Assembly (NCBI GenBank): GCA_030692375.1
Contig: JAUYCD010000109.1
Location: 9,221-73,220 of the forward strand
DNA: 64,000 nt
Direction of reading: 5' to 3'
From: Candidatus Latescibacter sp.
GTDB taxonomy: Bacteria > Latescibacterota > Latescibacteria > Latescibacterales > Latescibacteraceae
Shown here: positions 1 through 64,000 of the stretch, piece after piece
How positions within the stretch are numbered: position 1 is the stretch's first letter
Layout of the letters: the number at the start of each line of letters is the position of its first letter
Notes under the pieces: generated by a model
Database searches by the model: none
What the model saw: the letters and a program-made list of their open reading frames with translations, nothing else
Told to the model about the DNA's origin: nothing
Translations under genes and position numbers: made by a program

Positions 1-1318
1 GGGCTGTGGTCAGGGTGGTCGCCAGGTATGAAGCTCCGTGAACGCCGAACAGGAATTCCTCGTTGATGATCCGCCCCTTCAGTTCCGGGAAGGGGCCGGT
101 TCCGTGGTTGACCGGGCTGATATTGGGCAGGACGAAACAGTCGGCGGCCTCTGCCATACGTAAAAGGAGGCGCTCCCAGGGCTGGCTGAGCTTGTCGAAG
201 CCAGCCCCGATCGAGAATATTTTCCCCCTCGATTCAGTCAACTTTTTCATGTGACGGAAATCATTCCCGCCGCCGTAACGGGCGGTGACCACCGGTTCGC
301 CGTCCACTGTGCCCTGTACGAGAAGGTCGCGCCGCCAGCCGTCCGCAGGCAGGCTGAGCTTGTCGCACTTCGACAAGCTCAGTGCTCGGCCGCTGGCTGA
401 GCCTGTCGAAGCCAGCTTGTCGAAGCCGCCGATCCGGGCGATCATGGTCCAGGTTCCCGCCTCCACCTGGATGACCGAATTTCCTGCAGCCTCCGGGAAA
501 GACTGGTAAAAGGTGGAAATGACCGGGATATGGGAAAGACTGGTGTCATGTCCCCCGGGAATGACTGTAACCGGGCAGGAGAGGCCGAATACGGCAGCCT
601 GTCCGGAGGGCATGAAAGCGAGCGGCCGATATACTACCGCTGTCTCACGGGGTATCAGGCGGCTGAATGATGACAGCTTGACAGCCAGGCTGCTCGGTGC
701 GCCGGGGCGCTCGCGGATGTTCCGTGCGCCGGAATGGCACATCCAGTAGCTGTGTTCGTTGCCTGCCTTTTTCACCGCGTACAGGTAGTTCTCGCCGATA
801 AAGTGCCCGGACATCAGGGCGCCGTAGGTTCCGAATCCCGCTGTTTTTTTCAGAAGTTCCGGGCGTTCCATCTCCTCGAAGAGGAGCCGCTTAATAAGGG
901 TGAGGCTCCCCGGAAAGTCGCGAATGGAGCCGGTTTCGAGAAAGAATTCTTCGGCGCTTCCGGCCAGTTCGCAGAACCGGTCTTCAACCGCATCGGGGTA
1001 TCTCTGCGTGTAAGACAGTGTCAAGCCCTCGCCCGGCGCTTCTACCAGCGTATTGTCGTACCCGACCAGCCCGCCGGACGCTCCCCTGGCCGCCGGTGCG
1101 ATGACCGCGCAATTTTTCATCTTTTCGGGCAGGGACCTTATGGTGGCATCGAACCAGGCGAACTCCTCCCCGGTGGCGTTATAGGCTAAATTATCCACCT
1201 GACGGACCGGTGTGGCTGCGCCCTGCGAATAGACGCTCTCGAGGGTCTCGAAATCGAACACCTCGAGTTTGATATTGGAGGCGCCGTCTACCGGCACGAT
1301 GATGGTTTTGAGGGGCAT
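1..1318 (-). CDS. FGGY-family carbohydrate kinase, rhamnulokinase/fuculokinase-like; 3' end runs off the window start
   Basis: Hand translation of the minus strand from the ATG at 1316-1318 gives MPLKTIIVPVDGASNIKLEVFD.. with no stop down to position 1. The VDGAS..K N-terminal and PGGHDTSLS motifs resemble the rhamnulokinase DLGASSGR and HDTASA signatures. It lies downstream of the rhamnosidase on the same strand. It is absent from the ORF track because the window truncates it. Confidence 0.5.
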   Translation of the reverse strand, partial: MPLKTIIVPVDGASNIKLEVFDFETLESVYSQGAATPVRQVDNLAYNATGEEFAWFDATIRSLPEKMKNCAVIAPAARGASGGLVGYDNTLVEAPGEGLTLSYTQRYPDAVEDRFCELAGSAEEFFLETGSIRDFPGSLTLIKRLLFEEMERPELLKKTAGFGTYGALMSGHFIGENYLYAVKKAGNEHSYWMCHSGARNIRERPGAPSSLAVKLSSFSRLIPRETAVVYRPLAFMPSGQAAVFGLSCPVTVIPGGHDTSLSHIPVISTFYQSFPEAAGNSVIQVEAGTWTMIARIGGFDKLASTGSASGRALSLSKCDKLSLPADGWRRDLLVQGTVDGEPVVTARYGGGNDFRHMKKLTESRGKIFSIGAGFDKLSQPWERLLLRMAEAADCFVLPNISPVNHGTGPFPELKGRIINEEFLFGVHGASYLATTLTTA

Positions 1319-1366
1319 GAGCGTGGTTCCTTACATGCATCAGTGGTTCAGACAATCTTTTGATTT

Positions 1367-1579
1367 TTACTTTTTTACTCTACTCACAAACCGGTAAATA
1401 CCAGATCCCACCGTATAAACGGCATACTCCCCTTCGTATTTTACGAACGTGACCCCCGGGGCTTTTTCCGCCGGCTGCCCTCCCTCTGTCACAGCGGCGC
1501 CTTCATCGGCTGGAACATAAACTGAGGCGGTGGTATTGGCGGGGATGGTAATTTCCAGAGTAAATTGAGCCTTTTGCAA
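1367..1579 (-). pseudogene. Displaced C-terminal fragment (about 70 aa) of GH78 alpha-L-rhamnosidase, separated from the gene body by a MITE
   Basis: The 70-aa ORF ..FTLEITIPANTTASVYVPADEG..EYAVYTVGSGIYRFVSRV matches the last beta-sandwich of rhamnosidases. It becomes in-frame with the upstream ORF once the 1563-1772 element is removed. Confidence 0.7.
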
Positions 1580-1772
1580 AAGTCGTGTTGTACTTAAAAA
1601 GAAAACGAGTTTTTTAACAACAGCCCCCTATCCCTCAATCTCTTTTCCCCTGTAGGGGGGCAAGGGAAGTCGTTGCTCAGCAGTCTGTTCCTGCCCCCTC
1701 CGGGAGAAGGATGTCCGAAGGACAGGAGGAGGGCTGTGTCAAACAATCTCGACTTTTGCAAAAGGCTCAATT
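1563..1772. mobile_element. MITE-like insertion of about 210 bp with 23-bp perfect terminal inverted repeats (aattgagccttttgcaaaagtcg / cgacttttgcaaaaggctcaatt) and GC-rich internal hairpins
   Basis: The TIRs were read directly at 1563-1585 and 1750-1772. The interior carries ccccctatccc..cccctgtagggggg hairpins. It sits inside the rhamnosidase reading frame. Confidence 0.75.
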
Positions 1773-4326
1773 GATTGAGTGATTTTGTCCAGGAACTTTG
1801 AATCAGTCCATGTATGGATTGGTATCTGGCCCGGGCATAGGTCAGTCCGCCTCCCGGAACGGGGCGGATGATGATGTGTTTGAAGCCGGGTTTTTCCGGG
1901 TCTAGGTCAATTCCGGCGACAGAGGAGTACAACCATTCACCCACCGATCCGAGAGAGTAGTGGTTGAATGAATTCATCCCCGGGTCCTGGAATCCCTTAT
2001 CCTCCGTCCAGCCGTCCCAGCGCTCCCAGATGGTGGTGGCGCCCTGCTTTATAGAATAACCCCAGGAGGGAAATGTGTCGTTGTTCAGAAGACGGTAAGC
2101 CACATCGGGGTATCCCATCCGAGTCAGCACCGGAGCGAGATGCCGCACACCGATGAATCCGGTGGAAAGATGCCAGCCCTTGCTGCGGATGTCTTCCACC
2201 AGATACTGCGCCGCCTTTACCCGAAGCTCTTCCGGCAGAAGGTCCATGTAGAGCGCCAGGAGATACCCGGTCTGGGTTTCACCTCTGATACGGCCTTCGG
2301 GGGACAGGTATTCCTTCTGGAATGCCGCCCTGATCTTCCGGAACAGGTCTTCATACCGGGCCGCATCGGAATCATTGTCGATGACGCGCGCCATCCTTGA
2401 CATGAGACGGGCGTCATAGGCCCAGTAGGCGGTAGCCAGAAGGTCTTTCGGGGTATTGGCTTTTATGGAAAGCCAGTCGCCGTAATTGTTGTTGAGCAGG
2501 TTCTTGCGGAGGTAATTGGGATTTCCGCCCTGGAGGTAGTCCATCCATCTCGCCATGGAGCGATAATGGTCTCCGATAATCTTTTTATCGCCGTACACCT
2601 GGTAGAATGTCCAGGGAACGATGATACCGGCGTCTCCCCAACCGGGGGCGCCGTCGCCTCCGAGGCCTTTGATGAACGGGCAGGTGTCTGTGAATGCGCC
2701 CTGCGGGGTCTGTTCATCCGCCACATCCTGCATCCACTTGGTGATGAAGGCGGCTGCATCGGCGTTATAAGTGGCGGTGCGGATGAATATCTGGGCGTCG
2801 CCCATCCAGCCCTGTCGTTCGTCACGCTGCGGGCAGTCGGTCGGGATGCTGATGAAATTGCTCATCTGGCCCCAGAGGATGTTGCTCACAAGCTTGTTTA
2901 CCATGGGATTTGAGCAATCGAAGGTTCCGATTTGCGGTGTTGTGGAGGTGATGACGCACCCGGTGAGGGCATCGAGCGCCGGTTTTCCCGGATAACCGGT
3001 AATCTCCACATACCGGAAGCCGTGGAAGGTGAAATGCGGCTCGTACATTTCCTGGCCGCCGCCGCGCAGGGTGTACCGGTCGATGGATCTGGCCCTCCGC
3101 AGGTTGGCGGTGTACAGGGAGCCGTCGGGATTGAGCATCTCGGCGAAACGCATAGTGACCGTTGTTCCCGACGGCCCCATCACCTTTAGCCTGGCCCAGC
3201 CGGCGAAATTCTGCCCCATGTCGAAGACAAATTCACCGGGCTTCGGTTCGGTCATTTTGACCGGCCGGAGTTCTTTGACAACCTGGACCGGCTCGGCATG
3301 CTGGGCTACCAGCGGGGCATCAGTTTTATCCATTACCGAGGCGTTTTCCCATACGGAATCATCAAACGCCGGACCGTCCCAGCCGGGAATTTCTTTCCTG
3401 GCGTCATAGGTTTCGCCAAGGAGCATGTCGGAATCGAGAATGGGGCCGAGAGAGCATTTCCAGGACGCATCGGTTGCCACCGTTTGTTCGGAGCCATCGG
3501 ATAACTCCAGGCGCAGTTCAGCCAGAAGGCCGTTCTGAACGCCGTAGTAATTTCTTATCATGATCCCCCCGATATACCCGCTGTACCAGCCGTCGCCCAC
3601 TATGGCGCCGATAGCGTTTTTCCCGGGACGGAGCATTCCGGTGATATCGTAGGCGCGGTACTGGATGCGTTTGGAGTAGTCAGTGTATTCTGGGGCGAGC
3701 ATGTCTTTTCCCACCCGTTTCCCATTGATATGAGCTTCAAACATTCCCCGGGCGGAGATATACAGCATGGCACGGCGCACAGATTTCTTCCCTGTATCGA
3801 ACGTTTTCCGGAAATACGGCGCCGGAGGGCCAGGTTTGGCGGTTTCCCCTTTTTTGGGGGGATCGGTCGGCTTCTGTATCTTAGATATCCATTGTGCATG
3901 CCAGTCCGAAGGTAAAAGAAGCCCCATACTCCAGAAAGCCGGCATGCTGTAAGGGGAAGGAATCCCGTTTTTGTCCCAGGCGCGGATTTTCCAGAAACAG
4001 GCCATACCGCTTTTGAGCGGCTTGCCCGCATAAGGAACAAGAGTTGATTGGTCAGAGGAAACCTTTCCGCTGTCCCAGAGATCGCCGGAGTTCTTGTCCA
4101 GATTTTTCCGGTCCGAAGCAACCAGAATCTGGTAAGCGGTCTGAATCTCTCCGCGCTCCGACGATCCAAGAATCCAGCTCAACCGCGGGTTGGAGGCGTC
4201 GATTCCAAGGGGATTTGTCAGGTATTCGCACCGGAGGTCGGCGGATTTGATTGCGCCATATCCCTGGCAGGCAGCGGTATAAAAGAATGTGAGGAGAAGT
4301 GCAGGGAAAACAACATGTCTTGTCAT
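1594..4326 (-). CDS. Alpha-L-rhamnosidase (GH78), interrupted near the 3' end; the ORF reads out of the gene into the MITE and terminates there
   Basis: The 933-aa ORF carries GH78 signatures (DCPQRDERQGWMGDAQIF, GWGDAGIIVPWTFYQVYGD, GDGWYSG). There is a signal peptide MTRHVVFPALLLTFFYTAAC after GAGG. The last 55 or so residues are element-derived garbage. Confidence 0.85.
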   Translation of the reverse strand: MTRHVVFPALLLTFFYTAACQGYGAIKSADLRCEYLTNPLGIDASNPRLSWILGSSERGEIQTAYQILVASDRKNLDKNSGDLWDSGKVSSDQSTLVPYAGKPLKSGMACFWKIRAWDKNGIPSPYSMPAFWSMGLLLPSDWHAQWISKIQKPTDPPKKGETAKPGPPAPYFRKTFDTGKKSVRRAMLYISARGMFEAHINGKRVGKDMLAPEYTDYSKRIQYRAYDITGMLRPGKNAIGAIVGDGWYSGYIGGIMIRNYYGVQNGLLAELRLELSDGSEQTVATDASWKCSLGPILDSDMLLGETYDARKEIPGWDGPAFDDSVWENASVMDKTDAPLVAQHAEPVQVVKELRPVKMTEPKPGEFVFDMGQNFAGWARLKVMGPSGTTVTMRFAEMLNPDGSLYTANLRRARSIDRYTLRGGGQEMYEPHFTFHGFRYVEITGYPGKPALDALTGCVITSTTPQIGTFDCSNPMVNKLVSNILWGQMSNFISIPTDCPQRDERQGWMGDAQIFIRTATYNADAAAFITKWMQDVADEQTPQGAFTDTCPFIKGLGGDGAPGWGDAGIIVPWTFYQVYGDKKIIGDHYRSMARWMDYLQGGNPNYLRKNLLNNNYGDWLSIKANTPKDLLATAYWAYDARLMSRMARVIDNDSDAARYEDLFRKIRAAFQKEYLSPEGRIRGETQTGYLLALYMDLLPEELRVKAAQYLVEDIRSKGWHLSTGFIGVRHLAPVLTRMGYPDVAYRLLNNDTFPSWGYSIKQGATTIWERWDGWTEDKGFQDPGMNSFNHYSLGSVGEWLYSSVAGIDLDPEKPGFKHIIIRPVPGGGLTYARARYQSIHGLIQSSWTKSLNQLSLLQKSRLFDTALLLSFGHPSPGGGRNRLLSNDFPCPPTGEKRLRDRGLLLKNSFSF

Positions 4327-4552
4327 GGTATTCATCCTCAAAAAGTGTATGTAATAGATGCCAAAACAGGATAGTATGACGTCAGTAAATATCATTGTTT
4401 AACGCCGAATCAATAGATGCCGAAACGGTTTTATCGTTCCCGCGAAGCGGCAACAAGTTCGGCATGACATGTTCATTTTGGGCAAAATCATAGGGCAGGC
4501 ACGGGGACCTGCCCCTACAATGTGCTCCAATTCTGTCTTCTGTCTTCTATCT

Positions 4553-4722
4553 TAATTCTTTTTCCCCATCCAGAACGGCGCGGTGACAAACCACATCACC
4601 ATTCCGGCAAACATCAGATTGGCGTGGGTATTCCAGCTCACAGCACCATAAAATACAAAAAACGCCGGGATGACAGTCAAAGCCAGCCCCAGGAAAGAAA
4701 GTACGATCAGAACTTTTTTCAT
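4553..4722 (-). CDS. Small (56 aa) two-TM membrane protein immediately downstream of the permease
   Basis: ATG preceded by GGAGG; translation MKKVLIVLSFLGLALTVIPAFFVFYGAVSWNTHANLMFAGMVMWFVTAPFWMGKKN. It abuts the permease stop. It is below the ORF-track size cutoff. Confidence 0.35.
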
Positions 4723-4723
4723 A

Positions 4724-6115
4724 TTATGCCTCCGATGCCGGAATGACGGTGCTTTTCTTTTGGACAGCCAAACTCAGAAGGGTGTAGAGTATCACTGCGA
4801 TGAACCATCCCGGCAGTCCCTTGAAGAAGATCTCGACGGGAAGAAAAAAGACAACCAGGAGTGAAATGCCCCAGGCAGCCGCCGCCGGCCAACTGAACAG
4901 GAGGCCGGTCAACTCTGCATAGTTCCGCTTCAACCCAAGTTTCGGAAGAATCCAGTAATCCGCGAAAACTACCGCGCCCATGGGCATGAGCAGGAGGCCG
5001 TAGAGAGCCACGAAATCGAGCAGCCGCATGACCAGCGCCGGGAACAGGGCGGCAGTTGTAGTAACCATCCCGGCGGCAAGAGTGACTTTCCAGCGTTTCC
5101 AGTTGGGTGTTGCCACCTGCAGGGCGAGACCGGCGCGGTAGAGTGTCGGATTCGCAGTTGTCCAACTGGCCAGCACCACACAAACCACCCCGGCTGCACC
5201 CGCACCCATCCAGGCGATGGGACCGGGCGCCACCGAGCCAAGCGCCGCGGCGCAGAGGATCCCCGAAGCGATCCAGGCGGTATAGTGGCCGAGGAACATG
5301 CCGAAAGCGCTCGCGAAACCATACTGCCATTTTTTTGCATACCGCAGGACGGAGAGATCGGACATCCCGATATGCATTGCCATGTTGCAGAACCAGGCGA
5401 AGAACATCACATGCCAGAAGGTGAATTTCGACTGCCCGGCAAGAGGCACCCCGGTCCAGATTTTCTCGTTCGCCACCCGCCAGAAATCACCGAACGATGT
5501 GCAGCCCAGGGTCGGGAGCACTGCTAAAGCGGCTGCCACGAACACTAGGAACATCCAGGGCGAGCATACCGACCCGAAATGGGCCAGCTTTTCAAATCCG
5601 AGTATGGCAAGAAGGGTAAAAAGCGCTCCGAGAATGAAGATAATCACTACCCAGCTCACGCTGGCCGGGTAAAGGTCGGTAAGCTGCGGCATAGGCATGT
5701 GGAAAGGCAGTCCTATCGCGGTCGCCGCTACCGAGATCATCGCTCCTGCAAGAAAACAGAACATGAGCGCGTTCACAATGCTGTAGACGAACGTCAGGTA
5801 CGGCCCGGTTATTTTCCGTAAGAGCCAGTAGAGGGTGAGCCGCGTCCTGACCGCGATGGGCGCGCAGAGAAACGCCCAACTCAAAACGGCGAGGATGTTC
5901 CCCACCAGGAGTCCCAGGAAAAGGTCGATCGCAGCGACCCCGTGGGCGACAAACAGCGGGCCGATGATAAATTCCGTTCCGGCGACATGTTCCCCCGCAT
6001 ACATCCCGATGAAGCTTCCGGCCCCCTGGAGCTTGGCCTCGGTGACCGGCTCACGGTCGAATTCGTAGAGGGCGTCGAGACGTTCGGTGACTGTGGTTTT
6101 TTCAGGTGCGGACAT
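4724..6115 (-). CDS. NCS1/purine-cytosine-permease-family transporter, 12 TM; possibly the sugar importer of the rhamnose locus
   Basis: Polytopic membrane protein. The N-terminal region ..QGAGSFIGMYAGEHVAGTEFIIGPLF.. resembles CodB/NCS1 TM1. The start was trimmed to MSAPEK (6115) because the upstream extension runs through a repeat element. Confidence 0.5.
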   Translation of the reverse strand: MSAPEKTTVTERLDALYEFDREPVTEAKLQGAGSFIGMYAGEHVAGTEFIIGPLFVAHGVAAIDLFLGLLVGNILAVLSWAFLCAPIAVRTRLTLYWLLRKITGPYLTFVYSIVNALMFCFLAGAMISVAATAIGLPFHMPMPQLTDLYPASVSWVVIIFILGALFTLLAILGFEKLAHFGSVCSPWMFLVFVAAALAVLPTLGCTSFGDFWRVANEKIWTGVPLAGQSKFTFWHVMFFAWFCNMAMHIGMSDLSVLRYAKKWQYGFASAFGMFLGHYTAWIASGILCAAALGSVAPGPIAWMGAGAAGVVCVVLASWTTANPTLYRAGLALQVATPNWKRWKVTLAAGMVTTTAALFPALVMRLLDFVALYGLLLMPMGAVVFADYWILPKLGLKRNYAELTGLLFSWPAAAAWGISLLVVFFLPVEIFFKGLPGWFIAVILYTLLSLAVQKKSTVIPASEA

Positions 6116-6198
6116 ATACTCCCCTTGGAAAAAAGATCCCCCTGTCGCCAAAAGCAGCGACATCCCCCTTGTCGAAGGGGGATAAAAGAAAAAAAATA

Positions 6199-6254
6199 GA
6201 TGCCGAAACGGTATCATCGTTCCCGCGAAGAGGCAACAAGTTCGGCATGACATG
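6199..6254. repeat. Palindromic element of the gccgaaac/gttcggc family; a second copy lies at 4417-4470
   Basis: atagatgccgaaacgg..cgttcccgcgaag..ggcaacaagttcggcatgacatgtt is nearly identical at both sites. Confidence 0.7.
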
Positions 6255-6262
6255 TTCTGCCA

Positions 6263-6587
6263 TTACTCAATTAATGATGGTACGGCAAAAAGTCACAGTG
6301 AATGTTATTTTCAGAATGACAAGACAGTATTATATGTTTTATTGTGCATACTATACTATTGAAAACTCACCCCCTGACCCCCTCTCTTGAAAATAGAGGG
6401 GGAGAACCATCTGCTTCTTAAAATACGTATTATCAACAAAATAACTAACTCAAAGTCGTACCCCCTCTCTTATTAAGAGAGGGGATCAAGGGGTGAGTTA
6501 TCTCCAAAAAATGAGATTGTATAGTGTTCTAATGTCTTGATGAATATTTTCTGAATTCTTTTTTGCCGTATCATCAATTAATGATAG
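6263..6587. repeat. MITE-like element: imperfect 28-bp terminal inverted repeats (ttactcaattaatgatggtacggcaaaaagt / cttttttgccgtatcatcaattaatgatag) enclosing GC-rich hairpin repeats
   Basis: TIRs read at 6263-6292 and 6559-6587. Inside are ccccctctcttgaaaatagaggggg and ccctctcttattaagagagggg hairpins flanked by cacccc/ggggtgag. Confidence 0.5.
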
Positions 6588-6901
6588 CTTAAAATCCAAA
6601 GGGAAAGAAAATATGATTCGGGGGAAAAGACAAGTTTTTATTTTCGCGGATTTCATTCTCGACGCCCCCCGGTCGCCGGAATGTGCGGAATGGGGCACTG
6701 GGTAAACCGTATGTTTTTGCTTGACATGGGGAGGAATTACTGTATATTCCACCGAACACATGCTGATGCTTATCGAACGGGAGGCGCACCCTTGTACCGT
6801 CAGGAGTTCGCAGTCCGGTAGATGGGTTTTAAGGCAACCCGAGGAGGTTGTTAGATAGGGCTAAACGTAACTCCGAGACATTGGACTGTAAAGGAGGGAG
6901 T

Positions 6902-7711
6902 ATGCTACCGAATATAGATCGCTATAAGAAGGACATTGACTCTCTACTTGCCATGGGCGAGCAACTACATCTCGCCATGCAGCGAGAGTGTTTTCCTGAG
7001 GGGCTCGAGAGCGCCGTTAAAAAGAATTTCGGCGACAAGGCGAAGGACATCCTCAAAGGCCTTCCCTCGTTTACAGAGACTTATCAGTCGTGGTACTCGG
7101 AGGCGAAGGTGCTGGTCAGGCAAATGCTGCCCGACCGTCTTTCAGACTTCGTTCGCCACTACGAGAAACCTAAGCCGCGCAAGGACATCACGTACGAGAA
7201 TTACAGAATCGAGGACTACCTTCAAGGACTAAACGTTACTCGCGGATGGGAGAAAGTGAAGGTCGTTGGACCCGACGCCGCTATTCCGCACTTCCGCCAG
7301 CAGCTAGCCATCCTGAAGTCAGTGAAAGTACGCTTTGAGAGCTCTCTATTCGACATCCGTCAGCTGGTTCAAGCCGATCTTTTCGACTCAGAACTGGATG
7401 CAGCGAGAGAACTTGCAAAGCACAAGTTTACGCGAGCCGCGGGTGCCTTGGCCGGAGTGGTTCTAGAGCGGCACCTGGCACAGGTGTGCGACAACCACGG
7501 CATAAAGGTTACGAAAAAGGCGCCTGGCATCGCTGATCTGAATAACGCTCTCAAGGATTCGGATGTTATCGATGTCCCTCAGTGGCGCTTTTTACAGCAT
7601 TTGGCAGACATCCGTAACTTATGCGACCACAATAAGAAGTCAGAGCCTACTGCGGAGCAAGTTGATGACCTAGTGGCTGGTATAATGAAGGTCACAAAGA
7701 CACTTTTCTAA
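6902..7711 (+). CDS. Hypothetical protein with a C-terminal HEPN-like RNxxxH motif (DIRNLCDHN); candidate Abi/HEPN ribonuclease
   Basis: ORF with GGAGGGAG RBS before MLPNIDRYKK. Local GC is lower than the flanks. It has an Rx4H motif and a helical C-terminus. No homologue was recognised beyond that motif. Confidence 0.5.
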   Translation: MLPNIDRYKKDIDSLLAMGEQLHLAMQRECFPEGLESAVKKNFGDKAKDILKGLPSFTETYQSWYSEAKVLVRQMLPDRLSDFVRHYEKPKPRKDITYENYRIEDYLQGLNVTRGWEKVKVVGPDAAIPHFRQQLAILKSVKVRFESSLFDIRQLVQADLFDSELDAARELAKHKFTRAAGALAGVVLERHLAQVCDNHGIKVTKKAPGIADLNNALKDSDVIDVPQWRFLQHLADIRNLCDHNKKSEPTAEQVDDLVAGIMKVTKTLF

Positions 7712-7823
7712 CCATATCATGCGCCACAACTGGACGACGATATCTTACAACCGGCTGTATGCAAAGCGGCTGACCGTACACCTCAGCCGTAGTGTTAGCC
7801 CTTGAATGCCAATCTGGTGAAGA

Positions 7824-7970
7824 ATTGTCAAAACGTCTTACCGATACCCATCCGAAAGCAGGGGAATTTCAGATTTCTCTGATTCGCCGCGCCAGTGTAG
7901 CTGAAAGGTTTTCGCTGACACGCTCGCTGTCCCGGACGGCCGCGGCGCTGCCGGGTGGCTGCAGCCGGTG
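7824..7970 (+). pseudogene. Truncated diverged duplicate of the 5' part of the 8590-8847 gene
   Basis: Positions 7826-7950 are about 85% identical to 8590-8715 (..cttaccgatac.catccgaa.gcag.ggaattccagatttctctg.ttcgccgcgccag.gtagctgaaagg.tttcgctgacacgctcgctgtcccggacgg). It reads LSKRLTDTHPKAGEFQISLIRRASVAERFSLTRSLSRTAAALPGGCSR and then stops. Confidence 0.45.
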
Positions 7971-8043
7971 AGCGCCATCCGTTAGGCATTTATGAAATTA
8001 CTTCTTGACATGAGCTGATTGTCATACAAAACGAGAAAATAAA

Positions 8044-8316
8044 ATGGGTAAATATGAAAAGCTATTGATAAAAATCTTACGAGGGACATATGATGCCAAT
8101 ATTTCTTTTTCAAACATATGCCAGTTATTGAGAAAGTTTGGATTTGATGAACGAACTCAAGGTGACCATCATATTTTCACCAAGGATGGCGCTGAAGAAA
8201 TACTGAACTTGCAATCCAAAGAATCAAAAGCTAAGTTATATCAGGTAAAGCAAGTTCGTAATTTCATACTTAAATATAAATTGAAATTGGAGGAAAAAGA
8301 TGATGAGCAGATATGA
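8044..8316 (+). CDS. hicA: HicA-like mRNA interferase toxin (YcfA family)
   Basis: ..LLRKFGFDERTQGDHHIFTKDG.. matches the HicA G.HH core. It is immediately followed by an overlapping HicB gene. The locus is low GC. Confidence 0.5.
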   Translation: MGKYEKLLIKILRGTYDANISFSNICQLLRKFGFDERTQGDHHIFTKDGAEEILNLQSKESKAKLYQVKQVRNFILKYKLKLEEKDDEQI

Positions 8317-8512
8317 AATAATCGTTTATTGGAGCGAGGAAGACAAGGCATTTATTGCTGAAGTCCCTGAATTGCCTGGATGTATGGCAGATGGAGAGAC
8401 ATATCAAAAAGCCATTTCAAACGCTGAAGTTATTATCCAGGAGTGGATTGAAACTGCCAAGGAATTAGGTCGTGCAATTCCTCAACCCAAAGGACGATTG
8501 ATGTATGCCTAA
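8300..8512 (+). CDS. hicB: HicB-family antitoxin (UPF0150)
   Basis: YEIIVYWSEEDKAFIAEVPELPGCMADGETYQKAISNAEVIIQEWIETAKELGRAIPQP is a canonical HicB N-domain. It overlaps hicA by 17 nt. Confidence 0.75.
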   Translation: MMSRYEIIVYWSEEDKAFIAEVPELPGCMADGETYQKAISNAEVIIQEWIETAKELGRAIPQPKGRLMYA

Positions 8513-8589
8513 CAAGTCATTGCAGCGGACGGCGAAAACGCCACCGCTGATTTAGGTCATTGAGACTTTTAACTACTACATGTTGAATA

Positions 8590-8847
8590 ATGTCAAAACT
8601 GCTTACCGATACTCATCCGAAGGCAGAGGAATTCCAGATTTCTCTGCTTCGCCGCGCCAGCGTAGCTGAAAGGCTTTCGCTGACACGCTCGCTGTCCCGG
8701 ACGGTTATTCAGCTTTCCCGGCGGGCAATAGCACGGGCCAATCCGGGGTTAAGCAAACAGGAGCGGGATATCGCTTTTGTGGTGTATCACTATGGAAACG
8801 ATCTGGCTGAGCGTCTGCGTAAGTATTTAAACCGGAAGGTATTATGA
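8590..8847 (+). CDS. Hypothetical small protein (85 aa); parent copy of the 7824-7970 fragment
   Basis: ORF only; the duplicated 5' region is described above. Confidence 0.4.
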   Translation: MSKLLTDTHPKAEEFQISLLRRASVAERLSLTRSLSRTVIQLSRRAIARANPGLSKQERDIAFVVYHYGNDLAERLRKYLNRKVL

Positions 8848-8993
8848 GAGAGCCTGATTTGTTGGCTACTATTGGGCCGGTAGCTGAAGCTTTTGAAAAG
8901 TTAAAAGCGCTTTACTAAATCGGTGATATTTGCGGAGAATGAAGGCGAACCCCTTTTATACATTTGCAAGGACAGAGTCAAAAACCAAGACCT

Positions 8994-9416
8994 TTATAAT
9001 TGTTTTGGTTTATCAATCTCAGGGGGCAAAATTTCACGAACCGCGTTACGAATCCGTTCCGCAAGAGCCACTGCTTTCCTGGCGTCTTCCAATGAAATCT
9101 CCTCGGAAGCCGGATATCGGGTATCGACAGCATAGGCGGTCATTGTGCGCATCTCGGAGGTTGTCATGGGAAACCGGTCACTATCGGGAATGAGACTCAG
9201 TATTTGCTCTATGTCATGAGTTTTGGGAACGGGGATTTGGTTTAAGACCAAAACGGATTTCAGATATTTCTCTATACATTGTTGCGCATGAAAGCAGACA
9301 ATATCGGTTGTAGCAACAACGCCCAATGAGAGCATGTGAACTGCCGCTTGCATATCTTGTTCAGCCTTTTTGACCCATTCCCTGACAACTCGAAGCACCT
9401 GTTCACGGCTTGGCAT
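8994..9416 (-). CDS. HEPN-domain protein (toxin-like partner of the MNT)
   Basis: 140-aa helical protein placed downstream of, and overlapping by 14 nt, a minimal nucleotidyltransferase gene. This is the typical HEPN/MNT module arrangement. Confidence 0.65.
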   Translation of the reverse strand: MPSREQVLRVVREWVKKAEQDMQAAVHMLSLGVVATTDIVCFHAQQCIEKYLKSVLVLNQIPVPKTHDIEQILSLIPDSDRFPMTTSEMRTMTAYAVDTRYPASEEISLEDARKAVALAERIRNAVREILPPEIDKPKQL

Positions 9417-9735
9417 ACAGTATCACTCCATCGTGACTTGCCGGATACTCGATTGTACCGGTTACGTCTTTCCGCCACTCATACTCTTCAGAGGTGCTGA
9501 CAATAATGTCCTTTGCCACGGGAATATCGTGGAGAAGACTTCCAATTTCAATAGCTTTCTCGCGTTTGGAGCCTTTCATATCAATCACGACCAGGATATC
9601 CACATCGCTGTCCGAACCGGCATCGCCTCTGGCATGGGAGCCGAAAAGGATTATCCGTTCCGGCTGGAACCGTTCGATGATTCTGTCCTTAATGGTTTGA
9701 ATCATTTCCTGAATGTCATTATGCGATACTAACAT
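9403..9735 (-). CDS. Minimal nucleotidyltransferase (MNT) antitoxin-like protein
   Basis: LFGSHARGDAGSDSDVDILVV carries the GSxxxG..DxD motif. The start was trimmed to MLVSHNDIQ (9735) after an AAAGG RBS. Confidence 0.7.
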   Translation of the reverse strand: MLVSHNDIQEMIQTIKDRIIERFQPERIILFGSHARGDAGSDSDVDILVVIDMKGSKREKAIEIGSLLHDIPVAKDIIVSTSEEYEWRKDVTGTIEYPASHDGVILYAKP

Positions 9736-9957
9736 TGTTGTAGCCTTTGCGGTGATGAGGATTATGATTATGAAAATAACTCTTTCCGCCGCCGAATGCA
9801 ACAGAGTGTATCAAGCTTCCGGCTTGGAACATCACGTGGAGTCCTCTTTTATTCTATTCGAGAAAGGCTTACCTTTGCGACTTTGCGTCTCTGCGAGATA
9901 TAATCTTTATTCTCTCTTCTGTCTTCTTCCTCTGCGTCTCTGCGAGAAATAATCTTT

Positions 9958-11034
9958 TCAGCCCAGCGGATAGTTCCCATATTCCCGGACGGCGCCGTAA
10001 AATGCAAGGATATTTTCCAGCGGCACGTCCGGCTGAAAATTGTGCGAAGGCCCCAGGATAAGTCCCCCGCCTGGCCCGACCGTCCTGATACGCAGTTTCA
10101 CTTCTTCCTCTACATCATGGGGAGAGCCAAAGGGCATTACATCCTGGATATCCACTGTGCCCCAGAAGCTTAGATTTTTTCCGAAGCGCTGTTTCAGGTG
10201 CGCCGGGTCCATGGATTTCGGCTGGACGGCGTTCAGGATATCCACACCGATTTCGATGTATTCGGGAAGGAGGCTTTCGATGTTGCCGTCGCTGTGGTAG
10301 GCGATTTTCACATCGGGCTCTATCTTCCGGAATTCCTGTATCAGTGAGGCATACCGGGGTTTGAAGAATTCCCGCCATGTATCCGGAGAAACGATGAGTG
10401 AATGCTGGGTTCCGAAGTCATCCCCCAGCCAGAGAATATCCACTCCGAGTCCTGCAAGGGTCTTGCCGGTAACCAGTTGAAAGCCGTAAAGCTTATCCAG
10501 GAGAGCATGGGCGAAATCCTTGTTCAGCATCAGGTCTGCCAGGAATTCCTCATAACCGCGCAGATACCAGGCAGCTTCGAACAGGGTGCAGGGCATGCCT
10601 CCGACAATGACATGGGTACTGCCGTGCTCAGTGAGAAGCCTGCGGGCCGAATCATATCTCCAGGATTCGTGAGGGTCGGGACAGGAGAAAGAGGAGAGTT
10701 GGTTTCCATCGCGGAGGGGGCGTTTCACCATCTCCGTGTAGCGGCCGTGCGGGATGTCAACCCAGCGCCAGCCGATCCCCCATTCGCAGGTGTATTCCTT
10801 TTCTTCTCTGGCATAGTAGCTCGTGGCGATACCATGCCAGGCCACCAGGATGTCGTGCCCCATGACCAGCGGAAGTTCCGAGACCTTGCCGCTGTAGGCT
10901 TCGGCGGTAGAGTTCCGGAGCCTGAGATGCCGGGAGAGCTTTTCGGCGGCCTCGGGGGTAAAATCCGCATGAATGGGGACCCTGTCCGGCTCTTCGTGGT
11001 TGATGGCGGTCAGAACCCGTTCTCGTGAGGTCAT
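9958..11034 (-). CDS. Uroporphyrinogen-decarboxylase (URO-D)/MtaA-CmuA-family protein, paralogue 1
   Basis: About 358 aa with a URO-D-like fold signature (..EEPDRVPI..GGMPCTLFEAAWYLRGYEEFLADL..). The start is at MTSRERV after AAAGGAAA. Confidence 0.7.
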   Translation of the reverse strand: MTSRERVLTAINHEEPDRVPIHADFTPEAAEKLSRHLRLRNSTAEAYSGKVSELPLVMGHDILVAWHGIATSYYAREEKEYTCEWGIGWRWVDIPHGRYTEMVKRPLRDGNQLSSFSCPDPHESWRYDSARRLLTEHGSTHVIVGGMPCTLFEAAWYLRGYEEFLADLMLNKDFAHALLDKLYGFQLVTGKTLAGLGVDILWLGDDFGTQHSLIVSPDTWREFFKPRYASLIQEFRKIEPDVKIAYHSDGNIESLLPEYIEIGVDILNAVQPKSMDPAHLKQRFGKNLSFWGTVDIQDVMPFGSPHDVEEEVKLRIRTVGPGGGLILGPSHNFQPDVPLENILAFYGAVREYGNYPLG

Positions 11035-11394
11035 GAGTGAGTTTCCTTTTCGATTCATGGAAAAGACAACATCAGGGTTTTCCCCTCGCCCGTTTATGGG
11101 AGAGGAGACATGGGGTGAGGGCAAAAGCGTTTCAGTGCTAAAATTAGGAAAAGCTTCCGTGGAGTCAAGAGTATTTGTCAGAGTGAAGAAAAAAGGCGGA
11201 CAAGATTCCCTGCCATATAGACATTACATATGTCATAATGACATCAGGCCGTATAATTCAAGGGATAATTTGTAATGTACTCTATTCGCATGTAATTATT
11301 AATACAAGAGTTACATTAAATGTACATGCTTGGCGCGTTTTTTGCGCAGATTCTATTACCTAAGAAGATTATAACTTGATAAGGAGGAAGTACT

Positions 11395-13338
11395 ATGGCA
11401 AAAACAATTGGCATTGATTTGGGGACAACCAACTCGGTGGTGGCTGTACTCGAAGGAGGGCAGCCGGTTGTTATTCCGAACCAGGAAGGCGGGAGAACAA
11501 CCCCGAGCGTGGTTGCTTTTACAGATAAAGGCGAAAGGCTGGTCGGCCAGATCGCCAAACGGCAGGCTATAACCAATCCCCACCGTACCGTCTATTCCAT
11601 CAAAAGGTTCATGGGGAGAAAATACAATGAAGTCCTGAACGAAATCAAGACGGTTCCCTACAAAGTGGAAATGGGAGAAAACGAGACTGCCCGGGTCGAA
11701 ATAGAGGGAAAGCATTTTTCTCCGCCGGAGATATCCGCTCTCATTCTTCAGAAGATGAAACAGACCGCGGAAGATTATCTTGGCGAGAAGGTTACCGATG
11801 CCATTGTAACCGTCCCCGCCTATTTCAACGATGCCCAACGTCAGGCCACCAAAGATGCCGGCCGTATCGCGGGTCTTAATGTAAAGAGAATCATAAACGA
11901 ACCGACCGCAGCTTCACTCGCCTATGGATTAGACAAAAAGCATGACGAAAAAATTGCTGTATTCGACCTTGGCGGCGGAACATTCGACATCTCCATACTG
12001 GAGCTTGGCGACGGGGTATTCGAGGTGCTGTCCACCAACGGAGATACGCATCTCGGGGGAGATGATTTCGACCAGCGGCTGGTGGACTGGCTGGCTGATA
12101 ATTTCAAAAAACAGGAAGGAATCGATCTGAGAAAAGATCCGATGGCCCTTCAGCGGCTCAAGGAGGCTGCTGAAAAAGCCAAGATCGAGCTTTCGAACAC
12201 CCTGCAGACAGACATCAACCTCCCGTTTATTACCGCGGACGCCACCGGCCCGAAACACCTGAATATTACCCTGACCAGGGCGACATTTGAGGAAATGGTC
12301 AAGGACCTCATCGAACGTGCGCGCAAGCCGGTTGAAAATGCCCTCCGGGATGCCGGACAGAGTTCACAGCAGATAGACGAGGTAATTTTAGTAGGAGGCT
12401 CCACCAGAATCCCGAAAGTAGTGGACCTTGTACGGGAGATGTTTGGCAAGGAACCGCACAAAGGGGTCAATCCTGATGAGGTTGTTGCACTCGGCGCGGC
12501 AATCCAGGGAGGTGTTTTGACCGGTGAGGTGAAGGATATACTCTTATTGGATGTCACCCCTCTCTCTCTCGGAATCGAGACCCTTGGCGGAGTATTCACC
12601 AAGCTTATAGAACGGAACACCACCATTCCCACAAAGAAGAGCGAAGTATTCTCAACTGCCGCGGACAGCCAGACTTCGGTGGAAATCCATGTTCTCCAGG
12701 GGGAACGTGAGATGGCCGCCGACAACCGTACCATCGGTCGGTTCCATCTGGACGGCCTTCCTCCTGCGCCGCGGGGGATTCCGCAGATTGAGGTTACCTT
12801 TGACATTGACGCCAACGGAATATTGAATGTGTCCGCCAAGGACCGGGCGACATCCAAGGAGCAGAATATACGTATCGAAGCTTCCAGCGGCCTGAATGAG
12901 TCCGAAATCCAGAAGATGGTTAAAGATGCCCAGGTTCACGCCAATGAGGATAAGCAGAAACGCGATGAAATTCAAACCCGCAACCAGACCGACCAACTCG
13001 TGTATCAGACGGAAAAAAACCTGAAGGATCTGGGAGACCGTCTGGATGCTGACGCCAAAGCGAAGGTGGAGGCTGCGCTTGAACGGGCAAGACAAGCGCT
13101 GAAAGGAACGGATGCACGGGAAATCGCTTCGGCTCGCGACGGTCTCACGGCGGCCTGGCACGAAGCGTCTACCAAGCTTTACAGTCAGGGTGGGCCGGGT
13201 GGACCCGGCGGTCCTGGGGCGCAGGGTGGTCCGGGAGGTGCTGAAGGCGCTCCACCCACGGGAGAACCAAAGGGGCAGGAAAAGGGTACCAAAGGCGGAG
13301 GCTCCCCGGTTGATGCTGATTACGAGGTAATGGATTAA
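11395..13338 (+). CDS. dnaK: Molecular chaperone DnaK (Hsp70)
   Basis: [18 protein letters not shown]..; full-length Hsp70 with an AAGGAGGAAG RBS. Confidence 0.97.
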
Positions 13339-13509
13339 TATAATCCGCTGAAAGCCACCCTTAATCGGATTTTACTCCAACAATGCAGGGGTTAACTGCG
13401 GCAAACCCCTGCAGTTGTAAAGAATCTGTATACTTTCTCATGTAATTTTCAAAAAATCTTTGATACACGGCATGAAAAATACATATATTATATATCTATT
13501 TTTAAAAAA

Positions 13510-13536
13510 TTAGCATTCTCCATTGTCGAGTGCTAA
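13510..13536 (+). promoter_or_regulatory. CIRCE operator (HrcA binding site) upstream of groES
   Basis: ttagcattc-tccattgtc-gagtgctaa matches TTAGCACTC-N9-GAGTGCTAA. Confidence 0.75.
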
Positions 13537-13569
13537 TAGATCGTAAACCCCATCAAAGGAGGAGTACCA

Positions 13570-13860
13570 TTGAAAATTAAACCTTTGGCAGACAGAGTCA
13601 TTGTGAAACCTTCCGATTCTGCGGAAAACAAAACCCCCGGTGGAATTATTATCCCCGACACCGCGAAAGAAAAACCTCAGGAAGGTAAGATTGTGGCCGT
13701 AGGACCCGGCAGGATCGATGAAAATGGCAAGATCATACCCATGAATGTCAAGGTCGGAGAAAATGTTCTCTACTCCAAGTACGGCGGTTCCGAGCTGAAG
13801 TATGAAGGCGAGGAATACCTCATCATGTCCGAATCCGATATTCTTGCAGTAATCGAATAA
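13570..13860 (+). CDS. groES: Co-chaperonin GroES (TTG start)
   Basis: [37 protein letters not shown].. Confidence 0.93.
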
Positions 13861-13880
13861 CCTGTAACGGCTGACAGTAA

Positions 13881-15545
<1,665 letters not shown>

Positions 15546-15574
15546 AAAAGCAAAAGCAACAAGAAATACCGAAA

Positions 15575-15607
15575 GCGCCTGCAAAAAAAGCGGGCGCTTT
15601 TTTATTG
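15575..15607 (+). terminator. Rho-independent terminator after groEL
   Basis: agcgcctgcaaaaaaagcgggcgctttttt stem-loop plus T-run. Confidence 0.6.
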
Positions 15608-15679
15608 ATTTGCAATACGATATACGGTATATATTAAATCCATAAGAAATTTATACGGATGTTTTGAAAGGAATATTTC

Positions 15680-16009
15680 ATGAATGATCGGATACACTCA
15701 ATCCTGGCGATGTTCGAAGGTGATATTCCACCGTTGCTCCGTAATAATATCGTCAAAATACTCATATTTGGATCGTATGCCAGGGGCGAACCCACGAGTG
15801 AGTCCGACCTTGATATAGCGGTTATAGTAACAAAAAAAATCCCCAAAATGGTCCAGATGCTGGATGATTGCGCATACCGGGTTATGTGGGAATATGATTT
15901 CGATCCGGTTATATCGCTGAAAGTGTTCTCGGAAGATGAGTTTTCCGAAGCGGTGCGGTGCGGCTTTTCTTTTTATCGCAACGTTCTCGACAAGGGGATA
16001 CCGGTATGA
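15680..16009 (+). CDS. Minimal nucleotidyltransferase (MNT) inserted behind groEL
   Basis: ILIFGSYARGEPTSESDLDIAVIV motif. AT-rich cassette. A 30-aa overlapping ORF (16006-16098) may be the remnant of its HEPN partner. Confidence 0.65.
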   Translation: MNDRIHSILAMFEGDIPPLLRNNIVKILIFGSYARGEPTSESDLDIAVIVTKKIPKMVQMLDDCAYRVMWEYDFDPVISLKVFSEDEFSEAVRCGFSFYRNVLDKGIPV

Positions 16010-16117
16010 ATACAGTACAGGTGGCTGTTGCCTTCTGGATGAAAGCGATTATCTTTGTTGATGCTATGAGAGCGCTTCTTAATGACATTGATGAATGATA
16101 GAGAATCCTGACCTCCG

Positions 16118-16232
16118 GGCAGCGGCTCGCACGGCGGTGGAATGGGTGGAATAGGCAGAATGTACTAAAAAGCAAAAGCAACAAGATATCATGAACGCGC
16201 CTGCGAAAAAAAGCGGGCGCTTTTTTTATTGT
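16118..16232 (+). repeat. Diverged duplicate (about 88% identical) of the groEL 3' end plus terminator (15498-15607), flanking the MNT cassette on the right
   Basis: gggcagcggctcgcacggcggtggaatgggtggaataggcagaatgtactaaaaagcaaaagcaacaag..gcgcctgcgaaaaaaagcgggcgcttttttt compared with the groEL end. Confidence 0.8.
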
Positions 16233-16359
16233 CTTTACCTCGGAAAACTATTTTTCATATTTTCAAAAATTTCACTTGACAAACCAGCTTTTTCTTGTAT
16301 TTTACAAAGTAGATTTAAATATTAAATTTAAACATTCAATGAAATGCAGGTAATGAACG

Positions 16360-16734
16360 ATGTCCGAATTACGATTAGGCCGGGTGCAGATGAGAATCAT
16401 GCAGGTTCTCTGGAAAAAACAGAGGGCGACTGCGCAGGAAATTACCGATGAGATAAATAAGCTGGAGCCGATAAAACACAGCACAGTTCAGACCTTTCTC
16501 AGGGTGCTTGCGAAAAAGAAGATTGTAGCATTTGATGTTGAGAAACGCACATTCGTGTATTACCCGATGGCAAACAGCGAAAGTGTCACACAGAGCGCGG
16601 TCAGAAATTTTATCGACACCACCTTTTCCGGCTCGCTTGAAGGTATGATCTCCTACATCATCAAAAATGTTGACATATCTCCCGAACAGTTGGAAAAAAT
16701 CAAAAAATTACTGGATGAAGAGGAAAAATTCTGA
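16360..16734 (+). CDS. BlaI/MecI/CopY-family winged-helix transcriptional repressor
   Basis: MSELRLGRVQMRIMQVLWKKQRATAQEITDEINK..HSTVQTFLRVLAKKKIV..; about 120 aa; directly followed by an M56 peptidase gene with a 1-nt overlap. Confidence 0.8.
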   Translation: MSELRLGRVQMRIMQVLWKKQRATAQEITDEINKLEPIKHSTVQTFLRVLAKKKIVAFDVEKRTFVYYPMANSESVTQSAVRNFIDTTFSGSLEGMISYIIKNVDISPEQLEKIKKLLDEEEKF

Positions 16735-19700
16735 TGTGGGCCTTCGATTCTTTTGACCGGCTGATTGTCTGGTCAAACGTGATGGCGCCGATTCTGGCCG
16801 ATCTCATGCTATATTCGACCATCATCGGAGGGATTGGGCTTCTCGGCGCCCGTTTGCTGAAGAAGCGAGGGGCGGTGTATCAATCAGTGTTCCTGCGGCT
16901 CAGTCTTCTCGCAATCCTCATAACCCCTATGGCCGCGCTTGTTTTATCTTCATTTGATGTAATGGGTATCCGCCTGCCAATGGCGCAGGTAAAAAGACCG
17001 GATACTATCAGGGTGTTTGCGGCCCCGAATGCCTCCGCTCCGGTGCAAAAGAATCTCACATTTAAGCAACCTGCTCCGCAAGAACCAGTTCGCACCAATG
17101 ACACCCCTATCCGAGGGAAAGACTTACAAAATCGAAAAACCTCGCAGGCGTCTTCAACTGACATAGGCGCAGCGGCTTCAAATCCCGATGATTCACACAT
17201 GAAGAAAGAATCGCCGCTCTCTTCTCCTGGCGGAAACAGCATTTCGCCCGGGAAAGTTAAGGAAATCAACAAGCCTGGGATGTTTGCCGCTCTGTTTCCG
17301 TTTCTCTATGTGACGATTTCTCTTGTATGGATACTCGTTTCACTTATCCTTCTCCTTAAAGCTGTCTTCCACAATCTGTATATCAAATACCTGCTTCTCA
17401 CCGCATACGATGCAAATCCGGCGCATGTAAAAACCTGCCGTGCTCTCGCCGAAGAATTGCATGTAAAGCCGCCCCGGGTTCTGCAGAGTCCCCGGGTAAA
17501 AAGATCCTTTCTGGCTGGTTTTTTTAGTCCCACGATTGTGTTACCGCTTCATGAAAATGAAGTTTCCATGTCGAGCCGTGAGGTGTTTCTTCATGAGTTT
17601 GCCCACATGATCCGCCGAGACCACCTCTGGAACCTGGTATGCCAGATGGGGAAGATTATTCTGCCGCTTCAGCCGCTCATGTGGCTTCTTGCCCGTGAAA
17701 TAGAGGTAACAAGCGAATACGTATGCGATGATTATGTGGTGGTGTACGGAAAAAGCAATAAGAAATATGCTTTTCAGCTCTATTCTATGGCGAAAATGCT
17801 CCAGGCGGAGCGCCGTGAGGTATCCGCCGGAGTGGGAATTTTCTCGGTCCGCTCGTATCTCCTTAAACGGATCGAGCGGATTCTCGACCAGTCCCACTCC
17901 CGCTTTCTGACCTTGAAATTCCATGAAATGCTGTCATTTATCGTATTATTCCTTTCTTTCGTTGTGCTTACCGGTTTTATCAGTTTCAAAGGGGAGGCGC
18001 TCAAACGTAAGGCAATGAATGGGAATTCCTATTCCCGGGGAAACACGCATTCTTTATCGCTTACAAATAAAACTCAAGAAAATCAGCCATCATCTGCCGA
18101 TTTTAAAAGTGTTTCAGAGAAATCTGCTACCCCAACAGGCGTTACTTCACGTGAGAATCAAAAAGAAAATGCCGTTTCTCCAAAAACTGAGAATCTTTCG
18201 GAAGATGCTTCTTCTCCCTATGATATACTTGTACAAAGCGATTCCCCGGTAGTTTCAAATCCTTTTCTTGCCTTGCTGACGACTGAACCCAATTCTGATA
18301 CTCAGGCCGCACCGGTTACCAATACTCCGGCTGCTTCTGTCCCTGAACTGAAGCTTGAATCAGCAGCGGATGTCAGTGTTCCAACCGGAAGAACAGACGG
18401 TAAAAGCAGCAATGAAACGAAAGAGCACCTCGGTTCTCACAACGCTCTCGTAAAGCCTGAACCAATTGAAATGAAAATAAACCCTGGCATCGCCGCGAAT
18501 ATCATACCTGCCGGAATAAAATCTGAGCAGTTCGCCAGTGTGGTCACCCTTACCCAGAATTTCAGGAGCCTCACTCCTCTGGATATGCGGGCGAGGACAC
18601 TGCAATACACTTCAGCAAGCGCCAGCCAGCTTGACCCGGTCTGGTCGCCGGACGGTAAATCCATCGCTTTCACCGACGGTCAGTACGGGGTCTGGGTCGT
18701 TCCGGCGGAGGGGGGAGAGCCGGTTCTTGTGTATGACAACTATTATAAATCGAGTTGGCATGGAATAAAATTCCATTCTGTGGGAAGTATGGATACTTTC
18801 GGGTTCACACCGGACGGACAGAAACTCCTGTTCCAGTATTTCCTTATAGATGAAAATAGGGGAACAAAGGTTACCATGGAGCGGGACAAATACGGCAGTG
18901 TTACAATCTATCAGATCGATGGGCTGGTTCCGGTCATCATGAGCGTCGATATCAAGACCGGGACGATTGCCGCGGTGCGCCAGGAAGCGGAAAAAGGCCA
19001 ATACAGTCATAATGGAAGGTATCTGGCATTTATCAACTACGATCACCGGTATTTCACCGATCCCAACGAATCCTTCCATATGCAGGACCTGACGGTTCAG
19101 GACACCGGAACGGGCGAAATCAGGTATCTGACCTATGGGCAGTATCGTATTCAAAACTTCTGTTTTGCGCCTGATGGTGTTTCGGTGCTCGCCTATATGA
19201 CGCCTCGTGATGGAAGTTCTTCTGCGGGCATCTATCGTATCCCGCTCAAAGGAGGCAAAGCCGAAAAGCTTCCTGTCTCTCTTGCAGGCGAGAGCGGCGG
19301 CAACCTCCAGTGTTCGCCGGATGGCCGGTGGATCATCTACTCCGAAAAGAGATCGGATCAACACACCATCGTGTACTATGATGTATTGACCGGCGCCGAG
19401 CGGCGTAAGACGCTTCCGGCAGCCACCAAAGGGGTGAGCCTTTCCCCTGACGGAACAAAATTCTGTTCGGTGATGGACACGGGAATATCCGAACCGGTTT
19501 TTAAACTCTTCCTGTCCGGTTCTTTGAACATGCCCGCCGGTGTGCAGACGATCGCGCCGGTCGGATTCGCCATAAGGGGGAATTACCCGAATCCGTTCAA
19601 CCAGTCCACGGTTATCGAGTACACCCTTCCCGAATCCGGGGAAGTTACTCTTGAAATATATAACGTTCTCGGCCAGAAAGTCCGTAGGCTGGTATCCGAG

Positions 19701-19838
19701 ACCATTCAGCCGGGCCGTCATACTGCGAGGTGGGACGGCCGAACCGACAAAGGCCTGACAGTATCTACGGGAACCTATATCATGCGGCTCAGCATGGGTA
19801 AGTTTGTAGTCACGAAAAATATCATGGTGCTTAAATAA
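16734..19838 (+). CDS. BlaR1/MecR1-like M56 membrane metalloprotease fused to a TolB-like (PD40) beta-propeller region and a FlgD-Ig/T9SS-type C-terminal domain
   Basis: N-terminal TM helices plus the HEFAHMIRRDH zinc motif (M56). The C-terminal half has repeated ..SPDGK/SPDGR.. propeller blades and ends GNYPNPFNQSTVIEYTLPESGEVTLEIYNVLGQKVRRL..WDGRTDKG..SGTYIMRL. Confidence 0.8.
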   Translation: MWAFDSFDRLIVWSNVMAPILADLMLYSTIIGGIGLLGARLLKKRGAVYQSVFLRLSLLAILITPMAALVLSSFDVMGIRLPMAQVKRPDTIRVFAAPNASAPVQKNLTFKQPAPQEPVRTNDTPIRGKDLQNRKTSQASSTDIGAAASNPDDSHMKKESPLSSPGGNSISPGKVKEINKPGMFAALFPFLYVTISLVWILVSLILLLKAVFHNLYIKYLLLTAYDANPAHVKTCRALAEELHVKPPRVLQSPRVKRSFLAGFFSPTIVLPLHENEVSMSSREVFLHEFAHMIRRDHLWNLVCQMGKIILPLQPLMWLLAREIEVTSEYVCDDYVVVYGKSNKKYAFQLYSMAKMLQAERREVSAGVGIFSVRSYLLKRIERILDQSHSRFLTLKFHEMLSFIVLFLSFVVLTGFISFKGEALKRKAMNGNSYSRGNTHSLSLTNKTQENQPSSADFKSVSEKSATPTGVTSRENQKENAVSPKTENLSEDASSPYDILVQSDSPVVSNPFLALLTTEPNSDTQAAPVTNTPAASVPELKLESAADVSVPTGRTDGKSSNETKEHLGSHNALVKPEPIEMKINPGIAANIIPAGIKSEQFASVVTLTQNFRSLTPLDMRARTLQYTSASASQLDPVWSPDGKSIAFTDGQYGVWVVPAEGGEPVLVYDNYYKSSWHGIKFHSVGSMDTFGFTPDGQKLLFQYFLIDENRGTKVTMERDKYGSVTIYQIDGLVPVIMSVDIKTGTIAAVRQEAEKGQYSHNGRYLAFINYDHRYFTDPNESFHMQDLTVQDTGTGEIRYLTYGQYRIQNFCFAPDGVSVLAYMTPRDGSSSAGIYRIPLKGGKAEKLPVSLAGESGGNLQCSPDGRWIIYSEKRSDQHTIVYYDVLTGAERRKTLPAATKGVSLSPDGTKFCSVMDTGISEPVFKLFLSGSLNMPAGVQTIAPVGFAIRGNYPNPFNQSTVIEYTLPESGEVTLEIYNVLGQKVRRLVSETIQPGRHTARWDGRTDKGLTVSTGTYIMRLSMGKFVVTKNIMVLK

Positions 19839-19984
19839 GGAAAGGAGGTGAACCCGGCATCGAGTCTGTTCGGAGGCGCTCTCAATTGAAAGTACTAAAG
19901 CTTTTTCGGGGTCATGTATCGGGGTCAGATAAATTTCTCATCAACTTTTCAAAGTGCATCAAAAATGTAACGGAGGTTGGAACC

Positions 19985-22312
19985 ATGAAAACAAAAATCA
20001 TCACCCTGGTAATGATCCTGTGCGCACTCTGCGCCTTCTCAACGTTCGCTCTGCAGATCGATCCCGGAACGGGGACAAGGATCAGCGACTCGACACTACT
20101 TTCCCCGGTTTGGTCGCCTGATGGTAAATGGATTGCAAGTTTAGGTTTTGATGGGAAATGGTGGTTACAATTAACCCCATCTGAGGGAGGAGCGACAGAA
20201 AAGCTCTATACTCCAACCCCTTCCGAGGGATATATCCTTGGTTTAACAAAAAAACCCTGTTTCACTCCAGATAGCCAGGAGGTCGTGTTTACCTATTCTC
20301 TCATAGATAAGAATCGGGGAACCATTGTTAACATGGTAAATGGGAGTGGGTCAATTATTAATCAAATCCCTATAATAATGGCGGTCAACATCAAATCAAA
20401 AGCCACCCGTGTTATCCGTGAGGAAGCAGAAAACGCACGATATAGTCACAACGGCCGATATTTCGCCTATGTGAATTACGACCACCGGGCAGTGACCGAT
20501 CCGGCGCATGCCGAGCACCACTACTCACTTGCTGTCTATGACACGGTTACAAAGGAGACGAAATATCTCACCGACAACCTGGGAGTTAGAACTGGAGATT
20601 TTTCTTTCAGTTCGGATGATACCTATCTTGCAGTCTATATATCAGAATCCAATGGTCCTCCTAAAATCTACCGGATCAATCTGGATGGAAGCAACACAGA
20701 AGAGATAAGCTCATCAGATAATCCCTGGAAACTACCTTTTTTCTCCACCCCGGAATGTTCTCCTGGTGGAGGCTGGATCATGTATACTGCAAGTGAATCG
20801 ACCAATACTACAAGGGCATTGCTCGTATATGACACCGCAACAAAAAAAACCACACCTGTTTTCCCGATCAGCACTGTCCAAAATACCGCTGGCACCTGGT
20901 CCCCGGACGGCAAAAAATTCTGCTGCTCCCTGGTGTTAAAGAGTACGAACAAGGGAGCACTGTATACGTATGATTTTATTGAAAAAAATCTTGGCAAAGA
21001 ACCGGTTTTGCAGGAAGTCGCCCAATATATTCCACAAGGTTTCGGCACAAAACTGATCAACATCAATTTGAATGCCATCAGCCCATCCGACAGCAGCCTG
21101 TATCAGGGAACAAAAATACTGGAAACAAACCAGCAGTTTGCAGTCTGGTCGCCCGATGGCAAATGGATCGCGGTGTCAACACCGGTTGCAAATATGATCT
21201 GGATAGTGCCGGCCGGTGGAGGCGCCCCGATCAACGTGGCTGATTTTACTCATAACACGGTCTATAAGGGATATGAATTGGCTAGTTTCGGCTCTCCGAC
21301 CGTGACGGCTTTTACACCGGACAGCCAGGAAATTGTCTACAATACTACGATCATTGATGAGTCCAGAGGCACGACTGTCACAATCACAGATGAAATCACA
21401 TCAACCGGAACCAGACATTTTGGAGTTTCTGTTATGCAGCCCATAAATGTGATAAAGGCTGTCAATATTTATACCGGCGCGATCCGCCTGGTCATGGATG
21501 CCGCATCATGGGGAACGTTTAGCCATAACGGAAAATATTTTGCATATACTTCCAGCATTACTCCTAAAGATCCCGTAACGATCAATATCCTTGATATGGA
21601 AACGAAGAAATCACGAATCTTTTATAACGGCGGAGGTCAACCGGTCTGTTTCAACAAGGATGATTCTTATCTTGTTGCAATAGCCGGACCCGGAGGGGGC
21701 TATACAATGCTGCCTTTGGGCCAGGGTGGCGAAAAAAAGGTTCCCCAATATACTACCAGCATGTCGCCTGATGACCGGTTCGTAATCTATGGAGCTCTTG
21801 CAGGGGCCGGTGTAGTCATTCGACTGTATGATATGGTCCTGGGAAAAACGATCAATGTTTTACCCGAGGGAACAGAATTTCAAAGTTGGAACGGTTCATT
21901 TTCCCCTGACGGCAAAAAGTTCTGTTATCAACTGATAAGCAAGGTTGAACCAAGCTGGACCCGCCTCTATGTCCGCGATTTCAACCCGGCGGAATTCTCT
22001 TCGATAACCAGCGTCGATATCGCCAAACCTCTTGAATTTGCCCTCCAGGGTAACTATCCCAACCCATTTAACCCTTCGACATCTATCCAATTTTCCCTTG
22101 CAAAGGCAGGGAAAGTGAATCTGACGATATACAGCGTGGCCGGCCAGAAGATACGTGAACTCTTCACGAATACCGAAATGACCCCCGGGATTCACCACGT
22201 GCTTTGGGACGGCCGCGATGATCTTGGCAAGCCAGTCTCATCAGGCGTTTACATAACCAGGCTGCACATGGGCGGGAAGGCGCTTGCAGGCCGGATGCTG
22301 CTCATGAAGTAG
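19985..22312 (+). CDS. Secreted TolB-like beta-propeller protein with T9SS-type CTD; paralogue of the BlaR1-like C-terminal half
   Basis: Signal peptide MKTKIITLVMILCALCAFSTFA after GGAGG. It shares the blocks VWSPDGKWIA and YSHNGRYFAYVNYDHRAVTDP with the upstream gene. The CTD is GNYPNPFNPSTSIQFSLAKAGKVNLTIYSVAGQKIREL.. Confidence 0.75.
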   Translation: MKTKIITLVMILCALCAFSTFALQIDPGTGTRISDSTLLSPVWSPDGKWIASLGFDGKWWLQLTPSEGGATEKLYTPTPSEGYILGLTKKPCFTPDSQEVVFTYSLIDKNRGTIVNMVNGSGSIINQIPIIMAVNIKSKATRVIREEAENARYSHNGRYFAYVNYDHRAVTDPAHAEHHYSLAVYDTVTKETKYLTDNLGVRTGDFSFSSDDTYLAVYISESNGPPKIYRINLDGSNTEEISSSDNPWKLPFFSTPECSPGGGWIMYTASESTNTTRALLVYDTATKKTTPVFPISTVQNTAGTWSPDGKKFCCSLVLKSTNKGALYTYDFIEKNLGKEPVLQEVAQYIPQGFGTKLININLNAISPSDSSLYQGTKILETNQQFAVWSPDGKWIAVSTPVANMIWIVPAGGGAPINVADFTHNTVYKGYELASFGSPTVTAFTPDSQEIVYNTTIIDESRGTTVTITDEITSTGTRHFGVSVMQPINVIKAVNIYTGAIRLVMDAASWGTFSHNGKYFAYTSSITPKDPVTINILDMETKKSRIFYNGGGQPVCFNKDDSYLVAIAGPGGGYTMLPLGQGGEKKVPQYTTSMSPDDRFVIYGALAGAGVVIRLYDMVLGKTINVLPEGTEFQSWNGSFSPDGKKFCYQLISKVEPSWTRLYVRDFNPAEFSSITSVDIAKPLEFALQGNYPNPFNPSTSIQFSLAKAGKVNLTIYSVAGQKIRELFTNTEMTPGIHHVLWDGRDDLGKPVSSGVYITRLHMGGKALAGRMLLMK

Positions 22313-22337
22313 CTTCACATTCAATCGTGTGGACAAG

Positions 22338-22366
22338 AGGCGCCCGAAACGGCGCCTCTTTAAGTA
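22338..22366 (+). terminator. Rho-independent terminator
   Basis: aagaggcgcccgaaacggcgcctcttt hairpin. Confidence 0.55.
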
Positions 22367-22617
22367 GAATGCCGAAAAGGTGAAAATTTTCCGGAATTTT
22401 TTTTGTATCTTGACAGCCTTTATTCTGTAGAGTATTTTCAATCTTAGCCTTTATATGATAAAAGAAATCCCCTCTGCCTGTCGGCATCTCCCCTTATTAA
22501 GGGGAGAATTATACGGGGCTGTCTTTTTTCCTTTGTACCCCCTTAACAAGGGGGTCGCCGTTAAACGGCGGGGGGATTTTATCCTTGAGTAAAGGATAGA
22601 TCAGGTTAATTAAATAT

Positions 22618-22881
22618 ATGAAACGTTCCTTCATTAACACTTCAACCGTTGAAGTGACTAACATATCAAAGCACGGTTTCTGGATACTGATCGGGAGCGA
22701 AGAGCTGTATTTACCGTTCAAGGACTTCCCCTGGTTCCAGAAAGCGACAGTGTCTTCCATTCTCAAGGTGGAACTTAATGGCGAGGAGCATCTCTATTGG
22801 CCGGAACTCGATATTGACCTTACCCTTGACTCGATTCGGTACCCGGAAAATTATCCCCTTATATCAAAATTCGATGCCTGA
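22618..22881 (+). CDS. DUF2442-family small protein (orphan, no DUF4160 partner)
   Basis: ..LNGEEHLYWPELDIDLTLDSIR.. resembles the DUF2442 core also seen at 52230-52505. Confidence 0.5.
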   Translation: MKRSFINTSTVEVTNISKHGFWILIGSEELYLPFKDFPWFQKATVSSILKVELNGEEHLYWPELDIDLTLDSIRYPENYPLISKFDA

Positions 22882-23074
22882 ATCCTTCTATCAAACCTGT
22901 TGATTTACCCTCACGATTTTCCTATCTTATTTTTTCCATATTATTTTTACACCTTTGTATAACGTCAAAATTCAACAGTTAATTAATTTATAGAAACTCG
23001 CCCTTGTATTGAACCCGGTTCTTCCCCTCTCTTGAAAGAGAGGGGGCAGGGGGTGAGTTTCAGGAGGTTTGAGT

Positions 23075-24100
23075 ATGATATCCATGGACGGGTTGCGCGG
23101 GCAGTTTCTCCGAGATGTCGAAACTGTGCAGTCCATGAAGGATCTGGAGTCGGTTCAGATACAATACCTGGGCCGGAAAGGGCTTCTGGCGGAGTTCCGC
23201 AAGAATGTGGATTTCCGGGCATTGAGCGAGGAGGAACGGGGCGCGCTCGGCAAGAGCTTCAACGACCTTAAAAACCTGATGGAGAACTCCCTCGGTGAGG
23301 CGAAGAGCAGGCTGGAGTCGGCGGCAACAGTGTCCGGGCCGTGCATCGACCTGACCCTGCCCGGCGCCGGGCAGTCGCTCGGATCGCTCCATCCGATCAC
23401 CCTGGTGCAGATGGAATTGGAGAACATCTTCATGAGCATGGGTTTTGCCATCGAGACCGGTTTCGATGTGGAGACGGAGTACTATAACTTCGACTCCCTG
23501 AACATCCCGTTCGATCACCCGGCAAGGGAGATGCAGGACACTTTCTGGCTGACCAACGGCATGCTCTTGAGGACTCATACTTCGGCCAACCAGGTTCGCG
23601 CCCTGGAAAAGTACGGCGTCCCCATGAAAGTCATTTTCCCAGGGCGGTGCTTCCGCTATGAAGCCATCGACGCCAACCATGAGAACACCTTTTACCAGCT
23701 CGAAGGTCTGATGGTGGACAGAGACATTTCGGTCGCCCACCTTATCAGCGTCATGAAAACCCTTCTCGCCGAAGTGTTCCACCGTGAGGTAGAAGTACGG
23801 CTGCGGCCGGGATATTTCCCTTTCGTGGAGCCCGGTTTCGAGCTGGACATCAAGTGTCTCATCTGCGACGGCGGGGGATGCCGTTCATGCAAGGAGGCCG
23901 GCTGGCTGGAGCTTCTCCCCTGCGGCCTCGTGCATCCAAACGTGCTCCGGTACGGCGGAGTGGACCCGGAGAAATGGAGCGGGTTTGCGTTCGGTCTGGG
24001 ACTTACCCGTCTGGCCATGATGAAATTCGGGATTCCAGACATTAGGCTGTTCAATCTTGGTGATATCAGGATGCTGGATCAGTTCCCGGCGACAGTGTGA
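23075..24100 (+). CDS. pheS: Phenylalanine--tRNA ligase alpha subunit
   Basis: FDHPAREMQDTFWL, FRYEAIDANHENTFYQLEGLMVD, GFAFGLGLTRLAMMKFGIPDIR; CAGGAGG RBS. Confidence 0.95.
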   Translation: MISMDGLRGQFLRDVETVQSMKDLESVQIQYLGRKGLLAEFRKNVDFRALSEEERGALGKSFNDLKNLMENSLGEAKSRLESAATVSGPCIDLTLPGAGQSLGSLHPITLVQMELENIFMSMGFAIETGFDVETEYYNFDSLNIPFDHPAREMQDTFWLTNGMLLRTHTSANQVRALEKYGVPMKVIFPGRCFRYEAIDANHENTFYQLEGLMVDRDISVAHLISVMKTLLAEVFHREVEVRLRPGYFPFVEPGFELDIKCLICDGGGCRSCKEAGWLELLPCGLVHPNVLRYGGVDPEKWSGFAFGLGLTRLAMMKFGIPDIRLFNLGDIRMLDQFPATV

Positions 24101-24120
24101 AAATAAAGTGACAAAGTAAA

Positions 24121-24272
24121 AACTGTCTGAACCATGATTCGCTTGATTTCATGATTACCATGATTAGATGCCGAAACGAGTTCGGCATGACACGTGTCAC
24201 CCTGAACTTGTTTCAGGGTCATCATGGTAATCCTTGAATCCCATGAATCATGGTTCAGACAATCTGTGAGAA
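24121..24272. repeat. Nested palindromic compound element filling the pheS-pheT spacer
   Basis: Outer inverted repeat ctgtctgaaccatgattc/gaatcatggttcagacaatc, middle inverted repeat catgattaccatgat/atcatggtaatc, and a central gccgaaac..gttcggc-atgacacgtgtca-ccctgaac..gtttcaggg core. Confidence 0.75.
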
Positions 24273-24287
24273 AGGGTTGAATTTTTC

Positions 24288-26855
24288 ATGAAACTTTCGC
24301 TCGAATGGCTCGGACAGTATGTTGACCTTGCCGACCTTTCACCAAAAGATATCGCCTATAAACTGACCATGTCCACCGCTGAGGTCGAGGATGTGGAAAT
24401 ACTGAAACGCGCGGTGAAAGGGATTATAGCCGGAGAGATTATCGAGATTGAACCCATCGATACCGGCGACAGCGGCAAACTCATGCAGTATGTCACTGTG
24501 AACACCGGCGCGGAAACCTTCAAAACCGTTTGCGGCGCGCCCAATGTGAAACCGGGCATGAAATCCGCGTTCGCCGCCCCCGGCGCTGTCATCGCTGACA
24601 ATTTTTTAGTGCAGGAGCAAAAGGTCTTCGGCCTCATGAGCCGGGGAATCCTTTGCAGTCCGAAAGAGCTGGGCTGGGGCGAATCTCACGCCGGGATAAT
24701 TGCGTTTCCGGACAGTCTGCCAAAAGGAACCGAGCTTGCCTCCCTCGTTCCCGAATACGACCATGTCATCGAGATCGACAACAAGAGCATCACGCATCGC
24801 CCCGACCTCTGGGGTCATTACGGTTTCGCGCGGGAGATGGCCGCCATCTACGGGCGTAGTCTTAAACCGCTGGAGTTGATCGATGCTTCGGAAGGAAATG
24901 ACCTGCCTCCCTTCCCCCTGCGTATCGATGACCGTGAGGGCTGCCCTGGGTATTGCTGCCTGGAAATCGACGGCCTTTCTCCGGCTTTTTCGCCGGTGGA
25001 GATGCAGTACCGTCTCCTGGCGGTAGGTCTCCGGCCTATTAACCTGCTGGTAGACTTGACCAATTACCTGATGTGCGAGCTGGGGCAGCCCATGCACTCG
25101 TTCGACGGCGAGAGGGTGAGGGATATTATCGTTGCTCCCTTCGGAAAAATCGGCGCCTACCAGACACTGGACAGTGTGGAGCGGAAGATGATTCCCGAAG
25201 ACCTGATGATCTGCGACCATGACGGCCCCATTGCTCTGGCCGGTATCATGGGCGGCGAGGATTCGGAGGTAAAAGAGGGGACTTCACGGGTGCTTCTGGA
25301 AAGCGCCAATTTCAATCCCGCCCGCATCCGGAGGACCATGATCCGTCTCGGGCTGCGCACCGACGCCGGAGTCCGGTTTGAAAAGGGACAGCCGCCCTAT
25401 CACATGGCTCTTTCCATACGGCGTTTCGTTCATCTCCTCCGCGAGGCGGGGCAGAAAGCGAGGCTCCGCTCGCAGCTTACCTGCGGGGGTGATACCGGAG
25501 AAAAAGGCCGCCTTTTGTCCATGGATAAATCGGACCTGACTCGTTCCATCGGTATGGCGATCCCTGACGGGCGGGTGCGGAAGATTCTCGTTTCGCTCGG
25601 CTTCGAATGCACGATCAACGACAAGGAGATTCTCCTTGTTATCCCGCCGCACCGGAGTGCGAGGGACATTTCCATTCCCCGCGACATTGTCGAGGAGGTA
25701 GCCCGCATCTACGGCTACGACAATATTGTCCCGTCCATGCCTGATATGAAGATGCGGTCCGGTACATTTAATACCGAACTCCAGAAACAGCATAAAATCC
25801 GCCGATTCCTGAGCCAGGCTAAGGGATTTTCAGAGGTCCATACCTACAGTTGGTATGATGACATATGGCTCAAACGGATGGCATACAACCCGGGAGAGAC
25901 GCTGACCCTGGTGAATCCCGCCGCTGAGAACAACACCCGTATGCGCCGTGAGCTTATTCCGAACCTTTTGGAACTGGTGGAAATGAATGCGGTTCACCGC
26001 GACACTATCTCATTTTATGAAATAGGCAACGTGTTCCATCCCGCTCTTCGGCAGGCTCAGAGCCCACTGAACTCTGAGCTTGTCGAAGAGTCGAATGGTT
26101 TCCGGCAAGCCATGCATCTGGGAGGAGTGGTTTATCAAACGGAAAAAATCGGGAATCTCCAGGAACTTTTCCTGCGTGTAAAAGGGACTGTGGAGGAGAT
26201 ATGCGCATTTACGAATGCGGGGATTCCGGAATTCACCGCCTCGCACTCTTCGGCAGGCTCAGAGCCCACTGATCGAGCACTGAGCTTGTCGAATCGAGCA
26301 CTGAGCTTGTCGAATCAAGCACTGAGCTTGTCGAATCGAGCACTGAGCTTGTCGAAGTCCGCCAAACCCTGGACTGTACCAGGCTCTTATCTCAATATTC
26401 ATATTGGTGATTCCTCCGCAGGGCAGATCGGGTATCTTACAGGCAATCTTTTGAACCTTTACGAGCACTTAACGCAGATTGTCTGGTTCGAGCTCCTGGT
26501 GGATGTCCTGGCCGGGCCGACTTTCCCCGATGTATTGTATAGCGAGATACCGGTGTACCCCGGTTCCTGGATGGATTTCTCCGTTTTAGCGGATAAGAAT
26601 CTGAGCTATGCCGTTTTGGGGGAAAGCATAAGGAAGTTTACTCATCCGATTCTCCGAAAGGTAAAGTACCTGTATCTTTTCAGCGGAAATATTAAGGGGG
26701 GAGAAAAAGGCCTGCCGGAAGGCGAAAAAAAAATTTCCTATACATTCCGTTTCTGGCTCGGGCTGAAGGATAGAACTTTGACTGGAGATGATCTATCACA
26801 ATTTAGGGAGTTTTTCCTTCGCTATCTGGAAGAAAACGGACTTGCGCTAAGATAA
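24288..26855 (+). CDS. pheT: Phenylalanine--tRNA ligase beta subunit carrying in-frame repeat-element insertions
   Basis: Domain order is typical of PheT (N-terminal tRNA-binding, B3/B4, B5, C-terminal). At 855 aa it is about 50 aa longer than usual because of the repeat-encoded segments ..RQAQSPLNSELVEES.. and ..SHSSAGSEPTDRALSLSNRALSLSNQALSLSNRALSLSKS.. Confidence 0.93.
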   Translation: MKLSLEWLGQYVDLADLSPKDIAYKLTMSTAEVEDVEILKRAVKGIIAGEIIEIEPIDTGDSGKLMQYVTVNTGAETFKTVCGAPNVKPGMKSAFAAPGAVIADNFLVQEQKVFGLMSRGILCSPKELGWGESHAGIIAFPDSLPKGTELASLVPEYDHVIEIDNKSITHRPDLWGHYGFAREMAAIYGRSLKPLELIDASEGNDLPPFPLRIDDREGCPGYCCLEIDGLSPAFSPVEMQYRLLAVGLRPINLLVDLTNYLMCELGQPMHSFDGERVRDIIVAPFGKIGAYQTLDSVERKMIPEDLMICDHDGPIALAGIMGGEDSEVKEGTSRVLLESANFNPARIRRTMIRLGLRTDAGVRFEKGQPPYHMALSIRRFVHLLREAGQKARLRSQLTCGGDTGEKGRLLSMDKSDLTRSIGMAIPDGRVRKILVSLGFECTINDKEILLVIPPHRSARDISIPRDIVEEVARIYGYDNIVPSMPDMKMRSGTFNTELQKQHKIRRFLSQAKGFSEVHTYSWYDDIWLKRMAYNPGETLTLVNPAAENNTRMRRELIPNLLELVEMNAVHRDTISFYEIGNVFHPALRQAQSPLNSELVEESNGFRQAMHLGGVVYQTEKIGNLQELFLRVKGTVEEICAFTNAGIPEFTASHSSAGSEPTDRALSLSNRALSLSNQALSLSNRALSLSKSAKPWTVPGSYLNIHIGDSSAGQIGYLTGNLLNLYEHLTQIVWFELLVDVLAGPTFPDVLYSEIPVYPGSWMDFSVLADKNLSYAVLGESIRKFTHPILRKVKYLYLFSGNIKGGEKGLPEGEKKISYTFRFWLGLKDRTLTGDDLSQFREFFLRYLEENGLALR
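26262..26345 (+). repeat. Four tandem copies of the 21-nt unit cgagcactgagcttgtcgaat inside the pheT reading frame
   Basis: Read directly from the sequence. The same gagcttgtcgaa/ttcgacaagctc core recurs at 26072-26088, 186-200, 350-430 and 56106-56160. Confidence 0.85.
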
Positions 26856-26861
26856 AGACGG

Positions 26862-26925
26862 TTACCTCACCCCGGCCCTCTCCTAATTAGGAGAGGGTGC
26901 CCGAAGGGCGGGTGAGGTTTTAGGT
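26862..26925. repeat. cctcaccc..ccctctcctaattaggagaggg..gggtgagg palindromic element after pheT
   Basis: Same family as 37036-37140, 40228-40345 and 48150-48270. Confidence 0.7.
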
Positions 26926-26960
26926 CAAAATAATCCGCGGCAGGGAATTTAGAGTGGGAA

Positions 26961-28277
26961 ATGAAATCACGATTCAGTTCGATAGTCACCGCTACTCGAA
27001 ATTTCCTCGTTTCGATGCTCCTCTGGACCTACGCCGGTTTCGTGCTGTTCACCTGGTATGTTGCCCGTCTGACTCCTGACTGGGCTGTTCTTCTAAGGGT
27101 GTCTGCCAGTATCCTGAACGACCTTATCTGGATACCTCTGGGAATCATCTTATGGAGCCGGGCGTTCATGCTCTTTTCCGGGATAACCGGTAAAAGCCCA
27201 TTTAAAAGCTTTATACTCTCTTTTTTCATTGTCACTGGGATTTCTCTATTCGTTATCATTTTACCGGATATTTCATTCAAATTTCTGTTTATTCCTCTTG
27301 CGCTTACCATCCTTGCATTTATCCATGCATTGTTTACCAGGCGGCATGGTCATCCAGAACTTGTTTCAGGATCTATTTTGAAAAGGTATGTTCCGCTCTC
27401 ACTGATTATTCTTCTGACTGTTTTCCATTACCGGTATCAGATGCTCCCCCATAGAATTGAGGCGCGGTCGGGTATTGATATCAAGGTCATGAGTTATAAC
27501 ATTTATTGCGATGGCGGACGGGCTGACCGTGAAAAAGCGATCGAGACTATCCGGGACGAAGGCGCCGATGTAGTGTGCTGCATGGAATTCAACATCATCA
27601 CAGACAATGAGATATTCAGCCGTGAGCTGGGCGGTCTTTATCCTTACAAAGTGCTCAGCGGAGATCCCCGGGAATCGAAAAGCGGGGCGATAATTCTTTC
27701 AAAGTTCCCTGTTACTGTCGAAAAATTGCCTGATAACAAAGGCAACTGGAGCCACCGCATCGAACTGATTCTGGCGGAAGTGGACATGAAAGGAAAGAAA
27801 ATCCATATCTTGAATTACCACCTGAAGTCTGTTGGTCACTATATCGAGTATGTTGCTGACAAAAAGCTGGATTTCAAAAAGAAAATGGATTTCGCAGCCA
27901 GAAATGAGGTGATTTTTGACCGGGAGAAGTATACCCAGGCGAAATATATCGAGAATTTGATCACCACCTCCTCGGAGCCGGTTATCCTCTGCGGTGATTT
28001 GAACGATACTCCCAACAGCCGGGCGTTTCATGTCCTGGAAAAGAAGTACACCAACACCTTTTCCGCCCGAGGCTGGGGATTGGGAGCGACCTTTGGTGAA
28101 GAGAGGATGAAGGTCAAGCTGCGTAATAAACGGTTTATTTCCTTCCTGGCTCGGGATGTGTTACGGATCGACCACATCTTTGTCACCAAAGGCATGCGGG
28201 TGATCTCCGCAGAAGTCCTGAGCGGCGCCAGGGGTTCCGATCATAAACCAGTGGTAGCGGTAGTGCAAATAAAGTAA
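26961..28277 (+). CDS. Membrane-anchored endonuclease/exonuclease/phosphatase (EEP) family hydrolase
   Basis: N-terminal TM helices; the C-terminal part has KVMSYNIYCDGG, ILCGDLNDTPNS and GSDHKPVVAVVQIK, the EEP catalytic motifs. Confidence 0.7.
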   Translation: MKSRFSSIVTATRNFLVSMLLWTYAGFVLFTWYVARLTPDWAVLLRVSASILNDLIWIPLGIILWSRAFMLFSGITGKSPFKSFILSFFIVTGISLFVIILPDISFKFLFIPLALTILAFIHALFTRRHGHPELVSGSILKRYVPLSLIILLTVFHYRYQMLPHRIEARSGIDIKVMSYNIYCDGGRADREKAIETIRDEGADVVCCMEFNIITDNEIFSRELGGLYPYKVLSGDPRESKSGAIILSKFPVTVEKLPDNKGNWSHRIELILAEVDMKGKKIHILNYHLKSVGHYIEYVADKKLDFKKKMDFAARNEVIFDREKYTQAKYIENLITTSSEPVILCGDLNDTPNSRAFHVLEKKYTNTFSARGWGLGATFGEERMKVKLRNKRFISFLARDVLRIDHIFVTKGMRVISAEVLSGARGSDHKPVVAVVQIK

Positions 28278-28426
28278 CTGTCCATCTTGACGGTTTCCCC
28301 GCTTTTGTCTAATCCACCACATACTGAATACTTCTAACAAAATTCCACACCATAAAGTAGTATTTCAGAATTATCTTTCATGGAAAAATAAGATTTATTA
28401 TATTTTTTAGTTAATTCAAAAATATA

Positions 28427-30049
28427 GTGCTTATTCCCGGAGATAAAATGCCGAAGGTAGATTTTCTGATTATAGGGTCCGGTATCGCCGGTCTTTCCTT
28501 TGCGCTCAAGGTTGCCAAACTGGGCCGGGTGGCCATCATCACCAAAAAAGGCGATTGCGAGTCTTCCACCAATTACGCCCAGGGGGGCATCGCCAGCGTC
28601 CTGGGGAATGATGATTCCCCTGAACGTCATGTCGCCGATACACTGGCTGCCGGCGACGGCATCTGTCATGAAGATATGGTGCGGATGGTTGTCGAAGAGG
28701 GCCCGGGGATGATTGAGCAGTTGATTACCTGGGGCTGCCGGTTTAACCGTGAGCCGGACGGAACCCTGTCCCTGGGAAGAGAGGGAGGGCATACCCGTGA
28801 CCGGATCGTGCACACAGACGATCTTACCGGCCGTGAGATAGAGAGGGCGCTCATCGAGAGGGTGAAAGAGCATGAGAATATAACTTTTCTCAACAACCAC
28901 ATCGCGGTTGACCTCCTTACCGAGCATAATGTGGGGGTGATCAGCAAACACCGCTCCTTCAACTGTTTCGGCGCCTATGTCCTGGATGTTGAGAACGCCC
29001 GCATCGAGACTTTCATGGCGGGAACCACCCTTCTTGCCACCGGAGGGACCGGTCAGGTATACCTGCATACTACAAACCCTGAAATCGCCACCGGCGATGG
29101 GGTTGCCATGGCATTCCGCGCAGGCGCGAGCGTGGGAAACATGGAATTCATGCAGTTTCATCCCACTACGCTCAATCTCCCGGATGGAGGGTCGTTTCTT
29201 ATATCGGAAGCGGTAAGGGGATATGGCGGCATTCTGGTGACCGAGAGCGGGAAACGCCTCATGGAGTCTCATCCCATGAAAGACCTGGCTCCCAGAGATA
29301 TTGTGGCCCGGACAATCGACCATTACCTGAAAAGCAGCGGCCAGGAACAGGTGTACCTCGATATCACCGGATTCGACCCCGGCGCGACCAGGGCGCGATT
29401 TCCCCATATCCATGAAACCTGTCTCAGGTATGGTATCGACATTACCAGGGAACAGATTCCGGTTGTTCCGTCGGCGCACTATATGTGCGGAGGGGTGGTT
29501 ACCGATGCATGGGGACGGACCTCCATTTCCAATCTCTATGCAGCGGGAGAAACGGCATTCACCGGCCTGCACGGCGCGAACCGTCTGGCATCCAATTCCC
29601 TTCTCGAAGCGGTGGTCATGGCGGACCGTGCCGCGACGGCGGTGCGCAAAGAGCGCCAGAAACCCCAGGATCTCCCCGAAGTGCCCGACTGGAACGACCG
29701 CGGCACTTTTGACCCGGAGGAATGGGTTATCATATCACACGACAGGGAGAATATCCGTCGTCTCATGTGGGATCTGGTCGGCATTGTGCGGAGCGATTTC
29801 CGCCTGCGCCGGGCCATGAGCCGTATCGCTCTGATCCGTGAAGAAGTCGAGGAATACTACCGCCGCACCCGGCTTTCGCTCGAGTTGATCGAGCTTCGGA
29901 ACCTGGCGGTATCGGCCTGGCTTATTGTCGTATGCGCCCGGCACCGCAAGGAATCGCGGGGGCTGCACTATAATACCGATTACCCTGGCCGTGACGATCT
30001 GCTCTGGAAACATGATACCGTGATCAGGAATGAAGAGATACTTTTATAA
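28427..30049 (+). CDS. nadB: L-aspartate oxidase
   Basis: VDFLIIGSGIAGLSFAL..YAQGGIA.. FAD fold; length and motifs fit NadB. Confidence 0.88.
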   Translation: MLIPGDKMPKVDFLIIGSGIAGLSFALKVAKLGRVAIITKKGDCESSTNYAQGGIASVLGNDDSPERHVADTLAAGDGICHEDMVRMVVEEGPGMIEQLITWGCRFNREPDGTLSLGREGGHTRDRIVHTDDLTGREIERALIERVKEHENITFLNNHIAVDLLTEHNVGVISKHRSFNCFGAYVLDVENARIETFMAGTTLLATGGTGQVYLHTTNPEIATGDGVAMAFRAGASVGNMEFMQFHPTTLNLPDGGSFLISEAVRGYGGILVTESGKRLMESHPMKDLAPRDIVARTIDHYLKSSGQEQVYLDITGFDPGATRARFPHIHETCLRYGIDITREQIPVVPSAHYMCGGVVTDAWGRTSISNLYAAGETAFTGLHGANRLASNSLLEAVVMADRAATAVRKERQKPQDLPEVPDWNDRGTFDPEEWVIISHDRENIRRLMWDLVGIVRSDFRLRRAMSRIALIREEVEEYYRRTRLSLELIELRNLAVSAWLIVVCARHRKESRGLHYNTDYPGRDDLLWKHDTVIRNEEILL

Positions 30050-30066
30050 AGAAGGAATCCAGAATC

Positions 30067-30589
30067 CAGGAGCCAGAATCCAGAATCATGAAGCAAACAA
30101 ATGAGAATCTAATACTATACATTCTATCGATATCGCGGTTATGAAATGGAACGGTCTCCCGCAAAGAGTTTTGAAGATTTGCTGGTCTGGCAGAAATCAC
30201 ACCGGCTGGTTTTGGGTATATATAGCTTCAGCGAATCATTCCCAAATAAGGAAATGTACGGACTGATATCTCAGATAAGGCGCGCAGCGGTTTCCGTTCC
30301 TGCGAATATTGCCGAAGGTTTCAAAAAGCGGGGCTGTAACGATAAGGTTCGCTTCATGAACATAGCACAAGGTTCTTTGGAAGAATGTCGGTACTATCTT
30401 ATTCTGGCGAAAGATCTAGGATATGGGGACAGCATAAATTTGCTTAAACAGTTGGAAGAGGTGAGTAGACTCCTTGATTCATATTCCCGAACAATTAGTG
30501 CACAAAATTCCTGATATTATTGGAAGAAGAATATTCTGCTGTACTAATATATTTTCGCATTTATTCTGGATTCTGGATTCTGGCTCCTG
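30067..30589. mobile_element. Cassette of about 520 bp bounded by 21-bp perfect inverted repeats (caggagccagaatccagaatc) that carries the four-helix-bundle gene
   Basis: Left inverted repeat at 30067-30087 and right inverted repeat (as reverse complement) at 30569-30589. It sits between nadB and guaA. Confidence 0.6.
30146..30514 (+). CDS. Four-helix-bundle protein (23S rRNA intervening-sequence protein family, TIGR02436-like)
   Basis: ..FEDLLVWQKSHRLVLGIYSF..ISQIRRAAVSVPANIAEGF.R....F..IAQGSLEE..YL.LA.DLGY. Confidence 0.75.
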   Translation: MERSPAKSFEDLLVWQKSHRLVLGIYSFSESFPNKEMYGLISQIRRAAVSVPANIAEGFKKRGCNDKVRFMNIAQGSLEECRYYLILAKDLGYGDSINLLKQLEEVSRLLDSYSRTISAQNS

Positions 30590-30610
30590 AATTCTTCTTT
30601 TTGAGGTTTT

Positions 30611-32416
30611 ATGCTTAAAACAAACAAAATCACCATTCTCGATTTCGGCGGCCAGTACGCCCACCTTATCACCAAGCGGATCCGCCGCCTGGGAGTGTAC
30701 GCGGATATAAAGCATCCCGATGTGAGCCTGGAGGAATTGGGGCATCCCGGCGGCATCATTCTCTCCGGCGGGCCATCGAGCGTGTATGCAGAGAACGCGC
30801 CGCCCTTCAACCGTAAGATTCTCGGGACCGGCATTCCCATTCTGGGCTTGTGTTACGGCATGCAGCTTATCGCCTATTTCCTTGGCGGTGAGGTGCGAAG
30901 GCTCGCGAAGCGGGAGTACGGCCGGGCGGAGCTGGAAGTGACCGGGTACTCCCCCCTGTTCGAGGGACTTTCGCGCCGGGAGCTTGTGTGGATGAGTCAC
31001 GGCGATTCGGTGGCGAGTATCCCTGAAGGTTATCGGAGCATCGGAAAAACTTCCGACTGCCCCTTTGCCGCAGTCAGCAATGAGGAAGAGAAGATTTACG
31101 GTTTGCAGTTCCATCCCGAAGTCACCGATACCCCTTCCGGCAGCCGGATTCTGGAAAATTTCATCCGCATCTGCGGCCTTGAGCGGAACTGGTCGATGGA
31201 AGGGTATATCGAGGAGAAGATGAAAGAAATCCGGGAGAAGGTAGGCAGCCGTAATGTATTTCTCCTGGTGTCGGGAGGGGTAGATTCCACCGTGACCTTC
31301 ATGTTACTCAACCGTGCGCTGGGCGAAGACAGGGTGATCGGTATCCACATTGATAACGGGTTCATGCGGAAGAACGAAACCGCCGAAGTGAAGGAAGCCC
31401 TCGGCCGGCTCGGATTCCACAATCTCATTGTTGTGGACCGCACGGAAGATTTCCTTCGGGCGGTTGAAGGTCTGACCGACCCGCAGGAAAAGCGGAATGC
31501 TATCGGCGATGAATTCATGTATGTGAAAGACCGCGAGCTCGAGGCGCTGCACCTTGATCCCGACCGGTGGCTGCTTGGACAGGGAACGCTCTATCCGGAC
31601 ATAATCGAATCCGGAGGCAGCCGTCACGCCGATATAATCAAGACCCATCACAACCGCACAGATATGATCAAGAAAATGGTGGCGCGCGGTCAGGTGATAG
31701 AGCCGCTGGATCAGCTCTACAAGGACGAGGTGCGCGAAGTCGGCGAAAAGCTCGGACTGCCTCACGAGCTGGTCTGGCGTCATCCGTTCCCCGGACCGGG
31801 AATCGGAGTCCGGGTTTTGTGCGACCGTGGAGGAGTTTCCTCAGAGGATTTCAAAGAAATCCGCAGCCGGGTGAGAAAAAAAGCAAAACTTGCCGGGTAT
31901 GAGGCGATGATCCTGCCGGTGAAGAGTGTAGGAGTGCAGGGAGACTGCCGCACTTATGCCCATCCCGCCGCGCTGGACGGCCCGCCGGACTGGGAAAAAC
32001 TCGAGTTCCTCTCCACCGATATCACGAACGAGATTACCGGAGTGAACCGCGTGGTCCTCAAAATCGGCGGCGGCGCCCTGAAACCGCTTGTGAGCAAGGC
32101 TGCCACTCTTACCCGCGACCGACTCGACCTCCTCCGCGAGGCCGATAACCAGGCGATGCAGGTGCTCCGCGAGCATGGATTGTATGCAGAGATTTTTCAG
32201 ATGCCGGTGGTTCTTCTGCCCATATCGTCCGATGGTGTGAAAGAGAGCATAGTCATACGGCCGCTCCGGTCATCGGATGTGATGACCGCAAAGTTCTACC
32301 GGATGCCGGTCGGGAGTGTAGAGGAGATCGCAAGGAGGATTCTTGCGCTGGGGGTCATCGAGTATGTATTTTACGACCTCACCAACAAACCGCCGGGAAC
32401 GTTCGAGTGGGAATGA
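30611..32416 (+). CDS. guaA: GMP synthase (glutamine-hydrolysing)
   Basis: Class-I GATase N-terminus (ILDFGGQYAHLI..LGLCYGMQL..) followed by an ATP-pyrophosphatase SGGVDSTV P-loop and a C-terminal dimerisation domain. Confidence 0.9.
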   Translation: MLKTNKITILDFGGQYAHLITKRIRRLGVYADIKHPDVSLEELGHPGGIILSGGPSSVYAENAPPFNRKILGTGIPILGLCYGMQLIAYFLGGEVRRLAKREYGRAELEVTGYSPLFEGLSRRELVWMSHGDSVASIPEGYRSIGKTSDCPFAAVSNEEEKIYGLQFHPEVTDTPSGSRILENFIRICGLERNWSMEGYIEEKMKEIREKVGSRNVFLLVSGGVDSTVTFMLLNRALGEDRVIGIHIDNGFMRKNETAEVKEALGRLGFHNLIVVDRTEDFLRAVEGLTDPQEKRNAIGDEFMYVKDRELEALHLDPDRWLLGQGTLYPDIIESGGSRHADIIKTHHNRTDMIKKMVARGQVIEPLDQLYKDEVREVGEKLGLPHELVWRHPFPGPGIGVRVLCDRGGVSSEDFKEIRSRVRKKAKLAGYEAMILPVKSVGVQGDCRTYAHPAALDGPPDWEKLEFLSTDITNEITGVNRVVLKIGGGALKPLVSKAATLTRDRLDLLREADNQAMQVLREHGLYAEIFQMPVVLLPISSDGVKESIVIRPLRSSDVMTAKFYRMPVGSVEEIARRILALGVIEYVFYDLTNKPPGTFEWE

Positions 32417-32425
32417 GGAGGATAT

Positions 32426-32902
32426 ATGGAAACAACTGTGGATTTTGAAAAGAGAGATTTGTTTGTAGAAAGAGTTCACCAACTCATTTCCATGATGCAG
32501 AAATGGGTAACATATACCGGACTATATACTATCGTCTCAAATATTATAGTTGAGGAAACTATTCCGGGGAAATATACTATTGAAATGCTTGAAATTAATG
32601 ATAAAGATGGAAAACTTGTTGCAAAAGTAATCCCTGTCGGTGCGTATGTGATTGCAGCAGAAGGGCGTGTTGATATCAAAGGCTACCTGGGAAAAGAAAG
32701 TGTGGTATTCCTTAAATACGGCGGGCCTTCAATTGTTTCCAAAGTTAATGGAGAGGTTGACAGGGTATCGAGTCTTTACGATGGTATTACTGCCGAAGGA
32801 TGGTTTTGGATAGAAGATAAGCGGATGAGAAGGGCTTATCCATTTGATGAAAAGATATTTTTAGAACTAATAACCAGGGTGAGCGATTATGAGTTCCGTT
32901 GA
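32426..32902 (+). CDS. Hypothetical protein (158 aa), first gene of an AT-rich two-gene cassette
   Basis: ORF with an AGGAGGATAT RBS; no recognisable family. Confidence 0.5.
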   Translation: METTVDFEKRDLFVERVHQLISMMQKWVTYTGLYTIVSNIIVEETIPGKYTIEMLEINDKDGKLVAKVIPVGAYVIAAEGRVDIKGYLGKESVVFLKYGGPSIVSKVNGEVDRVSSLYDGITAEGWFWIEDKRMRRAYPFDEKIFLELITRVSDYEFR

Positions 32903-33446
32903 TCTTCTCCTGCCCATTTGGGAATCCTATCGTTTGCTTAAAGATTCTTCTGTTGTAACGAAGCGAGCACTGAACAGAGAATGGGAATCGCCTGAAGAGC
33001 AGAAATACTTCTTCGATGGTACCGAATTTCGCAGCGATACAAAATCTGAAGCCGCTGAGTCTGTAGATAGAAGTTTACAATCGATTGAAGATTTGATGAT
33101 TTTATCGTTATATGCGACTTTTGAGCGGTATATCATCGAATGCCTCCAGGAGAAGGGTGAATCGATAAAAGGCAAGAGACCTGAATGGTTATCCGATAAG
33201 TTGTATTTACGTTTTGAAAACAGCATCGAAAGAGGAAGTCTCGACGAAGTTTTTTCCTGGTTTAAAAATGCTCAGGTTATTGATAGCCAGCTTTTTGAGG
33301 ATTTAAAAAAGACAAAGATGTACCGAGATTGGATCGCTCATAGAAATCCAAAAAGAAAGCCTCAAGAAATAAGCGATCCTTCAACTGTTTATAGTATCCT
33401 TTCAACGGCGATTGAAAAAATCGATTCGGTTTTTCATATTCATTAA
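32889..33446 (+). CDS. Hypothetical protein (185 aa) with a candidate HEPN Rx4H motif (YRDWIAHRNPK)
   Basis: ATGA-type start overlap with the upstream gene; helical protein; the motif was read from the translation. Confidence 0.5.
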   Translation: MSSVDLLLPIWESYRLLKDSSVVTKRALNREWESPEEQKYFFDGTEFRSDTKSEAAESVDRSLQSIEDLMILSLYATFERYIIECLQEKGESIKGKRPEWLSDKLYLRFENSIERGSLDEVFSWFKNAQVIDSQLFEDLKKTKMYRDWIAHRNPKRKPQEISDPSTVYSILSTAIEKIDSVFHIH

Positions 33447-33465
33447 ACCATCGAGGAATCACTGC

Positions 33466-34257
33466 ATGAATATTGTTGTTTGCATAAAACAGGTTCCTGA
33501 CACCATGGATGTACGGATAGACCCGAAAACCAATACCCTGATCCGGGACGGAGTACCCTCGATCCTCAACCCGTTCGATGAATTCGCCATCGAAGAGGGC
33601 TTACGGATACGGGAAAAGCTTGGGGGGAAAGTGACCGCGGTCTCCATGGGGCCTCCCCAGGCGGCGGAGATTCTCAGGACCGCTCTAGCCATGGGAGTAG
33701 ATGCAGTGGTGCTGCTTTCCGATCGGGCGTTTGCCGGGTCGGATACTCTTGCGACTTCTTACACGCTCTCGCAAGGCATCGAAAAAATCGGGAATGTCGA
33801 TCTTGTAATCACCGGGAAACAGGCCATTGACGGCGACACCGCCCAGGTGGGTCCGGGGATTGCCTCCCGTCTCGGATTCACACAGCTTACCTATGTATCA
33901 AAAGTGGAAAATGTGGATATTGTGAACCGAACCATTACGGTGGAGCGCCTCCTGGATGATGGCCGTGAGCGTGTCGAGGGGAAACTCCCGGCTCTCCTGA
34001 CTGTGGTTAAAGACATCAATGTGCCCCGCCAGCCGTCGATTCTGAAGATGAAAAAAGCCCGCAGCGCCGAGATTCCCGTCTGGAAGGCGCAGGATATCGA
34101 GGCCGATCCTCAGAAAATCGGGCAGAACGGCTCGCCCACCTGGGTGGAGAGGATCTTTTCCCCCGAACAGAAAACCGGCGGTGAGATATTTCAGGGCGAA
34201 TCGAGCGAGGTGGCGGGAAGGCTGGCTGAACTTTTAATGGAAATGATGGCAAAATAG
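33466..34257 (+). CDS. etfB: Electron transfer flavoprotein beta subunit (FixA-type)
   Basis: MNIVVCIKQVPDT.. and ..VITGKQAIDGDTAQVGP.., the second-FAD/NADH-site signature reported for bifurcating Etfs. Confidence 0.85.
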   Translation: MNIVVCIKQVPDTMDVRIDPKTNTLIRDGVPSILNPFDEFAIEEGLRIREKLGGKVTAVSMGPPQAAEILRTALAMGVDAVVLLSDRAFAGSDTLATSYTLSQGIEKIGNVDLVITGKQAIDGDTAQVGPGIASRLGFTQLTYVSKVENVDIVNRTITVERLLDDGRERVEGKLPALLTVVKDINVPRQPSILKMKKARSAEIPVWKAQDIEADPQKIGQNGSPTWVERIFSPEQKTGGEIFQGESSEVAGRLAELLMEMMAK

Positions 34258-34266
34258 AGAGGACTC

Positions 34267-35463
34267 ATGGGAGTAACAATAATCGTAGATAAATGTACAG
34301 GCTGCCGTGCATGCGTCAAGGCATGCCCGTTCGGCGCCCTAGAGATGGTGAACGCCAAGGCTGTCTGCCTCGATTCATGCAACCTTTGCGGGATCTGTGT
34401 CGAATCCTGCAAGTTCGAGGCCATCGAAGCCCCCGCCCGCGATACCTCTCCGGTCGCGGATCCGGACAGCTACCGCGGTGTATGTGTTTTCATACAGGCG
34501 GATGGAGATTCCATCCATCACGTCTCGCTCGAACTGGTCGGAGAGTCCCGGAAACTTGCCGACGAACTGGGAACAGAAGTGTGCTGCATGGTGATGAGCG
34601 GTTCGGTGGAAAAAATCATAGACGACCTTTCTCATTATGACATACAACATATCTATACGGTGGAAAATCCCGTTCTCGCGCGCTATCGCACAGTACCCTA
34701 CGTCGAGGCCGCTTCCTTTTTGATTCGGAGTTTCCGGCCGGAGATCGTTCTCATCGGGGCCACATCCACCGGAAGAGATTTCGCCGGGGGGCTGGCCACC
34801 GAGCTCCAAACCGGACTCACCGCCGACTGCACCAGCCTGGATGTCGATGTTTCCGCCCGCAGCCTTCTCCAGACCCGTCCGGCTTTCGGCGGGAACATCA
34901 TGGCCACCATCAAATCCTCCCGCCACCGGCCTCAGATGGCGACCGTGCGGCCCAAGGTTTTCCCTATGCCGCTCCGGGGCGACCTGCGCCCGGTCAAAGT
35001 GGTAAAGATAAAAAGGAACCTGGCGGAAAACGGCCAGAAAACCCGTATCCTCGAATGGCTTCCTATTCGCGACGGAGTAAACCTTGCCGATGCCAATATC
35101 ATCGTCTCCGGCGGAAGAGGCATCGGAAAACCGGAGAATTTCGCCATTCTTCAGGAACTTGCCGACTTGCTCGGCGGGGCTTTGGGCGCCTCACGGGCGG
35201 CGGTGGATGCCGGTTGGATCGATTACTCCCACCAGGTGGGACAGACGGGACGGACAGTTCGTCCCATCGTCTACATTGCCTGCGGAATCTCCGGCGCCGT
35301 GCAGCATCTGGCCGGGATGAAAACGTCCGATGTGATTATCGCCGTCAACCGCGACCCTTCGGCGCCCATCTTCTCTGTGGCGACCTATGGGTACGTCGGC
35401 GATGTCATGGATATCGTTCCGAAAATGATCCAGGAATTGAAGAGCCGCATGGGACGGAAATGA
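34267..35463 (+). CDS. etfA: Electron transfer flavoprotein alpha subunit with an N-terminal 2x[4Fe-4S] ferredoxin domain (FixB-type)
   Basis: CTGCRACVKACPFGAL..CNLCGICVESCKFEAI followed by the EtfA FAD-binding domain. Confidence 0.85.
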   Translation: MGVTIIVDKCTGCRACVKACPFGALEMVNAKAVCLDSCNLCGICVESCKFEAIEAPARDTSPVADPDSYRGVCVFIQADGDSIHHVSLELVGESRKLADELGTEVCCMVMSGSVEKIIDDLSHYDIQHIYTVENPVLARYRTVPYVEAASFLIRSFRPEIVLIGATSTGRDFAGGLATELQTGLTADCTSLDVDVSARSLLQTRPAFGGNIMATIKSSRHRPQMATVRPKVFPMPLRGDLRPVKVVKIKRNLAENGQKTRILEWLPIRDGVNLADANIIVSGGRGIGKPENFAILQELADLLGGALGASRAAVDAGWIDYSHQVGQTGRTVRPIVYIACGISGAVQHLAGMKTSDVIIAVNRDPSAPIFSVATYGYVGDVMDIVPKMIQELKSRMGRK

Positions 35464-35556
35464 GATAATAATAGAATACAGGAGTCAGGAGTCAGAAGAC
35501 AGAATGAAAGACAAGGACGAAGGATGAAAAGATTGTCTCTTGAGCATGTTTTGAGT

Positions 35557-35628
35557 ATTTAGATCCTGAAACGAGTTCAGGATGACACGTGTCATGCCGA
35601 ACTTGTTTCGGCATCTATTCCAGGATCA
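35557..35628. repeat. Palindromic element agatcctgaaacgagttcagg-atgacacgtgtcat-gccgaacttgtttcggcatct
   Basis: Near-identical copies occur at 49680-49745 and, split by another repeat, at 56078-56190. A partial copy forms the 5' end of the 58320 gene. Confidence 0.8.
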
Positions 35629-35681
35629 GCAATCAGCGTATGCAGAAAAATGTTTTCCATATATAAGGATGGTGAAACTTC

Positions 35682-36959
35682 ATGAATAAAACTAGCGACA
35701 GTCCATCGGGGTGTTGTACGGGATCTTATCTTTCAAAATCAGATCCCGAAGTTTACGCCCAGATGGTTGAGGAATACGAACGTCAGCGCGGCAGCCTGGA
35801 AATGATAGCCTCGGAGAACTATGTTTCTCCGGCGGTTCTTGAAGCAGCAGGCTCGGTGCTCACCAACAAGTACGCCGAAGGTTATCCGGAGCGCCGTTAT
35901 TACGGCGGGTGCGAGTTTGTGGACAAAGTGGAGAATCTCGCCATCGAGCGCGCCATAAAACTGTTCGGCTGCGACCATGTGAATGTCCAGCCACATGCCG
36001 GTTCTCAGGCAAATATGGCGGCCTACTTTGCTTTAATCAAGCCCGGCGCGAAAATCATGGCCATGGACCTTGTTCACGGCGGCCACCTGACCCACGGCAG
36101 CAAGGTGAATTTCTCCGGTCGCATGTATCAGATCATTCCCTACGGTGTCCGTCCGGGCGACTGCCTCATCGATTATGACGGCCTTGCCCGGAAGGCCCGT
36201 GAAACCAAACCCGACCTGATAGTAGCCGGAGCGACCGCCTATCCAAGGCTGATCGATTTCACCCGATTCCGTGAAATAGCGGATGAAGCCGGGGCAAAAT
36301 TCATGGTGGACGCCGCCCATATAGCCGGACTCATCGCGGGCGGGGTACACCCCAGCCCCATACCCTGCGCGGACATTGTCACCTGCACGACCCACAAGAC
36401 CCTTCGCGGTCCACGCGGCGGAATGATCATGAGCACCGCGGAATTCGGCAGGGCGGTGGACAGGCAGGTTTTCCCCGGCATCCAGGGCGGGCCGCTCATG
36501 CATATCATCGCCGCCAAGGCGGTTGCATTCGGAGAGGCGTTGAAGCCTGAGTTCAAAGCGTATTCAGAAACGGTTGTTTCGAACTGCAGGATTCTTGCCG
36601 ATGTGCTCCTGTCGTACGGTTTCAAGCTCGTTTCCGGCGGTACTGACAACCATCTGATCCTGGTGGATTTCACCGGCGCCGGAATTACAGGAAAAGCCGC
36701 CCAGGAGGCTCTCGGCGTGGCCGGAATTACCGTGAACAAGAACAATGTTCCGTTCGACACCGCCAGCCCGGCAGTAACCAGCGGAATGCGCATCGGCGCC
36801 GCGGCTCTCACCACCCGTGGCATGCGCGCCGGGGAAATGCGCCGTGTTGCCTCCATGATCAAACGGGCGCTGGAATCGATCGATGACGCCGATAATCTCC
36901 TGAAAATCCGTGAGGAAACCCGGGAGATGGCCGAGTCGTTCCCGATATTCGCGTGGTAA
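35682..36959 (+). CDS. glyA: Serine hydroxymethyltransferase
   Basis: ..[30 protein letters not shown].. Confidence 0.95.
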
Positions 36960-37035
36960 AAACAAAGAAGGTAAAGACTGTCTGAACCACTGATAAAAAA
37001 GTATTGTTTACATTATTTTCTGGTGCTTCTATACC

Positions 37036-37140
37036 TCACCCCCTGTCCCCCTCTCCTAGTCAGGAGAGGGGGTAACTCGCGGCGGGCCATGTTATTACCC
37101 TCTCCTAATTAGGAGAGGGTGGCTGAAAGCCGGGTGAGGT
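37036..37140. repeat. Compound palindromic element: cctcaccc outer inverted repeats with cccctctcctagtcaggagagggg and ccctctcctaattaggagaggg hairpins
   Basis: Read directly from the sequence; it lies after glyA. Confidence 0.8.
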
Positions 37141-37162
37141 TTTTCTTCGAAGGGGAAGAACA

Positions 37163-37612
37163 ATGAAATGTCCTTTCTGCGGTTCGGATACGGATAAGGT
37201 AGTCGATTCACGGTCGGCGAAAAACGGCGAATCCATTCGCAGGCGCCGTGAGTGCCTGAAATGCTGCCAGCGTTTCACCACCTACGAGTATATCGAGGAT
37301 GTTTCGCTCAATGTCATCAAATCCGACGGCACCCGTGAGCCGTTCGACCGGAAAAAGCTCCTGAAGGGCATTGCCATATCCTGCGCCAAACGGCCAATTT
37401 CCACCGACAAGCTTGACGAGATCGTGGACGAAATAACCCGTCAGATCGAAACCCGTGGAGAGCGAGAGATATCCTCCCACGATATTGGCGAGATGGTCAT
37501 GGCGCGGCTCAAGGACATGGATGATGTAGCGTATGTGAGGTTTGCCTCAGTTTATCGTAAGTTCAAAGACAAGAACGAATTTTTGCAGGAGCTGAACCGC
37601 ATCCTGGAGTAG
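37163..37612 (+). CDS. nrdR: Transcriptional repressor NrdR
   Basis: [42 protein letters not shown].. zinc ribbon plus ATP-cone. Confidence 0.92.
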
Positions 37613-37645
37613 TATTCACGCAGCGCATTTCTTCGAGGCAGGAAC

Positions 37646-38338
37646 TTGATCGGCGAAAATGTTAAAAGAGTCTTTGGCGAGATAGCGGATGCTGCCTTAT
37701 TGTCCGGCCGTGATCCCTCGGAGATAATCCTGGTGGCGGTCGCCAAAACCCGCACTGTGGGTGAAATCAGAGAGGCGGTGAAAGCCGGAATCACCCATCT
37801 CGGCGAGAACCGGGTGCAGGAAGCGGCAGAGAAGATTCCCCTTCTGGAAAAAGGGCCGGTCTGGCACATGGTCGGCTCACTCCAGTCGAACAAGGCAAAG
37901 GTGGCAGCAGGGTTGTTTGACTGGATCGACAGCATTCACGCAAGAAAGACAGCCGACATACTCTCCGGTCAGGCGCAGAACCTGGGGAAAACCCTTCAGG
38001 TTCTCGTGCAGGTCAATATTTCCGGGGAGGTTGCGAAATCGGGAGTTGTCCCGGAGGAAGCAAAAGACCTTGTTCTCTATACTGAGAGCCTTCCCGGTCT
38101 TGCGCTTCGGGGGCTTATGACCATCGGGTCTTTCTTTGTGTCTCCCGAGGTTACCCGGAATGAGTTCCGGCGGATGAAAATACTGTTTGACAGCCTGCGT
38201 GATGACCGCCTTGTGAAATCCCGCCTGGATATTCTCTCCATGGGCATGTCCGGCGATTTTCAGATTGCTGTCGAAGAGGGGGCCACCATGGTAAGAATCG
38301 GTCAGGCGATATTCGGAGAGAGAAGGTTCGGGCAGTAA
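37646..38338 (+). CDS. YggS-family pyridoxal-phosphate homeostasis protein
   Basis: ..VAVAKTRTVGEIREAVKAGITHLGENRVQEA..WHMVGSLQSNKAK..; the upstream start is uncertain. Confidence 0.85.
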   Translation: MIGENVKRVFGEIADAALLSGRDPSEIILVAVAKTRTVGEIREAVKAGITHLGENRVQEAAEKIPLLEKGPVWHMVGSLQSNKAKVAAGLFDWIDSIHARKTADILSGQAQNLGKTLQVLVQVNISGEVAKSGVVPEEAKDLVLYTESLPGLALRGLMTIGSFFVSPEVTRNEFRRMKILFDSLRDDRLVKSRLDILSMGMSGDFQIAVEEGATMVRIGQAIFGERRFGQ

Positions 38339-38470
38339 AGGAATTACCCAATTGAGTTTCACTCATTTCATCCAGATAGCTCTGAGCAGCGCCGAAATTA
38401 CCATAATTTTTTATGATGATTCTGAAAACTTTTTGATATATTATTTCGAACTTTGAGAGGAGGGAATAAC

Positions 38471-39067
38471 GTGAATCTGTCGCCGCTCGACATACGAAAA
38501 CATGAATTCAAGAAAACTTTCCGTGGGTTCGATCCGGACGAGGTCATGGCATTTCTCGACATCGTATCCATGGAATACGAGAACCTGGTGCTGCAAAATA
38601 CCATGCTTTCAGAAAAGCTGGTCATGACCGAGAACCATCTGAAAAAATACCGTGAAATTGAAAATACGCTTCAGGAGGCGCTCATGTCCGCCGAACGTGT
38701 CCGCGAGGATACCATCAAAAATGCGAAAAATCAGGCCGACCTGATTGTCCGTGAGGCTGAAATAAAGGCCGCCTCCATTGTGGAGGAGGGACGCAGCTCG
38801 CTTGTCCGTCTCCGGAATACGTTTACCGAGCTGAAAATCCACAAGGATACCTATCTCGCCAAACTGAAAACGATTGTCAATACACAACAGGAGCTTTTTA
38901 AACAGTATTCTTTCTCCGAAGAAAAGGCTTTCGAGAAAGCCGAGCCGGTGTTTGAGGATATAAAATCGCTGCGCCGCTCACCAGCCGCGAAAACGGTTGA
39001 GGATGTCTCCCTGAACGATAGTGATGATGAATATCCGGGAACCGATGAGAAAAAGGTCAGTTCGTAA
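38471..39067 (+). CDS. DivIVA-domain protein
   Basis: LSPLDIRKHEFKKTFRGFDPDEVMAFLD.. followed by coiled coil; GTG start after GGAGG. Confidence 0.8.
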   Translation: MNLSPLDIRKHEFKKTFRGFDPDEVMAFLDIVSMEYENLVLQNTMLSEKLVMTENHLKKYREIENTLQEALMSAERVREDTIKNAKNQADLIVREAEIKAASIVEEGRSSLVRLRNTFTELKIHKDTYLAKLKTIVNTQQELFKQYSFSEEKAFEKAEPVFEDIKSLRRSPAAKTVEDVSLNDSDDEYPGTDEKKVSS

Positions 39068-39330
39068 TGAAAATGGGTATACGGCTTGTTCCCAATGCCT
39101 CCCGTGATGAAGTTGCGGGTATTACTGAAGACGGCAGGTATAAGGTAAAGGTGCAGTCGCCGCCGGTGGAAGGCGCGGCAAACAGGCGGCTGATTCTCTT
39201 TCTTGCCGAGCGGCTGGGGGTATCCAAATCACGGGTACGGATTGTAAGCGGTGAAAAATCTAGAAACAAAGTGATTGAAATCGAGGGTGAGGAGAAAGAT
39301 ATACTGCGCCGTATGGAAGGGAAGACATGA
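39067..39330 (+). CDS. YggU/DUF167-family protein
   Basis: ..RLVPNASRDEVAGI..YKVKVQSPPVEGAANRRLILFLAERLGVSKSRVRIVSGEKSRNKVIEIEG. Confidence 0.75.
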   Translation: MKMGIRLVPNASRDEVAGITEDGRYKVKVQSPPVEGAANRRLILFLAERLGVSKSRVRIVSGEKSRNKVIEIEGEEKDILRRMEGKT

Positions 39331-40148
39331 CACGAATTGTGGAATCCATGAATAGAGCCCGGGATTTTATTCGCGGGCATACTGATGTGGTTCCCGATGT
39401 GGGAATTGTGCTGGGAACGGGTTTGGGAGGACTGGTTGATGAGATAGATGCCGATGTGGTGATTCCCTATCATGATATACCCGGTTTCTGCGCTTCCACT
39501 GTGGAATCTCACAGCGGGAAACTGATTGTGGGTAAGCTTTCAGGCCGTCCCGTGGTCACCATGCAGGGGAGGTTTCACTTCTACGAGGGATACACCATGC
39601 AGGAGATTACCTTCCCCATACGGGTCATGAAAACCCTGGGGGCTTCCATACTCATCATATCCAATGCGGCGGGAGGAATGAACCCCGGCTTCAGGAAGGG
39701 CGATCTCGTGCTCATCAGGGATCACATCAATCTCCTGGGCGGCAATCCGCTGATCGGAGCGAGCGAGCCGGAACTCGGTCCACGCTTCCCCGATATGAGC
39801 AGGCCGTACTCCAGGCGCCTCATGGCTCAGGCCAAAAAAATCGCCGGCCGTGAGGGGATAACACTCCGTGAGGGAGTATATGTCGCAGTGCCCGGACCTT
39901 CCCTTGAAACAGCCGCGGAATACCGGTTTCTGCGTATGATCGGAGCGGACATGGTGGGCATGTCAACTGTACCGGAGACTATTGTAGCGGCTCAGATGGA
40001 CATGGAGGTTCTGGGAGTGACCATCATAACAGACCTGTGTAACCCGGATGCCCTGGAACCGGCTGATATCAAAGATATAATCGCTGTTTCCGAAAGCGCT
40101 GAACCGAAGCTTACTCTGCTGACCAGAGAAGTCATACGGGGAATGTGA
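39327..40148 (+). CDS. Purine nucleoside phosphorylase / MTA phosphorylase (PNP-I family)
   Basis: ..GRFHFYEGYTMQEITFPIRVMKTLGASILIISNAAGGMNP.. Confidence 0.85.
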   Translation: MTRIVESMNRARDFIRGHTDVVPDVGIVLGTGLGGLVDEIDADVVIPYHDIPGFCASTVESHSGKLIVGKLSGRPVVTMQGRFHFYEGYTMQEITFPIRVMKTLGASILIISNAAGGMNPGFRKGDLVLIRDHINLLGGNPLIGASEPELGPRFPDMSRPYSRRLMAQAKKIAGREGITLREGVYVAVPGPSLETAAEYRFLRMIGADMVGMSTVPETIVAAQMDMEVLGVTIITDLCNPDALEPADIKDIIAVSESAEPKLTLLTREVIRGM

Positions 40149-40227
40149 TCGTTTGGAATGGGGTGTTTTGCGAATTGAAAATATGATGATGTGGCAAAAA
40201 GTGTTGCAAAGTCTTCAATTCTGTCGA

Positions 40228-40345
40228 AACCTCACCCGGCCTTTGGCCACCCTCTCCTAGACAGGAGAGGGTAAAGACTTGGCTCGCCGTGAGTTACCCC
40301 CTCTCCTGACTAGGAGAGAGGGATAGGGGGTGAGGTTTATAAAGC
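40228..40345. repeat. Compound palindromic element of the ctcaccc/ccctctcctag.caggagaggg family
   Basis: Read directly from the sequence; it lies after the PNP gene. Confidence 0.8.
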
Positions 40346-40536
40346 TGAGTAGGAGGTAAATTATCCTTTATTGCCGGGTAATCAAAATATAAATGGTTTG
40401 GAATTTTTTAATTTCTTATGTAAATTAATTCGATATTTTTCATCATAATGTTAAGGGTCATCCTGAACCTGTTTCCGTACCTTCTTTTCCTCGCTGCAGG
40501 TGAATGCTAATTTGGTATTTCCGAAAGGATATGCAT

Positions 40537-40920
40537 ATGAATAAAAAAGATCTTGAATATTTTAAAGACTTGATTATCAAGAAAAAACAGGAACTACTGG
40601 CAGAGCTTGGCTACCTGGAGTCCGCATCCATGAGCACTACATCCAAAGATCAGGCAGGCGACCTTTCCTCTTATTCATTCCACATGGCAGACCAGGGAAC
40701 AGATACGATGGAACGTGAGATGGCGTTCACCTTTGCTTCGCGGGAAGGCCGGTACCTGCATCATCTGAACGAGGCGCTGGAACGGATAGAGAATGGAACG
40801 TACGGTAAATGCCGTGGCTGCGGTGGTGAAATCAGCAAAGCCCGCCTTGAAGCAGTTCCTCATGCCACCCAGTGCATCAAATGCAAGAACTCCGAAGAGA
40901 AAAAGCAGCGGGGGATGTAG
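40537..40920 (+). CDS. DksA/TraR-family C4 zinc-finger regulator
   Basis: ..CRGCGGEISKARLEAVPHATQCIKCKN.. at the C-terminus; the start was trimmed to MNKKD after AAAGGA. Confidence 0.75.
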   Translation: MNKKDLEYFKDLIIKKKQELLAELGYLESASMSTTSKDQAGDLSSYSFHMADQGTDTMEREMAFTFASREGRYLHHLNEALERIENGTYGKCRGCGGEISKARLEAVPHATQCIKCKNSEEKKQRGM

Positions 40921-40931
40921 TGCGCACCCGC

Positions 40932-41396
40932 ATGATATACTTACTCCTGTTTCTTTTTCTAGTGGCACTGGACCAGGCGACAAAACTGGCGGTTGCCTCG
41001 TATTTTCCCCTCTACAGTACCACGAATATCATCGATGATTTTCTGCGGCTGACCCATGTGAAGAATCCCGGAGCGGCGTTCAGTTTGTCTTTCGGGAACC
41101 GGGAAGTCATGCTCGTGGTTACCATCGTGGTGATTGCGCTCCTGGCATATCTTATCGTCCGTGGAACCATTCGTCCGAAAAGTCTTACAGGGAAGATCGC
41201 GCTGGTCATGATTTTCGGTGGAGCAGTCGGCAACCTGATCGACCGTATACGGATGGAAGAGGTCACCGATTTCATCGATATGGGCATCGGGGTGCATCGC
41301 TGGCCTGTTTATAACCTGGCAGATATTTATGTCACCATCGGTATGATCATCCTTTTTCTCATCTATTCCCTCAATAAAGAAAAGGACGATGGATAA
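40932..41396 (+). CDS. lspA: Lipoprotein signal peptidase II
   Basis: ..LAVASYFPL.., NPGAAFSL, VGNLIDRI, VYNLADIYVTIG motifs. Confidence 0.85.
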   Translation: MIYLLLFLFLVALDQATKLAVASYFPLYSTTNIIDDFLRLTHVKNPGAAFSLSFGNREVMLVVTIVVIALLAYLIVRGTIRPKSLTGKIALVMIFGGAVGNLIDRIRMEEVTDFIDMGIGVHRWPVYNLADIYVTIGMIILFLIYSLNKEKDDG

Positions 41397-41450
41397 AAAC
41401 GGTCCAAAGTCCCTTCTGCTTTTCGATTTTCTTTGCACAAAAAAAATCAC

Positions 41451-42425
41451 ATGGACGAATTTGATGACATCCGCACCTTCACTGTCGGGGAAAAAGAAGC
41501 CGGAAAGCGTCTCGATATTTTTCTTGCCGCGGCTTCCGGGCTTTCACGCTCACGGATAAAAAACCTCATCGATGAAGGTTTCACAGCAGTGGATGACTGC
41601 GCTGCGATAAAGCCGTCATACCCGGTATCGCCTGGGGACATGATCGAGCTGACCATTCCGGCAGTCCACGAACAGCATTTTCTCCCGGAAAATCTTCCCC
41701 TCGACATTGTATACGAGGATAGGCAGATGCTGGTGGTGAACAAGCCTGCGGGCATGGTCGTCCACCCCGGCTGCGGTAATGTTACAGGAACACTTGCCTC
41801 CGCGCTCCTCCACTACTGCCAGGGGCTTTCCACCCAAGGCGGCGCTTTCAGGCCCGGAATCGTGCACCGTCTTGATATGAATACATCCGGCCTCTTGGTC
41901 ATCGCCCTGGATGATGAAACCCATGCACTTCTCGCACGGATGATTTCCGAGCGCCGGATAAAGCGTATCTATACTGCATTCGTCTGGGGCCATCCCCATC
42001 CGCCTTCCGGGACCATCGATGCACCCGTGGGCCGTCACCCACGGATACGGACCCTCCAGGCGGTAGTCCCGGAAGGCCGCCCGGCTGTCACCCATTATGA
42101 AACCACGCATCGGTATTCCTTTCTCTCCCGGTTGAATGTCACCCTTGAAACCGGCCGAACCCACCAGATCCGGGTGCATCTGGCCTCTATCGGTCACCAT
42201 GTGTTCGGCGATCCTGACTATGGAGGCCGCGAGGAGCGCCTAAAAGGATTCGACCCGGAAATCCGCGAACGGGCGCGGAGACTGCTCAAGGATCTGGACC
42301 GTCAGGCCCTCCATGCCGGGCGACTGGAATTAAGGCATCCGTTCACCGGGAAGGAGATGGTATTCGAGGTTGATCTTCCTGAGGATATGAAGAAGCTTAA
42401 AGAAAGCCTGGATGTGGAAGTGTGA
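41451..42425 (+). CDS. RluA-family 23S rRNA pseudouridine synthase (RluD-like)
   Basis: S4 domain followed by HRLDMNTSGLLVIALD and HQIRVHLASIGHHVFGDPDYG. Confidence 0.85.
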   Translation: MDEFDDIRTFTVGEKEAGKRLDIFLAAASGLSRSRIKNLIDEGFTAVDDCAAIKPSYPVSPGDMIELTIPAVHEQHFLPENLPLDIVYEDRQMLVVNKPAGMVVHPGCGNVTGTLASALLHYCQGLSTQGGAFRPGIVHRLDMNTSGLLVIALDDETHALLARMISERRIKRIYTAFVWGHPHPPSGTIDAPVGRHPRIRTLQAVVPEGRPAVTHYETTHRYSFLSRLNVTLETGRTHQIRVHLASIGHHVFGDPDYGGREERLKGFDPEIRERARRLLKDLDRQALHAGRLELRHPFTGKEMVFEVDLPEDMKKLKESLDVEV

Positions 42426-42599
42426 AGATATCCCCCTGTCCTACGGACATCCCCCTTGCTAAGGGGGACAAAAGATTATAGACGAAAAAGCTCTTTTAAC
42501 CCCCTTCGATAAGGGGGTCGGCGCAAAGCGCCGGAGGGATCAAAAACGCAGGAAAAAAATATTGACATTATCATAGCCGGCGCCGGTCCTGCCGGGCTC

Positions 42600-43832
42600 A
42601 TGGCCGCTATCGAAGGAGCGCGGAGCGGAGCCGCGGTTATTCTCCTCGAAGCCGGGCCGAAACCCGGAAGGAAGCTCCTGGCCACCGGCGGCGGAAGATG
42701 CAACCTCTCTCACTCCGGGACCATCGAATCTTTCCTGGAAGGATTCGACCGGAAGGCTGCGCGTTTCCTCAAACCGGCGGCGTATGCATTTCCCCCGGAA
42801 GAAGCAGTACGGTTTTTCGAATCGCTGGGGGCGCCGCTCAAGGTGGAGCGCGGGGCGCGGGTATTCCCGGCAAGCGACCGCGCCGAAGACATTCTCAAAG
42901 CCCTTCTGAAAGAGGCGGAAGCTGCCGGAGTCATCCTGCACATGGCCGCGCCGGTGAAATCAATCAGCGGCTGTTCGGGCGCTTTCGAGATAAGCTCCGG
43001 CCGGGGGATTTACCGCTCCGGAGCAGTTATCCTGGCCACCGGAGGGCTTTCCATGCGGAGAACAGGCTCGACCGGCGATGGGTATGCTTTCGCCCGGAAA
43101 CTCGGCCACACCATCGTGGAGCCGCATCCGAGCCTGGTGCCCCTGATCACTGAAGAAACATGGCCCCGCGAGGCGGCGGGGCTTGCCCTGAAAAATGTTC
43201 TGCTGGCCGCTCACCTCGGGAAAAAACGTATCACCCGGTTCGGGGAGATGCTTTTTACCCACAATGGCATCGGCGGGCCGATCACCCTGGAAATCAGCCG
43301 TTTCCTCACGGATACGCTGAGCGGCGGCGGCGGCCCTGTCCGGGTGGAAATAGACCTGAAACCGGCCCTCGACGAGAAGAAGCTCGACGCCCGCCTGCTC
43401 CGCGAACTGCAGGAAAACCCCAGGCGCAGGCTTTCCACCATTCTCCATACCCTCATGCCGGAATCGCTCATGAAAATATTCACCTCTCATTTCGGATTCA
43501 ACCCGGAGCTGACCGCAGGCCATGTGACCCGTGAGGAACGCCTCCGCCTGCTCCGGCTCCTGAAAACCCTGCCGTTGACGGTGATTGCCACCGAACCCAT
43601 AGAGGAAGCGTTGGTGACCCGCGGCGGAGTATCCCTATCCGAGATTTACTCCCACACCATGGAGTCGAAGCTTTGCCCGGGACTTTTTTTCGCCGGGGAG
43701 ATCATCGATGCGGACGGCGACTGCGGAGGCTATAACCTGCATCAATGCTGGGCCACCGGGGCGCTGGCCGGAAGGTCGGCGGCGGGAAAAGCAAGGATGA
43801 AGGAAGAAAAGACAAAAGAAGAGAGCCGCTGA
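42600..43832 (+). CDS. BaiN/YhiN-family NAD(FAD)-utilising flavoprotein; the true start is probably upstream of the first ATG
   Basis: ..GGGRCNLSHSG.. and HI0933-like motifs. The dinucleotide-binding IIAGAGPAGLMAA segment is encoded in-frame upstream of 42600 with no canonical start codon. Confidence 0.7.
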   Translation: MAAIEGARSGAAVILLEAGPKPGRKLLATGGGRCNLSHSGTIESFLEGFDRKAARFLKPAAYAFPPEEAVRFFESLGAPLKVERGARVFPASDRAEDILKALLKEAEAAGVILHMAAPVKSISGCSGAFEISSGRGIYRSGAVILATGGLSMRRTGSTGDGYAFARKLGHTIVEPHPSLVPLITEETWPREAAGLALKNVLLAAHLGKKRITRFGEMLFTHNGIGGPITLEISRFLTDTLSGGGGPVRVEIDLKPALDEKKLDARLLRELQENPRRRLSTILHTLMPESLMKIFTSHFGFNPELTAGHVTREERLRLLRLLKTLPLTVIATEPIEEALVTRGGVSLSEIYSHTMESKLCPGLFFAGEIIDADGDCGGYNLHQCWATGALAGRSAAGKARMKEEKTKEESR

Positions 43833-43919
43833 TATCGCAGATTTACACGGATAGAAGAATATATCTTATCTGCGAAAATCCGCGCAATCCGCGGCAAAAA
43901 TGGAAAAGGAGTATAATCC

Positions 43920-45260
43920 ATGCCGAAAAATAATACCCTGAACACAGCCTTTATGGTGATCTCTATCCTGCTGGTGTTTTTCACCACAAGTTCCCCGGCA
44001 ACTGCGGCGGACGCCTGGAAGTACCGCATGCCCATCACCCTGACTCACCGTGACGCCGGAACTGCAGGGCTGGCGCCGGTGGATGTAACATTCTCCCTTT
44101 TCTCCGACCGGTGCACCCGCCCGGAAAAGGAAATTCGCCTGGTGCTCGAAACCGCTTCCGGAGAAAAGGAAATCCCGTTCCAGCTCTCACGGCTTTTCCG
44201 ATGGACCAAGGACACCGAGAGCGGGAGGAGCCTTCCCACGCAGAACGGCATGATCACCTTTTTCGATGAAGCGCCGGGAAACGGGGACGCCCGGTATTTC
44301 CTGCTCTACGGCAACCCGGATGCCGCCGCGCCCTCTTATCCGACCGACCTGAAAGTCTCCGGCAAAGGCCCCGCCTGGACCATCGAGAACTCGAAAATGG
44401 TGGTGCAGCTCCACGGTAAAAAACCAGGAATCGGCGAGTCCACCAATCACGATTCCGGGCAGCTTTCCGCTGTAACCCTCAAATCCAAGCCTGACGCGCC
44501 GTTTAAAACCGCGGAGAACGTCATGCACTGGAACCCCTGCGTGTTCGTTCCGGCGCGGGGATGGATCCACTCCTTTGCCTGGGACCCGCCGGAGGTCTGC
44601 GAGATCGAAACCGGGCCGCTTTACACCGAAATCCGCCGCAGCGGGGCGTTTCCCGGCATTCCGGAGGTTCACCTTGCGGTGACCTACCGCATTTTCACCC
44701 GGAGAGCCTATGTAGAGTCCGGAACGGTGGTGGATGTCCGTGAGCCGATCGGCGTGGTGGCCATCCGCAACGATCAGCTCATTTTCAGTCCAGGATTCTT
44801 CACCCATATCGGCTGGGATGACGGCGGCCGGACTGTCACACACCCGCTGAGCAGCTATAAGCCGGTCAACAAGCACGGCGACATCCTGCGGCTGGCGGAC
44901 ACAGTACCGTTCCTGACTTTCTACAACCCTGCCAAAGGAGTGGGCGCCGCCACTATCAGGGAAAGTTTCTCCGCCATCGGCCCGAACGGCGCACCTCCCA
45001 CCCTGTTCGACAACGCCACGTATGTTTCCAACGGCGATCTCCAGTACTGGTTCCGCCCGCTTATCTATTTCCATGTGGGCTGGGACCGGAAGCAGCTCAT
45101 CACCGTCCCCCAAGGCGCCCTCTATTCCGAGCGGAACCTCTACCTCTTCTACGAGCCGAAGGGAAACGAGCCTGTCGCCGAAGTCGTGAATCTTTCCAAA
45201 GCTGTCCGCTCGATGCCCGGATTGAAAATCGGAGAGTATGTGCTGCCGCCGGAAAGATGA
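43920..45260 (+). CDS. Secreted hypothetical protein (446 aa)
   Basis: Sec signal peptide MPKNNTLNTAFMVISILLVFFTTSSPATAADA; no recognised family. Confidence 0.6.
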   Translation: MPKNNTLNTAFMVISILLVFFTTSSPATAADAWKYRMPITLTHRDAGTAGLAPVDVTFSLFSDRCTRPEKEIRLVLETASGEKEIPFQLSRLFRWTKDTESGRSLPTQNGMITFFDEAPGNGDARYFLLYGNPDAAAPSYPTDLKVSGKGPAWTIENSKMVVQLHGKKPGIGESTNHDSGQLSAVTLKSKPDAPFKTAENVMHWNPCVFVPARGWIHSFAWDPPEVCEIETGPLYTEIRRSGAFPGIPEVHLAVTYRIFTRRAYVESGTVVDVREPIGVVAIRNDQLIFSPGFFTHIGWDDGGRTVTHPLSSYKPVNKHGDILRLADTVPFLTFYNPAKGVGAATIRESFSAIGPNGAPPTLFDNATYVSNGDLQYWFRPLIYFHVGWDRKQLITVPQGALYSERNLYLFYEPKGNEPVAEVVNLSKAVRSMPGLKIGEYVLPPER

Positions 45261-45420
45261 AAGGTCAAATATTTCTTTGGAAATCCCCAAAAAAACTTTG
45301 ATTCATACCTGACATTTTTCTATATTAGTTTTGATCTCTTTGGCAATTTGGTTTCATCTTAAACAGGGGGCTTCTCGAGCGATGGCCGCTGAAAATTTTG
45401 ACGGAATACCCGAAAAGAGG

Positions 45421-45948
45421 ATGAGCATAGTCGGGAAACGAGTTCATACTCTAAGGCTCGCTCGTCACATGTCTATTGAAGACCTCTCGAAAAAAACCAG
45501 CGTCAGCTCTGTAACCATATCTAATATTGAAAAAGGCGTTTACAGCCCCAAACTGAGCACCATTCTTGAGATCGCCCGCGCTCTCGATACTACCATCGTG
45601 TACCTTGTGGAAGATGTGGAAGAGCCTCAGATTTTCAAAATCGACAAGGAGAAACAGCGCCTGGTTTCGGAAAAGGGAGTTACGCTTCATGATTTCGGCC
45701 ATATCATTCTGGACAAGCGGTTTATTGTCACGGTCATGGAGATGGAGAAAGGTTCTTCCACCATGGAGCATGACTCGTTTGACGGCAGGGAATTCATTCA
45801 TCTCCTGTCCGGAGAAATTGCAGTGAATGTGGAAGATAAAACCATATCGCTGAAGGAAGGCGATTCCCTGTATTTTCACGGTTCGTACCGGCATGCCATC
45901 AATGCAGTGAAAGGATCGAAACTGATTTTCATAAGCGTGTATACCTGA
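45421..45948 (+). CDS. XRE-family HTH regulator with a C-terminal cupin domain
   Basis: ..GKRVHTLRLARHMSIEDLSKKTSVSSVTISNIEKG.. HTH, then a cupin C-terminus (..EFIHLLSGEIAVNVEDKTISLKEGDSLYF..). Confidence 0.7.
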   Translation: MSIVGKRVHTLRLARHMSIEDLSKKTSVSSVTISNIEKGVYSPKLSTILEIARALDTTIVYLVEDVEEPQIFKIDKEKQRLVSEKGVTLHDFGHIILDKRFIVTVMEMEKGSSTMEHDSFDGREFIHLLSGEIAVNVEDKTISLKEGDSLYFHGSYRHAINAVKGSKLIFISVYT

Positions 45949-45980
45949 TCTCTCATTCCATTAAAAAAAGGAGCGCGAAC

Positions 45981-47069
45981 ATGGCAAAAGTAGGAAGGAT
46001 TGGAGTTGTCGGAGGAGGCATCTTCGGGCAATGGCATCTCAAGGCATTCACTCAATCGCAGAATGAAGGTAAGGTGGAATTGGTTGCGATTGCTGACTTG
46101 AAGGAAGAAGCCCGCAATAAAGCCGCCAAGGAGTATGGTATAAAAGCATACGCCGATTTCCGTGAAATGATAGAAAAGGAGAAACTCGACGCTATCTCGG
46201 TGGTAACCCCGGATGTCATGCACGCCGATATAGCGCTGGCCGGCCTTGAAATGGGATGCCATGTCCTCTGTGAAAAACCCATGGCTACCACAATGGAACA
46301 CTGCCGGAAGATCATTGAAGCTTCCAACAACAATCCTGAAAAGATTTTTATGGTGGATTACCACAAGCGTCTCGATATGTACCATGTGGAACTGGAACGT
46401 GCCGCCCGTATGGGAGAGCTGGGCAAGATTCAGTATGGGTACGCTTACATGGAGGACCGGATCGAAGTATCCCGCGACTGGTTCAAGAACTGGCCGGCCG
46501 GCGCCTCCCCCTTCTGGTTCGTGGGCGTGCATTTTGTGGATCTCATCCGCTGGGTCATCAAGTCCAACGGCGCCAAGGTGTTCGCCACCGGCCACAAGGA
46601 CAAGCTGAGAAGCCTGGGGCTGGATTTCTGGGACAGCCTTTCCGTCACCATCCTGTTCGAAAACGGCGCCACCTTTACTGTGGACGCCTGCTGGATTCTG
46701 CCCGAAGGATTCGAAGCCATTGTAAACCAGGCTATCCGGGTAGTCGGCACCGAGGGTATCTACGAAGTTGACAGCCAGGACCGCGGCGCAGGCGCCTGCC
46801 TGAAAGGCCAGACTCAGAAGTCGTTCAATCTCGGCGTTTACGCCGAGAAACACACCCCTGACGGCAAGGTCACATACGGCGGATACGGCATCTGGTCCAT
46901 CATGGAATTCGGCGAGCACCTCTACCACGTGCTCAACGGCGGGAGTGTCCGGGACCTTACCGGTCTTTACGCCAATGCCATGGACGGTCTGGAGGTCTCC
47001 AAGATCTGTGTGGCGGCGCACATGAGCGCTGAAGCAGGCGGTACACTCATCGATCTGTCCACCCTCTAG
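45981..47069 (+). CDS. Gfo/Idh/MocA-family oxidoreductase
   Basis: MAKVGRIGVVGGGIFGQWHLKAF.. Rossmann fold and ..VLCEKPMATT.. motif. Confidence 0.85.
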   Translation: MAKVGRIGVVGGGIFGQWHLKAFTQSQNEGKVELVAIADLKEEARNKAAKEYGIKAYADFREMIEKEKLDAISVVTPDVMHADIALAGLEMGCHVLCEKPMATTMEHCRKIIEASNNNPEKIFMVDYHKRLDMYHVELERAARMGELGKIQYGYAYMEDRIEVSRDWFKNWPAGASPFWFVGVHFVDLIRWVIKSNGAKVFATGHKDKLRSLGLDFWDSLSVTILFENGATFTVDACWILPEGFEAIVNQAIRVVGTEGIYEVDSQDRGAGACLKGQTQKSFNLGVYAEKHTPDGKVTYGGYGIWSIMEFGEHLYHVLNGGSVRDLTGLYANAMDGLEVSKICVAAHMSAEAGGTLIDLSTL

Positions 47070-47081
47070 GAGAACTGGCGC

Positions 47082-48098
47082 ATGGCGAAGAAACCGGTTA
47101 TCAAAATCACCGATTACATCGAACGCGAGCTTGACTATGAAAAAGCGGAAATGGACAAACTCGGCGTGGATTTTTCCTATTACCAGCTTAAAACGGCTTC
47201 CACGGAAGAATTAATCAAAAACTTCCGGGACGCCGATTTCCTGGTGGTCAATATGGCTAAGATGACTCCTGAAGTCATGGCCGGGCTGGATAATGTCAAG
47301 GTAATCATCCGTCACGGCATAGGGTTTGACAATCTGAACCTGCCTGCGGCTACCGAAAACGGCATTATCTGCGCCAACGAGCCGACCGCTTCGAGCGAAG
47401 ATGTAGCAGAGCAGGCGATCATGCTCATGCTCGCTGTATACCGCAAGCTGTTCATCCAGATCGATATTCTCAAGGATTCCGTGGCCCGGCATTTATGGGT
47501 TTTCGACCGCATCTACCCGGTCTACCGTATGGGCGGCAAAACGCTCGGCATCGTCGGCTGCGGAAACATCGGAAGCATCGTTCTCCGCAAGATGCGCTCA
47601 TTCGGGATGCGGATTCTGGTCTGCGATCCCTATATGTCCGGTGAACGGCAGAAGGAATTAGGAATCGAACTCACCCCGCTGGAAACGCTCCTGAAAGAGT
47701 CGGATATTGTCACCATCCACGTTCCGGTGACCAATGAGACGAGAGGAATGTTCAAAGCCGATCTTTTCCGGCTCATGAAAAAATCCGCCATCCTGATCAA
47801 CACCGCCCGCGGGCCGGTGGTGAATGTTCACGATCTGGCGGAGGCTCTGCGGAACAAGATGCTTGCCGGCGCAGGCATCGATGTCTACGAATTCGAGCCG
47901 CCCCAGCCTGATTATGAGCTGCTGGGATTGGAAAATGTAATACTCACTCCGCACCTTGCCTGGTACAGCGAGGAAGGCGGGTGGGATATCCGGGTACTGA
48001 TAGTGGAGGACCTGAAGAGGTGCCTGGCGGGCAAACCGCCCAAAAGCATTGTCAATCCCGAAGTGTTACAAAGCCCGAAGCTGAAATTGAAGGCGTAA
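47082..48098 (+). CDS. D-isomer-specific 2-hydroxyacid dehydrogenase family protein
   Basis: ..GKTLGIVGCGNIGSIVLRKMRSFGMRILVCDPY.. NAD-binding domain. Confidence 0.85.
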   Translation: MAKKPVIKITDYIERELDYEKAEMDKLGVDFSYYQLKTASTEELIKNFRDADFLVVNMAKMTPEVMAGLDNVKVIIRHGIGFDNLNLPAATENGIICANEPTASSEDVAEQAIMLMLAVYRKLFIQIDILKDSVARHLWVFDRIYPVYRMGGKTLGIVGCGNIGSIVLRKMRSFGMRILVCDPYMSGERQKELGIELTPLETLLKESDIVTIHVPVTNETRGMFKADLFRLMKKSAILINTARGPVVNVHDLAEALRNKMLAGAGIDVYEFEPPQPDYELLGLENVILTPHLAWYSEEGGWDIRVLIVEDLKRCLAGKPPKSIVNPEVLQSPKLKLKA

Positions 48099-48149
48099 AA
48101 GAAAGATACAATTCTCACTAGGGGGCGCTCATACACCCTTCTTCACTGT

Positions 48150-48270
48150 TTTAAACCACACCCCCTGTCCCCCTCTCCTAGTCAGGAGAGGGGGGTAACT
48201 CTTTACGTGCCACATCTTTACCCTCTCCTAATTAGGAGAGGGTGGCCGAAGGCCGGGTGAGGTTTTATCG
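48150..48270. repeat. Compound palindromic element, near-identical to 37036-37140
   Basis: acaccccctgtccccctctcctagtcaggagagggggg..ccctctcctaattaggagagggtggccgaaggccgggtgaggtt. Confidence 0.8.
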
Positions 48271-48331
48271 AAATACGACTTTCAGCCGATTTATAGAATA
48301 TCATATTTTTAAAAATAAGGAAATACATGCT

Positions 48332-49636
48332 ATGGTTGTTAATATAAAAACGCCCATACCCGGGCCGAAAACCCTTGCGTATAAGGCCATTTCTGAAAAA
48401 TACGAGTCCCGCTGTCTTAATCTTCAGGCGCCCATTGTCTGGGATCATGCCAGGGGAGTGACCGTATGGGATGTGGACGGCAACGCGTTCATCGACTGGA
48501 CCAGCGGCGTTTTGGTTACCAATGTGGGTCATGCCCATCCGAAGCTCGCCAAAGCCATCGCCGACCAGGCCCAGCGACTCCTGAACTGTTATGATTCCCC
48601 CACTGTGGAGCGGATTACCCTGGCCGAGCGCATGGTCAGGCTTGCACCGGATAACCTGAATAACGCATTTTTCGCCACAGTCGGCTCCGAAGCCGTGGAC
48701 GCCGCGGTGCGGGTGGCGAAGCGGTTCACCGGCAATTTCGAGATTATATCCTTTTTCGGCGCCTTTCACGGCCGCACCATGGGAACCATGAGTCTCGCCG
48801 GAAAGATGGGAACCAAGAAACAATTCGGCCCGGTGGTGCCCGGCATTATCCATGTTCCCTACCCGGACCCCTACCGGAATCCCTTCGGTTCTGAGAGCGC
48901 CGATGTGGCTTCCCAGTGCCTCGAATTCATGGACAAGACCGTCTATGCACAGTCCACCGGCTCCATCGCCGGCCTCATCATCGAGCCTTACCAGGGCGCT
49001 GCCGGATTCATCTTTCCTCCCTCAGGCTTCCTGAAATCCCTCGAAAAGTGGTGCAGGGATCACGATATCGTTTTCATCCTCGACGAAGTCCAGTCATCCT
49101 TCGGCCGTACAGGCAAGTTCCTGGCCCTGGAATGGGAAGGTCTCAAACCCAACATGGTCACCATCGGCAAGGGCATCGGCTCCGGTATGCCCATTTCCTG
49201 CCTCCTGGCGGAATCGCGGATCATGGAATCGCTCGGCGAAGGAGAGATGAGCTCCACCTGGGGCGGCAATCCCATCTGCTGCGCAGCTTCCCATGCCATC
49301 CTCGACATCTTCAAGGAGGAGAGGCTGGTGGAGAATTCCCAGACAATGGGCGAATACATAAAAACCCGCCTTAAAGCCATGCAGGAAAAGTGCCGCTGCC
49401 TGGGCGATGTCCGTGGCAGCGGCCTCGTCATGGGTCTCGACATCGTGAAAGACAAAAAGACCAAGGAGCGCGATCCCAAAACCACCCGCCGTATAATCGA
49501 CGAGTGCTGCAGGAAAGGCCTTATCATCGGCTCGGTCTCCGGGAATGTGATCCGGGTCGCTCCTCCCCTGGTCATCACCAGGGACGAGGCGGACGAGAGC
49601 CTGGACATCATAAAAAAGGTGCTTGCAAGCCTTTAA
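48332..49636 (+). CDS. Class-III (acetylornithine/GABA-type) PLP-dependent aminotransferase
   Basis: ..FFGAFHGRTMGTMSLAG.., ILDEVQSSFGRTGKFLALEW, TIGKGIGSGMPIS. Confidence 0.85.
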   Translation: MVVNIKTPIPGPKTLAYKAISEKYESRCLNLQAPIVWDHARGVTVWDVDGNAFIDWTSGVLVTNVGHAHPKLAKAIADQAQRLLNCYDSPTVERITLAERMVRLAPDNLNNAFFATVGSEAVDAAVRVAKRFTGNFEIISFFGAFHGRTMGTMSLAGKMGTKKQFGPVVPGIIHVPYPDPYRNPFGSESADVASQCLEFMDKTVYAQSTGSIAGLIIEPYQGAAGFIFPPSGFLKSLEKWCRDHDIVFILDEVQSSFGRTGKFLALEWEGLKPNMVTIGKGIGSGMPISCLLAESRIMESLGEGEMSSTWGGNPICCAASHAILDIFKEERLVENSQTMGEYIKTRLKAMQEKCRCLGDVRGSGLVMGLDIVKDKKTKERDPKTTRRIIDECCRKGLIIGSVSGNVIRVAPPLVITRDEADESLDIIKKVLASL

Positions 49637-49679
49637 TAAAGTAATCCGAGTATGTCATTTAGTAGGTATTTTGGAAGAA

Positions 49680-49745
49680 TTGCTTCGATTTAGATCCTGA
49701 AACAAGTTCAGGATGACACGTGTCATGCCGAACTTGTTTCGGCAT
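49680..49745. repeat. Palindromic cctgaaac/gccgaac element, copy of 35557-35628
   Basis: tttagatcctgaaacaagttcaggatgacacgtgtcatgccgaacttgtttcggcatctat. Confidence 0.8.
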
Positions 49746-49919
49746 CTATAAACGATCACAAATCAGATCGCGAACCTTGTCGAATGGTAAGATAGTAAAA
49801 ATGTAAAATGACCCTTCAACTCGTCAGTATGATTTCAATATCACTCACCGAAGGCGCTTCTGATGCAATGCGCACCAGACAGCCTCATGCTGCTTGACAT
49901 TCATTTTGGAGTATACTCA

Positions 49920-51149
49920 ATGATCGATAAAGAACACATTCTTCAAACCTGCCTTGACTTTCATGAGGAAACCGCCGCCTTCCTTGACCGGCTTGTGCGT
50001 TTTGAATCGATAAGCGGCTATGAAGACTCGGCGATGGAGTGGCTGCACGGTCAATTTTGGGAGGCGGCGGATGAATGCGAGCTGGTCCCCGTTCCCGAAG
50101 AGATTGTAAACGACCCGGATTACGCCTTCCGTACCGATGACCGTCCCTATTCAGGCAGGCCCAATGTGCGTGCGGTGTTCAAGGGCGCGGGCAACGGAAA
50201 GCGGGTGATTCTCAATTCCCATGTGGATGTGGTTCCGCCTTCGATGGGGCAGGAGAGGCCCTTTGAACCTTACATCAGGGATGGCGCTCTCTATGGCCGC
50301 GGCGCCGCCGACGACAAGGGGCAGGTTGCGGTAATCTGGACCATGCTCAAAGTCATGAAAAAGCTGGGCATCAGGCCGCCCGGCGATGTAATCATCCACC
50401 TTGTCATCGAAGAGGAGACCGGCGGCAACGGAACCCTCGCGTTCATTCGCCGCGGTGAGATCGCCGATTACTGTGTCATCATGGAACCCTGCTCTAATAA
50501 TATTATCACCTCAACCCGTGGAGCGGTCTGGTTCACCGGAACCGTATTCGGCCAGGCGGGGCATCCCGGCTCCTCGCAAACTACGGTGAGCGCCCTCAAG
50601 ATGGCCATCGAGGCCATGCGTATCATCGAGGAATACCACGACGAGCTCCTGGCAAAGACCCATGCCGACGATCCGCTGTTCCTGAAATTCAAAAATCCCA
50701 TGTCAGTGACCTTCGGGCAGCTCAATGCAGGGGACTGGCCTGCAATGGCGCCCCAGAAGGCCGTGTTCAAGGGAGTTTTCGGGCTGCTCACCACTCCGAA
50801 GGAAGAGGTCATGCGGGAACTTGTCGAGCGGGTCAAAACCCGTGGGCCGGAATGGCTCAGGGACCATTGCGAGATGACCTTCCAGTACCGTCACGACACC
50901 TGCCGTATCGATCCCAGGCTTCCTTTTGTGCAAAAACTGGTGGATTGCTACCAGGCCATGGGAGTGAAGACCGAGATAGCCGCCCAGCCGGCTTCATCCG
51001 ACACCTGGTTCTATACGAACATCATGAAAATTCCCGCGCTGAGCACCGGCGCCGGGGAGATTGCCGACTGCCATACTGCCACGGAGAAGGTCACACTGCG
51101 GGAACTGTCGGTGGAAGCGGCGATCATGATTCTTTTCCTCTGCTCATAG
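49920..51149 (+). CDS. M20-family metallopeptidase/deacylase (ArgE/DapE-like)
   Basis: ..LNSHVDVVPP.., ..GRGAADDKGQVAV.., ..IEEETGGNG.. Confidence 0.8.
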   Translation: MIDKEHILQTCLDFHEETAAFLDRLVRFESISGYEDSAMEWLHGQFWEAADECELVPVPEEIVNDPDYAFRTDDRPYSGRPNVRAVFKGAGNGKRVILNSHVDVVPPSMGQERPFEPYIRDGALYGRGAADDKGQVAVIWTMLKVMKKLGIRPPGDVIIHLVIEEETGGNGTLAFIRRGEIADYCVIMEPCSNNIITSTRGAVWFTGTVFGQAGHPGSSQTTVSALKMAIEAMRIIEEYHDELLAKTHADDPLFLKFKNPMSVTFGQLNAGDWPAMAPQKAVFKGVFGLLTTPKEEVMRELVERVKTRGPEWLRDHCEMTFQYRHDTCRIDPRLPFVQKLVDCYQAMGVKTEIAAQPASSDTWFYTNIMKIPALSTGAGEIADCHTATEKVTLRELSVEAAIMILFLCS

Positions 51150-51156
51150 GGAAACC

Positions 51157-52152
51157 ATGAAACCGCGCGATATATTTTTACAGGCGCTGGAGAGAAAACC
51201 GACGTCCCGGCCGGCAACAGGCAGCGCCACTTCCATAGTCACAGTCGACCTGATGGAGAAAACCGGTTTCTTCTTTCCCGATGTGCACTTTGATCCGGGA
51301 AAGATGGCCGGGCTTGCGGAGGCAGGGTATACAGAGCTTGGCTTCGATAATGTCATGCCCCTGTTCAGTGTCAGTCACGAATCGGCGGCCCTGGGCTGCC
51401 GGACCGACTGGGGAAGCATCGACAAGATGCCGGACTGCCGCGGAGGGTTGTACGGGATCGAGGATGAGATCATCATCCCGCCGGATTTTCTTGCCAGGCC
51501 GGAATGCCGTGTTCCGCTTCGAGCGCTTGAAATTCTGAAAAAACGGCATGGCAGCGAGGTCGCGGTGGTCGGGAAGGTATTCGGCCCCTGGACTCTTGGG
51601 TATCACCTGTTCGGAGTGGAGGAATTCCTGATCAACACCATTCTTAATCCGGATGCGGTGAAATGTGCGATCTCAACCCTGAAAGAGGTTACTGTCGCTT
51701 TCGGGAAAGCGCAGATCGAGGCAGGCGCGGACGCCCTGACCCTGGGCGACCATGCCACCAGGGACCTCTGCTCGCCGCTTGCGTACCGTGATTTTCTGAA
51801 AGATGTCCATTTTGAGATCAACGAACGCCTTGCCTGCCCCATAATCCTGCATATCTGCGGGGAAACCGGCGACCGTATCGGGTATATCCGTGAGACTGGC
51901 GTCGCCTGTTTTCATTTCGATTCCAAAGTCCCGGCCGGAACCGCCCGCGAACTGGCTGGTGAGAAGCTCTCGCTCATGGGCGGCACGAGCAATTTCGACA
52001 TAATCCTGAAGGGTACTCCCGAATCCATCGCCGCGGATGTGCGAAAGAAAAAGGCTGTCGGCATCGATATCATCGGCCCGGAATGCGCGGTCCCGCTCAA
52101 TGCGCCATGGAAAAACCTGATGATGATAGCGGAGGAAGTAAAGAGGGGGTGA
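51157..52152 (+). CDS. URO-D/MtaA-CmuA-family protein, paralogue 2
   Basis: ..TSRPATGSATSIVTVDLMEKTG.. and ..ILHICGETGDRIGYIRETGVACFHFDS.. are typical of methylcobamide:CoM-methyltransferase-like URO-D proteins. Confidence 0.7.
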   Translation: MKPRDIFLQALERKPTSRPATGSATSIVTVDLMEKTGFFFPDVHFDPGKMAGLAEAGYTELGFDNVMPLFSVSHESAALGCRTDWGSIDKMPDCRGGLYGIEDEIIIPPDFLARPECRVPLRALEILKKRHGSEVAVVGKVFGPWTLGYHLFGVEEFLINTILNPDAVKCAISTLKEVTVAFGKAQIEAGADALTLGDHATRDLCSPLAYRDFLKDVHFEINERLACPIILHICGETGDRIGYIRETGVACFHFDSKVPAGTARELAGEKLSLMGGTSNFDIILKGTPESIAADVRKKKAVGIDIIGPECAVPLNAPWKNLMMIAEEVKRG

Positions 52153-52229
52153 AGAGGGGAACTGAAAGCCACGATTCAGTATATCGGGCAATTCCTTTTT
52201 ATGCCCAGTCTCAGAAATATTTTTTTTCG

Positions 52230-52505
52230 TCAAATAGATTTCGCTACATGTTTAGCACGACGCGCAGGCGTTCCACAGAGCATCCCATTGGCGCTGATGT
52301 CCTCATCTATATCAGGCCAATGAACTCCTTCTCCGTTTCCCATGATCTCAAAGTTTTTTCGTTGCTCTGGTGTTGCTTCCGATAAACGCCATGACCACGC
52401 CAACGGCACGCTCACCGTCCTGCCATCCGCCAATTGCGCTTTAATGCTCTCATTCGTCACTTTCAATCCTATAATACGCGGCTCGCTATTCGCCACAGTG
52501 TTCAT
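52230..52505 (-). CDS. DUF2442-family protein (downstream partner of DUF4160)
   Basis: ..IIGLKVTNESIKAQLADGRTVSVPLAWSWRLSEATPEQRKNFEIMGNGEGVHWPDIDEDISANGML. The start is uncertain (52505 or 52541). Confidence 0.6.
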   Translation of the reverse strand: MNTVANSEPRIIGLKVTNESIKAQLADGRTVSVPLAWSWRLSEATPEQRKNFEIMGNGEGVHWPDIDEDISANGMLCGTPARRAKHVAKSI

Positions 52506-52725
52506 TCCATGCCTCCAAGATATTCTCCAAGTGTCTGACAATAAGGGCGCGAATACGATTCAATTCTGCCGGTGGGAATCCATCGTTGGCAGCCAGGGCT
52601 ACCGGCTCAAGCCAAAACTTACACAACATGCGTTCACGGCGAACGTGAACGTGTTTTGACTCATTGCAGTCAAAACTGTAGAAAAATAGACGGTACGGAC
52701 CAGGAATACCGTGAACGGTAGGCAT
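52486..52725 (-). CDS. DUF4160-family protein
   Basis: MPTVHGIPGPYRLFFYSFDCNESKHVHV.. is the DUF4160 hallmark. It overlaps the DUF2442 gene. Confidence 0.6.
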   Translation of the reverse strand: MPTVHGIPGPYRLFFYSFDCNESKHVHVRRERMLCKFWLEPVALAANDGFPPAELNRIRALIVRHLENILEAWNEHCGE

Positions 52726-52995
52726 CAAGTCCTCATCTGCCGGTCGAATATAAGTCATCTATACTTTATGCAGACATTATAGCAATATTCTCTTAAAAGT
52801 CAAGCTGATTCCACATGGATTCATAATCCTGAGCCACCGGAACGGAGTTCCCCTTACCCACTTGGAGAGGAGGTTTAGGGAATGCGGGTGTTTTTCCCGC
52901 TTGCAAAAATCCTTGCGTCTTTTTATCTTCTATTCACTTACACCGTTGAGAAACGCTGCGCCCCCATCCTCTTCACCCACTCAAGGAGGAGAACA

Positions 52996-54243
52996 ATGCT
53001 TTCGTCCCTTTACAAAGGTCTGCTTTTGCTTATTGTTTTCCTGCTGATAATCGGTCTGGCTTCATGTTCGAAAAAAGCTCCCGAAAAGGCAGTGCAACCG
53101 CCGCCCCCTCCGAACAGCCTTCTGGCTCTGAAAAACGCGCTAACCGACTCCACCAAACGTCCCATAATCCCCAGGCAGGTCGGAAAAGAGAATAAACAGC
53201 TCATAACCCTCGCCGGAATGGATCCTTCCGGGCCGCAGTTGGTCATCGATCCCGCACTGGCCGGAAGGGTCATGGGTGTTTCCTTTGACGGGGATAACGG
53301 CGACAACCTCTTCTGGGTAGATAAGTCCATCCTCGATGGAAGTTACTTCAGCGCCAAACCGCCGAGCTGGAACGCCGGAGGTCTCCGTACCTGGCTGTCT
53401 CCCGAAGACCTGTTTTTCCTGCCGGAGGACAAGGATGCGAAGAAGTGGTTTGTGCCCGCCGAGCTCGACCCGGCGCCCTATACAGTGTATGCTCAGGGTA
53501 AAGGCGAAGTTACCCTTCAGCTTACCACAAGCATCAAATCCAACATGGGGAAGACCTATAACCTTCTCCTCACCCGCCGTATCCAGCTTGTTCCTTTCTA
53601 TACCGATTCGGTCGGGACGGTGTTGCCGAAGGACCTCAAGTATGTAGGCATAAATCTCTTCCATTCCATGCAGAATCTATCCGATGGAATAATCGGCAAG
53701 GACATGCCCTATATCTGCCTCTGGAGCCTTCTCCAGATGAATCCCTCCGGGACCATGCTCATCCCCCTCGCCAAAAAAGCCGACCCAAAGAGGGCATACC
53801 GCGACTATTTCAATCCGCTGGGGCCGGACCGTATTGCCATCGAGAACAATATCATCTCGGTGAAGATCGACGGGAAATACCGCTCAAAGATCGGTGTGAA
53901 CGCTAAAGCCGCCGGGCCTGGTATCGCATACCTTAAGGATGAGGGCAGCGGCCAGGGAATACTGTTCGTCCAACTTTTCACGGTCGATCCTAAAGGGATC
54001 TATGTAGACAAGCCCTGGGGCAAGAAGAGCGATTACGGCGACGCTATCGAGATGTACAATGATGACGGCAACATGGGCGGTTTCACCGAAATGGAGTGCC
54101 ACAGCCCGGCGAAAAAAATGGCCAGGGGTGAGTCGGAATTTCATGAACTCCACCTGCACATTTTCAAGGGACCTATACCCGAACTCCATAAAATCGGCTC
54201 TTTGCTCCTTTCGACCGATATTTCCAAGGCGAAATATTATTAA
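52996..54243 (+). CDS. Lipoprotein, hypothetical (415 aa)
   Basis: AAGGAGG RBS; MLSSLYKGLLLLIVFLLIIGLASC lipobox. Confidence 0.65.
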   Translation: MLSSLYKGLLLLIVFLLIIGLASCSKKAPEKAVQPPPPPNSLLALKNALTDSTKRPIIPRQVGKENKQLITLAGMDPSGPQLVIDPALAGRVMGVSFDGDNGDNLFWVDKSILDGSYFSAKPPSWNAGGLRTWLSPEDLFFLPEDKDAKKWFVPAELDPAPYTVYAQGKGEVTLQLTTSIKSNMGKTYNLLLTRRIQLVPFYTDSVGTVLPKDLKYVGINLFHSMQNLSDGIIGKDMPYICLWSLLQMNPSGTMLIPLAKKADPKRAYRDYFNPLGPDRIAIENNIISVKIDGKYRSKIGVNAKAAGPGIAYLKDEGSGQGILFVQLFTVDPKGIYVDKPWGKKSDYGDAIEMYNDDGNMGGFTEMECHSPAKKMARGESEFHELHLHIFKGPIPELHKIGSLLLSTDISKAKYY

Positions 54244-54640
54244 AAAGCAGAATACAGGAGTCAGAATAAAAGACAATTTCTCGCAAAGTTCGCAAAGTTC
54301 GCAAAGAAAGAAATGAAGATGTCTGAACCACGGATAGCCGGGATTGAAGGACAGGATAAAGAGACAAAGACAGGATGAAAAGATATTTTCCCTCTTCTGT
54401 ATTTTGTATACTTTCTTTATCGCTTTTGCGTCTGGATAAATTTATTTACATCCCGTTTATCCGTTCATCCTGACCATCCGTGGTTCAGACAATCTTTCTG
54501 TCTTTTCATCATCTTCTATCACTCACATCACACAAATCAGTGGTTCAGACAATCCTTCATCCTTTTCTTTCCTTTTGACTTTTGCCCCCGGAAAATGTAT
54601 CCTGTATAGAGCATATTTGGAGAAACCGATGAAGGAGGAT
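54244..54640. repeat. 400-bp repeat-dense intergenic region: 3x cgcaaagtt tandem repeat, three gtggttcagacaatc motifs, and caggagtcag motifs
   Basis: Read directly from the sequence. The gtggttcagacaatc motif also occurs at 1340-1357, 24121-24140, 24253-24270 and 36975-36995. Confidence 0.7.
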
Positions 54641-54644
54641 TAAA

Positions 54645-56015
54645 TTGAAATATCTTACCGTGTTCTTGCTGATAGTTCTCTTTCCTTTCCACGCCGGGTC
54701 ACAATCCAGGGGACCGGATTATCAATGGTATACCGAAGGCAATTACATTCCCGCAACACGGGTGAAAGTTGTGTTGAAAAATGTTCTTGATTTCGGCCGT
54801 ACATACTGTCCGGTAATCATCCCTCGAAAAGATTTTCCCATCCCCAATATCAGCGATTTTTACGTGACTGTCGTCGACCCTTCCCTGCCATCGGACACGG
54901 AACCGACCGAGGCGGAGATAAAAGCTGTCGGCGGCTGGAAAACCCGTCAGGAAACCAACGGCCATTATCTTCGGTATCAGCTCGACGATCTTGACAAGGA
55001 CGGGCTATGGGATGAACTGTATTTTGCCTGTGATATAAAGCCAAAGGAAACAAAAACTGTTTATGTATATGTGCAACCGCCTCAGCAATTATGGCTTCGA
55101 GGGCTTTACAGACATGAAACACATTGCATCATAGGCAATTACGAACGCAATTTTATACCCTGGTGGGAATCGGAAGTGATCGGATGGAAAATCGCCACCC
55201 TTACCGATGTGGATTTATTCGGCAAGCGGGAACGTATCATGATAACGCCAATGGAATGCATCGAAAACTGGGCCGGGTATAACAGGCCGTATAGATACGG
55301 CCTGGACATTCTCCTTGTCGGCAGCACTTTTGGAGCAGCCGGGCTCTGCCTTTTTGAAGAGCCGGCCATTCCCGATTCGGTTTCACGGCCAAGATTCAGC
55401 CCCACGAGCAAAGAGGGGCAGTATTATAATACACGGTATTCGCGGGATGTTGTGGTCAACGGCCCCATGAGAAGCATAATCCTTGTCCGAACCATGGACT
55501 GGCGTTCCGGAAAAGGATTGTATGCTCTCGACCAATACTATACCGCTTACGCCGATAAATATTATTCGACCTGCAAGGCGGTATTTAAAACCTTCGTTCC
55601 GGAGGAAAAGAAAACGCTTTTCGGCTGCGGCATGAGAGCCATTATGGATCAATACGACTACTACCAGAAAGGCGGCACGGTCATTTCTTACGGGAAAAAT
55701 GTCGTCATCGAGTCGCCCAGTCCCGATGAAAAAGGGCAGGAAAAGGTGCGGGCTGTTCTTGATTTTGAAGGTCTCGCGCTTGTGGTCAAAGACAAATACA
55801 AACCGCAGTACCAGTATGTTAAATCCTATGGCGGAAACCATTGTTTCAGGATACCGGTTAATGACGAAAAGACCTTTGAATATCTTTTCGCCGGCGCATG
55901 GAGCGAGGGGCTCGACAATAAAAATCGGGAAGCTTTCCAGGATTATGTATTGAAGGCCGCCCAGGAATTCAATAATCCGCTGGACATCGTTGAATACACC
56001 ATTGAAAAGAAATAG
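54645..56015 (+). CDS. Secreted hypothetical protein (456 aa)
   Basis: Signal peptide MKYLTVFLLIVLFPFHAGSQS; no family recognised. Confidence 0.6.
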   Translation: MKYLTVFLLIVLFPFHAGSQSRGPDYQWYTEGNYIPATRVKVVLKNVLDFGRTYCPVIIPRKDFPIPNISDFYVTVVDPSLPSDTEPTEAEIKAVGGWKTRQETNGHYLRYQLDDLDKDGLWDELYFACDIKPKETKTVYVYVQPPQQLWLRGLYRHETHCIIGNYERNFIPWWESEVIGWKIATLTDVDLFGKRERIMITPMECIENWAGYNRPYRYGLDILLVGSTFGAAGLCLFEEPAIPDSVSRPRFSPTSKEGQYYNTRYSRDVVVNGPMRSIILVRTMDWRSGKGLYALDQYYTAYADKYYSTCKAVFKTFVPEEKKTLFGCGMRAIMDQYDYYQKGGTVISYGKNVVIESPSPDEKGQEKVRAVLDFEGLALVVKDKYKPQYQYVKSYGGNHCFRIPVNDEKTFEYLFAGAWSEGLDNKNREAFQDYVLKAAQEFNNPLDIVEYTIEKK

Positions 56016-56077
56016 TTATTTCGTCTTTTCAAACCACTATATATGACGACATAATTATTGCTCATGTTTTGAGTGAT

Positions 56078-56282
56078 TAGATCCTGAAACGAGTTCAGGA
56101 TGACACGTGCACTTCGACAAGCTCAGTGCTCGGTCAGCGGACTCAGAGCCTGTCGAAGAGTCCGCTACATCCTGAACTCGTTTCAGGATCTAATTTTAAA
56201 TCACGGCACAATATTTTTAAATTCAAAAGAAGCAACTATTCTTTTCCCCTCGCCCGCTTACGGGAGAGGGGGCAGGGGGTGA
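56078..56282. repeat. Composite element: a cctgaaac palindrome split by a ttcgacaagctcagtgctcgg..gagcctgtcgaag unit, followed by a cccctcgcccgcttacgggagagggggcagggggtgagg hairpin
   Basis: Read directly from the sequence. It links the pheT-internal repeat family with the intergenic palindromes. Confidence 0.75.
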
Positions 56283-56287
56283 GGGAA

Positions 56288-57274
56288 ATGAACAGGCGAT
56301 ATTTTTTCATGAGCGCGGCTGCACCCGTCCTGGCAGCATCCGGATGTTCGGTGTTATCCGGAGTGAAGATGAAGACCGGAACTATCTCCCGGAAGAAGCT
56401 GGGAAAAACCGGGATCGATGTTTCACAGTTCGGGTTCGGTTCGCACCTGAAACCCGTGCTTATCAAGAATCCGAAGCTCCGTGACCGTATGATCAAAGCA
56501 GGATTCGAGCGAGGGATTTCCACATTCGATGTATACGACCACGGCGGGTATAAACAGTTCGAGCCTATGGGCAAAAGTGTGAGGGGATTCCGAAAGGAAG
56601 CGGTGATTTCACTCTGCGCGGTAAAATCGAACAAGGAAATGCAGGCTGAGATCGATGAGGCCCTTCAGAAATTTTATACCGATTACATCGACCTGTACCG
56701 TACTCAGACGTTGAACGACGAGCGTATCGCCATCCTGGAGAAGAACAGGAAAGCCGGAAAAATCCGTGCTGTCGGAGTTGTGTCCCATGACGCTGTCCAG
56801 ATGTCCGGGTTTGTGGAGAAATATAAGGATGTTCTTGATTTTGTCATGATCGTTTACAATTTCCACCATAGCATCGGCCGCCCTAAAAAAGGCTCCGGGA
56901 TGCCGCCGAATGATTACTCCGCCCTCATACCCCGGTGCTCCGCACTGGGACTGGGTATACTCGGCATCAAACCCATGGGCAGCGACGACATGGTCGCCTT
57001 TGCCTTGAACAAAGGATATTATAAAAAAGGTCCCTCTCTCAGCCATGCCATGCTGAGGTATGCGTTTGCCAATGACCAGATAGACTGCGTTATGACAGCA
57101 ATGAATACTTCCGGAGAGCTGGCGTCCAATCTTGAAGCAGCGTACCGGCCGGCGTTCTCCCGCGAAGAAGAAGCGCTCCTGAGGTCGCTGAACCGCGATG
57201 CAGATTCCATGCGGGCGGAATACCTTACCCCGAAGTACCGCTGGCTGGAGAGTTGGGCTGCCAGAACGGTATAA
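56288..57274 (+). CDS. Aldo/keto reductase with a twin-arginine (Tat) signal peptide
   Basis: MNRRYFFMSAAAPVLAASG, then AKR motifs (..GIDVSQFGFGS.., ..YIDLYR..). Confidence 0.7.
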   Translation: MNRRYFFMSAAAPVLAASGCSVLSGVKMKTGTISRKKLGKTGIDVSQFGFGSHLKPVLIKNPKLRDRMIKAGFERGISTFDVYDHGGYKQFEPMGKSVRGFRKEAVISLCAVKSNKEMQAEIDEALQKFYTDYIDLYRTQTLNDERIAILEKNRKAGKIRAVGVVSHDAVQMSGFVEKYKDVLDFVMIVYNFHHSIGRPKKGSGMPPNDYSALIPRCSALGLGILGIKPMGSDDMVAFALNKGYYKKGPSLSHAMLRYAFANDQIDCVMTAMNTSGELASNLEAAYRPAFSREEEALLRSLNRDADSMRAEYLTPKYRWLESWAARTV

Positions 57275-57277
57275 TTT

Positions 57278-58072
57278 TTATGCTTCCCCAAGCGCCCTTG
57301 CCATTTCGTCCAGGTCATCCTTGAGGAATGCATGAGTGGCCCGATATGGGTCGATGTTCGCGGTGAGGAGCATCTCCTGGCCAAGCACCGAGGCTTCCTG
57401 GATAAGACCGTTGGGGGCGACCACAAGCGAGCGGCAATTATTGGCAGGGTGGCACATGTTCGCCGAGACGAACCACACGGTGTTCTCGGCGGCGCGCGCG
57501 GTGATGAGCGCCTCGTGTACCGGCAGTTTCCACGACATGCTCGCAAAAAAATGGTTGCACTGCGGATGGAAAACTATCTTCGCGCCACCTTTTGCCAGCA
57601 TCCGCACATTCTCCGGGTATCGGAATCCCTCGAAACAGATGACAACCCCCATCGGCACGCCTTTGAAAGTGAATGCGGTAGGGCCGCTCTGCGGGAACGC
57701 ATAAGCCCGGGCGTCCGCCGGGGTAAGCCTCGATTTGTGATGCACCGTGAGAAGTTCACCCTTCTCGTTTACTACTTGGGCGCTGTTGAACGGTTTCCCT
57801 CCGGGATTGGGCGTCTCAGTTCCGAAAATCACTCCCATTGCAAGCTCCTTCGCCTTCGCGCAGATGGTCTCAGACGCCCGTTCGAGCGCGTCCTCGTTCA
57901 CCGGGGAGTCCGGTTCGAGCAGCCCCACGCGGTAGCCGGGGATATGCGTCTCCGGAAAGCAGAGGAGTTCCACTCCCGCTCTCACGGCTTTATCCATATA
58001 TTCAAGGACTTTGTCAAGGTTTTTTCCGATGTATGGAGTCTGGGGAACTTGTGCGATGCCGATGCGAAGCAT
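57278..58072 (-). CDS. Carbon-nitrogen hydrolase (nitrilase-superfamily) protein
   Basis: MLRIGIAQV..ELLCFPE..; fits the E-K-C triad architecture. Confidence 0.8.
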   Translation of the reverse strand: MLRIGIAQVPQTPYIGKNLDKVLEYMDKAVRAGVELLCFPETHIPGYRVGLLEPDSPVNEDALERASETICAKAKELAMGVIFGTETPNPGGKPFNSAQVVNEKGELLTVHHKSRLTPADARAYAFPQSGPTAFTFKGVPMGVVICFEGFRYPENVRMLAKGGAKIVFHPQCNHFFASMSWKLPVHEALITARAAENTVWFVSANMCHPANNCRSLVVAPNGLIQEASVLGQEMLLTANIDPYRATHAFLKDDLDEMARALGEA

Positions 58073-58319
58073 TGGGGCCTCCTGAAACGAGTTTTGATAT
58101 ATTCAAGGATATAACATGCTTGCATAGGAAAGAAAGGAAAACGACAGGTCAATGTCAAGACGGAAAGGGTGGATTGGGGAAAATTTACATTCTGACAGGA
58201 AGTTTGATGCATTCTTTTACTTGACAATAAGCACTGATTTCAGTATCGTTTTATGCGCGAAATATATTCTCCATACAATTGTTGTGATATCAACCGGTGA
58301 ATGGGAAGGCGATGTATGG

Positions 58320-58649
58320 ATGAAACGGTTTTATCGTTCCCGCGAAGCGGCAACGGTGATATCGAAGAATGGCGTCCGGATTCTACTTACCACTGAACGA
58401 TGGACGCATATCACCGAGGGGCACTGCGAACTTGCCGGGATGAGGGAAGAAGTCCTCGATACAATTTCGAATCCATTGAAGATTTTTGCAGGCAATCAGG
58501 GAGAACTGATCGCCTTCCGCGAGATCAGGGACGGCAAGTTCCTTGTCGTGCCCTACCGAGAGATGGACCAGGAGGGGTTCATCATCACCGCCTTTCTTAC
58601 AAGACGAGTCGATTCGCTCGAGAGGAGGATACAGGTATGGCCCCTATAG
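58320..58649 (+). CDS. Small toxin-like protein partnered with DUF2283; its first 13 codons derive from a copy of the gccgaaac repeat element
   Basis: MKRFYRSREAATV is encoded by ggatgaaacggttttatcgttcccgcgaagcggcaacgg, which matches 4417-4455. The remainder (..ILLTTERWTHITEGH..FLVVPY..FIITAFLTRR) resembles the DUF4258 pattern. Confidence 0.4.
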   Translation: MKRFYRSREAATVISKNGVRILLTTERWTHITEGHCELAGMREEVLDTISNPLKIFAGNQGELIAFREIRDGKFLVVPYREMDQEGFIITAFLTRRVDSLERRIQVWPL

Positions 58650-58876
58650 TAGTTGACGAATATGTTCGGATGATTTCCGCCGTGAAACACTCCCCCAAAC
58701 AATCTCTTTGGTCTACATACGATCCCGAAGCGGATGTGCTGTATGTAAATTTCAAAAAACCGAGTCACGCCGACAACAGCGAATTGACTGATGACGACAT
58801 CATAATACGTTACGAACATGGCGAGGTCATCGGCCTCACCATCATGAACGCCAGCAAACGCCTCCTGGGGGAATGA
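58637..58876 (+). CDS. DUF2283-family antitoxin-like protein
   Basis: ..YDPEADVLYVNFKKPSHADNSELTDDDIIIRYEHGEVIGLTIMNASKRL is a canonical DUF2283. Confidence 0.65.
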   Translation: MAPIVVDEYVRMISAVKHSPKQSLWSTYDPEADVLYVNFKKPSHADNSELTDDDIIIRYEHGEVIGLTIMNASKRLLGE

Positions 58877-58934
58877 AGCGGCCTCCGGAAAAGGAGGCTT
58901 GTTTGGTTTGAATGTATAACCCACATGTACAATT

Positions 58935-60191
58935 TCATTCCTTTCCATACCTCCCATACTCCTCGCACAGCCCCGCCATCATTTCGAGCCGGTCCGGATT
59001 CACCCGCGGCGCCACACTGCACGCGGTGGAAAGGATGTAGGCGCCCCCCGGCTTTCCCCAGGCCAGACGCCGTATGATGTCCTCTCTCGCCGCGCCAAGG
59101 TCTTTCAGGAGCAGGGTATTCACCGAATCGATATTTCCTTTGATGAATACCCGGTTGTCGAGAAATTTTTTCGCTCTGTCAAGCTCGACCGTTCCGAGCG
59201 GCGGAGGGTCAAGGGTGTCGATGCCGTCGAGGCCGGTGGCTTCCATGAGGTCCAGGCGGTCGCCGATTGCGCCGCAGGTGTGGGTGTAGCAGGGCACAGA
59301 GGGGAATTCGCGCCTGATGCCGTCCCAGCAGGCCTTTTCGAACGGAAGAACATACTCCCCGTACATCTGCCGTGATATGAAACCGCCGCCTGCAAACGCC
59401 GAGCTCATAAGGATGGCGTCGACTCCCATCCGGGCCAGCTCCCGGCCGTAATATATGCAGCCTTCCGCGTACCGTCCCAGAATTGCTTTGCTCTTTTCAG
59501 GATGCGTAATGAGCGCAACGAGCGCGTTTTCGTAGCCGAGGAGTTCCATGAACTGGGTGAACGGGCTGAAGAATTCACCCTGAATGCTCACTGCCCCGCC
59601 GGTCGCTTTCTGCACAAGCTCGATGGTTCGGAATTCGGATTCCGGGAACCACTCCTCAGGCCTGGATGGACTCCGGTATCCCCGTTCGATATCATAGGAG
59701 AAATAGGGGTATTTCAGACCGCCGCAGGTATGTGGAGTCTCGTAGAAAAGACGGTCGATTTCCACCTCATCGATGGCGAGCCGTATTCGGTTGTCCTGGA
59801 CGTATTCTCCCGTGACGGGATGTTTCCGGAAGGTCGCCGCCGAATCGTCCCGCGGGCAGACAGTGTACGAACCGTCTTTCCACCATACCACCTCGGCTTC
59901 CGTGCGCTCCTCGATACGCGCGATCTCCCGTGTCCAGTCCTCGGGATGTCCCGGCAGATTGACGAGGATGCCGTCGAACCGGTATCGCCTCTGCAGTGTT
60001 ACCAGCGCCTCCGTGAATCCTTCCGAGCTGAACCACATGCGTGCGGGGGTCACCGGGGTATTCAGGAGGTAGTGCCCGATGGAAAGCTGGCACATCACCG
60101 GCACACGGTCGGGTTTACCCTTGCGCATGGCGATGGCCATGCGTGTTCGTGGGGTGAGGGGAGAATTATTATAGATCATGGAAAGAGTCAA
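58935..60191 (-). CDS. URO-D-family protein, paralogue 3
   Basis: 418 aa with URO-D-like blocks (..KPDRVPVMCQLSIGHYLL.., ..CYTHTCGAIGDRLDLMEATGLDGID..). Confidence 0.7.
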   Translation of the reverse strand: MTLSMIYNNSPLTPRTRMAIAMRKGKPDRVPVMCQLSIGHYLLNTPVTPARMWFSSEGFTEALVTLQRRYRFDGILVNLPGHPEDWTREIARIEERTEAEVVWWKDGSYTVCPRDDSAATFRKHPVTGEYVQDNRIRLAIDEVEIDRLFYETPHTCGGLKYPYFSYDIERGYRSPSRPEEWFPESEFRTIELVQKATGGAVSIQGEFFSPFTQFMELLGYENALVALITHPEKSKAILGRYAEGCIYYGRELARMGVDAILMSSAFAGGGFISRQMYGEYVLPFEKACWDGIRREFPSVPCYTHTCGAIGDRLDLMEATGLDGIDTLDPPPLGTVELDRAKKFLDNRVFIKGNIDSVNTLLLKDLGAAREDIIRRLAWGKPGGAYILSTACSVAPRVNPDRLEMMAGLCEEYGRYGKE

Positions 60192-60394
60192 GCAATTTCG
60201 TTATTTCAGTCTTTGCATCGGGGATATTGGTTGATACAATTCTCCAAACGATTTCGAGGTCTATGCCGAAATAGGCATGAATGGCAATATTCCTCAGGCC
60301 GATCATTTTTTTCCATACTTTCAATGTATTCCCCGATCATGCTCATTGACTCAAGAATATCTTCAATGAACAGCCGGTAATCTCGTTTTGTCAT
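60172..60394 (-). pseudogene. Decayed HepT (DUF86, HEPN) toxin: N-terminus in one frame, RNxxxHxY C-terminus in another, about 35 codons missing
   Basis: Frame A: MTKRDYRLFIEDILESMSMIGEYIE.. Frame B: ..LRNIAIHAYFGIDLEIVWRIVSTNIPDAKTEITKLLDSF. Confidence 0.7.
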
Positions 60395-60672
60395 ACCATA
60401 CGCACTTCTTCCAGTATTCTACTCCTCAATTGCCGTTTCAATGCGTTTTTTGTTACTATATCCACCGGCTTTTCGAGTATTTCTTCAAGATAATCCTTCA
60501 AATCGAAAAGTTCCCATCCGACCGGTTCCGAAAATTCGACAAGAATATCCACATCACTTCCCCGGGTCTCCTCATTGCGGGCATATGACCCGAAAACACC
60601 GATGCACTTCACATGAAAACGTGCAGCGAGGACGTCTTTATGGGTTTTTAGTATGGATTCGATTTCTAGCAT
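60391..60672 (-). CDS. MntA-type nucleotidyltransferase antitoxin (intact)
   Basis: ..CIGVFGSYARNEETRGSDVDILVEF..; it overlaps the HepT remnant by 4 nt. Confidence 0.8.
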   Translation of the reverse strand: MLEIESILKTHKDVLAARFHVKCIGVFGSYARNEETRGSDVDILVEFSEPVGWELFDLKDYLEEILEKPVDIVTKNALKRQLRSRILEEVRMV

Positions 60673-61238
60673 TCTCTTATCCTTGATGTAGCGGAATGTA
60701 AGTGTAAGTTTTCAATATTTATCTACGACGTTCAATTCTGTCTTGAATTCGGCGCAACCTGATATATGCCGCTAAGATGTCCAACGCTTATAGTATCGCA
60801 CGAAATGCCTCTGCGGGCAAGGAAAATTTGGCATATCTCACAAGCACCCGGTCGGGTTTCACCCATCCGAAAAAGCTTGGCAATGTCCCGGACAGGCAAC
60901 GGAAGGTTCCGATAACACTTTCTGCAACGAAGTGTTGCTGTGATAAAAGAGAAATACCTCTGCAATAGGGGAAAGCTTTTTAAATACCGACCGACTGTCA
61001 GTTAATTTTTTTTTCACCATTCAAAACCGCTCTCACTTCACAGCTCTTACCCTAAAAACCGCTTGACATATATGTTTACTTTCCCTAATTTACGTATACA
61101 CTTTAATCATTTGATACAGCGTTCTGTCAAATGTGGGGAAGAATAAAAGACCATGATCCAATCCGTCATATATCGCGTACCCTCTTGTGACAGGGTGCGC
61201 TTTTTTATTTGCATAGCAGATGCGCGAAAGGGATGTGC

Positions 61239-63152
61239 ATGATTGTTACATTTCCTGATGGGAGCACAAGGGAATTCCCGGAGAATTCAACTTTTCTCGA
61301 TGTGGCGAAGTCCATAAGCGAGGGATTTGCCCGCAAGGTTCTCGCCGCCAGGGCGAATGGCGGCCTGTATGATTTGACACGACAGGTTCCGGGCGATGTT
61401 TCCGTGACCTTTTTGACTTTTGATGATGAAGAAGGACGCCGGGTGTACTGGCATTCAACCGCCCATGTCATGGCGGCGGCGGTGAAACGGCTGTTCCCGC
61501 AGGCGCGGGTTGCCATCGGCCCGTCGATAGATGACGGATTCTACTATGATTTCGATGTGGAGAAACCGTTCACTGAAGAGGACATCCAGAGAATTGAAGC
61601 TGAGATGGAAGCGGTGGTGGATGAAAATCCGTCTTTCGTTCGGGTGGATACGACCCGTGAAAAAGCAATGGACCTGTTCCGTGACGAGGGCGAAACCTAC
61701 AAGATGGAGATCGCCTCCGAGCTTGGGGATGGGGTGCCAGTGAGCCTGTATCGGCTGGGACAGTTCACCGACCTTTGCCGTGGCCCTCATATTCCCGCAG
61801 CCGGAATGATCAAGGCATTCAATATCCTGAACACCGCGGGCGCCTACTGGCGGGGAGACGAGAGAAACCGTATGCTCCAGCGTATCTACGGCGTTTCGTT
61901 CCCGGATAAAAAGATGCTTTCCGAACGGCTCGTCTGGCTGGAGGAGGTAAAGAAGCGCGACCACCGTGTTCTCGGCGCCAAACTCGACCTGTTCAGTGTG
62001 GACGATGAAATCGGCCCGGGGCTGATTCTCTGGCACCCGAACGGCGCATTGATCCGTGATATTATCGAGGATTACTGGCGCAGCGAACACCGGAAACGGG
62101 GATACCATCTCGTATTTACCCCTCACATAGCTTCGGAGCGGACTTACCGTCGCTCCGGGCATCTGGAGAATTACGCCGGAAACATGTATTCACCGATGGA
62201 TGTCGATGGCACTCCCTACTATGTGAAACCCATGAACTGTCCCGGGCATATCAAAATCTTCAAATCGCGGATGCGGTCATACCGGGAGCTTCCCCTGCGC
62301 CTCTGCGAGCTGGGAACGGTTTACCGGTATGAGCGTTCGGGAGTATTGCACGGCCTTCTGCGCGTCCGTGGATTTACCCAGGATGATTCGCATATTTTCT
62401 GTACTCCGGAGCAGGTGGTGGATGAAGTCAGGGGAGTTCTGAATTTTGTTGTTGAAATACTGCAAATATTTGGTTATGATTATACTGCATATCTTTCGAC
62501 TCGACCTGAAAAATCCCTGGGAGACGATGATTCCTGGAATAATGCTATTGCTGCTCTGAAAAAAGCCCTTGAACAAAACAATGCGAAGTATATCATCGAT
62601 CCGGGCGAGGGTGTATTCTACGGCCCCAAAATTGATATCAAGCTCAGGGATGTTCTCGGCAGGATGTGGCAGGGACCGACCATTCAGGTTGATTTTAACC
62701 TCGCCGATCGTTTCGACATAAATTATGTGGGGAATGATGGTCTGGAACACCGAGTGGTGATGATCCATCGGGTGGTTCTCGGTTCCATGGAACGCTTTGT
62801 TGGCGGGCTGATCGAGCATTTCGGCGGCGCATTTCCTATTTGGATTTCGCCGGTTCAGGTCAGTATCATGCCGATAACCGATGCCCAGCACGATTATGCC
62901 GCAGCTTTGGCGGAGCGGATGAGGGCGGCGGGAATAAGGGTCGAATTAGACCGGCGAAACGAGAAGGTAAATCGGAAGATTCGCGATGCCGAGGAAATGA
63001 AGATTCCTTACATGCTGGTGATCGGACAAAAGGAAGTGAATGCCGGAACGGTATCGGTGCGTAAGCGCGGGAAGAGTGATATCGGCGTACTACCGGAAGA
63101 AGAGATCATAACCCGTATTCGCAGGGAAAACGACGAAAAGTCACGGGATTGA
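61239..63152 (+). CDS. thrS: Threonine--tRNA ligase
   Basis: MIVTFPDGSTREF.. TGS domain and a class-II core (..HRDLRLGELGTVYRYE..-like FRDE/ HIGH-less motifs). The start was trimmed to 61239 after AAAGGGA. Confidence 0.93.
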   Translation: MIVTFPDGSTREFPENSTFLDVAKSISEGFARKVLAARANGGLYDLTRQVPGDVSVTFLTFDDEEGRRVYWHSTAHVMAAAVKRLFPQARVAIGPSIDDGFYYDFDVEKPFTEEDIQRIEAEMEAVVDENPSFVRVDTTREKAMDLFRDEGETYKMEIASELGDGVPVSLYRLGQFTDLCRGPHIPAAGMIKAFNILNTAGAYWRGDERNRMLQRIYGVSFPDKKMLSERLVWLEEVKKRDHRVLGAKLDLFSVDDEIGPGLILWHPNGALIRDIIEDYWRSEHRKRGYHLVFTPHIASERTYRRSGHLENYAGNMYSPMDVDGTPYYVKPMNCPGHIKIFKSRMRSYRELPLRLCELGTVYRYERSGVLHGLLRVRGFTQDDSHIFCTPEQVVDEVRGVLNFVVEILQIFGYDYTAYLSTRPEKSLGDDDSWNNAIAALKKALEQNNAKYIIDPGEGVFYGPKIDIKLRDVLGRMWQGPTIQVDFNLADRFDINYVGNDGLEHRVVMIHRVVLGSMERFVGGLIEHFGGAFPIWISPVQVSIMPITDAQHDYAAALAERMRAAGIRVELDRRNEKVNRKIRDAEEMKIPYMLVIGQKEVNAGTVSVRKRGKSDIGVLPEEEIITRIRRENDEKSRD

Positions 63153-63178
63153 TAAACACTATAGAGGAGGGTTTCCCT

Positions 63179-63688
63179 ATCAACGAGAAAAAAGTCCGAG
63201 TAAATGAACAGATTCAAATCTCACCTATACGGTTGATTGACGGAGAGGGAAAACAGGTGGGCATCGTTCCCATTGAAGAAGCCTTGCGGCTGGCAGATCA
63301 GGCGCACCTTGATCTGGTTGAGGTTTCGCCGACCGCCAAACCTCCGGTATGCCGTATCATGGACTATGGCAAGTTCAAGTATGAGATATCGAAGAAGGTA
63401 AGAACTGCCCGTAAACATCGTCATGTCATCCATGTCAAGGAAATTAAGCTGCGTTCGGAGATTTCAGAGCATGATTTCAATTTCAAGATGAAACATGCTG
63501 AAGAGTTCTTGCAGCGAGGGGACAAGGTAAAATTTACTCTCGTGTTCCGTGGTCGCGAGGCTTTGCATCGAGATATAGGGGAAGGCGTTCTGAAGAAGGT
63601 TACCCAGGCCCTTGAGGAAAAAGCGGTAATAGAATCCGGTATACGATCCGAGGGCCGTAATCTCATGATGATTGTGGCCCCGAAGTAA
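63179..63688 (+). CDS. infC: Translation initiation factor IF-3, probably with a non-AUG start
   Basis: ..IRLIDGEGKQVGIVPIEEALRLADQAHLDLVEVSPTAKPPVCRIMDYGKFKYE.. A GAGGAGG sits at 63163-63169, inside the TTG-initiated ORF of the track, so the real start is probably the ATC/ATT-type codon about 9 nt downstream. Confidence 0.85.
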   Translation: MNEKKVRVNEQIQISPIRLIDGEGKQVGIVPIEEALRLADQAHLDLVEVSPTAKPPVCRIMDYGKFKYEISKKVRTARKHRHVIHVKEIKLRSEISEHDFNFKMKHAEEFLQRGDKVKFTLVFRGREALHRDIGEGVLKKVTQALEEKAVIESGIRSEGRNLMMIVAPK

Positions 63689-63702
63689 GACATAAAAAAA
63701 AT

Positions 63703-63742
63703 GTATTTTGTGACAAAAAAGGCCTTTTGGGATTGATTCCCA
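63703..63742 (+). terminator. Hairpin plus T-run between infC and rpmI (attenuator/terminator)
   Basis: aaaaaggccttttgggattgattcccaggccttttt. Confidence 0.55.
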
Positions 63743-63856
63743 GGCCTTTTTGTATTATTTTATAATGTTCTATTAACGGAAACTCGAAAAATACGGTGCC
63801 CTGAAGCAGTATCGGACATTGATTTTACTGATTACACCAGTCTATATAGAGTGAAA

Positions 63857-64000
63857 GGATTTTTCAATGCCCAAGATGAAATCTGTTAAATCAGCGGTGA
63901 AACGTTTCAGGCTGACTGCAGGCGGCCGGGTAAAACGCGGCAAGGCTTATGCCAGTCATCTTCTGAAACAGAAATCCACCAAGAGGAAGCGGAATTACCG
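63857..64000 (+). CDS. rpmI: 50S ribosomal protein L35 (5' part; runs off window)
   Basis: [42 protein letters not shown].. Confidence 0.9.

Follow-up and report, generated by a model that had tools for sequence, protein, structure and literature searches.

A 202-bp MITE-like element within the GH78 α-L-rhamnosidase gene of a Candidatus Latescibacter genome

The 3′ end of a predicted GH78 α-L-rhamnosidase gene of Candidatus Latescibacter sp. is interrupted by a 202-bp sequence that is very probably a non-autonomous transposon (MITE), which duplicated the target AATT upon insertion. Bacterial MITEs such as Correia/NEMIS of Neisseria, RUP of Streptococcus pneumoniae and MITEAba12 of Acinetobacter are about 100-400 bp long, carry terminal inverted repeats (TIRs) that correspond to the ends of a resident IS family, produce a target-site duplication of fixed length and encode no transposase. 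They are multi-copy, mostly intergenic and strongly self-complementary, and now and then disrupt genes. The Latescibacter element resembles these three in being short, in its TIRs, fixed duplication and self-complementarity, and in lacking a transposase. It differs in its host, which belongs to the uncultured candidate phylum Latescibacterota, and in its partner insertion sequence, which appears to be ISUnCu17/IS1182-like and not IS630-, IS30- or IS5-like. Biologically this is a standard, ordinary transposon insertion that bears on no open question.

Boundaries and anatomy of the element

The element occupies positions 1567-1768 of the 64-kb window, the whole stretch of DNA that was analyzed. 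It is bounded by perfect TIRs (19/19 bp): the left one, GAGCCTTTTGCAAAAGTCG, lies at 1567-1585 on the plus strand and the right one, CGACTTTTGCAAAAGGCTC, which includes the 12-bp palindrome CTTTTGCAAAAG, at 1750-1768 on the minus strand. Copies of AATT flank it at 1563-1566 and 1769-1772, and the insertion added 206 bp to the GH78 gene. The inverted repeat, the two open reading frames of 933 and 70 aa and the restorable frame described in the original prediction were all found at their places, but the prediction had assigned the element a 23-bp TIR and a length of 210 bp. The sequence aattgagccttttgcaaaagtcg is indeed present at 1563-1585 with its exact reverse complement at 1750-1772, and the inverted repeat is perfect. 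However, in 24 of the 28 other copies or related elements that were checked the ends GAGCC...GGCTC lie within perfect 4-bp direct repeats that differ from one element to the next, including ATAT, TACT, TAAT, TCCT and AGCA. The outer AATT is therefore not part of the TIR. It is a palindromic target-site duplication that accounts for the surplus, which leaves 19 bp for the TIR and 202 bp for the element.

The 19-nt TIR core GAGCCTTTTGCAAAAGTCG has two matches in the window, both of them the element ends, even when three mismatches are allowed. At that tolerance 0.04 matches per window are expected by chance, and none of 100 shuffled sequences gave two. The window holds one copy of the MITE. Its interior (1586-1749) consists of an AT-rich subterminal stretch at 1586-1619 (24% GC) and of stacked hairpins that form a GC-rich core at about 1620-1735 (60% GC). 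It lacks a transposase-sized ORF; all six frames of the 202-bp element give only short peptides interrupted by stops. Folded as single-stranded DNA it reaches −53.4 kcal/mol (z = −7.9). No σ70-like promoter or intrinsic terminator was detected between 1200 and 2000.

The interrupted rhamnosidase gene

The interrupted ORF encodes 933 aa on the minus strand (1594-4395) and follows the GH78 family up to ...SSWTKSLNQ at residue 875, or 852 when counted from the likely start. The 5′ part of the gene proper extends over 1769-4326 (minus strand), beginning at 4326 with the probable start MTRHVV.. and ending with ..SSWTKSLNQ. Beyond this point the reading frame enters the element and ends with 58 element-encoded residues at a premature stop codon inside the MITE (1594-1596, minus strand). 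The NCBI annotation P0001 (910 aa, Candidatus Latescibacter sp.) begins at Met 4326 and is identical to the interrupted ORF, which shows that the assembly as deposited contains the insertion. The orphaned 3′ part at 1367-1566 (minus strand) encodes (Q)FTLEITIPANTTASVYVP...GSGIYRFVSRVKK*, the second half of the C-terminal β-sandwich. It lies in a 70-aa ORF (1367-1579, minus strand) that contains FTLEITIPANTTASVYVP...GSGIYRF and starts with a TTG codon within the TIR. The insertion site lies within the final 7% of the gene, and the 65 terminal GH78 residues, about half of the β-sandwich, are cut off. Downstream, an FGGY-like kinase gene begins at 1318, 49 bp beyond the GH78 stop codon.

Deletion of 1567-1772, i.e. 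the element and one AATT, restores a single GH78 frame of 940 codons, ...KSLNQFTLEITIP..., as had been proposed from the sequence. From the likely start the restored protein has 917 aa, and the reconstructed empty site reads ...AAATCACTCAATCAATTTACTCTGGAAATT... The restored ORF aligned without gaps through the junction with the proteins of PDB entries 3W5M (E = 2.5e-280) and 6I60, and 12 database homologues were likewise collinear through it, without an indel. The original prediction had named homologues naturally ending at ..LNQ as evidence against itself; instead, the structures and the 12 homologues just named continue gap-free past ..LNQ into sequence homologous to the 70-aa ORF. The Pfam matches of the restored protein are Ig_Rha78A_N, Bac_rhamnosid_N, Bac_rhamnosid, Bac_rhamnosid6H (E = 4e-128) and Bac_rhamnosid_C. 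All five are found on the 5′ part, the last of them only in part: the restored protein matches Bac_rhamnosid_C over model positions 3-74, and the domain is divided between the separate fragments, with positions 3-48 in the 5′ part and 43-75 in the 3′ fragment (E = 5e-6).

In the alignment with 3W5M the query motif RDER stands opposite rdERl (636) and WERWD opposite wERwd (895). E636 and E895 of SaRha78A (3W5M) are the catalytic acid and base glutamates. Both motifs, QRDERQ and WERWD, lie within the 5′ part (1769-4326), and the catalytic (α/α)6 domain is retained with them upstream of the break. The five-domain architecture and the conserved glutamates identify the host gene, as judged from sequence, as one for a GH78 α-L-rhamnosidase.

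The interrupted enzyme is most likely destabilized or inactive. It is unlikely, though conceivable, that the truncated enzyme still functions, either because the 58-residue tail takes the place of the last 65 residues or because the 70-aa ORF is translated and complements the larger fragment, which would make the insertion a case of tolerated C-terminal remodelling. The break affects only the last 7% of the gene, the catalytic-domain Pfam matches are all full length, the motifs aligned to E636 and E895 lie upstream of it, and the orphaned fragment keeps an in-frame TTG start. On the other hand, this TTG is preceded by CTCGTTTTCTTTTTAAGTACAACACGACTT, with no Shine-Dalgarno-like or purine-rich ribosome-binding sequence upstream. 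The break lies in the middle of the β-sandwich, at about position 48 of the 78 in the Pfam model, and the lost part contains the homologue-invariant residues P, N, A, P, E, G, Y and F. Furthermore, all of the 120 homologues listed, apart from the window's own protein, possess a complete C-terminal domain and measure about 880-1090 aa. Nothing relevant was found in the searched literature on C-terminal truncation of GH78 enzymes. The broken gene has been deposited as a normal 910-aa GH78 protein of which the 58-residue tail is transposon-encoded junk, so CAZyme inventories of this Latescibacter MAG over-count by one probably dead rhamnosidase. To mask such elements when MAGs are annotated, the 19-bp end together with the 4-bp duplication can serve as a simple signature.

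Copies of the element and partner insertion sequences

A related Latescibacterota MAG, JBAYHX, contains at least 12 complete copies of the MITE (69-85% identical) as well as partial ones, several copies being located at contig ends. Each of the complete copies has its own, different 4-bp duplication, and the insertion targets are varied AT-rich 4-mers. A few further copies (88-92%) occur in metagenome contigs. Scanning with the TIR plus three subterminal bases retrieved MITE copies only, mostly from contigs that underlie the JBAYHX MAG. Most of the other 12 Latescibacterota copies lie outside long ORFs, which fits a rare genic hit in the case of the GH78 gene. In an alignment of 13 copies the core is nearly invariant and the subterminal parts are less conserved, and some Latescibacter copies carry extra hairpin units of 23 and 28 bp at fixed points. 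The view of the element as a MITE taken in the original prediction is thus borne out by its small size, the lack of a transposase, the perfect TIRs and duplication, its multiple copies in a related genome and ends that it has in common with autonomous insertion sequences.

The stability of the fold (−53.4 kcal/mol, z = −7.9) and the better conservation of the GC-rich core than of the subterminal parts could also suggest that the stretch between the two gene parts is no transposable element but belongs to the gene, as a structured RNA, an intron or a cassette of regulatory hairpins. We consider this very improbable. No Rfam match was obtained at the gathering threshold or at E ≤ 1, and no intron match either. 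RNAalifold analysis of the 13 copies gave a compensatory change in 1 of 53 predicted pairs (covariation term +0.98); since the pairs are invariant with essentially no covariation, nothing supports a selected RNA structure. Moreover, the copies occur at unrelated loci with target duplications, their ends are shared with transposase-encoding insertion sequences, and at the insertion position the homologues of the enzyme carry nothing.

Faulty assembly, in which a repeat would have been placed in the gene erroneously when the metagenome was assembled or binned, is also very improbable. In its favour, the genome is a MAG, the element belongs to a repetitive family of which several copies lie at contig ends in the related MAG, and no independent sequence of the locus was found in the protein database or the JGI metagenome contigs. 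A mis-join, however, would not give a perfect 4-bp target duplication or an exact restoration of the frame, and 24 further insertions of elements that share these ends have a matching structure.

The insertion into the GH78 gene looks evolutionarily recent, judging by the perfect TIRs and duplication and by the two gene fragments, which are otherwise intact with all family-invariant residues. An exact 24-mer spanning the reconstructed junction had no match in the JGI metagenome contigs that would represent an empty-site allele. The protein database held no intact, near-identical allele; the next homologue among the matches listed was 64% identical.

The end sequence of the MITE also bounds insertion sequences of 1.35-1.48 kb that encode DDE_Tnp_1+DUF772 transposases, as well as short elements in several phyla. 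A 1361-bp insertion sequence from MAG MFD03726.bin.2.170 (locus L042, 1622-2982) is present in at least nine copies in the loci examined and has one ORF, for a 366-aa DDE_Tnp_1+DUF772 transposase. Its left end is the identical 19-mer and its right end has the first 15 nt of it, and like the MITE it is flanked by a 4-bp duplication (AGCA). It differs in coming from another organism, in having no similarity to the MITE interior beyond the TIR, and in its repeated use of one specific repeat context for insertion, against the varied AT-rich 4-mers targeted by the MITE. Relatives with transposases that are 43-66% identical carry termini of the type GAGSC..TTGCAAAA.., and their 4-bp duplications are mostly clean. 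Ends related to those of the MITE were found in ISUnCu17 and three further relatives. ISUnCu17, from the Aeromonas caviae plasmid NZ_AP026405.1, has the ends GAGCCTCTTGCAAAAGGCG and GAGCTTCTTGCAAAACTCT, which agree with the MITE TIR at 17/19 and 15/19 positions, and a 4-bp duplication (ATGA). Its DDE transposase is 44.7% identical to that of the L042 insertion sequence. Unlike the 202-bp MITE, which has no ORF, it is a 1483-bp autonomous element of a gammaproteobacterium, and only the ends are common to both.

The family name of the partner, ISUnCu17/IS1182-like, is provisional and derives from PGAP labels of proteins with 43-49% identity. In a tblastn search with the L042 transposase, matches that covered at least 94% of the query with 43-49% identity were annotated as 'IS1182 family' or ISUnCu17 family, the PGAP label being 'IS1182-like element ISUnCu17 family transposase'. 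Against the NCBIfam IS1182 equivalog the transposase scored 83.5 bits in three partial stretches (cut-off 270), which is higher than with the IS5 models, of which the best, IS5_4, gave 55.6 bits (cut-off 140). Members of the IS5 subgroup of the IS5 family are 1.0-1.5 kb long, generate a 4-bp duplication and have ends starting with Ga/g. The partner insertion sequences agree with the IS5 family in length, duplication, GAG terminus and the DUF772 + DDE_Tnp_1 transposase, but the NCBIfam IS5 scores lie far under the cut-offs and PGAP assigns the relatives to the IS1182 family.

These data are consistent with a mechanism in which the 19-bp ends of the MITE serve as the recognition ends of a 1.35-1.48-kb IS clade whose DDE transposase (DDE_Tnp_1 + DUF772) has about 365 aa and is encoded by one ORF. 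A transposase from elsewhere in the genome would act in trans and cut the MITE at its GAGCC termini, and insertion through a 4-bp staggered cut would duplicate AATT. Translation of the GH78 gene now runs into 58 junk residues and stops within the element, orphaning the last 65 residues. With the L042 transposase as tblastn query no cognate transposase was found in the 64-kb window or in the Latescibacterota loci examined, so for this site we infer mobilization in trans. A single TIR match in a complete Latescibacterota chromosome was considered as a parent insertion sequence and rejected. With neither a partner end nor a transposase, it has the look of a chance or solo match.

The sequence family is likely to be new relative to the searched literature and to define a MITE family, together with the IS clade that is probably its partner, in a candidate phylum without cultured representatives. 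No paper containing the TIR string or the name ISUnCu17 was found in the searched literature, which also held nothing relevant on IS1182 together with MITEs.

Hairpin modules elsewhere in the window

The original prediction further held that the element is built from the same GC-hairpin modules as the intergenic repeats of the window. This part is weakly supported. One 17-nt hairpin module of the MITE interior, GGATGTCCGNAGGACAG, recurs at 42436-42452 in an intergenic hairpin array that lacks TIRs. On the minus strand these positions are the sole other instance in the window of the core hairpin module GGATGTCCGTAGGACAG, with 0.03 matches expected by chance. One 13-mer of the interior recurs at 40318-40330. 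Beyond this 17/18-nt match and the 13-mer, comparison of the interior with the hairpin repeat families D1, D2, D5, D7, D9, D10 and D20 of the window gave nothing significant.

On a reading that we hold to be doubtful, the element might represent a pan-phylum set of MITE families that combine a nearly invariant, internally palindromic ISUnCu17-like end, GAGCCTTTTGCAAAAG, with lineage-specific cargo of stacked GC hairpins, and the modular cargo and the shared module would hint that these MITEs either capture REP-like hairpin modules of the host or seed them genome-wide. The hosts of the set would, with the same doubt, comprise Latescibacterota, Lentisphaeria/Victivallales, Chthonomonadaceae, Desulfobacterota-type lineages and Pseudomonadota.

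Both pheT and a sugar-kinase gene contain other hairpin repeats, which are in frame.

Interruption of the GH78 gene

The GH78 domains are all represented in the rhamnosidase ORF of 933 codons (1594-4395, minus strand). Beyond residue 875 (..SSWTKSLNQ) the ORF enters the element, continues for 58 unrelated residues and terminates at a stop codon inside the element (1594-1596, minus strand). A second ORF of 70 codons (1367-1579, minus strand) starts at a TTG within the inverted repeat and reads FTLEITIPANTTASVYVP...GSGIYRFVSRVKK from residue 6 onward. Removal of 1567-1772, which leaves one AATT, gave a single frame of 940 codons, or 917 codons if translation begins, as is likely, with MTRHVV at 4326. 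Over 4326-4395 the 933-codon ORF extends beyond the gene; the Met of MTRHVVFPALLLTFFYTAAC at 4326 is the probable start, and the NCBI annotation uses it too. The N-terminus resembles a lipoprotein or secretion signal, with ..GC at the equivalent place in homologues.

Alignments of the restored protein with two GH78 enzymes of solved structure, 3W5M (E = 2.5e-280) and 6I60, were continuous through the junction, where ..SLNQ/FTLEITIPANTTASV aligned with ..rsgg/FVLTCSVPPNTTAEV and ..tenI/FSMRISVPVNSEGEV, respectively. The Pfam model Bac_rhamnosid_C (78 positions) was matched over positions 3-74 in the restored protein and over 3-48 and 43-75 in the two fragments. Furthermore, 12 database homologues (47-61% identity over the C-terminal segment) cross the junction without a gap, and the orphan fragment keeps every residue that is invariant in the segment in this comparison. 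Since the structures, the homologues and the Pfam domain all span the junction, instead of ending at ..LNQ next to a 70-aa ORF unlike GH78, the gene is interrupted and not naturally short. The original prediction that the element splits the gene and that the authentic C-terminal part lies in the 70-aa ORF is thus borne out.

The best protein-database match, with 100% identity across 93% of the query, was a 910-aa protein named 'MAG: family 78 glycoside hydrolase catalytic domain [Candidatus Latescibacter sp.]' by NCBI. This protein is the interrupted ORF itself, and the deposited annotation carries no flag for the gene disruption. Because the next homologue was only 64% identical, no intact allele of the gene was found in the protein database. 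An empty-site allele was found neither there nor by exact junction search of JGI metagenome contigs. The finding serves mainly to correct the annotation and to provide a masking signature.

The interrupted ORF retains an intact catalytic (alpha/alpha)6 domain. The RDER and WERWD motifs, both upstream of the break, align with E636 and E895 of SaRha78A, the catalytic acid and base glutamates of that enzyme. The last 65 residues are lost, and with them about half of the C-terminal beta-sandwich; every homologue among the matches listed retains this domain. No ribosome-binding sequence was seen upstream of the TTG start of the orphan ORF. The most likely outcome, in our view a quite probable one, would be loss or strong impairment of rhamnosidase function. 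An FGGY-like sugar-kinase gene follows 49 bp downstream on the same strand and a permease-like gene precedes the rhamnosidase gene. A polar effect of the insertion on the downstream gene is possible; no terminator-like site was predicted in the element. The insertion looks recent, judging from the perfect TIRs, the perfect duplication and the lack of other lesions in either gene fragment, the latter being weak evidence since the orphan fragment is only ~200 bp long.

Element boundaries and the autonomous IS clade

The interval 1563-1772 reads AATT-GAGCCTTTTGCAAAAGTCG ... CGACTTTTGCAAAAGGCTC-AATT. A search of 185,579 species-representative genomes with the exact 19-mer of the TIR gave 54 loci, and those with a second, inverted end at most 2.5 kb away were used for boundary comparison. 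A perfect 4-bp direct repeat borders the GAGCC...GGCTC elements in 24 of the 28 others checked, and varies by copy (ATAT, TACT, TAAA, TAAT, TCCT, CTCT, ATAG, TCAT, CGCC, AGCA and others). Since related elements have such copy-specific repeats, the AATT on either side of the window copy is the target-site duplication; being palindromic, AATT mimics inverted-repeat sequence. The predicted inverted repeat is real, but instead of a 210-bp element with 23-bp TIRs we obtain a MITE of 202 bp (1567-1768) with 19-bp TIRs, whose insertion added 206 bp to the gene. The 19-nt core has no further site in the 64-kb window with up to 3 mismatches tolerated; 0.04 were expected by chance, and two matches occurred in 0 of 100 shuffles.

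In the MAG MFD03726.bin.2.170 an insertion sequence of 1361 bp, the L042 IS, has the identical 19-mer as its left end, and its right end agrees with the first 15 nt of the 19-mer. The IS is flanked by a 4-bp duplication (AGCA), and the loci examined contain at least nine copies of it, two as head-to-tail dimers; these dimers have a single common AGCA. The transposase is frameshifted in several copies. The sequence context is constant (L002, L021, L027, L042, L044, L001), with ggcgatacAGCA before and AGCAggtttgga after the IS, and hence the IS targets another repeated sequence. It encodes a single 366-aa protein (Pfam DDE_Tnp_1 and DUF772). Relatives of this protein in the protein database number more than 8000, and their contigs are typically 1.3-1.8 kb long. 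The protein scored under every NCBIfam family cut-off (IS1182, 83.5 bits vs 270; IS5_4, 55.6 vs 140). Plasmid relatives with 43-49% identity are annotated 'IS1182 family' or 'IS1182-like element ISUnCu17 family transposase'.

ISUnCu17 from an Aeromonas caviae plasmid (1483 bp) has the ends GAGCCTCTTGCAAAAGGCG and GAGCTTCTTGCAAAACTCT and the duplication ATGA. Three more relatives (1350-1383 bp, transposases 64-66% identical) have the ends GAGCCAATTGCAAAACTC and GAGGCGATTGCAAAACTCG and a 4-bp duplication, clean in two (TCGG, ACCT) and ambiguous in the third. By these ends and duplications, one IS clade is marked by the GAGSC..TTGCAAAA terminal motif with a 4-bp duplication, a signature that the window element bears. 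Short elements with the same ends and unrelated interiors occur in Lentisphaeria, Victivallales, Chthonomonadaceae, Desulfocapsa, Desulfuromusa, Syntrophus and other MAGs. No transposase homologue was found in the 64-kb window or in the Latescibacterota loci examined, so that mobilisation of the MITE in trans in this genome is only inferred.

The MITE family in Latescibacterota

In the related MAG JBAYHX (isolate SO_2016_GW1_16), 12 copies are complete (198-229 bp, with 69-85% identity to the window copy) and several others, at contig ends, are partial; a metagenome scan gave a few more fragments (88-92% identical). In the 13-copy alignment the TIRs and the GC-rich core, which consists of three or four stacked hairpins, were nearly invariant, and the AT-rich subterminal parts were variable. 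In some copies (L019, L005 at 1126-1349, L009 and L052) an additional hairpin unit of 23 bp (CCGCTTTGCGGGAACTTCGTTTA) or 28 bp (GCTGCTTCGCAGGCACGATAAAGATGTG) is present at fixed internal positions; these copies otherwise fall in different subfamilies, suggesting either gain and loss of modules or recombination between copies. Nothing indicated a selected RNA structure: compensatory change occurred in just 1 of 53 predicted pairs and the Rfam search of the element region matched no family.

None of the 12 other Latescibacterota copies splits a long ORF as the window copy does. For the window copy, the stop-free frame over the empty site extends 875 codons on one side and 66 on the other; for most others it has fewer than 50 codons on one side. 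By these frame lengths, insertion into genes is the exception for this family. The sequence family of the MITE is new and the kind of element well known; the insertion is an ordinary mutation in an uncultured bacterium.

Hairpin repeats in the window

The window has several distinct nested GC-rich hairpin repeat families, REP-like and without the MITE TIRs, usually clustered between genes (e.g. 6358-6500, 24162-24223, 26846-26921, 35557-35618, 37027-37143, 40227-40342, 48149-48266, 49688-49749 and 56075-56200). One type reads CTCACCCC..CCCTCTCC-loop-GGAGAGGG..GGGTGAG, another GATGCCGAAAC..GTTCGGCATGACACGTGTCA. The claim that the element contains the same modules survives in part. A hairpin array without TIRs, also intergenic, has the 17-nt hairpin module GGATGTCCGNAGGACAG at 42436-42452 (0.03 expected by chance), and a 13-mer is repeated at 40318-40330, but the element interior gave no significant BLAST match to the abundant intergenic families. 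Both have a similar architecture, made of short GC hairpins in stacks, with common ancestry shown for one module only.

The most interesting observations were incidental, namely hairpin repeats translated in frame within pheT and the neighbouring kinase gene. In pheT (phenylalanyl-tRNA synthetase beta chain; 24288-26855, plus strand), the module TCGAGCACTGAGCTTGTCGAA is repeated in tandem at 26272-26376, in four copies of 21 bp that are translated as ..DRALSLSNRALSLSNQALSLSNRALSLSKS... The Pfam core-domain match stretches 212 model positions over 256 residues, and alignments with PDB PheT chains break near the repeats, where the query is ~48 residues longer. The stretch resembles an insertion of palindromic repeats, in frame, into an essential gene, comparable to the Rickettsia palindromic elements. 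The same module occurs four times in frame in the FGGY-like sugar-kinase ORF (2-1318, minus strand), as CTGAGCTTGTCGAA at 181-205, 349-373, 365-389 and 392-416, translated as ..GFDKLASTGSASGRALSLSKCDKLS.. and ..GAGFDKLSQPW... A weak alignment of the kinase with PDB 3H6E (E = 0.5) has a 17-residue gap facing the first module block. The hairpin 14-mer has 10 matches in the window, compared to 0.01 expected.

What the first reader, a model, noticed from the sequence alone, without database searches (positions are those of the whole stretch)
6260..9955. Low-GC defence/TA islet: HEPN-motif solo protein, HicAB, duplicated orphan gene, HEPN/MNT
Between the permease and the URO-D gene the composition drops. 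The region is bounded on the left by palindromic elements (6199-6500) and on the right by two 25-bp direct repeats, tgcgtctctgcgaga(t/a)ataatcttt at 9885-9950. It contains a 269-aa protein whose helical C-terminus carries DIRNLCDHN, an RNxxxH HEPN signature with no assignable family. It also contains hicA-hicB, an 85-aa orphan gene whose 5' 125 bp are duplicated at 7826-7950 as a truncated copy, and an overlapping HEPN/MNT pair. The HEPN-motif protein is the most likely novel component; it could be a solo abortive-infection RNase.
Basis: partly seen in the sequence, partly recalled or inferred. Interest (0 to 1): 0.55.

Follow-up and report, generated by a model that had tools for sequence, protein, structure and literature searches.

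The report
Cassette-borne solo HEPN gene among toxin-antitoxin remnants
The islet is a decaying string of integron gene cassettes and toxin-antitoxin remnants, and its 269-aa gene belongs to a very widespread, uncharacterised family of single-gene HEPN (predicted RNase) proteins that is a reasonable but untested anti-phage candidate.

Summary

In relatives it lies between canonical attC sites, once 1.8 kb from a bona fide integron integrase. The closest relative (90% identity) sits in an array of 14 attC sites. In the window, homology to that cassette starts at G|TTAGAT (6850) and ends at GTTAGCC (7800), but its attC is degenerate. Only hicAB keeps a scorable attC (8507-8557), and no integrase is present.

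The "orphan" 85-aa gene is not an orphan. It is an antitoxin-like gene whose nucleotidyltransferase partner has been deleted to a roughly 20-codon stub.

An abortive-infection RNase role is plausible by analogy (RAZR, integron defence cassettes) but untested. Verdict: new member of a known kind, moderate interest.

The parts
6262..6590 (.). Nested palindromic element of about 320 nt (outer IR 6267-6291/6560-6584; inner IR 6361-6402/6461-6502), MITE-like; single copy in the window
   Evidence: the repeat finder; fold z = -9.3; no other copy in the window; no Rfam match
6721..6748 (+). Sigma-70-like promoter match (TTGACA-16-TATATT, 11/12), about 100 nt upstream of the cassette boundary; possible driver of the cassette string
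   Evidence: Consensus scan. This is a consensus match only, and the host's promoter type is unverified
6850..6856 (+). GTTAGAT, an attC R'-type core site marking the 5' boundary of the 269-aa cassette (crossover G|TT)
   Evidence: Homology with L087 and L001 begins exactly here. Segment identity is 0.48 before it and 0.68 after it. The same GTTRRRY position recurs in many homologous loci
6851..7794 (+). Integron gene cassette carrying the 269-aa HEPN gene (5'UTR, ORF, 30-nt spacer, degenerate attC)
   Evidence: Homology to the L087 cassette is confined to this span. L087 has CM-detected attCs on both sides of its copy
6902..7711 (+). 269-aa protein: N-terminal helical bundle (about residues 1-85), highly conserved linker with beta-hairpin (86-123), and C-terminal DUF4145-like HEPN domain (124-269) carrying E189, H191 and R238-N239-x3-H243
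7742..7800 (+). Degenerate attC of the 269-aa cassette. R'' is ATCTTAC (7742-7748), one base away from the ATCTAAC predicted from the upstream GTTAGAT; R' is GTTAGCC (7794-7800)
   Evidence: Aligns with the CM-positive attC of L087 at 62% identity. It is not itself detected by the CM and does not fold better than shuffles
7826..7939 (+). Truncated duplicate (92% identity) of the 5' part of the 85-aa antitoxin-like gene, lying in a short segment (7795-7981) bounded by GTTAGCC and GTTAGGC core sites
   Evidence: the repeat finder D1; blastn; annotated as a 48-aa hypothetical protein, P0350
7981..7987 (+). GTTAGGC core site, 5' boundary of the hicAB cassette; exact reverse complement of the R'' at 8507-8513
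   Evidence: Sequence; the repeat finder I6
8044..8316 (+). hicA-like toxin gene (90 aa)
   Evidence: Pfam HicA_toxin 23.2 bits, below the cut-off of 27; PHROG toxin family 6.2e-7
8300..8512 (+). hicB-like antitoxin gene (70 aa), overlapping hicA by 17 nt
   Evidence: Pfam HicB_lk_antitox 40.6 bits, above the cut-off of 27; PHROG HicB-like 1e-11
8507..8557 (+). Intact attC site of the hicAB cassette. R'' is GCCTAAC, overlapping the hicB stop codon; R' variant is TTTAGGT (8551-8557)
   Evidence: It is the only significant CM hit in the 64-kb window: R2 22.8 bits, E 0.0019; R1 E 0.26. The hairpin folds with z -4.5/-4.9
8590..8847 (+). 85-aa antitoxin-like gene (weakly Rv0078B/MenA1-like family); not an orphan
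   Evidence: 81 homologues. Some hit PF18993 sub-threshold. In L084 and L086 it is followed by a 196-197-aa DUF6036-like nucleotidyltransferase gene
8844..8918 (+). Stub of the partner nucleotidyltransferase (toxin-like) gene. Only about the first 20 codons (MREPDLLATIGPVAEAFEKL) are retained, followed by a stop
   Evidence: Translation compared with the full-length partners in L084 and L086
8994..9416 (-). HEPN-domain protein (140 aa, PF05168 type) with no Rx4-6H motif
   Evidence: Pfam 99.6 bits; absence of the motif read from the translation
9403..9738 (-). Minimal nucleotidyltransferase (MNT), overlapping the HEPN gene by 14 nt
   Evidence: Pfam NTP_transf_2 48.1 bits; NCBIfam MntA 35 bits, below the cut-off of 60; PADLOC PDC-S09 6e-16
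9881..9957 (+). Two 28-nt direct repeats (9881-9908 and 9930-9957, 93% identity) with CTTTGCG/CTCTGCG heptamers. They lie between the URO-D-family gene's stop and the MNT promoter region and are not attC-like
   Evidence: no CM hit; fold no better than shuffles

Best explanation
**The islet.** The islet between the permease and the URO-D-family gene is a decaying, integrase-less string of integron gene cassettes and toxin-antitoxin modules in a Candidatus Latescibacter genome.

- Cassette 1 (6851-7794) carries the 269-aa gene.
- A short segment (7795-7981) holds a truncated antitoxin copy.
- Cassette 3 (7982-8557) is hicAB, with the only still-recognisable attC.
- Next comes an antitoxin-like gene whose nucleotidyltransferase partner has been deleted to a stub.
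- Last is an inverted MNT/HEPN pair.

**The protein.** The 269-aa protein belongs to a large, horizontally spread, single-gene family. It has a helical N-terminal domain, a very conserved linker, and a C-terminal DUF4145-like HEPN domain with an intact R-N-x3-H motif.

**Most likely mechanism (inferred, not shown).**
1. The protein dimerises through its HEPN domains to form a composite, metal-independent RNase site.
2. It is held inactive in healthy cells.
3. Its N-terminal domain or linker senses an infection cue.
4. It then cleaves cellular and/or phage RNA and stops translation, which is abortive infection.

This is the behaviour shown for the single-gene ZnF-DUF4145 protein RAZR, and it is what is found for many integron-borne defence cassettes.

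**Confidence by step.**
- HEPN fold: about 0.9.
- Integron-cassette origin of the gene: about 0.85.
- Catalytically active RNase: about 0.65.
- Anti-phage abortive-infection role: about 0.45.
For: **Fold**
- AF2 model pLDDT 85.3.

**Motif**
- R238, N239, H243 and E189 are near-invariant and H191 is invariant in a 37-66%-identity alignment.

**Family**
- 5,515 homologues at E <= 1e-3.
- 2,894 clusters at 50% identity, nearly all 245-295 aa.
- 259 genome hits across many phyla.
- DUF4145, HEPN or RiboL-PSP-HEPN Pfam hits in members.
- tblastn E 1e-11 to 3e-8 against plasmid proteins annotated HEPN/DUF4145.

**Solo status**
- No recurrent neighbour.

**Selection**
- dN/dS 0.115-0.128.

**Cassette nature**
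- The upstream GTTRRRY and the post-stop RYYYAAC are exact complements in 8 loci, against about 0.1 expected by my estimate.
- IntI (TIGR02249, 481 bits) lies 1.8 kb upstream in L002.
- CM-detected attC sites follow the gene directly in at least 11 loci, and 45 of 46 hits are on the gene's strand.
- L087, which was not used to train the model, has 14 attCs including both flanks of its copy.
- Homology between the window and L087 is confined to the cassette.
- The hicAB attC scores E 0.0019 and folds with z -4.5.

**Analogy and context**
- RAZR is a single-gene DUF4145 abortive-infection RNase (PMC13017515).
- Integrons are described as reservoirs of defence cassettes, including a HEPN AbiU2 cassette (bioRxiv 10.64898/2026.03.17.712381).
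- Restriction-modification components are the commonest immediate neighbours.
- L089 places the gene between TIR/HerA-like genes and a type I RM plus GmrSD.
- L002 places it next to DUF5677 and AbiTii.
Against: - No experiment and no match to any PADLOC defence model.
- The window protein's own DUF4145 score is below Pfam's cut-off (16.1 against 23.1 bits).
- The window cassette's attC is not detected by the covariance model and does not fold better than shuffles. The R'' has lost the conserved AAC.
- Only one significant attC exists in the window, and no integrase lies within 64 kb. The strict CALIN definition of at least 2 attC sites is therefore not met.
- No attC evidence exists for the right half of the islet (8558-9957).
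- Most of the 79 homologous loci show no attC with my small, home-made model.
- The very high conservation (56-90% identity across phyla) is unusual for a fast-evolving defence gene.
- How a solo HEPN RNase would be kept harmless is not explained by any data here.
- The N-terminal domain matches only generic helical bundles.
Confidence: 0.55

Rival explanations
1. The 269-aa protein is a non-catalytic HEPN protein that binds a ligand or nucleic acid, or acts as a regulator (as in MtlR or the substrate-binding domains of nucleotidyltransferases), rather than an RNase.
Against: R238, N239 and H243 are near-invariant across 37-66%-identity relatives, and the Rx4H spacing is exact. This is the signature of catalytic HEPN families. 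Within DUF4145 the motif is mostly conserved (PMC3710099), and it is catalytic in RAZR (PMC13017515).
Confidence: 0.15
2. The protein is the toxin of a toxin-antitoxin system. Its antitoxin would be a very small ORF, an RNA, or its own N-terminal domain, and it would serve to stabilise the cassette array rather than to defend against phage.
For: The gene sits among toxin-antitoxin modules here (hicAB, MNT/HEPN, an antitoxin remnant) and in L087 (ParE, BrnTA). Toxin-antitoxin cassettes are a known feature of chromosomal integrons (general knowledge, not checked in a paper here).
Against: No ORF of 50 aa or more recurs next to it in 79 loci. The cassette is only 944 nt, with a 52-nt 5'UTR and a 30-nt spacer, so there is no room for a second gene. 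The upstream regions are not conserved beyond the cassette boundary. Rfam finds nothing.
Confidence: 0.1
3. The islet is not integron-derived. It would simply be a variable chromosomal spot that has accumulated toxin-antitoxin and defence genes, with the GTTRRRY motifs in the window occurring by chance.
For: There is only one CM-significant attC in the window, no integrase within 64 kb, and no attC signal at 7742-7800, 7920-7990, 6765-6858 or anywhere right of 8565.
Against: Homology to an independently verified cassette (L087) begins at G|TTAGAY and ends at the R' of its attC. The flanks are at random-level identity of 0.48-0.49. GTTAGGC at 7981 is the exact complement of the R'' at 8507, at the hicAB attC. 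R'' ATCTTAC is one substitution away from the complement of the upstream GTTAGAT.
Confidence: 0.12

Closest known systems
RAZR / PD-T7-4 (ring-activated zinc-finger RNase; PMC13017515)
   Different: The N-terminal domain here is a helical bundle with no Cys4 zinc ribbon. No similarity to any solved chain was found by sequence, and there is no PADLOC hit. Trigger, oligomeric state and activity are unknown.
DUF4145 (PF13643) clade of the HEPN superfamily (Anantharaman et al. 2013, PMC3710099)
   Same: It shares the Rx4H motif, helical core, sporadic distribution, association with RM and abortive-infection genes, and fusion to varied N-terminal helical domains (AbiJ-NTD1 and DpnII/MboI-NTD are listed there).
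   Different: The window protein scores below Pfam's gathering cut-off (16.1 against 23.1 bits). Whether its N-terminal domain equals AbiJ-NTD1 or DpnII/MboI-NTD could not be tested; there was no Pfam hit.
Integron gene cassettes / CALIN elements (Cury et al. 2016, PMC4889954) and integron-borne defence cassettes (Kieffer 2025, Darracq 2025 and Getz 2025, as cited in bioRxiv 10.64898/2026.03.17.712381)
   Same: It is a single small gene bounded by G|TTRRRY and its own attC. The R'' is complementary to the upstream core site. Relatives lie in arrays with IntI, toxin-antitoxin cassettes are interspersed, and a cassette-borne HEPN (AbiU2) defence protein is already reported.
   Different: In this window the array has no integrase, only one scorable attC, and deletions in two modules. 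It is a relic rather than a working integron. Genome insertion of cassettes outside att sites is also documented (bioRxiv 10.1101/2022.09.11.507474).
HicAB type II and HEPN/MNT (HepT/MntA, type VII) toxin-antitoxin systems
   Same: Gene order, small sizes, overlapping ORFs and Pfam domains all fit.
   Different: HicA is below the Pfam cut-off. The HEPN partner of MNT is of the PF05168 type and has no Rx4-6H motif, unlike HepT (DUF86). MNT scores 35 bits against a cut-off of 60 for NCBIfam MntA.
MenA1/MenT1 (Rv0078B/Rv0078A) antitoxin/nucleotidyltransferase-toxin pairs
   Same: A small upstream protein overlaps by 4 nt a protein of about 196 aa with a GS...DxD nucleotidyltransferase signature. 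Homologues hit PF18993 and DUF6036 weakly.
   Different: All Pfam scores are below the cut-offs, and the window's 85-aa protein itself gives no hit. The toxin gene is reduced to a stub of about 20 codons here. The equation with MenAT1 rests on my recollection of the Rv0078A/B naming and was not tested.

Membership tests
HEPN superfamily | All-alpha up-down helical bundle core resembling solved HEPN domains | tested here: met
HEPN superfamily | Conserved Rx4-6H motif | tested here: met
   R238-N-L-C-D-H243. R238, N239 and H243 are conserved in at least 90% of a 49-sequence alignment at 37-66% identity
HEPN superfamily | Dimer with composite active site; metal-independent endoRNase activity | not testable with these tools
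   No multimer prediction or biochemistry was available
DUF4145 (PF13643) | Score at or above Pfam's gathering cut-off (23.1 bits) | tested here: not met
   Window protein scores 16.1 bits, E 0.012. 14 of 49 family members hit at E <= 0.01, best 3.6e-5. tblastn gives 2e-10 to 3e-8 against plasmid proteins annotated as DUF4145. It is a relative, not a formal Pfam member
RAZR / PD-T7-4 | N-terminal Cys4 zinc-ribbon domain | tested here: not met
RAZR / PD-T7-4 | Match to a PADLOC defence model | tested here: not met
   No PADLOC family at E <= 0.1
Integron gene cassette (269-aa gene) | 5' boundary at G|TTRRRY, with homology to other copies starting there | tested here: met
   GTTAGAT at 6850-6856. 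Identity to L087 is 0.48 before it and 0.68-0.89 after it
Integron gene cassette (269-aa gene) | Own attC site (R''-L''...L'-R' hairpin) after the ORF | tested here: inconclusive
   In the window, 7742-7800 aligns to the CM-positive attC of L087 (62% identity), but it is itself CM-negative and folds no better than shuffles; AAC has become TAC in R''. In homologues, an attC follows the gene directly in at least 11 loci plus L087
Integron gene cassette (269-aa gene) | R'' complementary to the core site upstream of the cassette | tested here: met
   Exact in 8 homologous loci. The window matches at 6 of 7 positions (ATCTTAC against ATCTAAC)
Complete integron | Integron integrase (IntI) next to the array | tested here: not met
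   There is no tyrosine recombinase in the 64-kb window (tblastn best E 0.96). It is present in relative L002 (TIGR02249, 481 bits against a cut-off of 265)
CALIN (cluster of attC sites lacking integrase; PMC4889954) | At least two attC sites within 4 kb and no intI | tested here: inconclusive
   One significant attC (8507-8557, E 0.0019) and one degenerate attC supported only by homology. My model is home-made from 46 sites and is not IntegronFinder's
HicAB type II TA | HicA and HicB domains in adjacent, overlapping genes | tested here: met
   HicB scores 40.6 bits, above 27. HicA scores 23.2 bits, below 27, but hits a PHROG toxin family at 6.2e-7. The genes overlap by 17 nt
HepT/MntA type VII TA | HEPN toxin with Rx4-6H; MntA-type nucleotidyltransferase above the NCBIfam cut-off | tested here: not met
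   There is no R-x(4-6)-H anywhere in the 140-aa HEPN protein (translation). The HEPN is PF05168, not DUF86. MntA scores 35.2 bits against a cut-off of 60
Rv0078B-related antitoxin (PF18993) with nucleotidyltransferase partner | Pfam cut-off (27.1 bits) and an adjacent nucleotidyltransferase gene | tested here: inconclusive
   The window's 85-aa protein has no hit. Homologues score 22-24 bits. The partner is present in L084 and L086 (DUF6036, 20.5 bits against 23.6), but only a stub of about 20 codons remains in the window

The most novel reading that the evidence does not exclude
The 269-aa family is a previously unrecognised, very widespread single-gene abortive-infection system. It would have a new helical sensor domain fused to a DUF4145-like HEPN RNase and would spread among bacterial phyla, and possibly archaea, mainly as an integron cassette. 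Its unusually strong conservation (56-90% identity across phyla, with an almost invariant linker YEKPKPRKDITYENYRIEDYLQG) would mean that it recognises a highly conserved phage or cellular component.
Probability: 0.4. Interest if true: 0.55.

Novelty: new member of a known kind. Interest (0 to 1): 0.4.

Why it matters
If the family is an active defence RNase, it would add a compact (about 0.95 kb), very widely distributed single-gene system to the list of integron-borne defences. No PADLOC 2.0 (2023) model matches it. It would also supply a new sensor domain whose trigger could be sought.

The window itself documents how cassette arrays decay once they are away from an integrase. The signs are point mutation of a conserved R'' base, toxin genes deleted while their antitoxins remain, and a duplicated, truncated antitoxin. 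For genome annotation, three "hypothetical" or "orphan" calls in this islet can now be given a rationale.

Tried and rejected
- **Conserved ncRNA, riboswitch or type III antitoxin upstream of the 269-aa gene.** Rfam found nothing. Upstream sequences are unrelated beyond the 52-nt cassette 5'UTR.
- **Conserved partner gene.** All-against-all clustering of flanking ORFs in 79 loci found none. A Pfam survey of 148 immediate neighbours found no recurrent family.
- **Left palindrome and right repeats as island att sites or target duplications.** They share no sequence, and each is unique in the window.
- **attC sites at 7703-7803, 7920-7990 and 6765-6858, and anywhere right of 8565.** These were not supported by the covariance models or by folding.
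- **Integrase in the window.** None was found.
- **Sequence match to any solved structure.** Only noise was found.
- **Phage origin.** There was no hit in 50,697 GenBank phage records and no significant BFVD structural match. Only 26 IMG/VR loci were found, many at contig ends.
- **AFDB Foldseek.** This could not be run because the library was unavailable.
- **85-aa protein against plasmids.** There was no match.

Full report
**Source and layout**

The window comes from a Candidatus Latescibacter sp. MAG (phylum Latescibacterota, FCB group). The 269-aa protein is 100% identical to an NCBI "hypothetical protein Q8O92_06715".

The islet lies between a cytosine-permease-like gene (4724-6253, minus strand) and a URO-D/MtaA-family gene (9958-11124, minus strand), with DnaK following. 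The sequence contains these features:

- the 269-aa ORF at 6902-7711
- hicA at 8044-8316 and hicB at 8300-8512
- an 85-aa ORF at 8590-8847
- a 114-nt, 92%-identical duplicate of that ORF's 5' part at 7826-7939
- an overlapping MNT (9403-9738) and HEPN (8994-9416) pair on the minus strand
- two direct repeats at 9884-9908 and 9933-9957

The "palindromic elements" on the left are one nested hairpin element of about 320 nt at 6262-6590 (fold z = -9.3). The GC drop is real but patchy. The islet is 0.459 against 0.516 for the window. hicAB is 0.37 and the palindrome region 0.41, but the 269-aa gene is 0.517.

**The 269-aa protein**

Database scans gave little directly:
- Pfam gives only a sub-threshold DUF4145 hit (16.1 bits, cut-off 23.1).
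- NCBIfam and PADLOC give nothing.
- PHROGs gives a weak hit over the C-terminal half.

The family, however, is very large:
- 5,515 homologues at E <= 1e-3. The best 120 are all about 269 aa and 71-90% identical, from Actinomycetota, Bacteroidota, Armatimonadota and other phyla.
- A profile search of 1.84 billion representatives finds 2,894 clusters at 50% identity, 566 of them below 1e-30. Almost all are 245-295 aa.
- A scan of species-representative genomes finds 259 copies. The best 80 are 56-81% identical. They come from Chloroflexota, Acidobacteriota, Pseudomonadota (including cultured Stenotrophomonas, Xanthomonas, Ideonella, Castellaniella and Rhodanobacter), Campylobacterota (Sulfurospirillum), Nitrospirota, Patescibacteria and others, plus one Methanophagales archaeon MAG.

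In a diverse alignment (37-66% identity), Y61, Q134, R178, V186, H191 and P249 are invariant. E189, R238, N239, C241 and H243 are at least 90% conserved.

An AlphaFold2 model built on 42 sequences is confident (pLDDT 85.3, pTM 0.62). It has three parts:
- helices 4-83
- a loop and beta-hairpin at 84-122, which is the most conserved stretch in the close alignment
- a helical C-terminal domain at 124-268

The N-terminal 125 residues, modelled alone (pLDDT 78.9), match only generic helical bundles.

**A solo gene**

I clustered every ORF of at least 50 aa within 3.5 kb of the gene in 79 loci. No partner recurred. Only tyrosine recombinases appeared, in 6 loci.

A Pfam survey of the 148 immediately flanking ORFs shows no recurrent family. 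The commonest hits are restriction-modification components (ResIII x4, N6_Mtase x3, Methylase_S x3, Eco57I x3). KAP NTPases, integrases, DUF5677 and HNH each appear twice.

Individual contexts include:
- TIR, a HerA-like gene, a type I RM system and GmrSD in L089
- DUF5677 and AbiTii in L002

The gene is under purifying selection, with dN/dS 0.115 against L087 and 0.128 against L001.

**The integron connection (not in the original finding)**

Inspecting the flanks of the homologues, I noticed GTTRRRY 26-76 nt upstream of the start codon. Its exact reverse complement, RYYYAAC, lies 3-51 nt after the stop:

| Loci | Upstream site | Post-stop site |
|---|---|---|
| L016, L038, L046, L071 | GTTAGGC | GCCTAAC |
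| L042, L047 | GTTAGAC | GTCTAAC |
| L002 | GTTGGAC | GTCCAAC |
| L069 (archaeal MAG) | GTTAAGT | ACTTAAC |

That is 8 exact complements, where I estimate about 0.1 by chance. This is the signature of an integron gene cassette, in which the R'' of a cassette's own attC is complementary to the core site at its 5' junction.

Further evidence from the relatives:
- L002 carries a bona fide integron integrase 1.8 kb upstream (TIGR02249, 481 bits, cut-off 265).
- L038 (Ideonella lacteola) is an array with an attC roughly every 470 bp.
- A covariance model built from 11 such sites (A3, R1) found 46 sites in the loci. Of these, 45 are on the gene's strand, and at least 11 loci have a site directly after the gene.
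- A second model (R2) confirmed these and extended them.
- L087 was fetched afterwards and was not used for training. It is the contig carrying the closest relative (P0002, 90% identity). It shows 14 attC hits in 12.8 kb, one between nearly every pair of genes and one on each flank of the 269-aa gene. ParE, BrnT/BrnA and IS elements are interspersed.

**What the window retains**

R2, run over the whole window with filters off, finds one significant site at 8507-8565 (22.8 bits, E 0.0019). The next best hit has E 0.53. That site begins with GCCTAAC, overlapping the hicB stop codon. It folds as a hairpin on both strands (z -4.5 and -4.9). It is the exact complement of the GTTAGGC at 7981-7987 upstream of hicA. 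hicAB is therefore a cassette spanning 7982-8557.

For the 269-aa gene, alignment with L087 and L001 shows that homology starts exactly at GTTAGAY (window 6850). Homology with L087 then continues through the ORF, a 30-nt spacer and the attC, and stops at the R' site (window GTTAGCC, 7794-7800). Segment identities to L087 are:

| Segment | Identity |
|---|---|
| 80 nt before the R' site | 0.48 |
| R' site and 5'UTR | 0.68 |
| ORF | 0.89 |
| 3' spacer | 0.70 |
| attC | 0.62 |
| 80 nt after the R' site | 0.49 |

The window's R'' reads ATCTTAC (7742-7748). This is one substitution from the ATCTAAC predicted by the upstream GTTAGAT, and the change destroys the conserved AAC.

Consistent with decay, this attC is not detected by the model and folds no better than shuffles. 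No attC-like signal was found at 6765-6858, at 7920-7990 or to the right of 8565. There is no tyrosine recombinase anywhere in the 64-kb window.

By the IntegronFinder definitions (PMC4889954) this is at best a degraded CALIN. Cassette insertion outside att sites is also documented (bioRxiv 10.1101/2022.09.11.507474).

**The other modules**

The 85-aa "orphan" has 81 homologues. Some give sub-threshold hits to PF18993, the Rv0078B-related antitoxin family.

In L084 and L086 it overlaps by 4 nt a gene of 196-197 aa beginning MRDPDLLAAVGPVADAFEKLGVPYYIGGS. That gene gives a weak DUF6036 nucleotidyltransferase hit. The window keeps only about the first 20 codons of this partner (MREPDLLATIGPVAEAFEKL), after which the sequence diverges and stops.

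The window therefore holds an antitoxin-like gene whose toxin-like partner has been deleted, plus a second, truncated copy of the antitoxin at 7826-7939. I equate this pair with MenA1/MenT1 from memory of the Rv0078A/B naming, so that link is a lead only.

The MNT/HEPN pair is solid at the Pfam level. However, its HEPN is of the PF05168 type and contains no R-x(4-6)-H (translation). Its MNT scores well below the NCBIfam MntA cut-off. It should not be assumed to be a HepT/MntA toxin-antitoxin.

**Mechanism**

Shown here:
- a HEPN fold
- an intact, conserved Rx4H motif
- solo architecture
- cassette-borne spread
- purifying selection
- frequent RM and abortive-infection neighbours

Inferred from established knowledge of HEPN RNases (Anantharaman 2013, PMC3710099) and from RAZR/PD-T7-4, a single-gene ZnF-DUF4145 protein activated by phage ring proteins to cleave RNA and abort infection (PMC13017515):
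1. The protein dimerises to form a composite RNase site.
2. It is kept inactive until its N-terminal domain or linker senses an infection cue.
3. It then arrests translation.

Integrons are now described as reservoirs of small defence cassettes, including a dimeric HEPN AbiU2 protein (bioRxiv 10.64898/2026.03.17.712381).

Points against:
- There is no PADLOC match.
- There is no experimental evidence.
- The conservation is unusually high for a defence gene.
- There is no explanation of how the cell protects itself from the enzyme.

Expression in the window could come from the sigma-70-like promoter at 6721-6748 (11 of 12 consensus positions), but that is only a consensus match.

**Verdict**

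The protein is a new, uncharacterised member of a known kind, namely single-gene HEPN/DUF4145 effectors. The islet is a known kind of element, namely integron cassettes and toxin-antitoxin remnants. Interest is moderate. The family's breadth and conservation make it a good experimental candidate, but nothing here is categorically new.

Noticed in passing
window 6262-6590: Nested palindromic element of about 320 nt (25-nt outer and 42-nt inner inverted repeats, each inner arm containing a CCCCCTCTCTT...AAGAGAGGGG hairpin). It folds with z = -9.3, is single copy in the window and has no Rfam match. It may be a MITE or a large regulatory or terminator structure downstream of the permease gene.
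   Followed up: partly
window 9873-9957; L019:3700-3830: The right-hand direct repeats are built from CTTTGCG/CTCTGCG heptamers (TRF period 8, 9873-9896). A similar dense cluster of CTTTGCG/CGCAAAG heptamers occurs in a KSB1 MAG locus (blastn E 2e-4). KSB1, like Latescibacter, is usually placed in the FCB group (from memory; not checked here). The function is unknown.
   Followed up: partly
window 8994-9416 (-): The HEPN protein paired with MNT has no Rx4-6H motif anywhere in its 140 residues, so it is probably not a catalytic HepT-type toxin.
   Followed up: partly
window 7926-7987: Similarity between the truncated antitoxin copy and the full copy ends at CCCGGACGG. This resembles the attC L'' core (GCGGAC) seen in the model consensus and in L087. 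What follows (…GAGCGCCATCC-GTTAGGC) looks like the 3' half of an attC. This suggests a microhomology-mediated deletion that fused the gene to an attC remnant.
   Followed up: no
L060:6908-, L070:6483-8927, L074:6821-9328: In three loci a homologous ORF of 815-931 aa starts 5-6 nt (L070, L074) or further (L060) downstream of the 269-aa homologue. This may be a lineage-specific partner. It was not characterised.
   Followed up: no
L038 (Ideonella lacteola NZ_JBBUTG010000038.1), whole 12.8-kb locus: Very regular cassette array with more than 20 nearly identical 60-69-nt attC sites spaced about 470-530 bp apart, typical of a large sedentary chromosomal integron.
   Followed up: partly
L069:1904-2713 (Methanophagales archaeon QENH01000017.1): A copy at 59% identity lies on an archaeal MAG contig with cassette-type boundaries (GTTAAGT upstream, ACTTAAC after the stop). 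This could be cross-domain cassette transfer or a binning artefact.
   Followed up: no
L093-L118 (IMG/VR): 26 viral-contig loci carry homologues (27-71% identity). Many sit at the very ends of predicted prophage contigs, so they may be flanking host DNA rather than phage genes. There are no hits in curated GenBank phage genomes.
   Followed up: partly
window 44489-44526 (+): Weak attC-like covariance-model hit (13.1 bits, E 0.53), far from the islet. It is probably chance.
   Followed up: no
L044:4435-4788 (Castellaniella ginsengisoli): A 126-aa fragment 43% identical to the L002 integron integrase lies about 1.2 kb upstream of the 269-aa homologue. It is possibly an intI pseudogene.
   Followed up: no

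What the first reader, a model, noticed from the sequence alone, without database searches (positions are those of the whole stretch)
16360..22312. BlaI/BlaR1-type switch with a TolB-like beta-propeller plus T9SS-type CTD as sensor, followed by a secreted paralogue
Canonical BlaR1/MecR1 proteins couple an M56 zinc-protease membrane domain (the HEFAHMIRRDH motif is present here) to a penicillin-binding sensor domain, and the protease cleaves the BlaI repressor. In this protein the sensor is replaced by about 550 aa of PD40/TolB-like propeller blades (repeated SPDGK/SPDGR) and ends in a FlgD-Ig/T9SS-type C-terminal domain. Such a CTD is not expected on a polytopic inner-membrane protein. The next gene, 19985-22312, is a Sec-secreted paralogue of exactly that propeller+CTD module and shares sequence blocks such as YSHNGRY(F/L)A(Y/F)(V/I)NYDHR. 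I read this as a possible regulated-proteolysis circuit that senses an extracytoplasmic macromolecular ligand, with the secreted paralogue acting as partner or decoy. I could not match this arrangement to any characterised system.
Basis: partly seen in the sequence, partly recalled or inferred. Interest (0 to 1): 0.75.

Follow-up and report, generated by a model that had tools for sequence, protein, structure and literature searches.

The report
BlaI/M56 switch with propeller sensor
An uncultured Latescibacter bacterium carries a conserved three-gene unit: a BlaI-type repressor, a BlaR1-like membrane protease whose outer part is a TolB-like propeller ending in a secretion tag instead of a penicillin-binding domain, and a secreted relative of that propeller. 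It is an unusual variant of a family already known to be very diverse.

Summary
Window 16360-22312 encodes a BlaI/MecI-type repressor, a 1034-aa M56 (BlaR1-like) membrane protease, and a Sec-secreted paralogue. The protease has intact zinc-site residues: HEFAH, plus E328 aligned to BlaR1 E242.

Two corrections:
- The sensor is not 550 aa of blades. It is a disordered tether of about 200 aa, one TolB-like propeller of about 310 aa, and a 90-aa T9SS type A C-terminal domain (CTD).
- The paralogue has two tandem propellers plus a CTD.

The fusion is real. About 42 clusters at 50% identity match end to end, and the named ones are Latescibacterota. The order blaI, then sensor, then a propeller+CTD gene held in all 13 informative sensor-gene copies, and 12 of these downstream genes are PD40 paralogues. 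A unique dyad sits just after the blaI promoter.

The best reading is an atypical BlaIR regulated-proteolysis switch that controls its own operon, including the secreted paralogue(s). Non-penicillin M56 sensors are already known to be the majority (254 architectures, PMC13492132), and M56-propeller fusions recur.

Two features are undescribed. One is a strongly conserved CTD on an inner-membrane-anchored sensor. The other is the pairing of that sensor with paralogous cargo. The signal is unknown, and T9SS presence in this genome was not tested. Verdict: a new variant of a known kind, of moderate interest.

The parts
16197..16230 (+). Intrinsic-terminator-like hairpin plus T run. It closes the upstream unit, so the cassette has its own promoter.
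   Evidence: A near-identical copy at 15571-15601 follows groEL.
16276..16303 (+). Sigma-70-like promoter: TTGACA, 16 nt, TATTTT.
   Evidence: The CTTGACAA -35 box is aligned in the seven promoter regions of A2 that include it.
16310..16330 (+). Candidate BlaI operator: dyad TAGATTTAA-N3-TTAAATTTA, immediately downstream of the -10 box.
   Evidence: It is the only site in the 64-kb window, with 0.09 expected by chance. It is conserved at the same position in L085 and L086, and a similar dyad is present in L002. Binding was not tested.
16360..16734 (+). blaI-like winged-helix repressor, 124 aa.
   Evidence: Penicillinase_R 3e-26. It aligns over its full length to MecI and BlaI structures 1okr and 1sd4. 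The S. aureus N101-F102 cleavage position aligns to Y99-I100, inside the family-conserved stretch GS.EGM.SY(I/L)(I/V)KN.
16734..19838 (+). M56 sensor-protease gene, 1034 aa, translationally coupled to blaI by a TGATG overlap.
16779..16970 (+). TM1 and TM2 (aa about 16-79), with a KKR-rich cytoplasmic turn between them.
   Evidence: Hydropathy. AF2 helices 2-44 and 47-73.
16974..17273 (+). Periplasmic loop 2 (aa 81-180), disordered and rich in P, S, A and K.
   Evidence: pLDDT below 50. Mean identity 14% and length 84-125 aa across the family.
17274..17993 (+). TM3, cytoplasmic M56 zinc-protease core, and TM4 (aa 181-420).
   Evidence: Peptidase_M56. Aligns to S. aureus BlaR1 structures 8exp and 8exs. 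Mean family identity 45%.
17592..17606 (+). HEFAH zinc-binding and catalytic motif (H287, E288, H291).
   Evidence: Invariant in 13 of 13 sequences. Aligns to HEYAH 201-205 of BlaR1.
17715..17717 (+). E328, in the SEYVCDD motif. It aligns to E242 of S. aureus BlaR1, which I take from memory to be the third zinc ligand.
   Evidence: alignment. E or D at this position across the family; C331, D332 and D333 are invariant.
17994..18605 (+). Disordered periplasmic tether (aa 421-624).
   Evidence: pLDDT about 25. Sequence identity is 14%, but length is held at 179-226 aa in 13 proteins.
18606..19553 (+). TolB-like PD40 beta-propeller (aa 625-940), with six or seven blades.
   Evidence: PD40 and TIGR02800 hits. 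TolB 1.5e-15 by profile. AF2 pLDDT about 85. Foldseek finds TolB at rmsd about 4 A over about 298 columns, and S9-peptidase propellers.
19566..19835 (+). T9SS type A / FlgD-Ig-like C-terminal domain (aa 945-1034).
   Evidence: TIGR04183 39.7 bits against a cutoff of 23. It is the most conserved part of the protein, at 53% mean identity. AF2 gives a 7-strand beta-sandwich with pLDDT 90.6. Foldseek matches include FlgD and the T9SS proteins PorU (6za2) and PorZ (5m11).
19839..19984 (+). Intergenic spacer. It has no terminator and no dyad, and GGAGG lies just upstream of the ATG at 19985.
   Evidence: Conserved only in close relatives. RNA fold is no better than shuffles, z = -0.01. A promoter-like match at 19755-19783 lies inside the sensor gene.
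19985..22312 (+). Secreted paralogue, 775 aa: signal peptide (aa 1-22), propeller 1 (aa 33-345; nt 20081-21019), propeller 2 (aa 376-679; nt 21110-22021), CTD (aa 685-775; nt 22037-22309).

Best explanation
This is an atypical BlaIR-family regulated-proteolysis switch of a diderm Latescibacterota bacterium.

Proposed mechanism:
1. A BlaI-like dimer represses a promoter that reads blaI, the M56 sensor gene and, most likely, the downstream secreted propeller+CTD paralogue.
2. The sensor has the BlaR1 layout: four TM helices, with the zinc protease (HEFAH plus E328) facing the cytoplasm between TM3 and TM4, and the C-terminal region in the periplasm.
3. In place of a penicillin-binding domain, the C-terminal region carries a disordered tether of about 200 aa, one TolB-like propeller and a T9SS-type CTD.
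4. An envelope signal is received by the propeller/CTD head. The most likely signal is the ligand that the paralogous secreted propellers also bind, or those proteins themselves.
5. The signal is passed through TM4, the protease is activated, BlaI is cleaved and the operon is induced.

Shown here: domain identities, intact catalytic residues, predicted topology, conservation of the cassette, and a unique dyad at the promoter.

Inferred: BlaI cleavage, co-transcription, and the nature of the signal.
For: - Domain hits for all three proteins.
- Alignment to solved BlaR1 with HExxH and E242 matched, and to MecI/BlaI over the full length.
- Four hydrophobic segments and AF2 helices in the BlaR1 order.
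- Translational coupling of blaI and the sensor gene.
- Gene order blaI, sensor, propeller+CTD gene in all 13 sensor-gene copies where the downstream gene could be read: window, L002, L003/L088, L004, two in the P0003 contig, the P0004 contig, L085, L086, L087, L094, L095. In 12 of them the downstream gene is a PD40 paralogue.
- A promoter plus a dyad that is unique in the window, conserved in relatives.
- In L003, two paralogue genes have their own TTGACA promoters with perfect palindromes, as expected for members of one regulon.
- There is no terminator between the sensor gene and the paralogue.
- The general rule that M56 proteins without a transpeptidase domain are BlaI-linked sensors (PMC13492132).
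Against: - No experiment or expression data exist for this family.
- The BlaI scissile residues N-F are not conserved; Y-I is at the aligned position.
- The ligand is unknown, and the propellers have no catalytic partner domain.
- This model does not explain why the sensor's CTD is the most conserved region of the protein (53%, against 33% for the propeller). A pure ligand-sensor model would predict a dispensable CTD.
- In L002 the downstream gene is a Reg_prop-type propeller+CTD rather than a PD40 paralogue.
- The window's paralogue has no operator of its own, so its regulation rests on inferred read-through.
Confidence: 0.55

Rival explanations
1. Secretion-coupled (T9SS-engagement) sensor. 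The conserved CTD at the end of a ruler-like tether of about 200 aa docks on T9SS components: either the periplasmic PorM/PorN-like ring, or the PorV/SprA translocon at the outer membrane. Occupancy, pulling or competition by the co-expressed CTD cargo would change the state of TM4 and the M56 domain. BlaI cleavage would then report T9SS activity or cargo load rather than an external ligand.
For: - The CTD is the most conserved region of the sensor, with 22 invariant columns in 93 aa and 53% mean identity. It keeps the sequence blocks also conserved in the secreted paralogues' CTDs (PNPFN near the start, G.Y, terminal K).
- It passes the TIGR04183 cutoff and folds as a CTD-like beta-sandwich.
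- Tether length is conserved although its sequence is not.
- The downstream genes always carry a CTD, even when they are not paralogous: L002, and the second BlaI-M56 unit in L088.
- The second most common M56 architecture is a TonB_C fusion (PMC13492132). From my own knowledge, TonB_C domains contact outer-membrane receptors, which would be a precedent for M56 sensors reaching outer-membrane machinery.
Against: - No T9SS component was identified in the window.
- No paper links T9SS to Latescibacteria.
- FlgD-Ig/CTD folds are generic Ig-like modules and could be kept for structural reasons.
- No T9SS substrate anchored in the inner membrane is known to me.
- The second M56 in L088 lacks a CTD yet also precedes CTD proteins.
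Confidence: 0.17
2. Product-sensing feedback by homotypic contact. The secreted paralogues, while in transit in the periplasm, bind the homologous propeller of the sensor as partner or decoy, so the switch measures the periplasmic level of its own products.
For: - The sensor and paralogue propellers are homologous at 35-38% identity and share lineage-specific blocks (YSHNGRY..NYDHR..TDP).
- In a neighbour-joining tree, the sensor propellers do not form one clade. The P0007/P0009 sensors group with their own neighbours' propellers at 65% bootstrap, which hints at co-diversification.
Against: - Deep nodes of the tree are weak, and the window's sensor groups with its own paralogue in fewer than 40% of bootstraps.
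- I know of no evidence that PD40 propellers of this type dimerise.
- L002 has no PD40 paralogue downstream.
- Docking could not be run.
Confidence: 0.15
3. Not a transcription switch. The M56 protein is a processing or anchoring protease, or a precursor whose propeller-CTD head is clipped off and exported like its paralogues. BlaI adjacency would reflect only ancestry.
For: The head (propeller+CTD) has the same architecture as single-propeller T9SS cargo such as P0036. The disordered tether would be easy to cleave.
Against: - blaI and the M56 gene are tightly coupled in every locus (1-nt overlap here).
- 96% of M56 proteins sit next to a BlaI.
- The catalytic site faces the cytoplasm by topology, away from the head.
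Confidence: 0.08

Closest known systems
BlaI/BlaR1 and MecI/MecR1 of Staphylococcus aureus and Bacillus licheniformis
   Same: - Repressor of the Penicillinase_R family next to an M56 membrane metalloprotease.
- Four-TM layout.
- HExxH plus a downstream Glu.
- The sensor domain lies C-terminal to TM4.
- The repressor gene is adjacent to the sensor gene and co-oriented with it.
   Different: - No transpeptidase/penicillin-binding domain.
- A 200-aa disordered tether, a propeller and a CTD instead.
- The host is a diderm.
- NCBIfam blaR1_generic scores 59 bits against a cutoff of 400.
- The N-F cleavage site of BlaI is not conserved.
- Gene order is blaI first, then the sensor gene.
Atypical BlaIR systems: CenIR of C. 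difficile (PMC13492132), PvmSR of P. aeruginosa (bioRxiv 10.64898/2026.08.03.742534), and M56-TonB_C fusions
   Same: - An M56 sensor without a beta-lactam-binding domain, paired with a BlaI-like repressor.
- The signal is unknown.
- They belong to the 254 catalogued M56 architectures.
   Different: - CenR's C-terminus is short and disordered, whereas this sensor ends in two folded domains.
- None of the common architectures listed in that survey (100 or more entries) has a PD40 propeller or a T9SS CTD.
- Here the downstream cargo is paralogous to the sensor head.
TolB (Tol-Pal system)
   Same: A PD40 beta-propeller of the same fold, at rmsd about 4 A over about 298 columns, located in the periplasm.
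   Different: - No TolB N-terminal domain.
- No tol-pal gene context.
- TIGR02800 scores 42 bits against a cutoff of 343.
- It is a fold relative only.
T9SS type A CTD cargo proteins of the FCB superphylum
   Same: - A C-terminal beta-sandwich of about 90 aa that passes TIGR04183.
- The paralogue has the full cargo layout: Sec signal peptide, passenger, CTD.
   Different: The sensor has no cleavable signal peptide and is anchored by four TM helices. I found no description of a CTD on such a protein.

Membership tests
BlaIR family (M56 sensor-protease with BlaI-type repressor), broad sense | Peptidase_M56 domain above the Pfam gathering score | tested here: met
   68 bits against a cutoff of 31, aa 193-380.
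BlaIR family (M56 sensor-protease with BlaI-type repressor), broad sense | Intact zinc site: HExxH plus the downstream Glu equivalent to BlaR1 E242 | tested here: met
   H287, E288 and H291 are invariant. E328 aligns to E242 of 8exp.
BlaIR family (M56 sensor-protease with BlaI-type repressor), broad sense | Four TM helices, with the protease loop between TM3 and TM4 and the sensor after TM4 | tested here: met
   Hydropathy segments 16-42, 46-79, 181-222 and 391-423. AF2 helices agree. This is a prediction only.
BlaIR family (M56 sensor-protease with BlaI-type repressor), broad sense | Adjacent Penicillinase_R (BlaI/MecI) repressor gene | tested here: met
   92 bits against a cutoff of 22.6. 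There is a 1-nt overlap with the sensor gene, and the repressor gene is present in all related loci.
BlaIR family (M56 sensor-protease with BlaI-type repressor), broad sense | Signal-dependent cleavage of the repressor by the sensor | not testable with these tools
   Needs biochemistry. The N101-F102 site aligns to Y99-I100.
Canonical BlaR1/MecR1 (beta-lactam sensor) | C-terminal penicillin-binding transpeptidase domain (PF00905) | tested here: not met
   No PF00905 hit. The C-terminus is linker, PD40 propeller and CTD.
Canonical BlaR1/MecR1 (beta-lactam sensor) | NCBIfam equivalog score (blaR1_generic NF000326) | tested here: not met
   59.1 bits against a cutoff of 400.
T9SS type A CTD cargo | TIGR04183 sorting domain at the extreme C-terminus, above the cutoff | tested here: met
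   Sensor 39.7 bits and paralogue 30.2 bits, against a cutoff of 23. Pfam Por_Secre_tail is just below its cutoff (26.1 against 27), while FlgD_ig is above its cutoff.
T9SS type A CTD cargo | CTD beta-sandwich fold | tested here: met
   AF2 pLDDT 90.6 with 7 strands. Foldseek hits include PorU and PorZ, but also generic Ig-like and FlgD domains, so the fold is consistent but not discriminating.
T9SS type A CTD cargo | Cleavable N-terminal Sec signal peptide and a soluble periplasmic intermediate | tested here: not met
   The sensor is a polytopic membrane protein with no signal peptide. The paralogue does meet this feature.
T9SS type A CTD cargo | T9SS machinery (SprA, PorV, PorU, GldKLMN) encoded in the same genome | not tested
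   Only 64 kb of the genome is available, and the ORFs scanned against Pfam gave no T9SS-component match. Indirect evidence: CTD proteins are abundant in Latescibacterota and other FCB loci.
TolB | TolB N-terminal domain plus propeller, equivalog score, and tol-pal context | tested here: not met
   TIGR02800 scores 42.3 bits against a cutoff of 343. There is no PF04052 hit, and the neighbours are blaI and a paralogue.

The most novel reading that the evidence does not exclude
The sensor is an inner-membrane-anchored T9SS 'pseudo-cargo'. Its conserved CTD, held on a periplasm-spanning tether of fixed length, engages the type IX secretion machinery. The BlaI/M56 switch would then convert secretion activity or cargo load into transcription of matching cargo genes. 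This would be a secretion-coupled feedback circuit, and the first regulatory use of a T9SS sorting signal.
Probability: 0.15. Interest if true: 0.8.

Novelty: new variant of a known kind. Interest (0 to 1): 0.45.

Why it matters
BlaIR-type switches are being recognised as a large and mostly uncharacterised class of envelope sensors, and for almost none of them is the signal known. This family offers an unusually informative case:
- The sensor head is a folded domain whose paralogues are encoded next door as secreted proteins. Sensor and output therefore probably see the same ligand, or each other.
- The head ends in a sorting signal for the type IX secretion system that is under strong purifying selection.

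If the CTD is functional, this would link regulated proteolysis to T9SS cargo handling, for which I know of no dedicated cargo-level feedback sensor. If it is not, the cassette is still a clean, conserved example for annotating 'M56 family metallopeptidase' genes in FCB-group metagenomes as sensor/repressor/cargo units.

Tried and rejected
1. The genome-contig scan with the full-length alignment was swamped by the PNPFN motif of the CTD. It returned 80 unrelated CTD proteins from many FCB phyla and no new M56 locus. It was useful only to show that the CTD is widespread.
2. I tested whether sensor propellers cluster with their own neighbours' propellers. The neighbour-joining tree with 200 bootstraps gave 65% support in one lineage and under 40% in the window's lineage, so the result is inconclusive.
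3. I tested whether 'sensor head = paralogue of the downstream cargo' is a general rule. The second BlaI-M56 unit in L088 (606 aa) shows no similarity to its downstream CTD protein, and L002's downstream gene is a Reg_prop propeller. It is not a general rule.
4. I looked for an RNA structure in the 146-nt spacer before the paralogue. It folds no better than shuffles (z = -0.01).
5. A classical BlaI TACA/TGTA operator: a TGTA-N3-TACA motif overlaps the -10 box in the window, and TGTA...TACA dyads with 4-nt spacers occur in L085 and L002, but not in L086 or L004. I preferred the TAGATTTAA dyad.
6. I considered a frameshift artefact that joined two genes, and rejected it.
7. I considered the 808-aa reading of the paralogue from TTG 19886. 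I rejected it in favour of ATG 19985, which has a ribosome-binding site and a signal peptide.
8. Literature searches linking T9SS with BlaR1 or with Latescibacteria found no papers.
9. Synteny with dnaK-groES-groEL is seen only in the window's own clade and not in L002, L004 or L086. I treat it as lineage gene order, not as a functional link.
Full report
**What is there.** Window 16360-22312 holds three co-oriented ORFs.

The first (16360-16734, 124 aa) is a BlaI/MecI-type winged-helix repressor. It scores Penicillinase_R 3e-26 and aligns over its full length to the solved MecI and BlaI structures.

The second (16734-19838, 1034 aa) starts one base inside the blaI stop codon. Its profile hits are Peptidase_M56 1e-18, PD40, FlgD_ig, and the NCBIfam T9SS type A sorting domain TIGR04183, at 39.7 bits against a cutoff of 23.

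The third (19985-22312, 775 aa) has an N-terminal hydrophobic signal sequence. It has two tandem propellers, each homologous to the sensor's propeller (BLASTP 2e-57 and 4e-46, 35-38% identity), followed by a CTD that is 49% identical to the sensor's CTD.

The exact sensor protein is in NCBI as 'MAG: M56 family metallopeptidase [Candidatus Latescibacter sp.]'. The rest of the window is housekeeping: dnaK, groES/EL, pheST, thrS, SHMT, GMP synthase, ETF and others. This is therefore core chromosome, not an island.

**Anatomy of the sensor.** Hydropathy gives four TM segments: aa 16-42, 46-79, 181-222 and 391-423. The AlphaFold model places helices at the same positions.

HEFAH (aa 287-291) lies between TM3 and TM4. 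In a direct alignment to S. aureus BlaR1 (8exp), HEFAH matches HEYAH 201-205 and E328 matches E242. From memory, E242 is the third zinc ligand. H287, E288, H291 and the CDD motif are invariant in the family.

After TM4 come three parts:
- About 200 residues that AlphaFold leaves disordered (pLDDT about 25). They are only 14% identical between homologues, yet their length stays at 179-226 aa.
- One propeller (aa about 625-940, pLDDT about 85). Its closest solved relatives are TolB (profile E 1.5e-15; Foldseek rmsd about 4 A over about 298 columns) and S9-peptidase propellers.
- A 90-aa beta-sandwich (pLDDT 90.6 when modelled alone). Its Foldseek matches include FlgD and the T9SS proteins PorU and PorZ, along with generic Ig-like domains.

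**Is the fusion real, and how common is it?** The word-indexed search found 13 full-length proteins with the same architecture, at 29-59% identity. The ones that carry a taxon name are from Latescibacterota.

The exhaustive profile search over 1.84 billion representatives found about 42 clusters (958-1097 aa) that match the profile end to end. It also found many single- and double-propeller+CTD proteins.

Two contigs show the gene split inside the linker (L087 and L095). Both are frameshifts, and L087 also carries several other fragmented gene calls. The fusion is therefore genuine, conserved and rare.

**Conserved cassette.** Thirteen sensor-gene copies had a readable downstream gene: window, L002, L003/L088, L004, two tandem copies on the P0003 contig, the P0004 contig, L085, L086, L087, L094 and L095. 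In all 13 the order is blaI, then the sensor gene, then a signal-peptide propeller+CTD gene. In 12 of the 13 that downstream gene is a PD40 paralogue of the sensor head. One locus has three in a row, and some have two-propeller versions. L002 instead has a Reg_prop-type propeller+CTD.

Upstream of blaI there is a terminator, a TTGACA-16-TATTTT promoter and, immediately after the -10 box, the dyad TAGATTTAA-N3-TTAAATTTA (16310-16330). This dyad is the only such site in the 64-kb window, with 0.09 expected by chance. It is conserved in position in L085 and L086, and L002 has a related dyad. In L003, two of the paralogue genes have their own TTGACA promoters carrying perfect palindromes.

In the window there is no terminator or dyad between the sensor gene and the paralogue, so read-through is the simplest assumption.

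**Mechanism.** The best-supported reading is an atypical BlaIR switch. BlaI represses the operon, an envelope signal received by the periplasmic head activates the cytoplasmic M56 site, BlaI is cleaved, and the operon is induced together with the secreted paralogue(s).

The identities, the catalytic residues, the topology, the coupling and the conservation are shown here. Cleavage, regulon membership and the signal are inferred.

The aligned BlaI cleavage position is Y99-I100 rather than N-F. It does sit in a stretch that is strongly conserved in this family.

**What the simple model does not explain.** The CTD is the most conserved part of the sensor, at 53% mean pairwise identity. The protease core is at 45% and the propeller at 33%. 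The CTD also has 22 invariant columns in 93 residues.

A CTD that was merely inherited when a cargo gene was fused to an M56 gene should decay, and this one has not. Together with the length-conserved tether and the invariable presence of CTD cargo downstream, this keeps open a more novel reading: the CTD contacts T9SS components, and the switch reports secretion activity or cargo load.

I could not test whether this genome has a T9SS. The window ORFs I scanned against Pfam gave no T9SS-component match, and no paper I could search links T9SS to Latescibacteria. CTDs of this type are abundant in Latescibacterota and other FCB-group loci.

A third reading, in which the paralogues bind the homologous sensor head, has only weak phylogenetic support (65% bootstrap in one lineage).

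**Comparison with what is known.** The 2026 CenIR paper surveyed about 15,000 M56 proteins. It found 254 architectures; only about 6% carry the penicillin-binding domain, and 96% lie near a BlaI homologue. 'No identifiable domain' and TonB_C fusions are the commonest types (PMC13492132). A P. aeruginosa atypical BlaIR system has also been described.

Among the top profile hits I also found M56 fused to PD40 propellers without a CTD, to WD40 propellers, and to CarboxypepD_reg repeats. Replacement of the sensor domain, even by a propeller, is therefore not new.

I did not find three things described anywhere: a T9SS-type CTD on a polytopic inner-membrane sensor, its strong conservation, and the pairing of the sensor head with paralogous secreted cargo in one operon.

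The protein fails the tests for canonical BlaR1: it has no PF00905 domain and scores 59 bits against the NF000326 cutoff of 400. It also fails the tests for TolB: 42 bits against 343, with no N-terminal domain. It is a member of the broad BlaIR family, a fold relative of TolB, and a carrier of a T9SS type A domain.

**Verdict.** This is a new variant of a known kind, of moderate interest, with a low-probability but attractive secretion-coupled reading that a few defined computations and experiments could settle.

Noticed in passing
window 26272-26356 (inside pheT, 24288-26855): A 21-nt unit repeated 4.0 times in frame (96% matches). It inserts (S/D)(N/R)(R/Q)ALSL heptads (RALSLSN RALSLSN QALSLSN RALSLSK) into the phenylalanyl-tRNA synthetase beta subunit, an essential housekeeping protein.
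   Followed up: partly
window 15571-15601 and 16197-16220: Two nearly identical terminator hairpins (GCGCCTGC-A-rich loop-GCGGGCGC plus a T run) flank the small nucleotidyltransferase gene (15680-16009, NTP_transf_2/Polbeta). The expected HEPN partner is reduced to a 30-codon remnant here, but is intact (136 aa) or shorter (91 aa) in the related P0003 and P0004 contigs. This looks like a decaying toxin-antitoxin insertion that duplicated the groEL terminator.
   Followed up: partly
L003 7070-7220, L003 3955-4115, L004 11150-11300: The 5' leaders of several paralogue genes share AACATTA(C/T)CCCT..AAACATGC ... CGCATGTT..AGGG.AAGGAGAT. This could form a long hairpin that encloses the ribosome-binding site. 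It is absent from the window's own spacer.
   Followed up: no
L088 8894-13639 and the P0003 contig: BlaI-M56 units come in tandem in some Latescibacterota. In L088, a second blaI plus a 606-aa M56 protein without propeller or CTD is followed by two unrelated CTD proteins. The P0003 contig has two complete blaI/sensor/paralogue triplets back to back. BlaIR control of CTD cargo may be a wider theme in this phylum.
   Followed up: partly
window 9958-22312, compared with the P0003 and P0004 contigs: The gene order URO-D, dnaK, groES, groEL, (NTase/HEPN), blaI, sensor, paralogue is kept in all three. pheS-pheT then follow in the window and the P0004 contig, while the P0003 contig continues with a second blaI/sensor/paralogue triplet and ends. 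The sensors are only 47-55% identical to the window's. Other clades (L002, L004, L086) have different neighbours.
   Followed up: partly
window 22618-22881: A DUF2442 gene lies just downstream of the paralogue. In the P0004 contig the same position also holds a HicA/HicB pair, so this intergenic stretch seems to collect small mobile modules.
   Followed up: no
proteins P0238, P0254, P0268, P0275, P0285, P0273: Other M56 sensors carry PD40 propellers without a CTD, one to several WD40 propellers, or six or more CarboxypepD_reg repeats (up to 1618 aa). This shows that large beta-rich periplasmic heads are a recurrent M56 sensor design.
   Followed up: partly
window 1594-4395 (-): A GH78 alpha-L-rhamnosidase (933 aa), fitting the polysaccharide-degrading lifestyle proposed for Latescibacteria (PMC4454575).
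   Followed up: no
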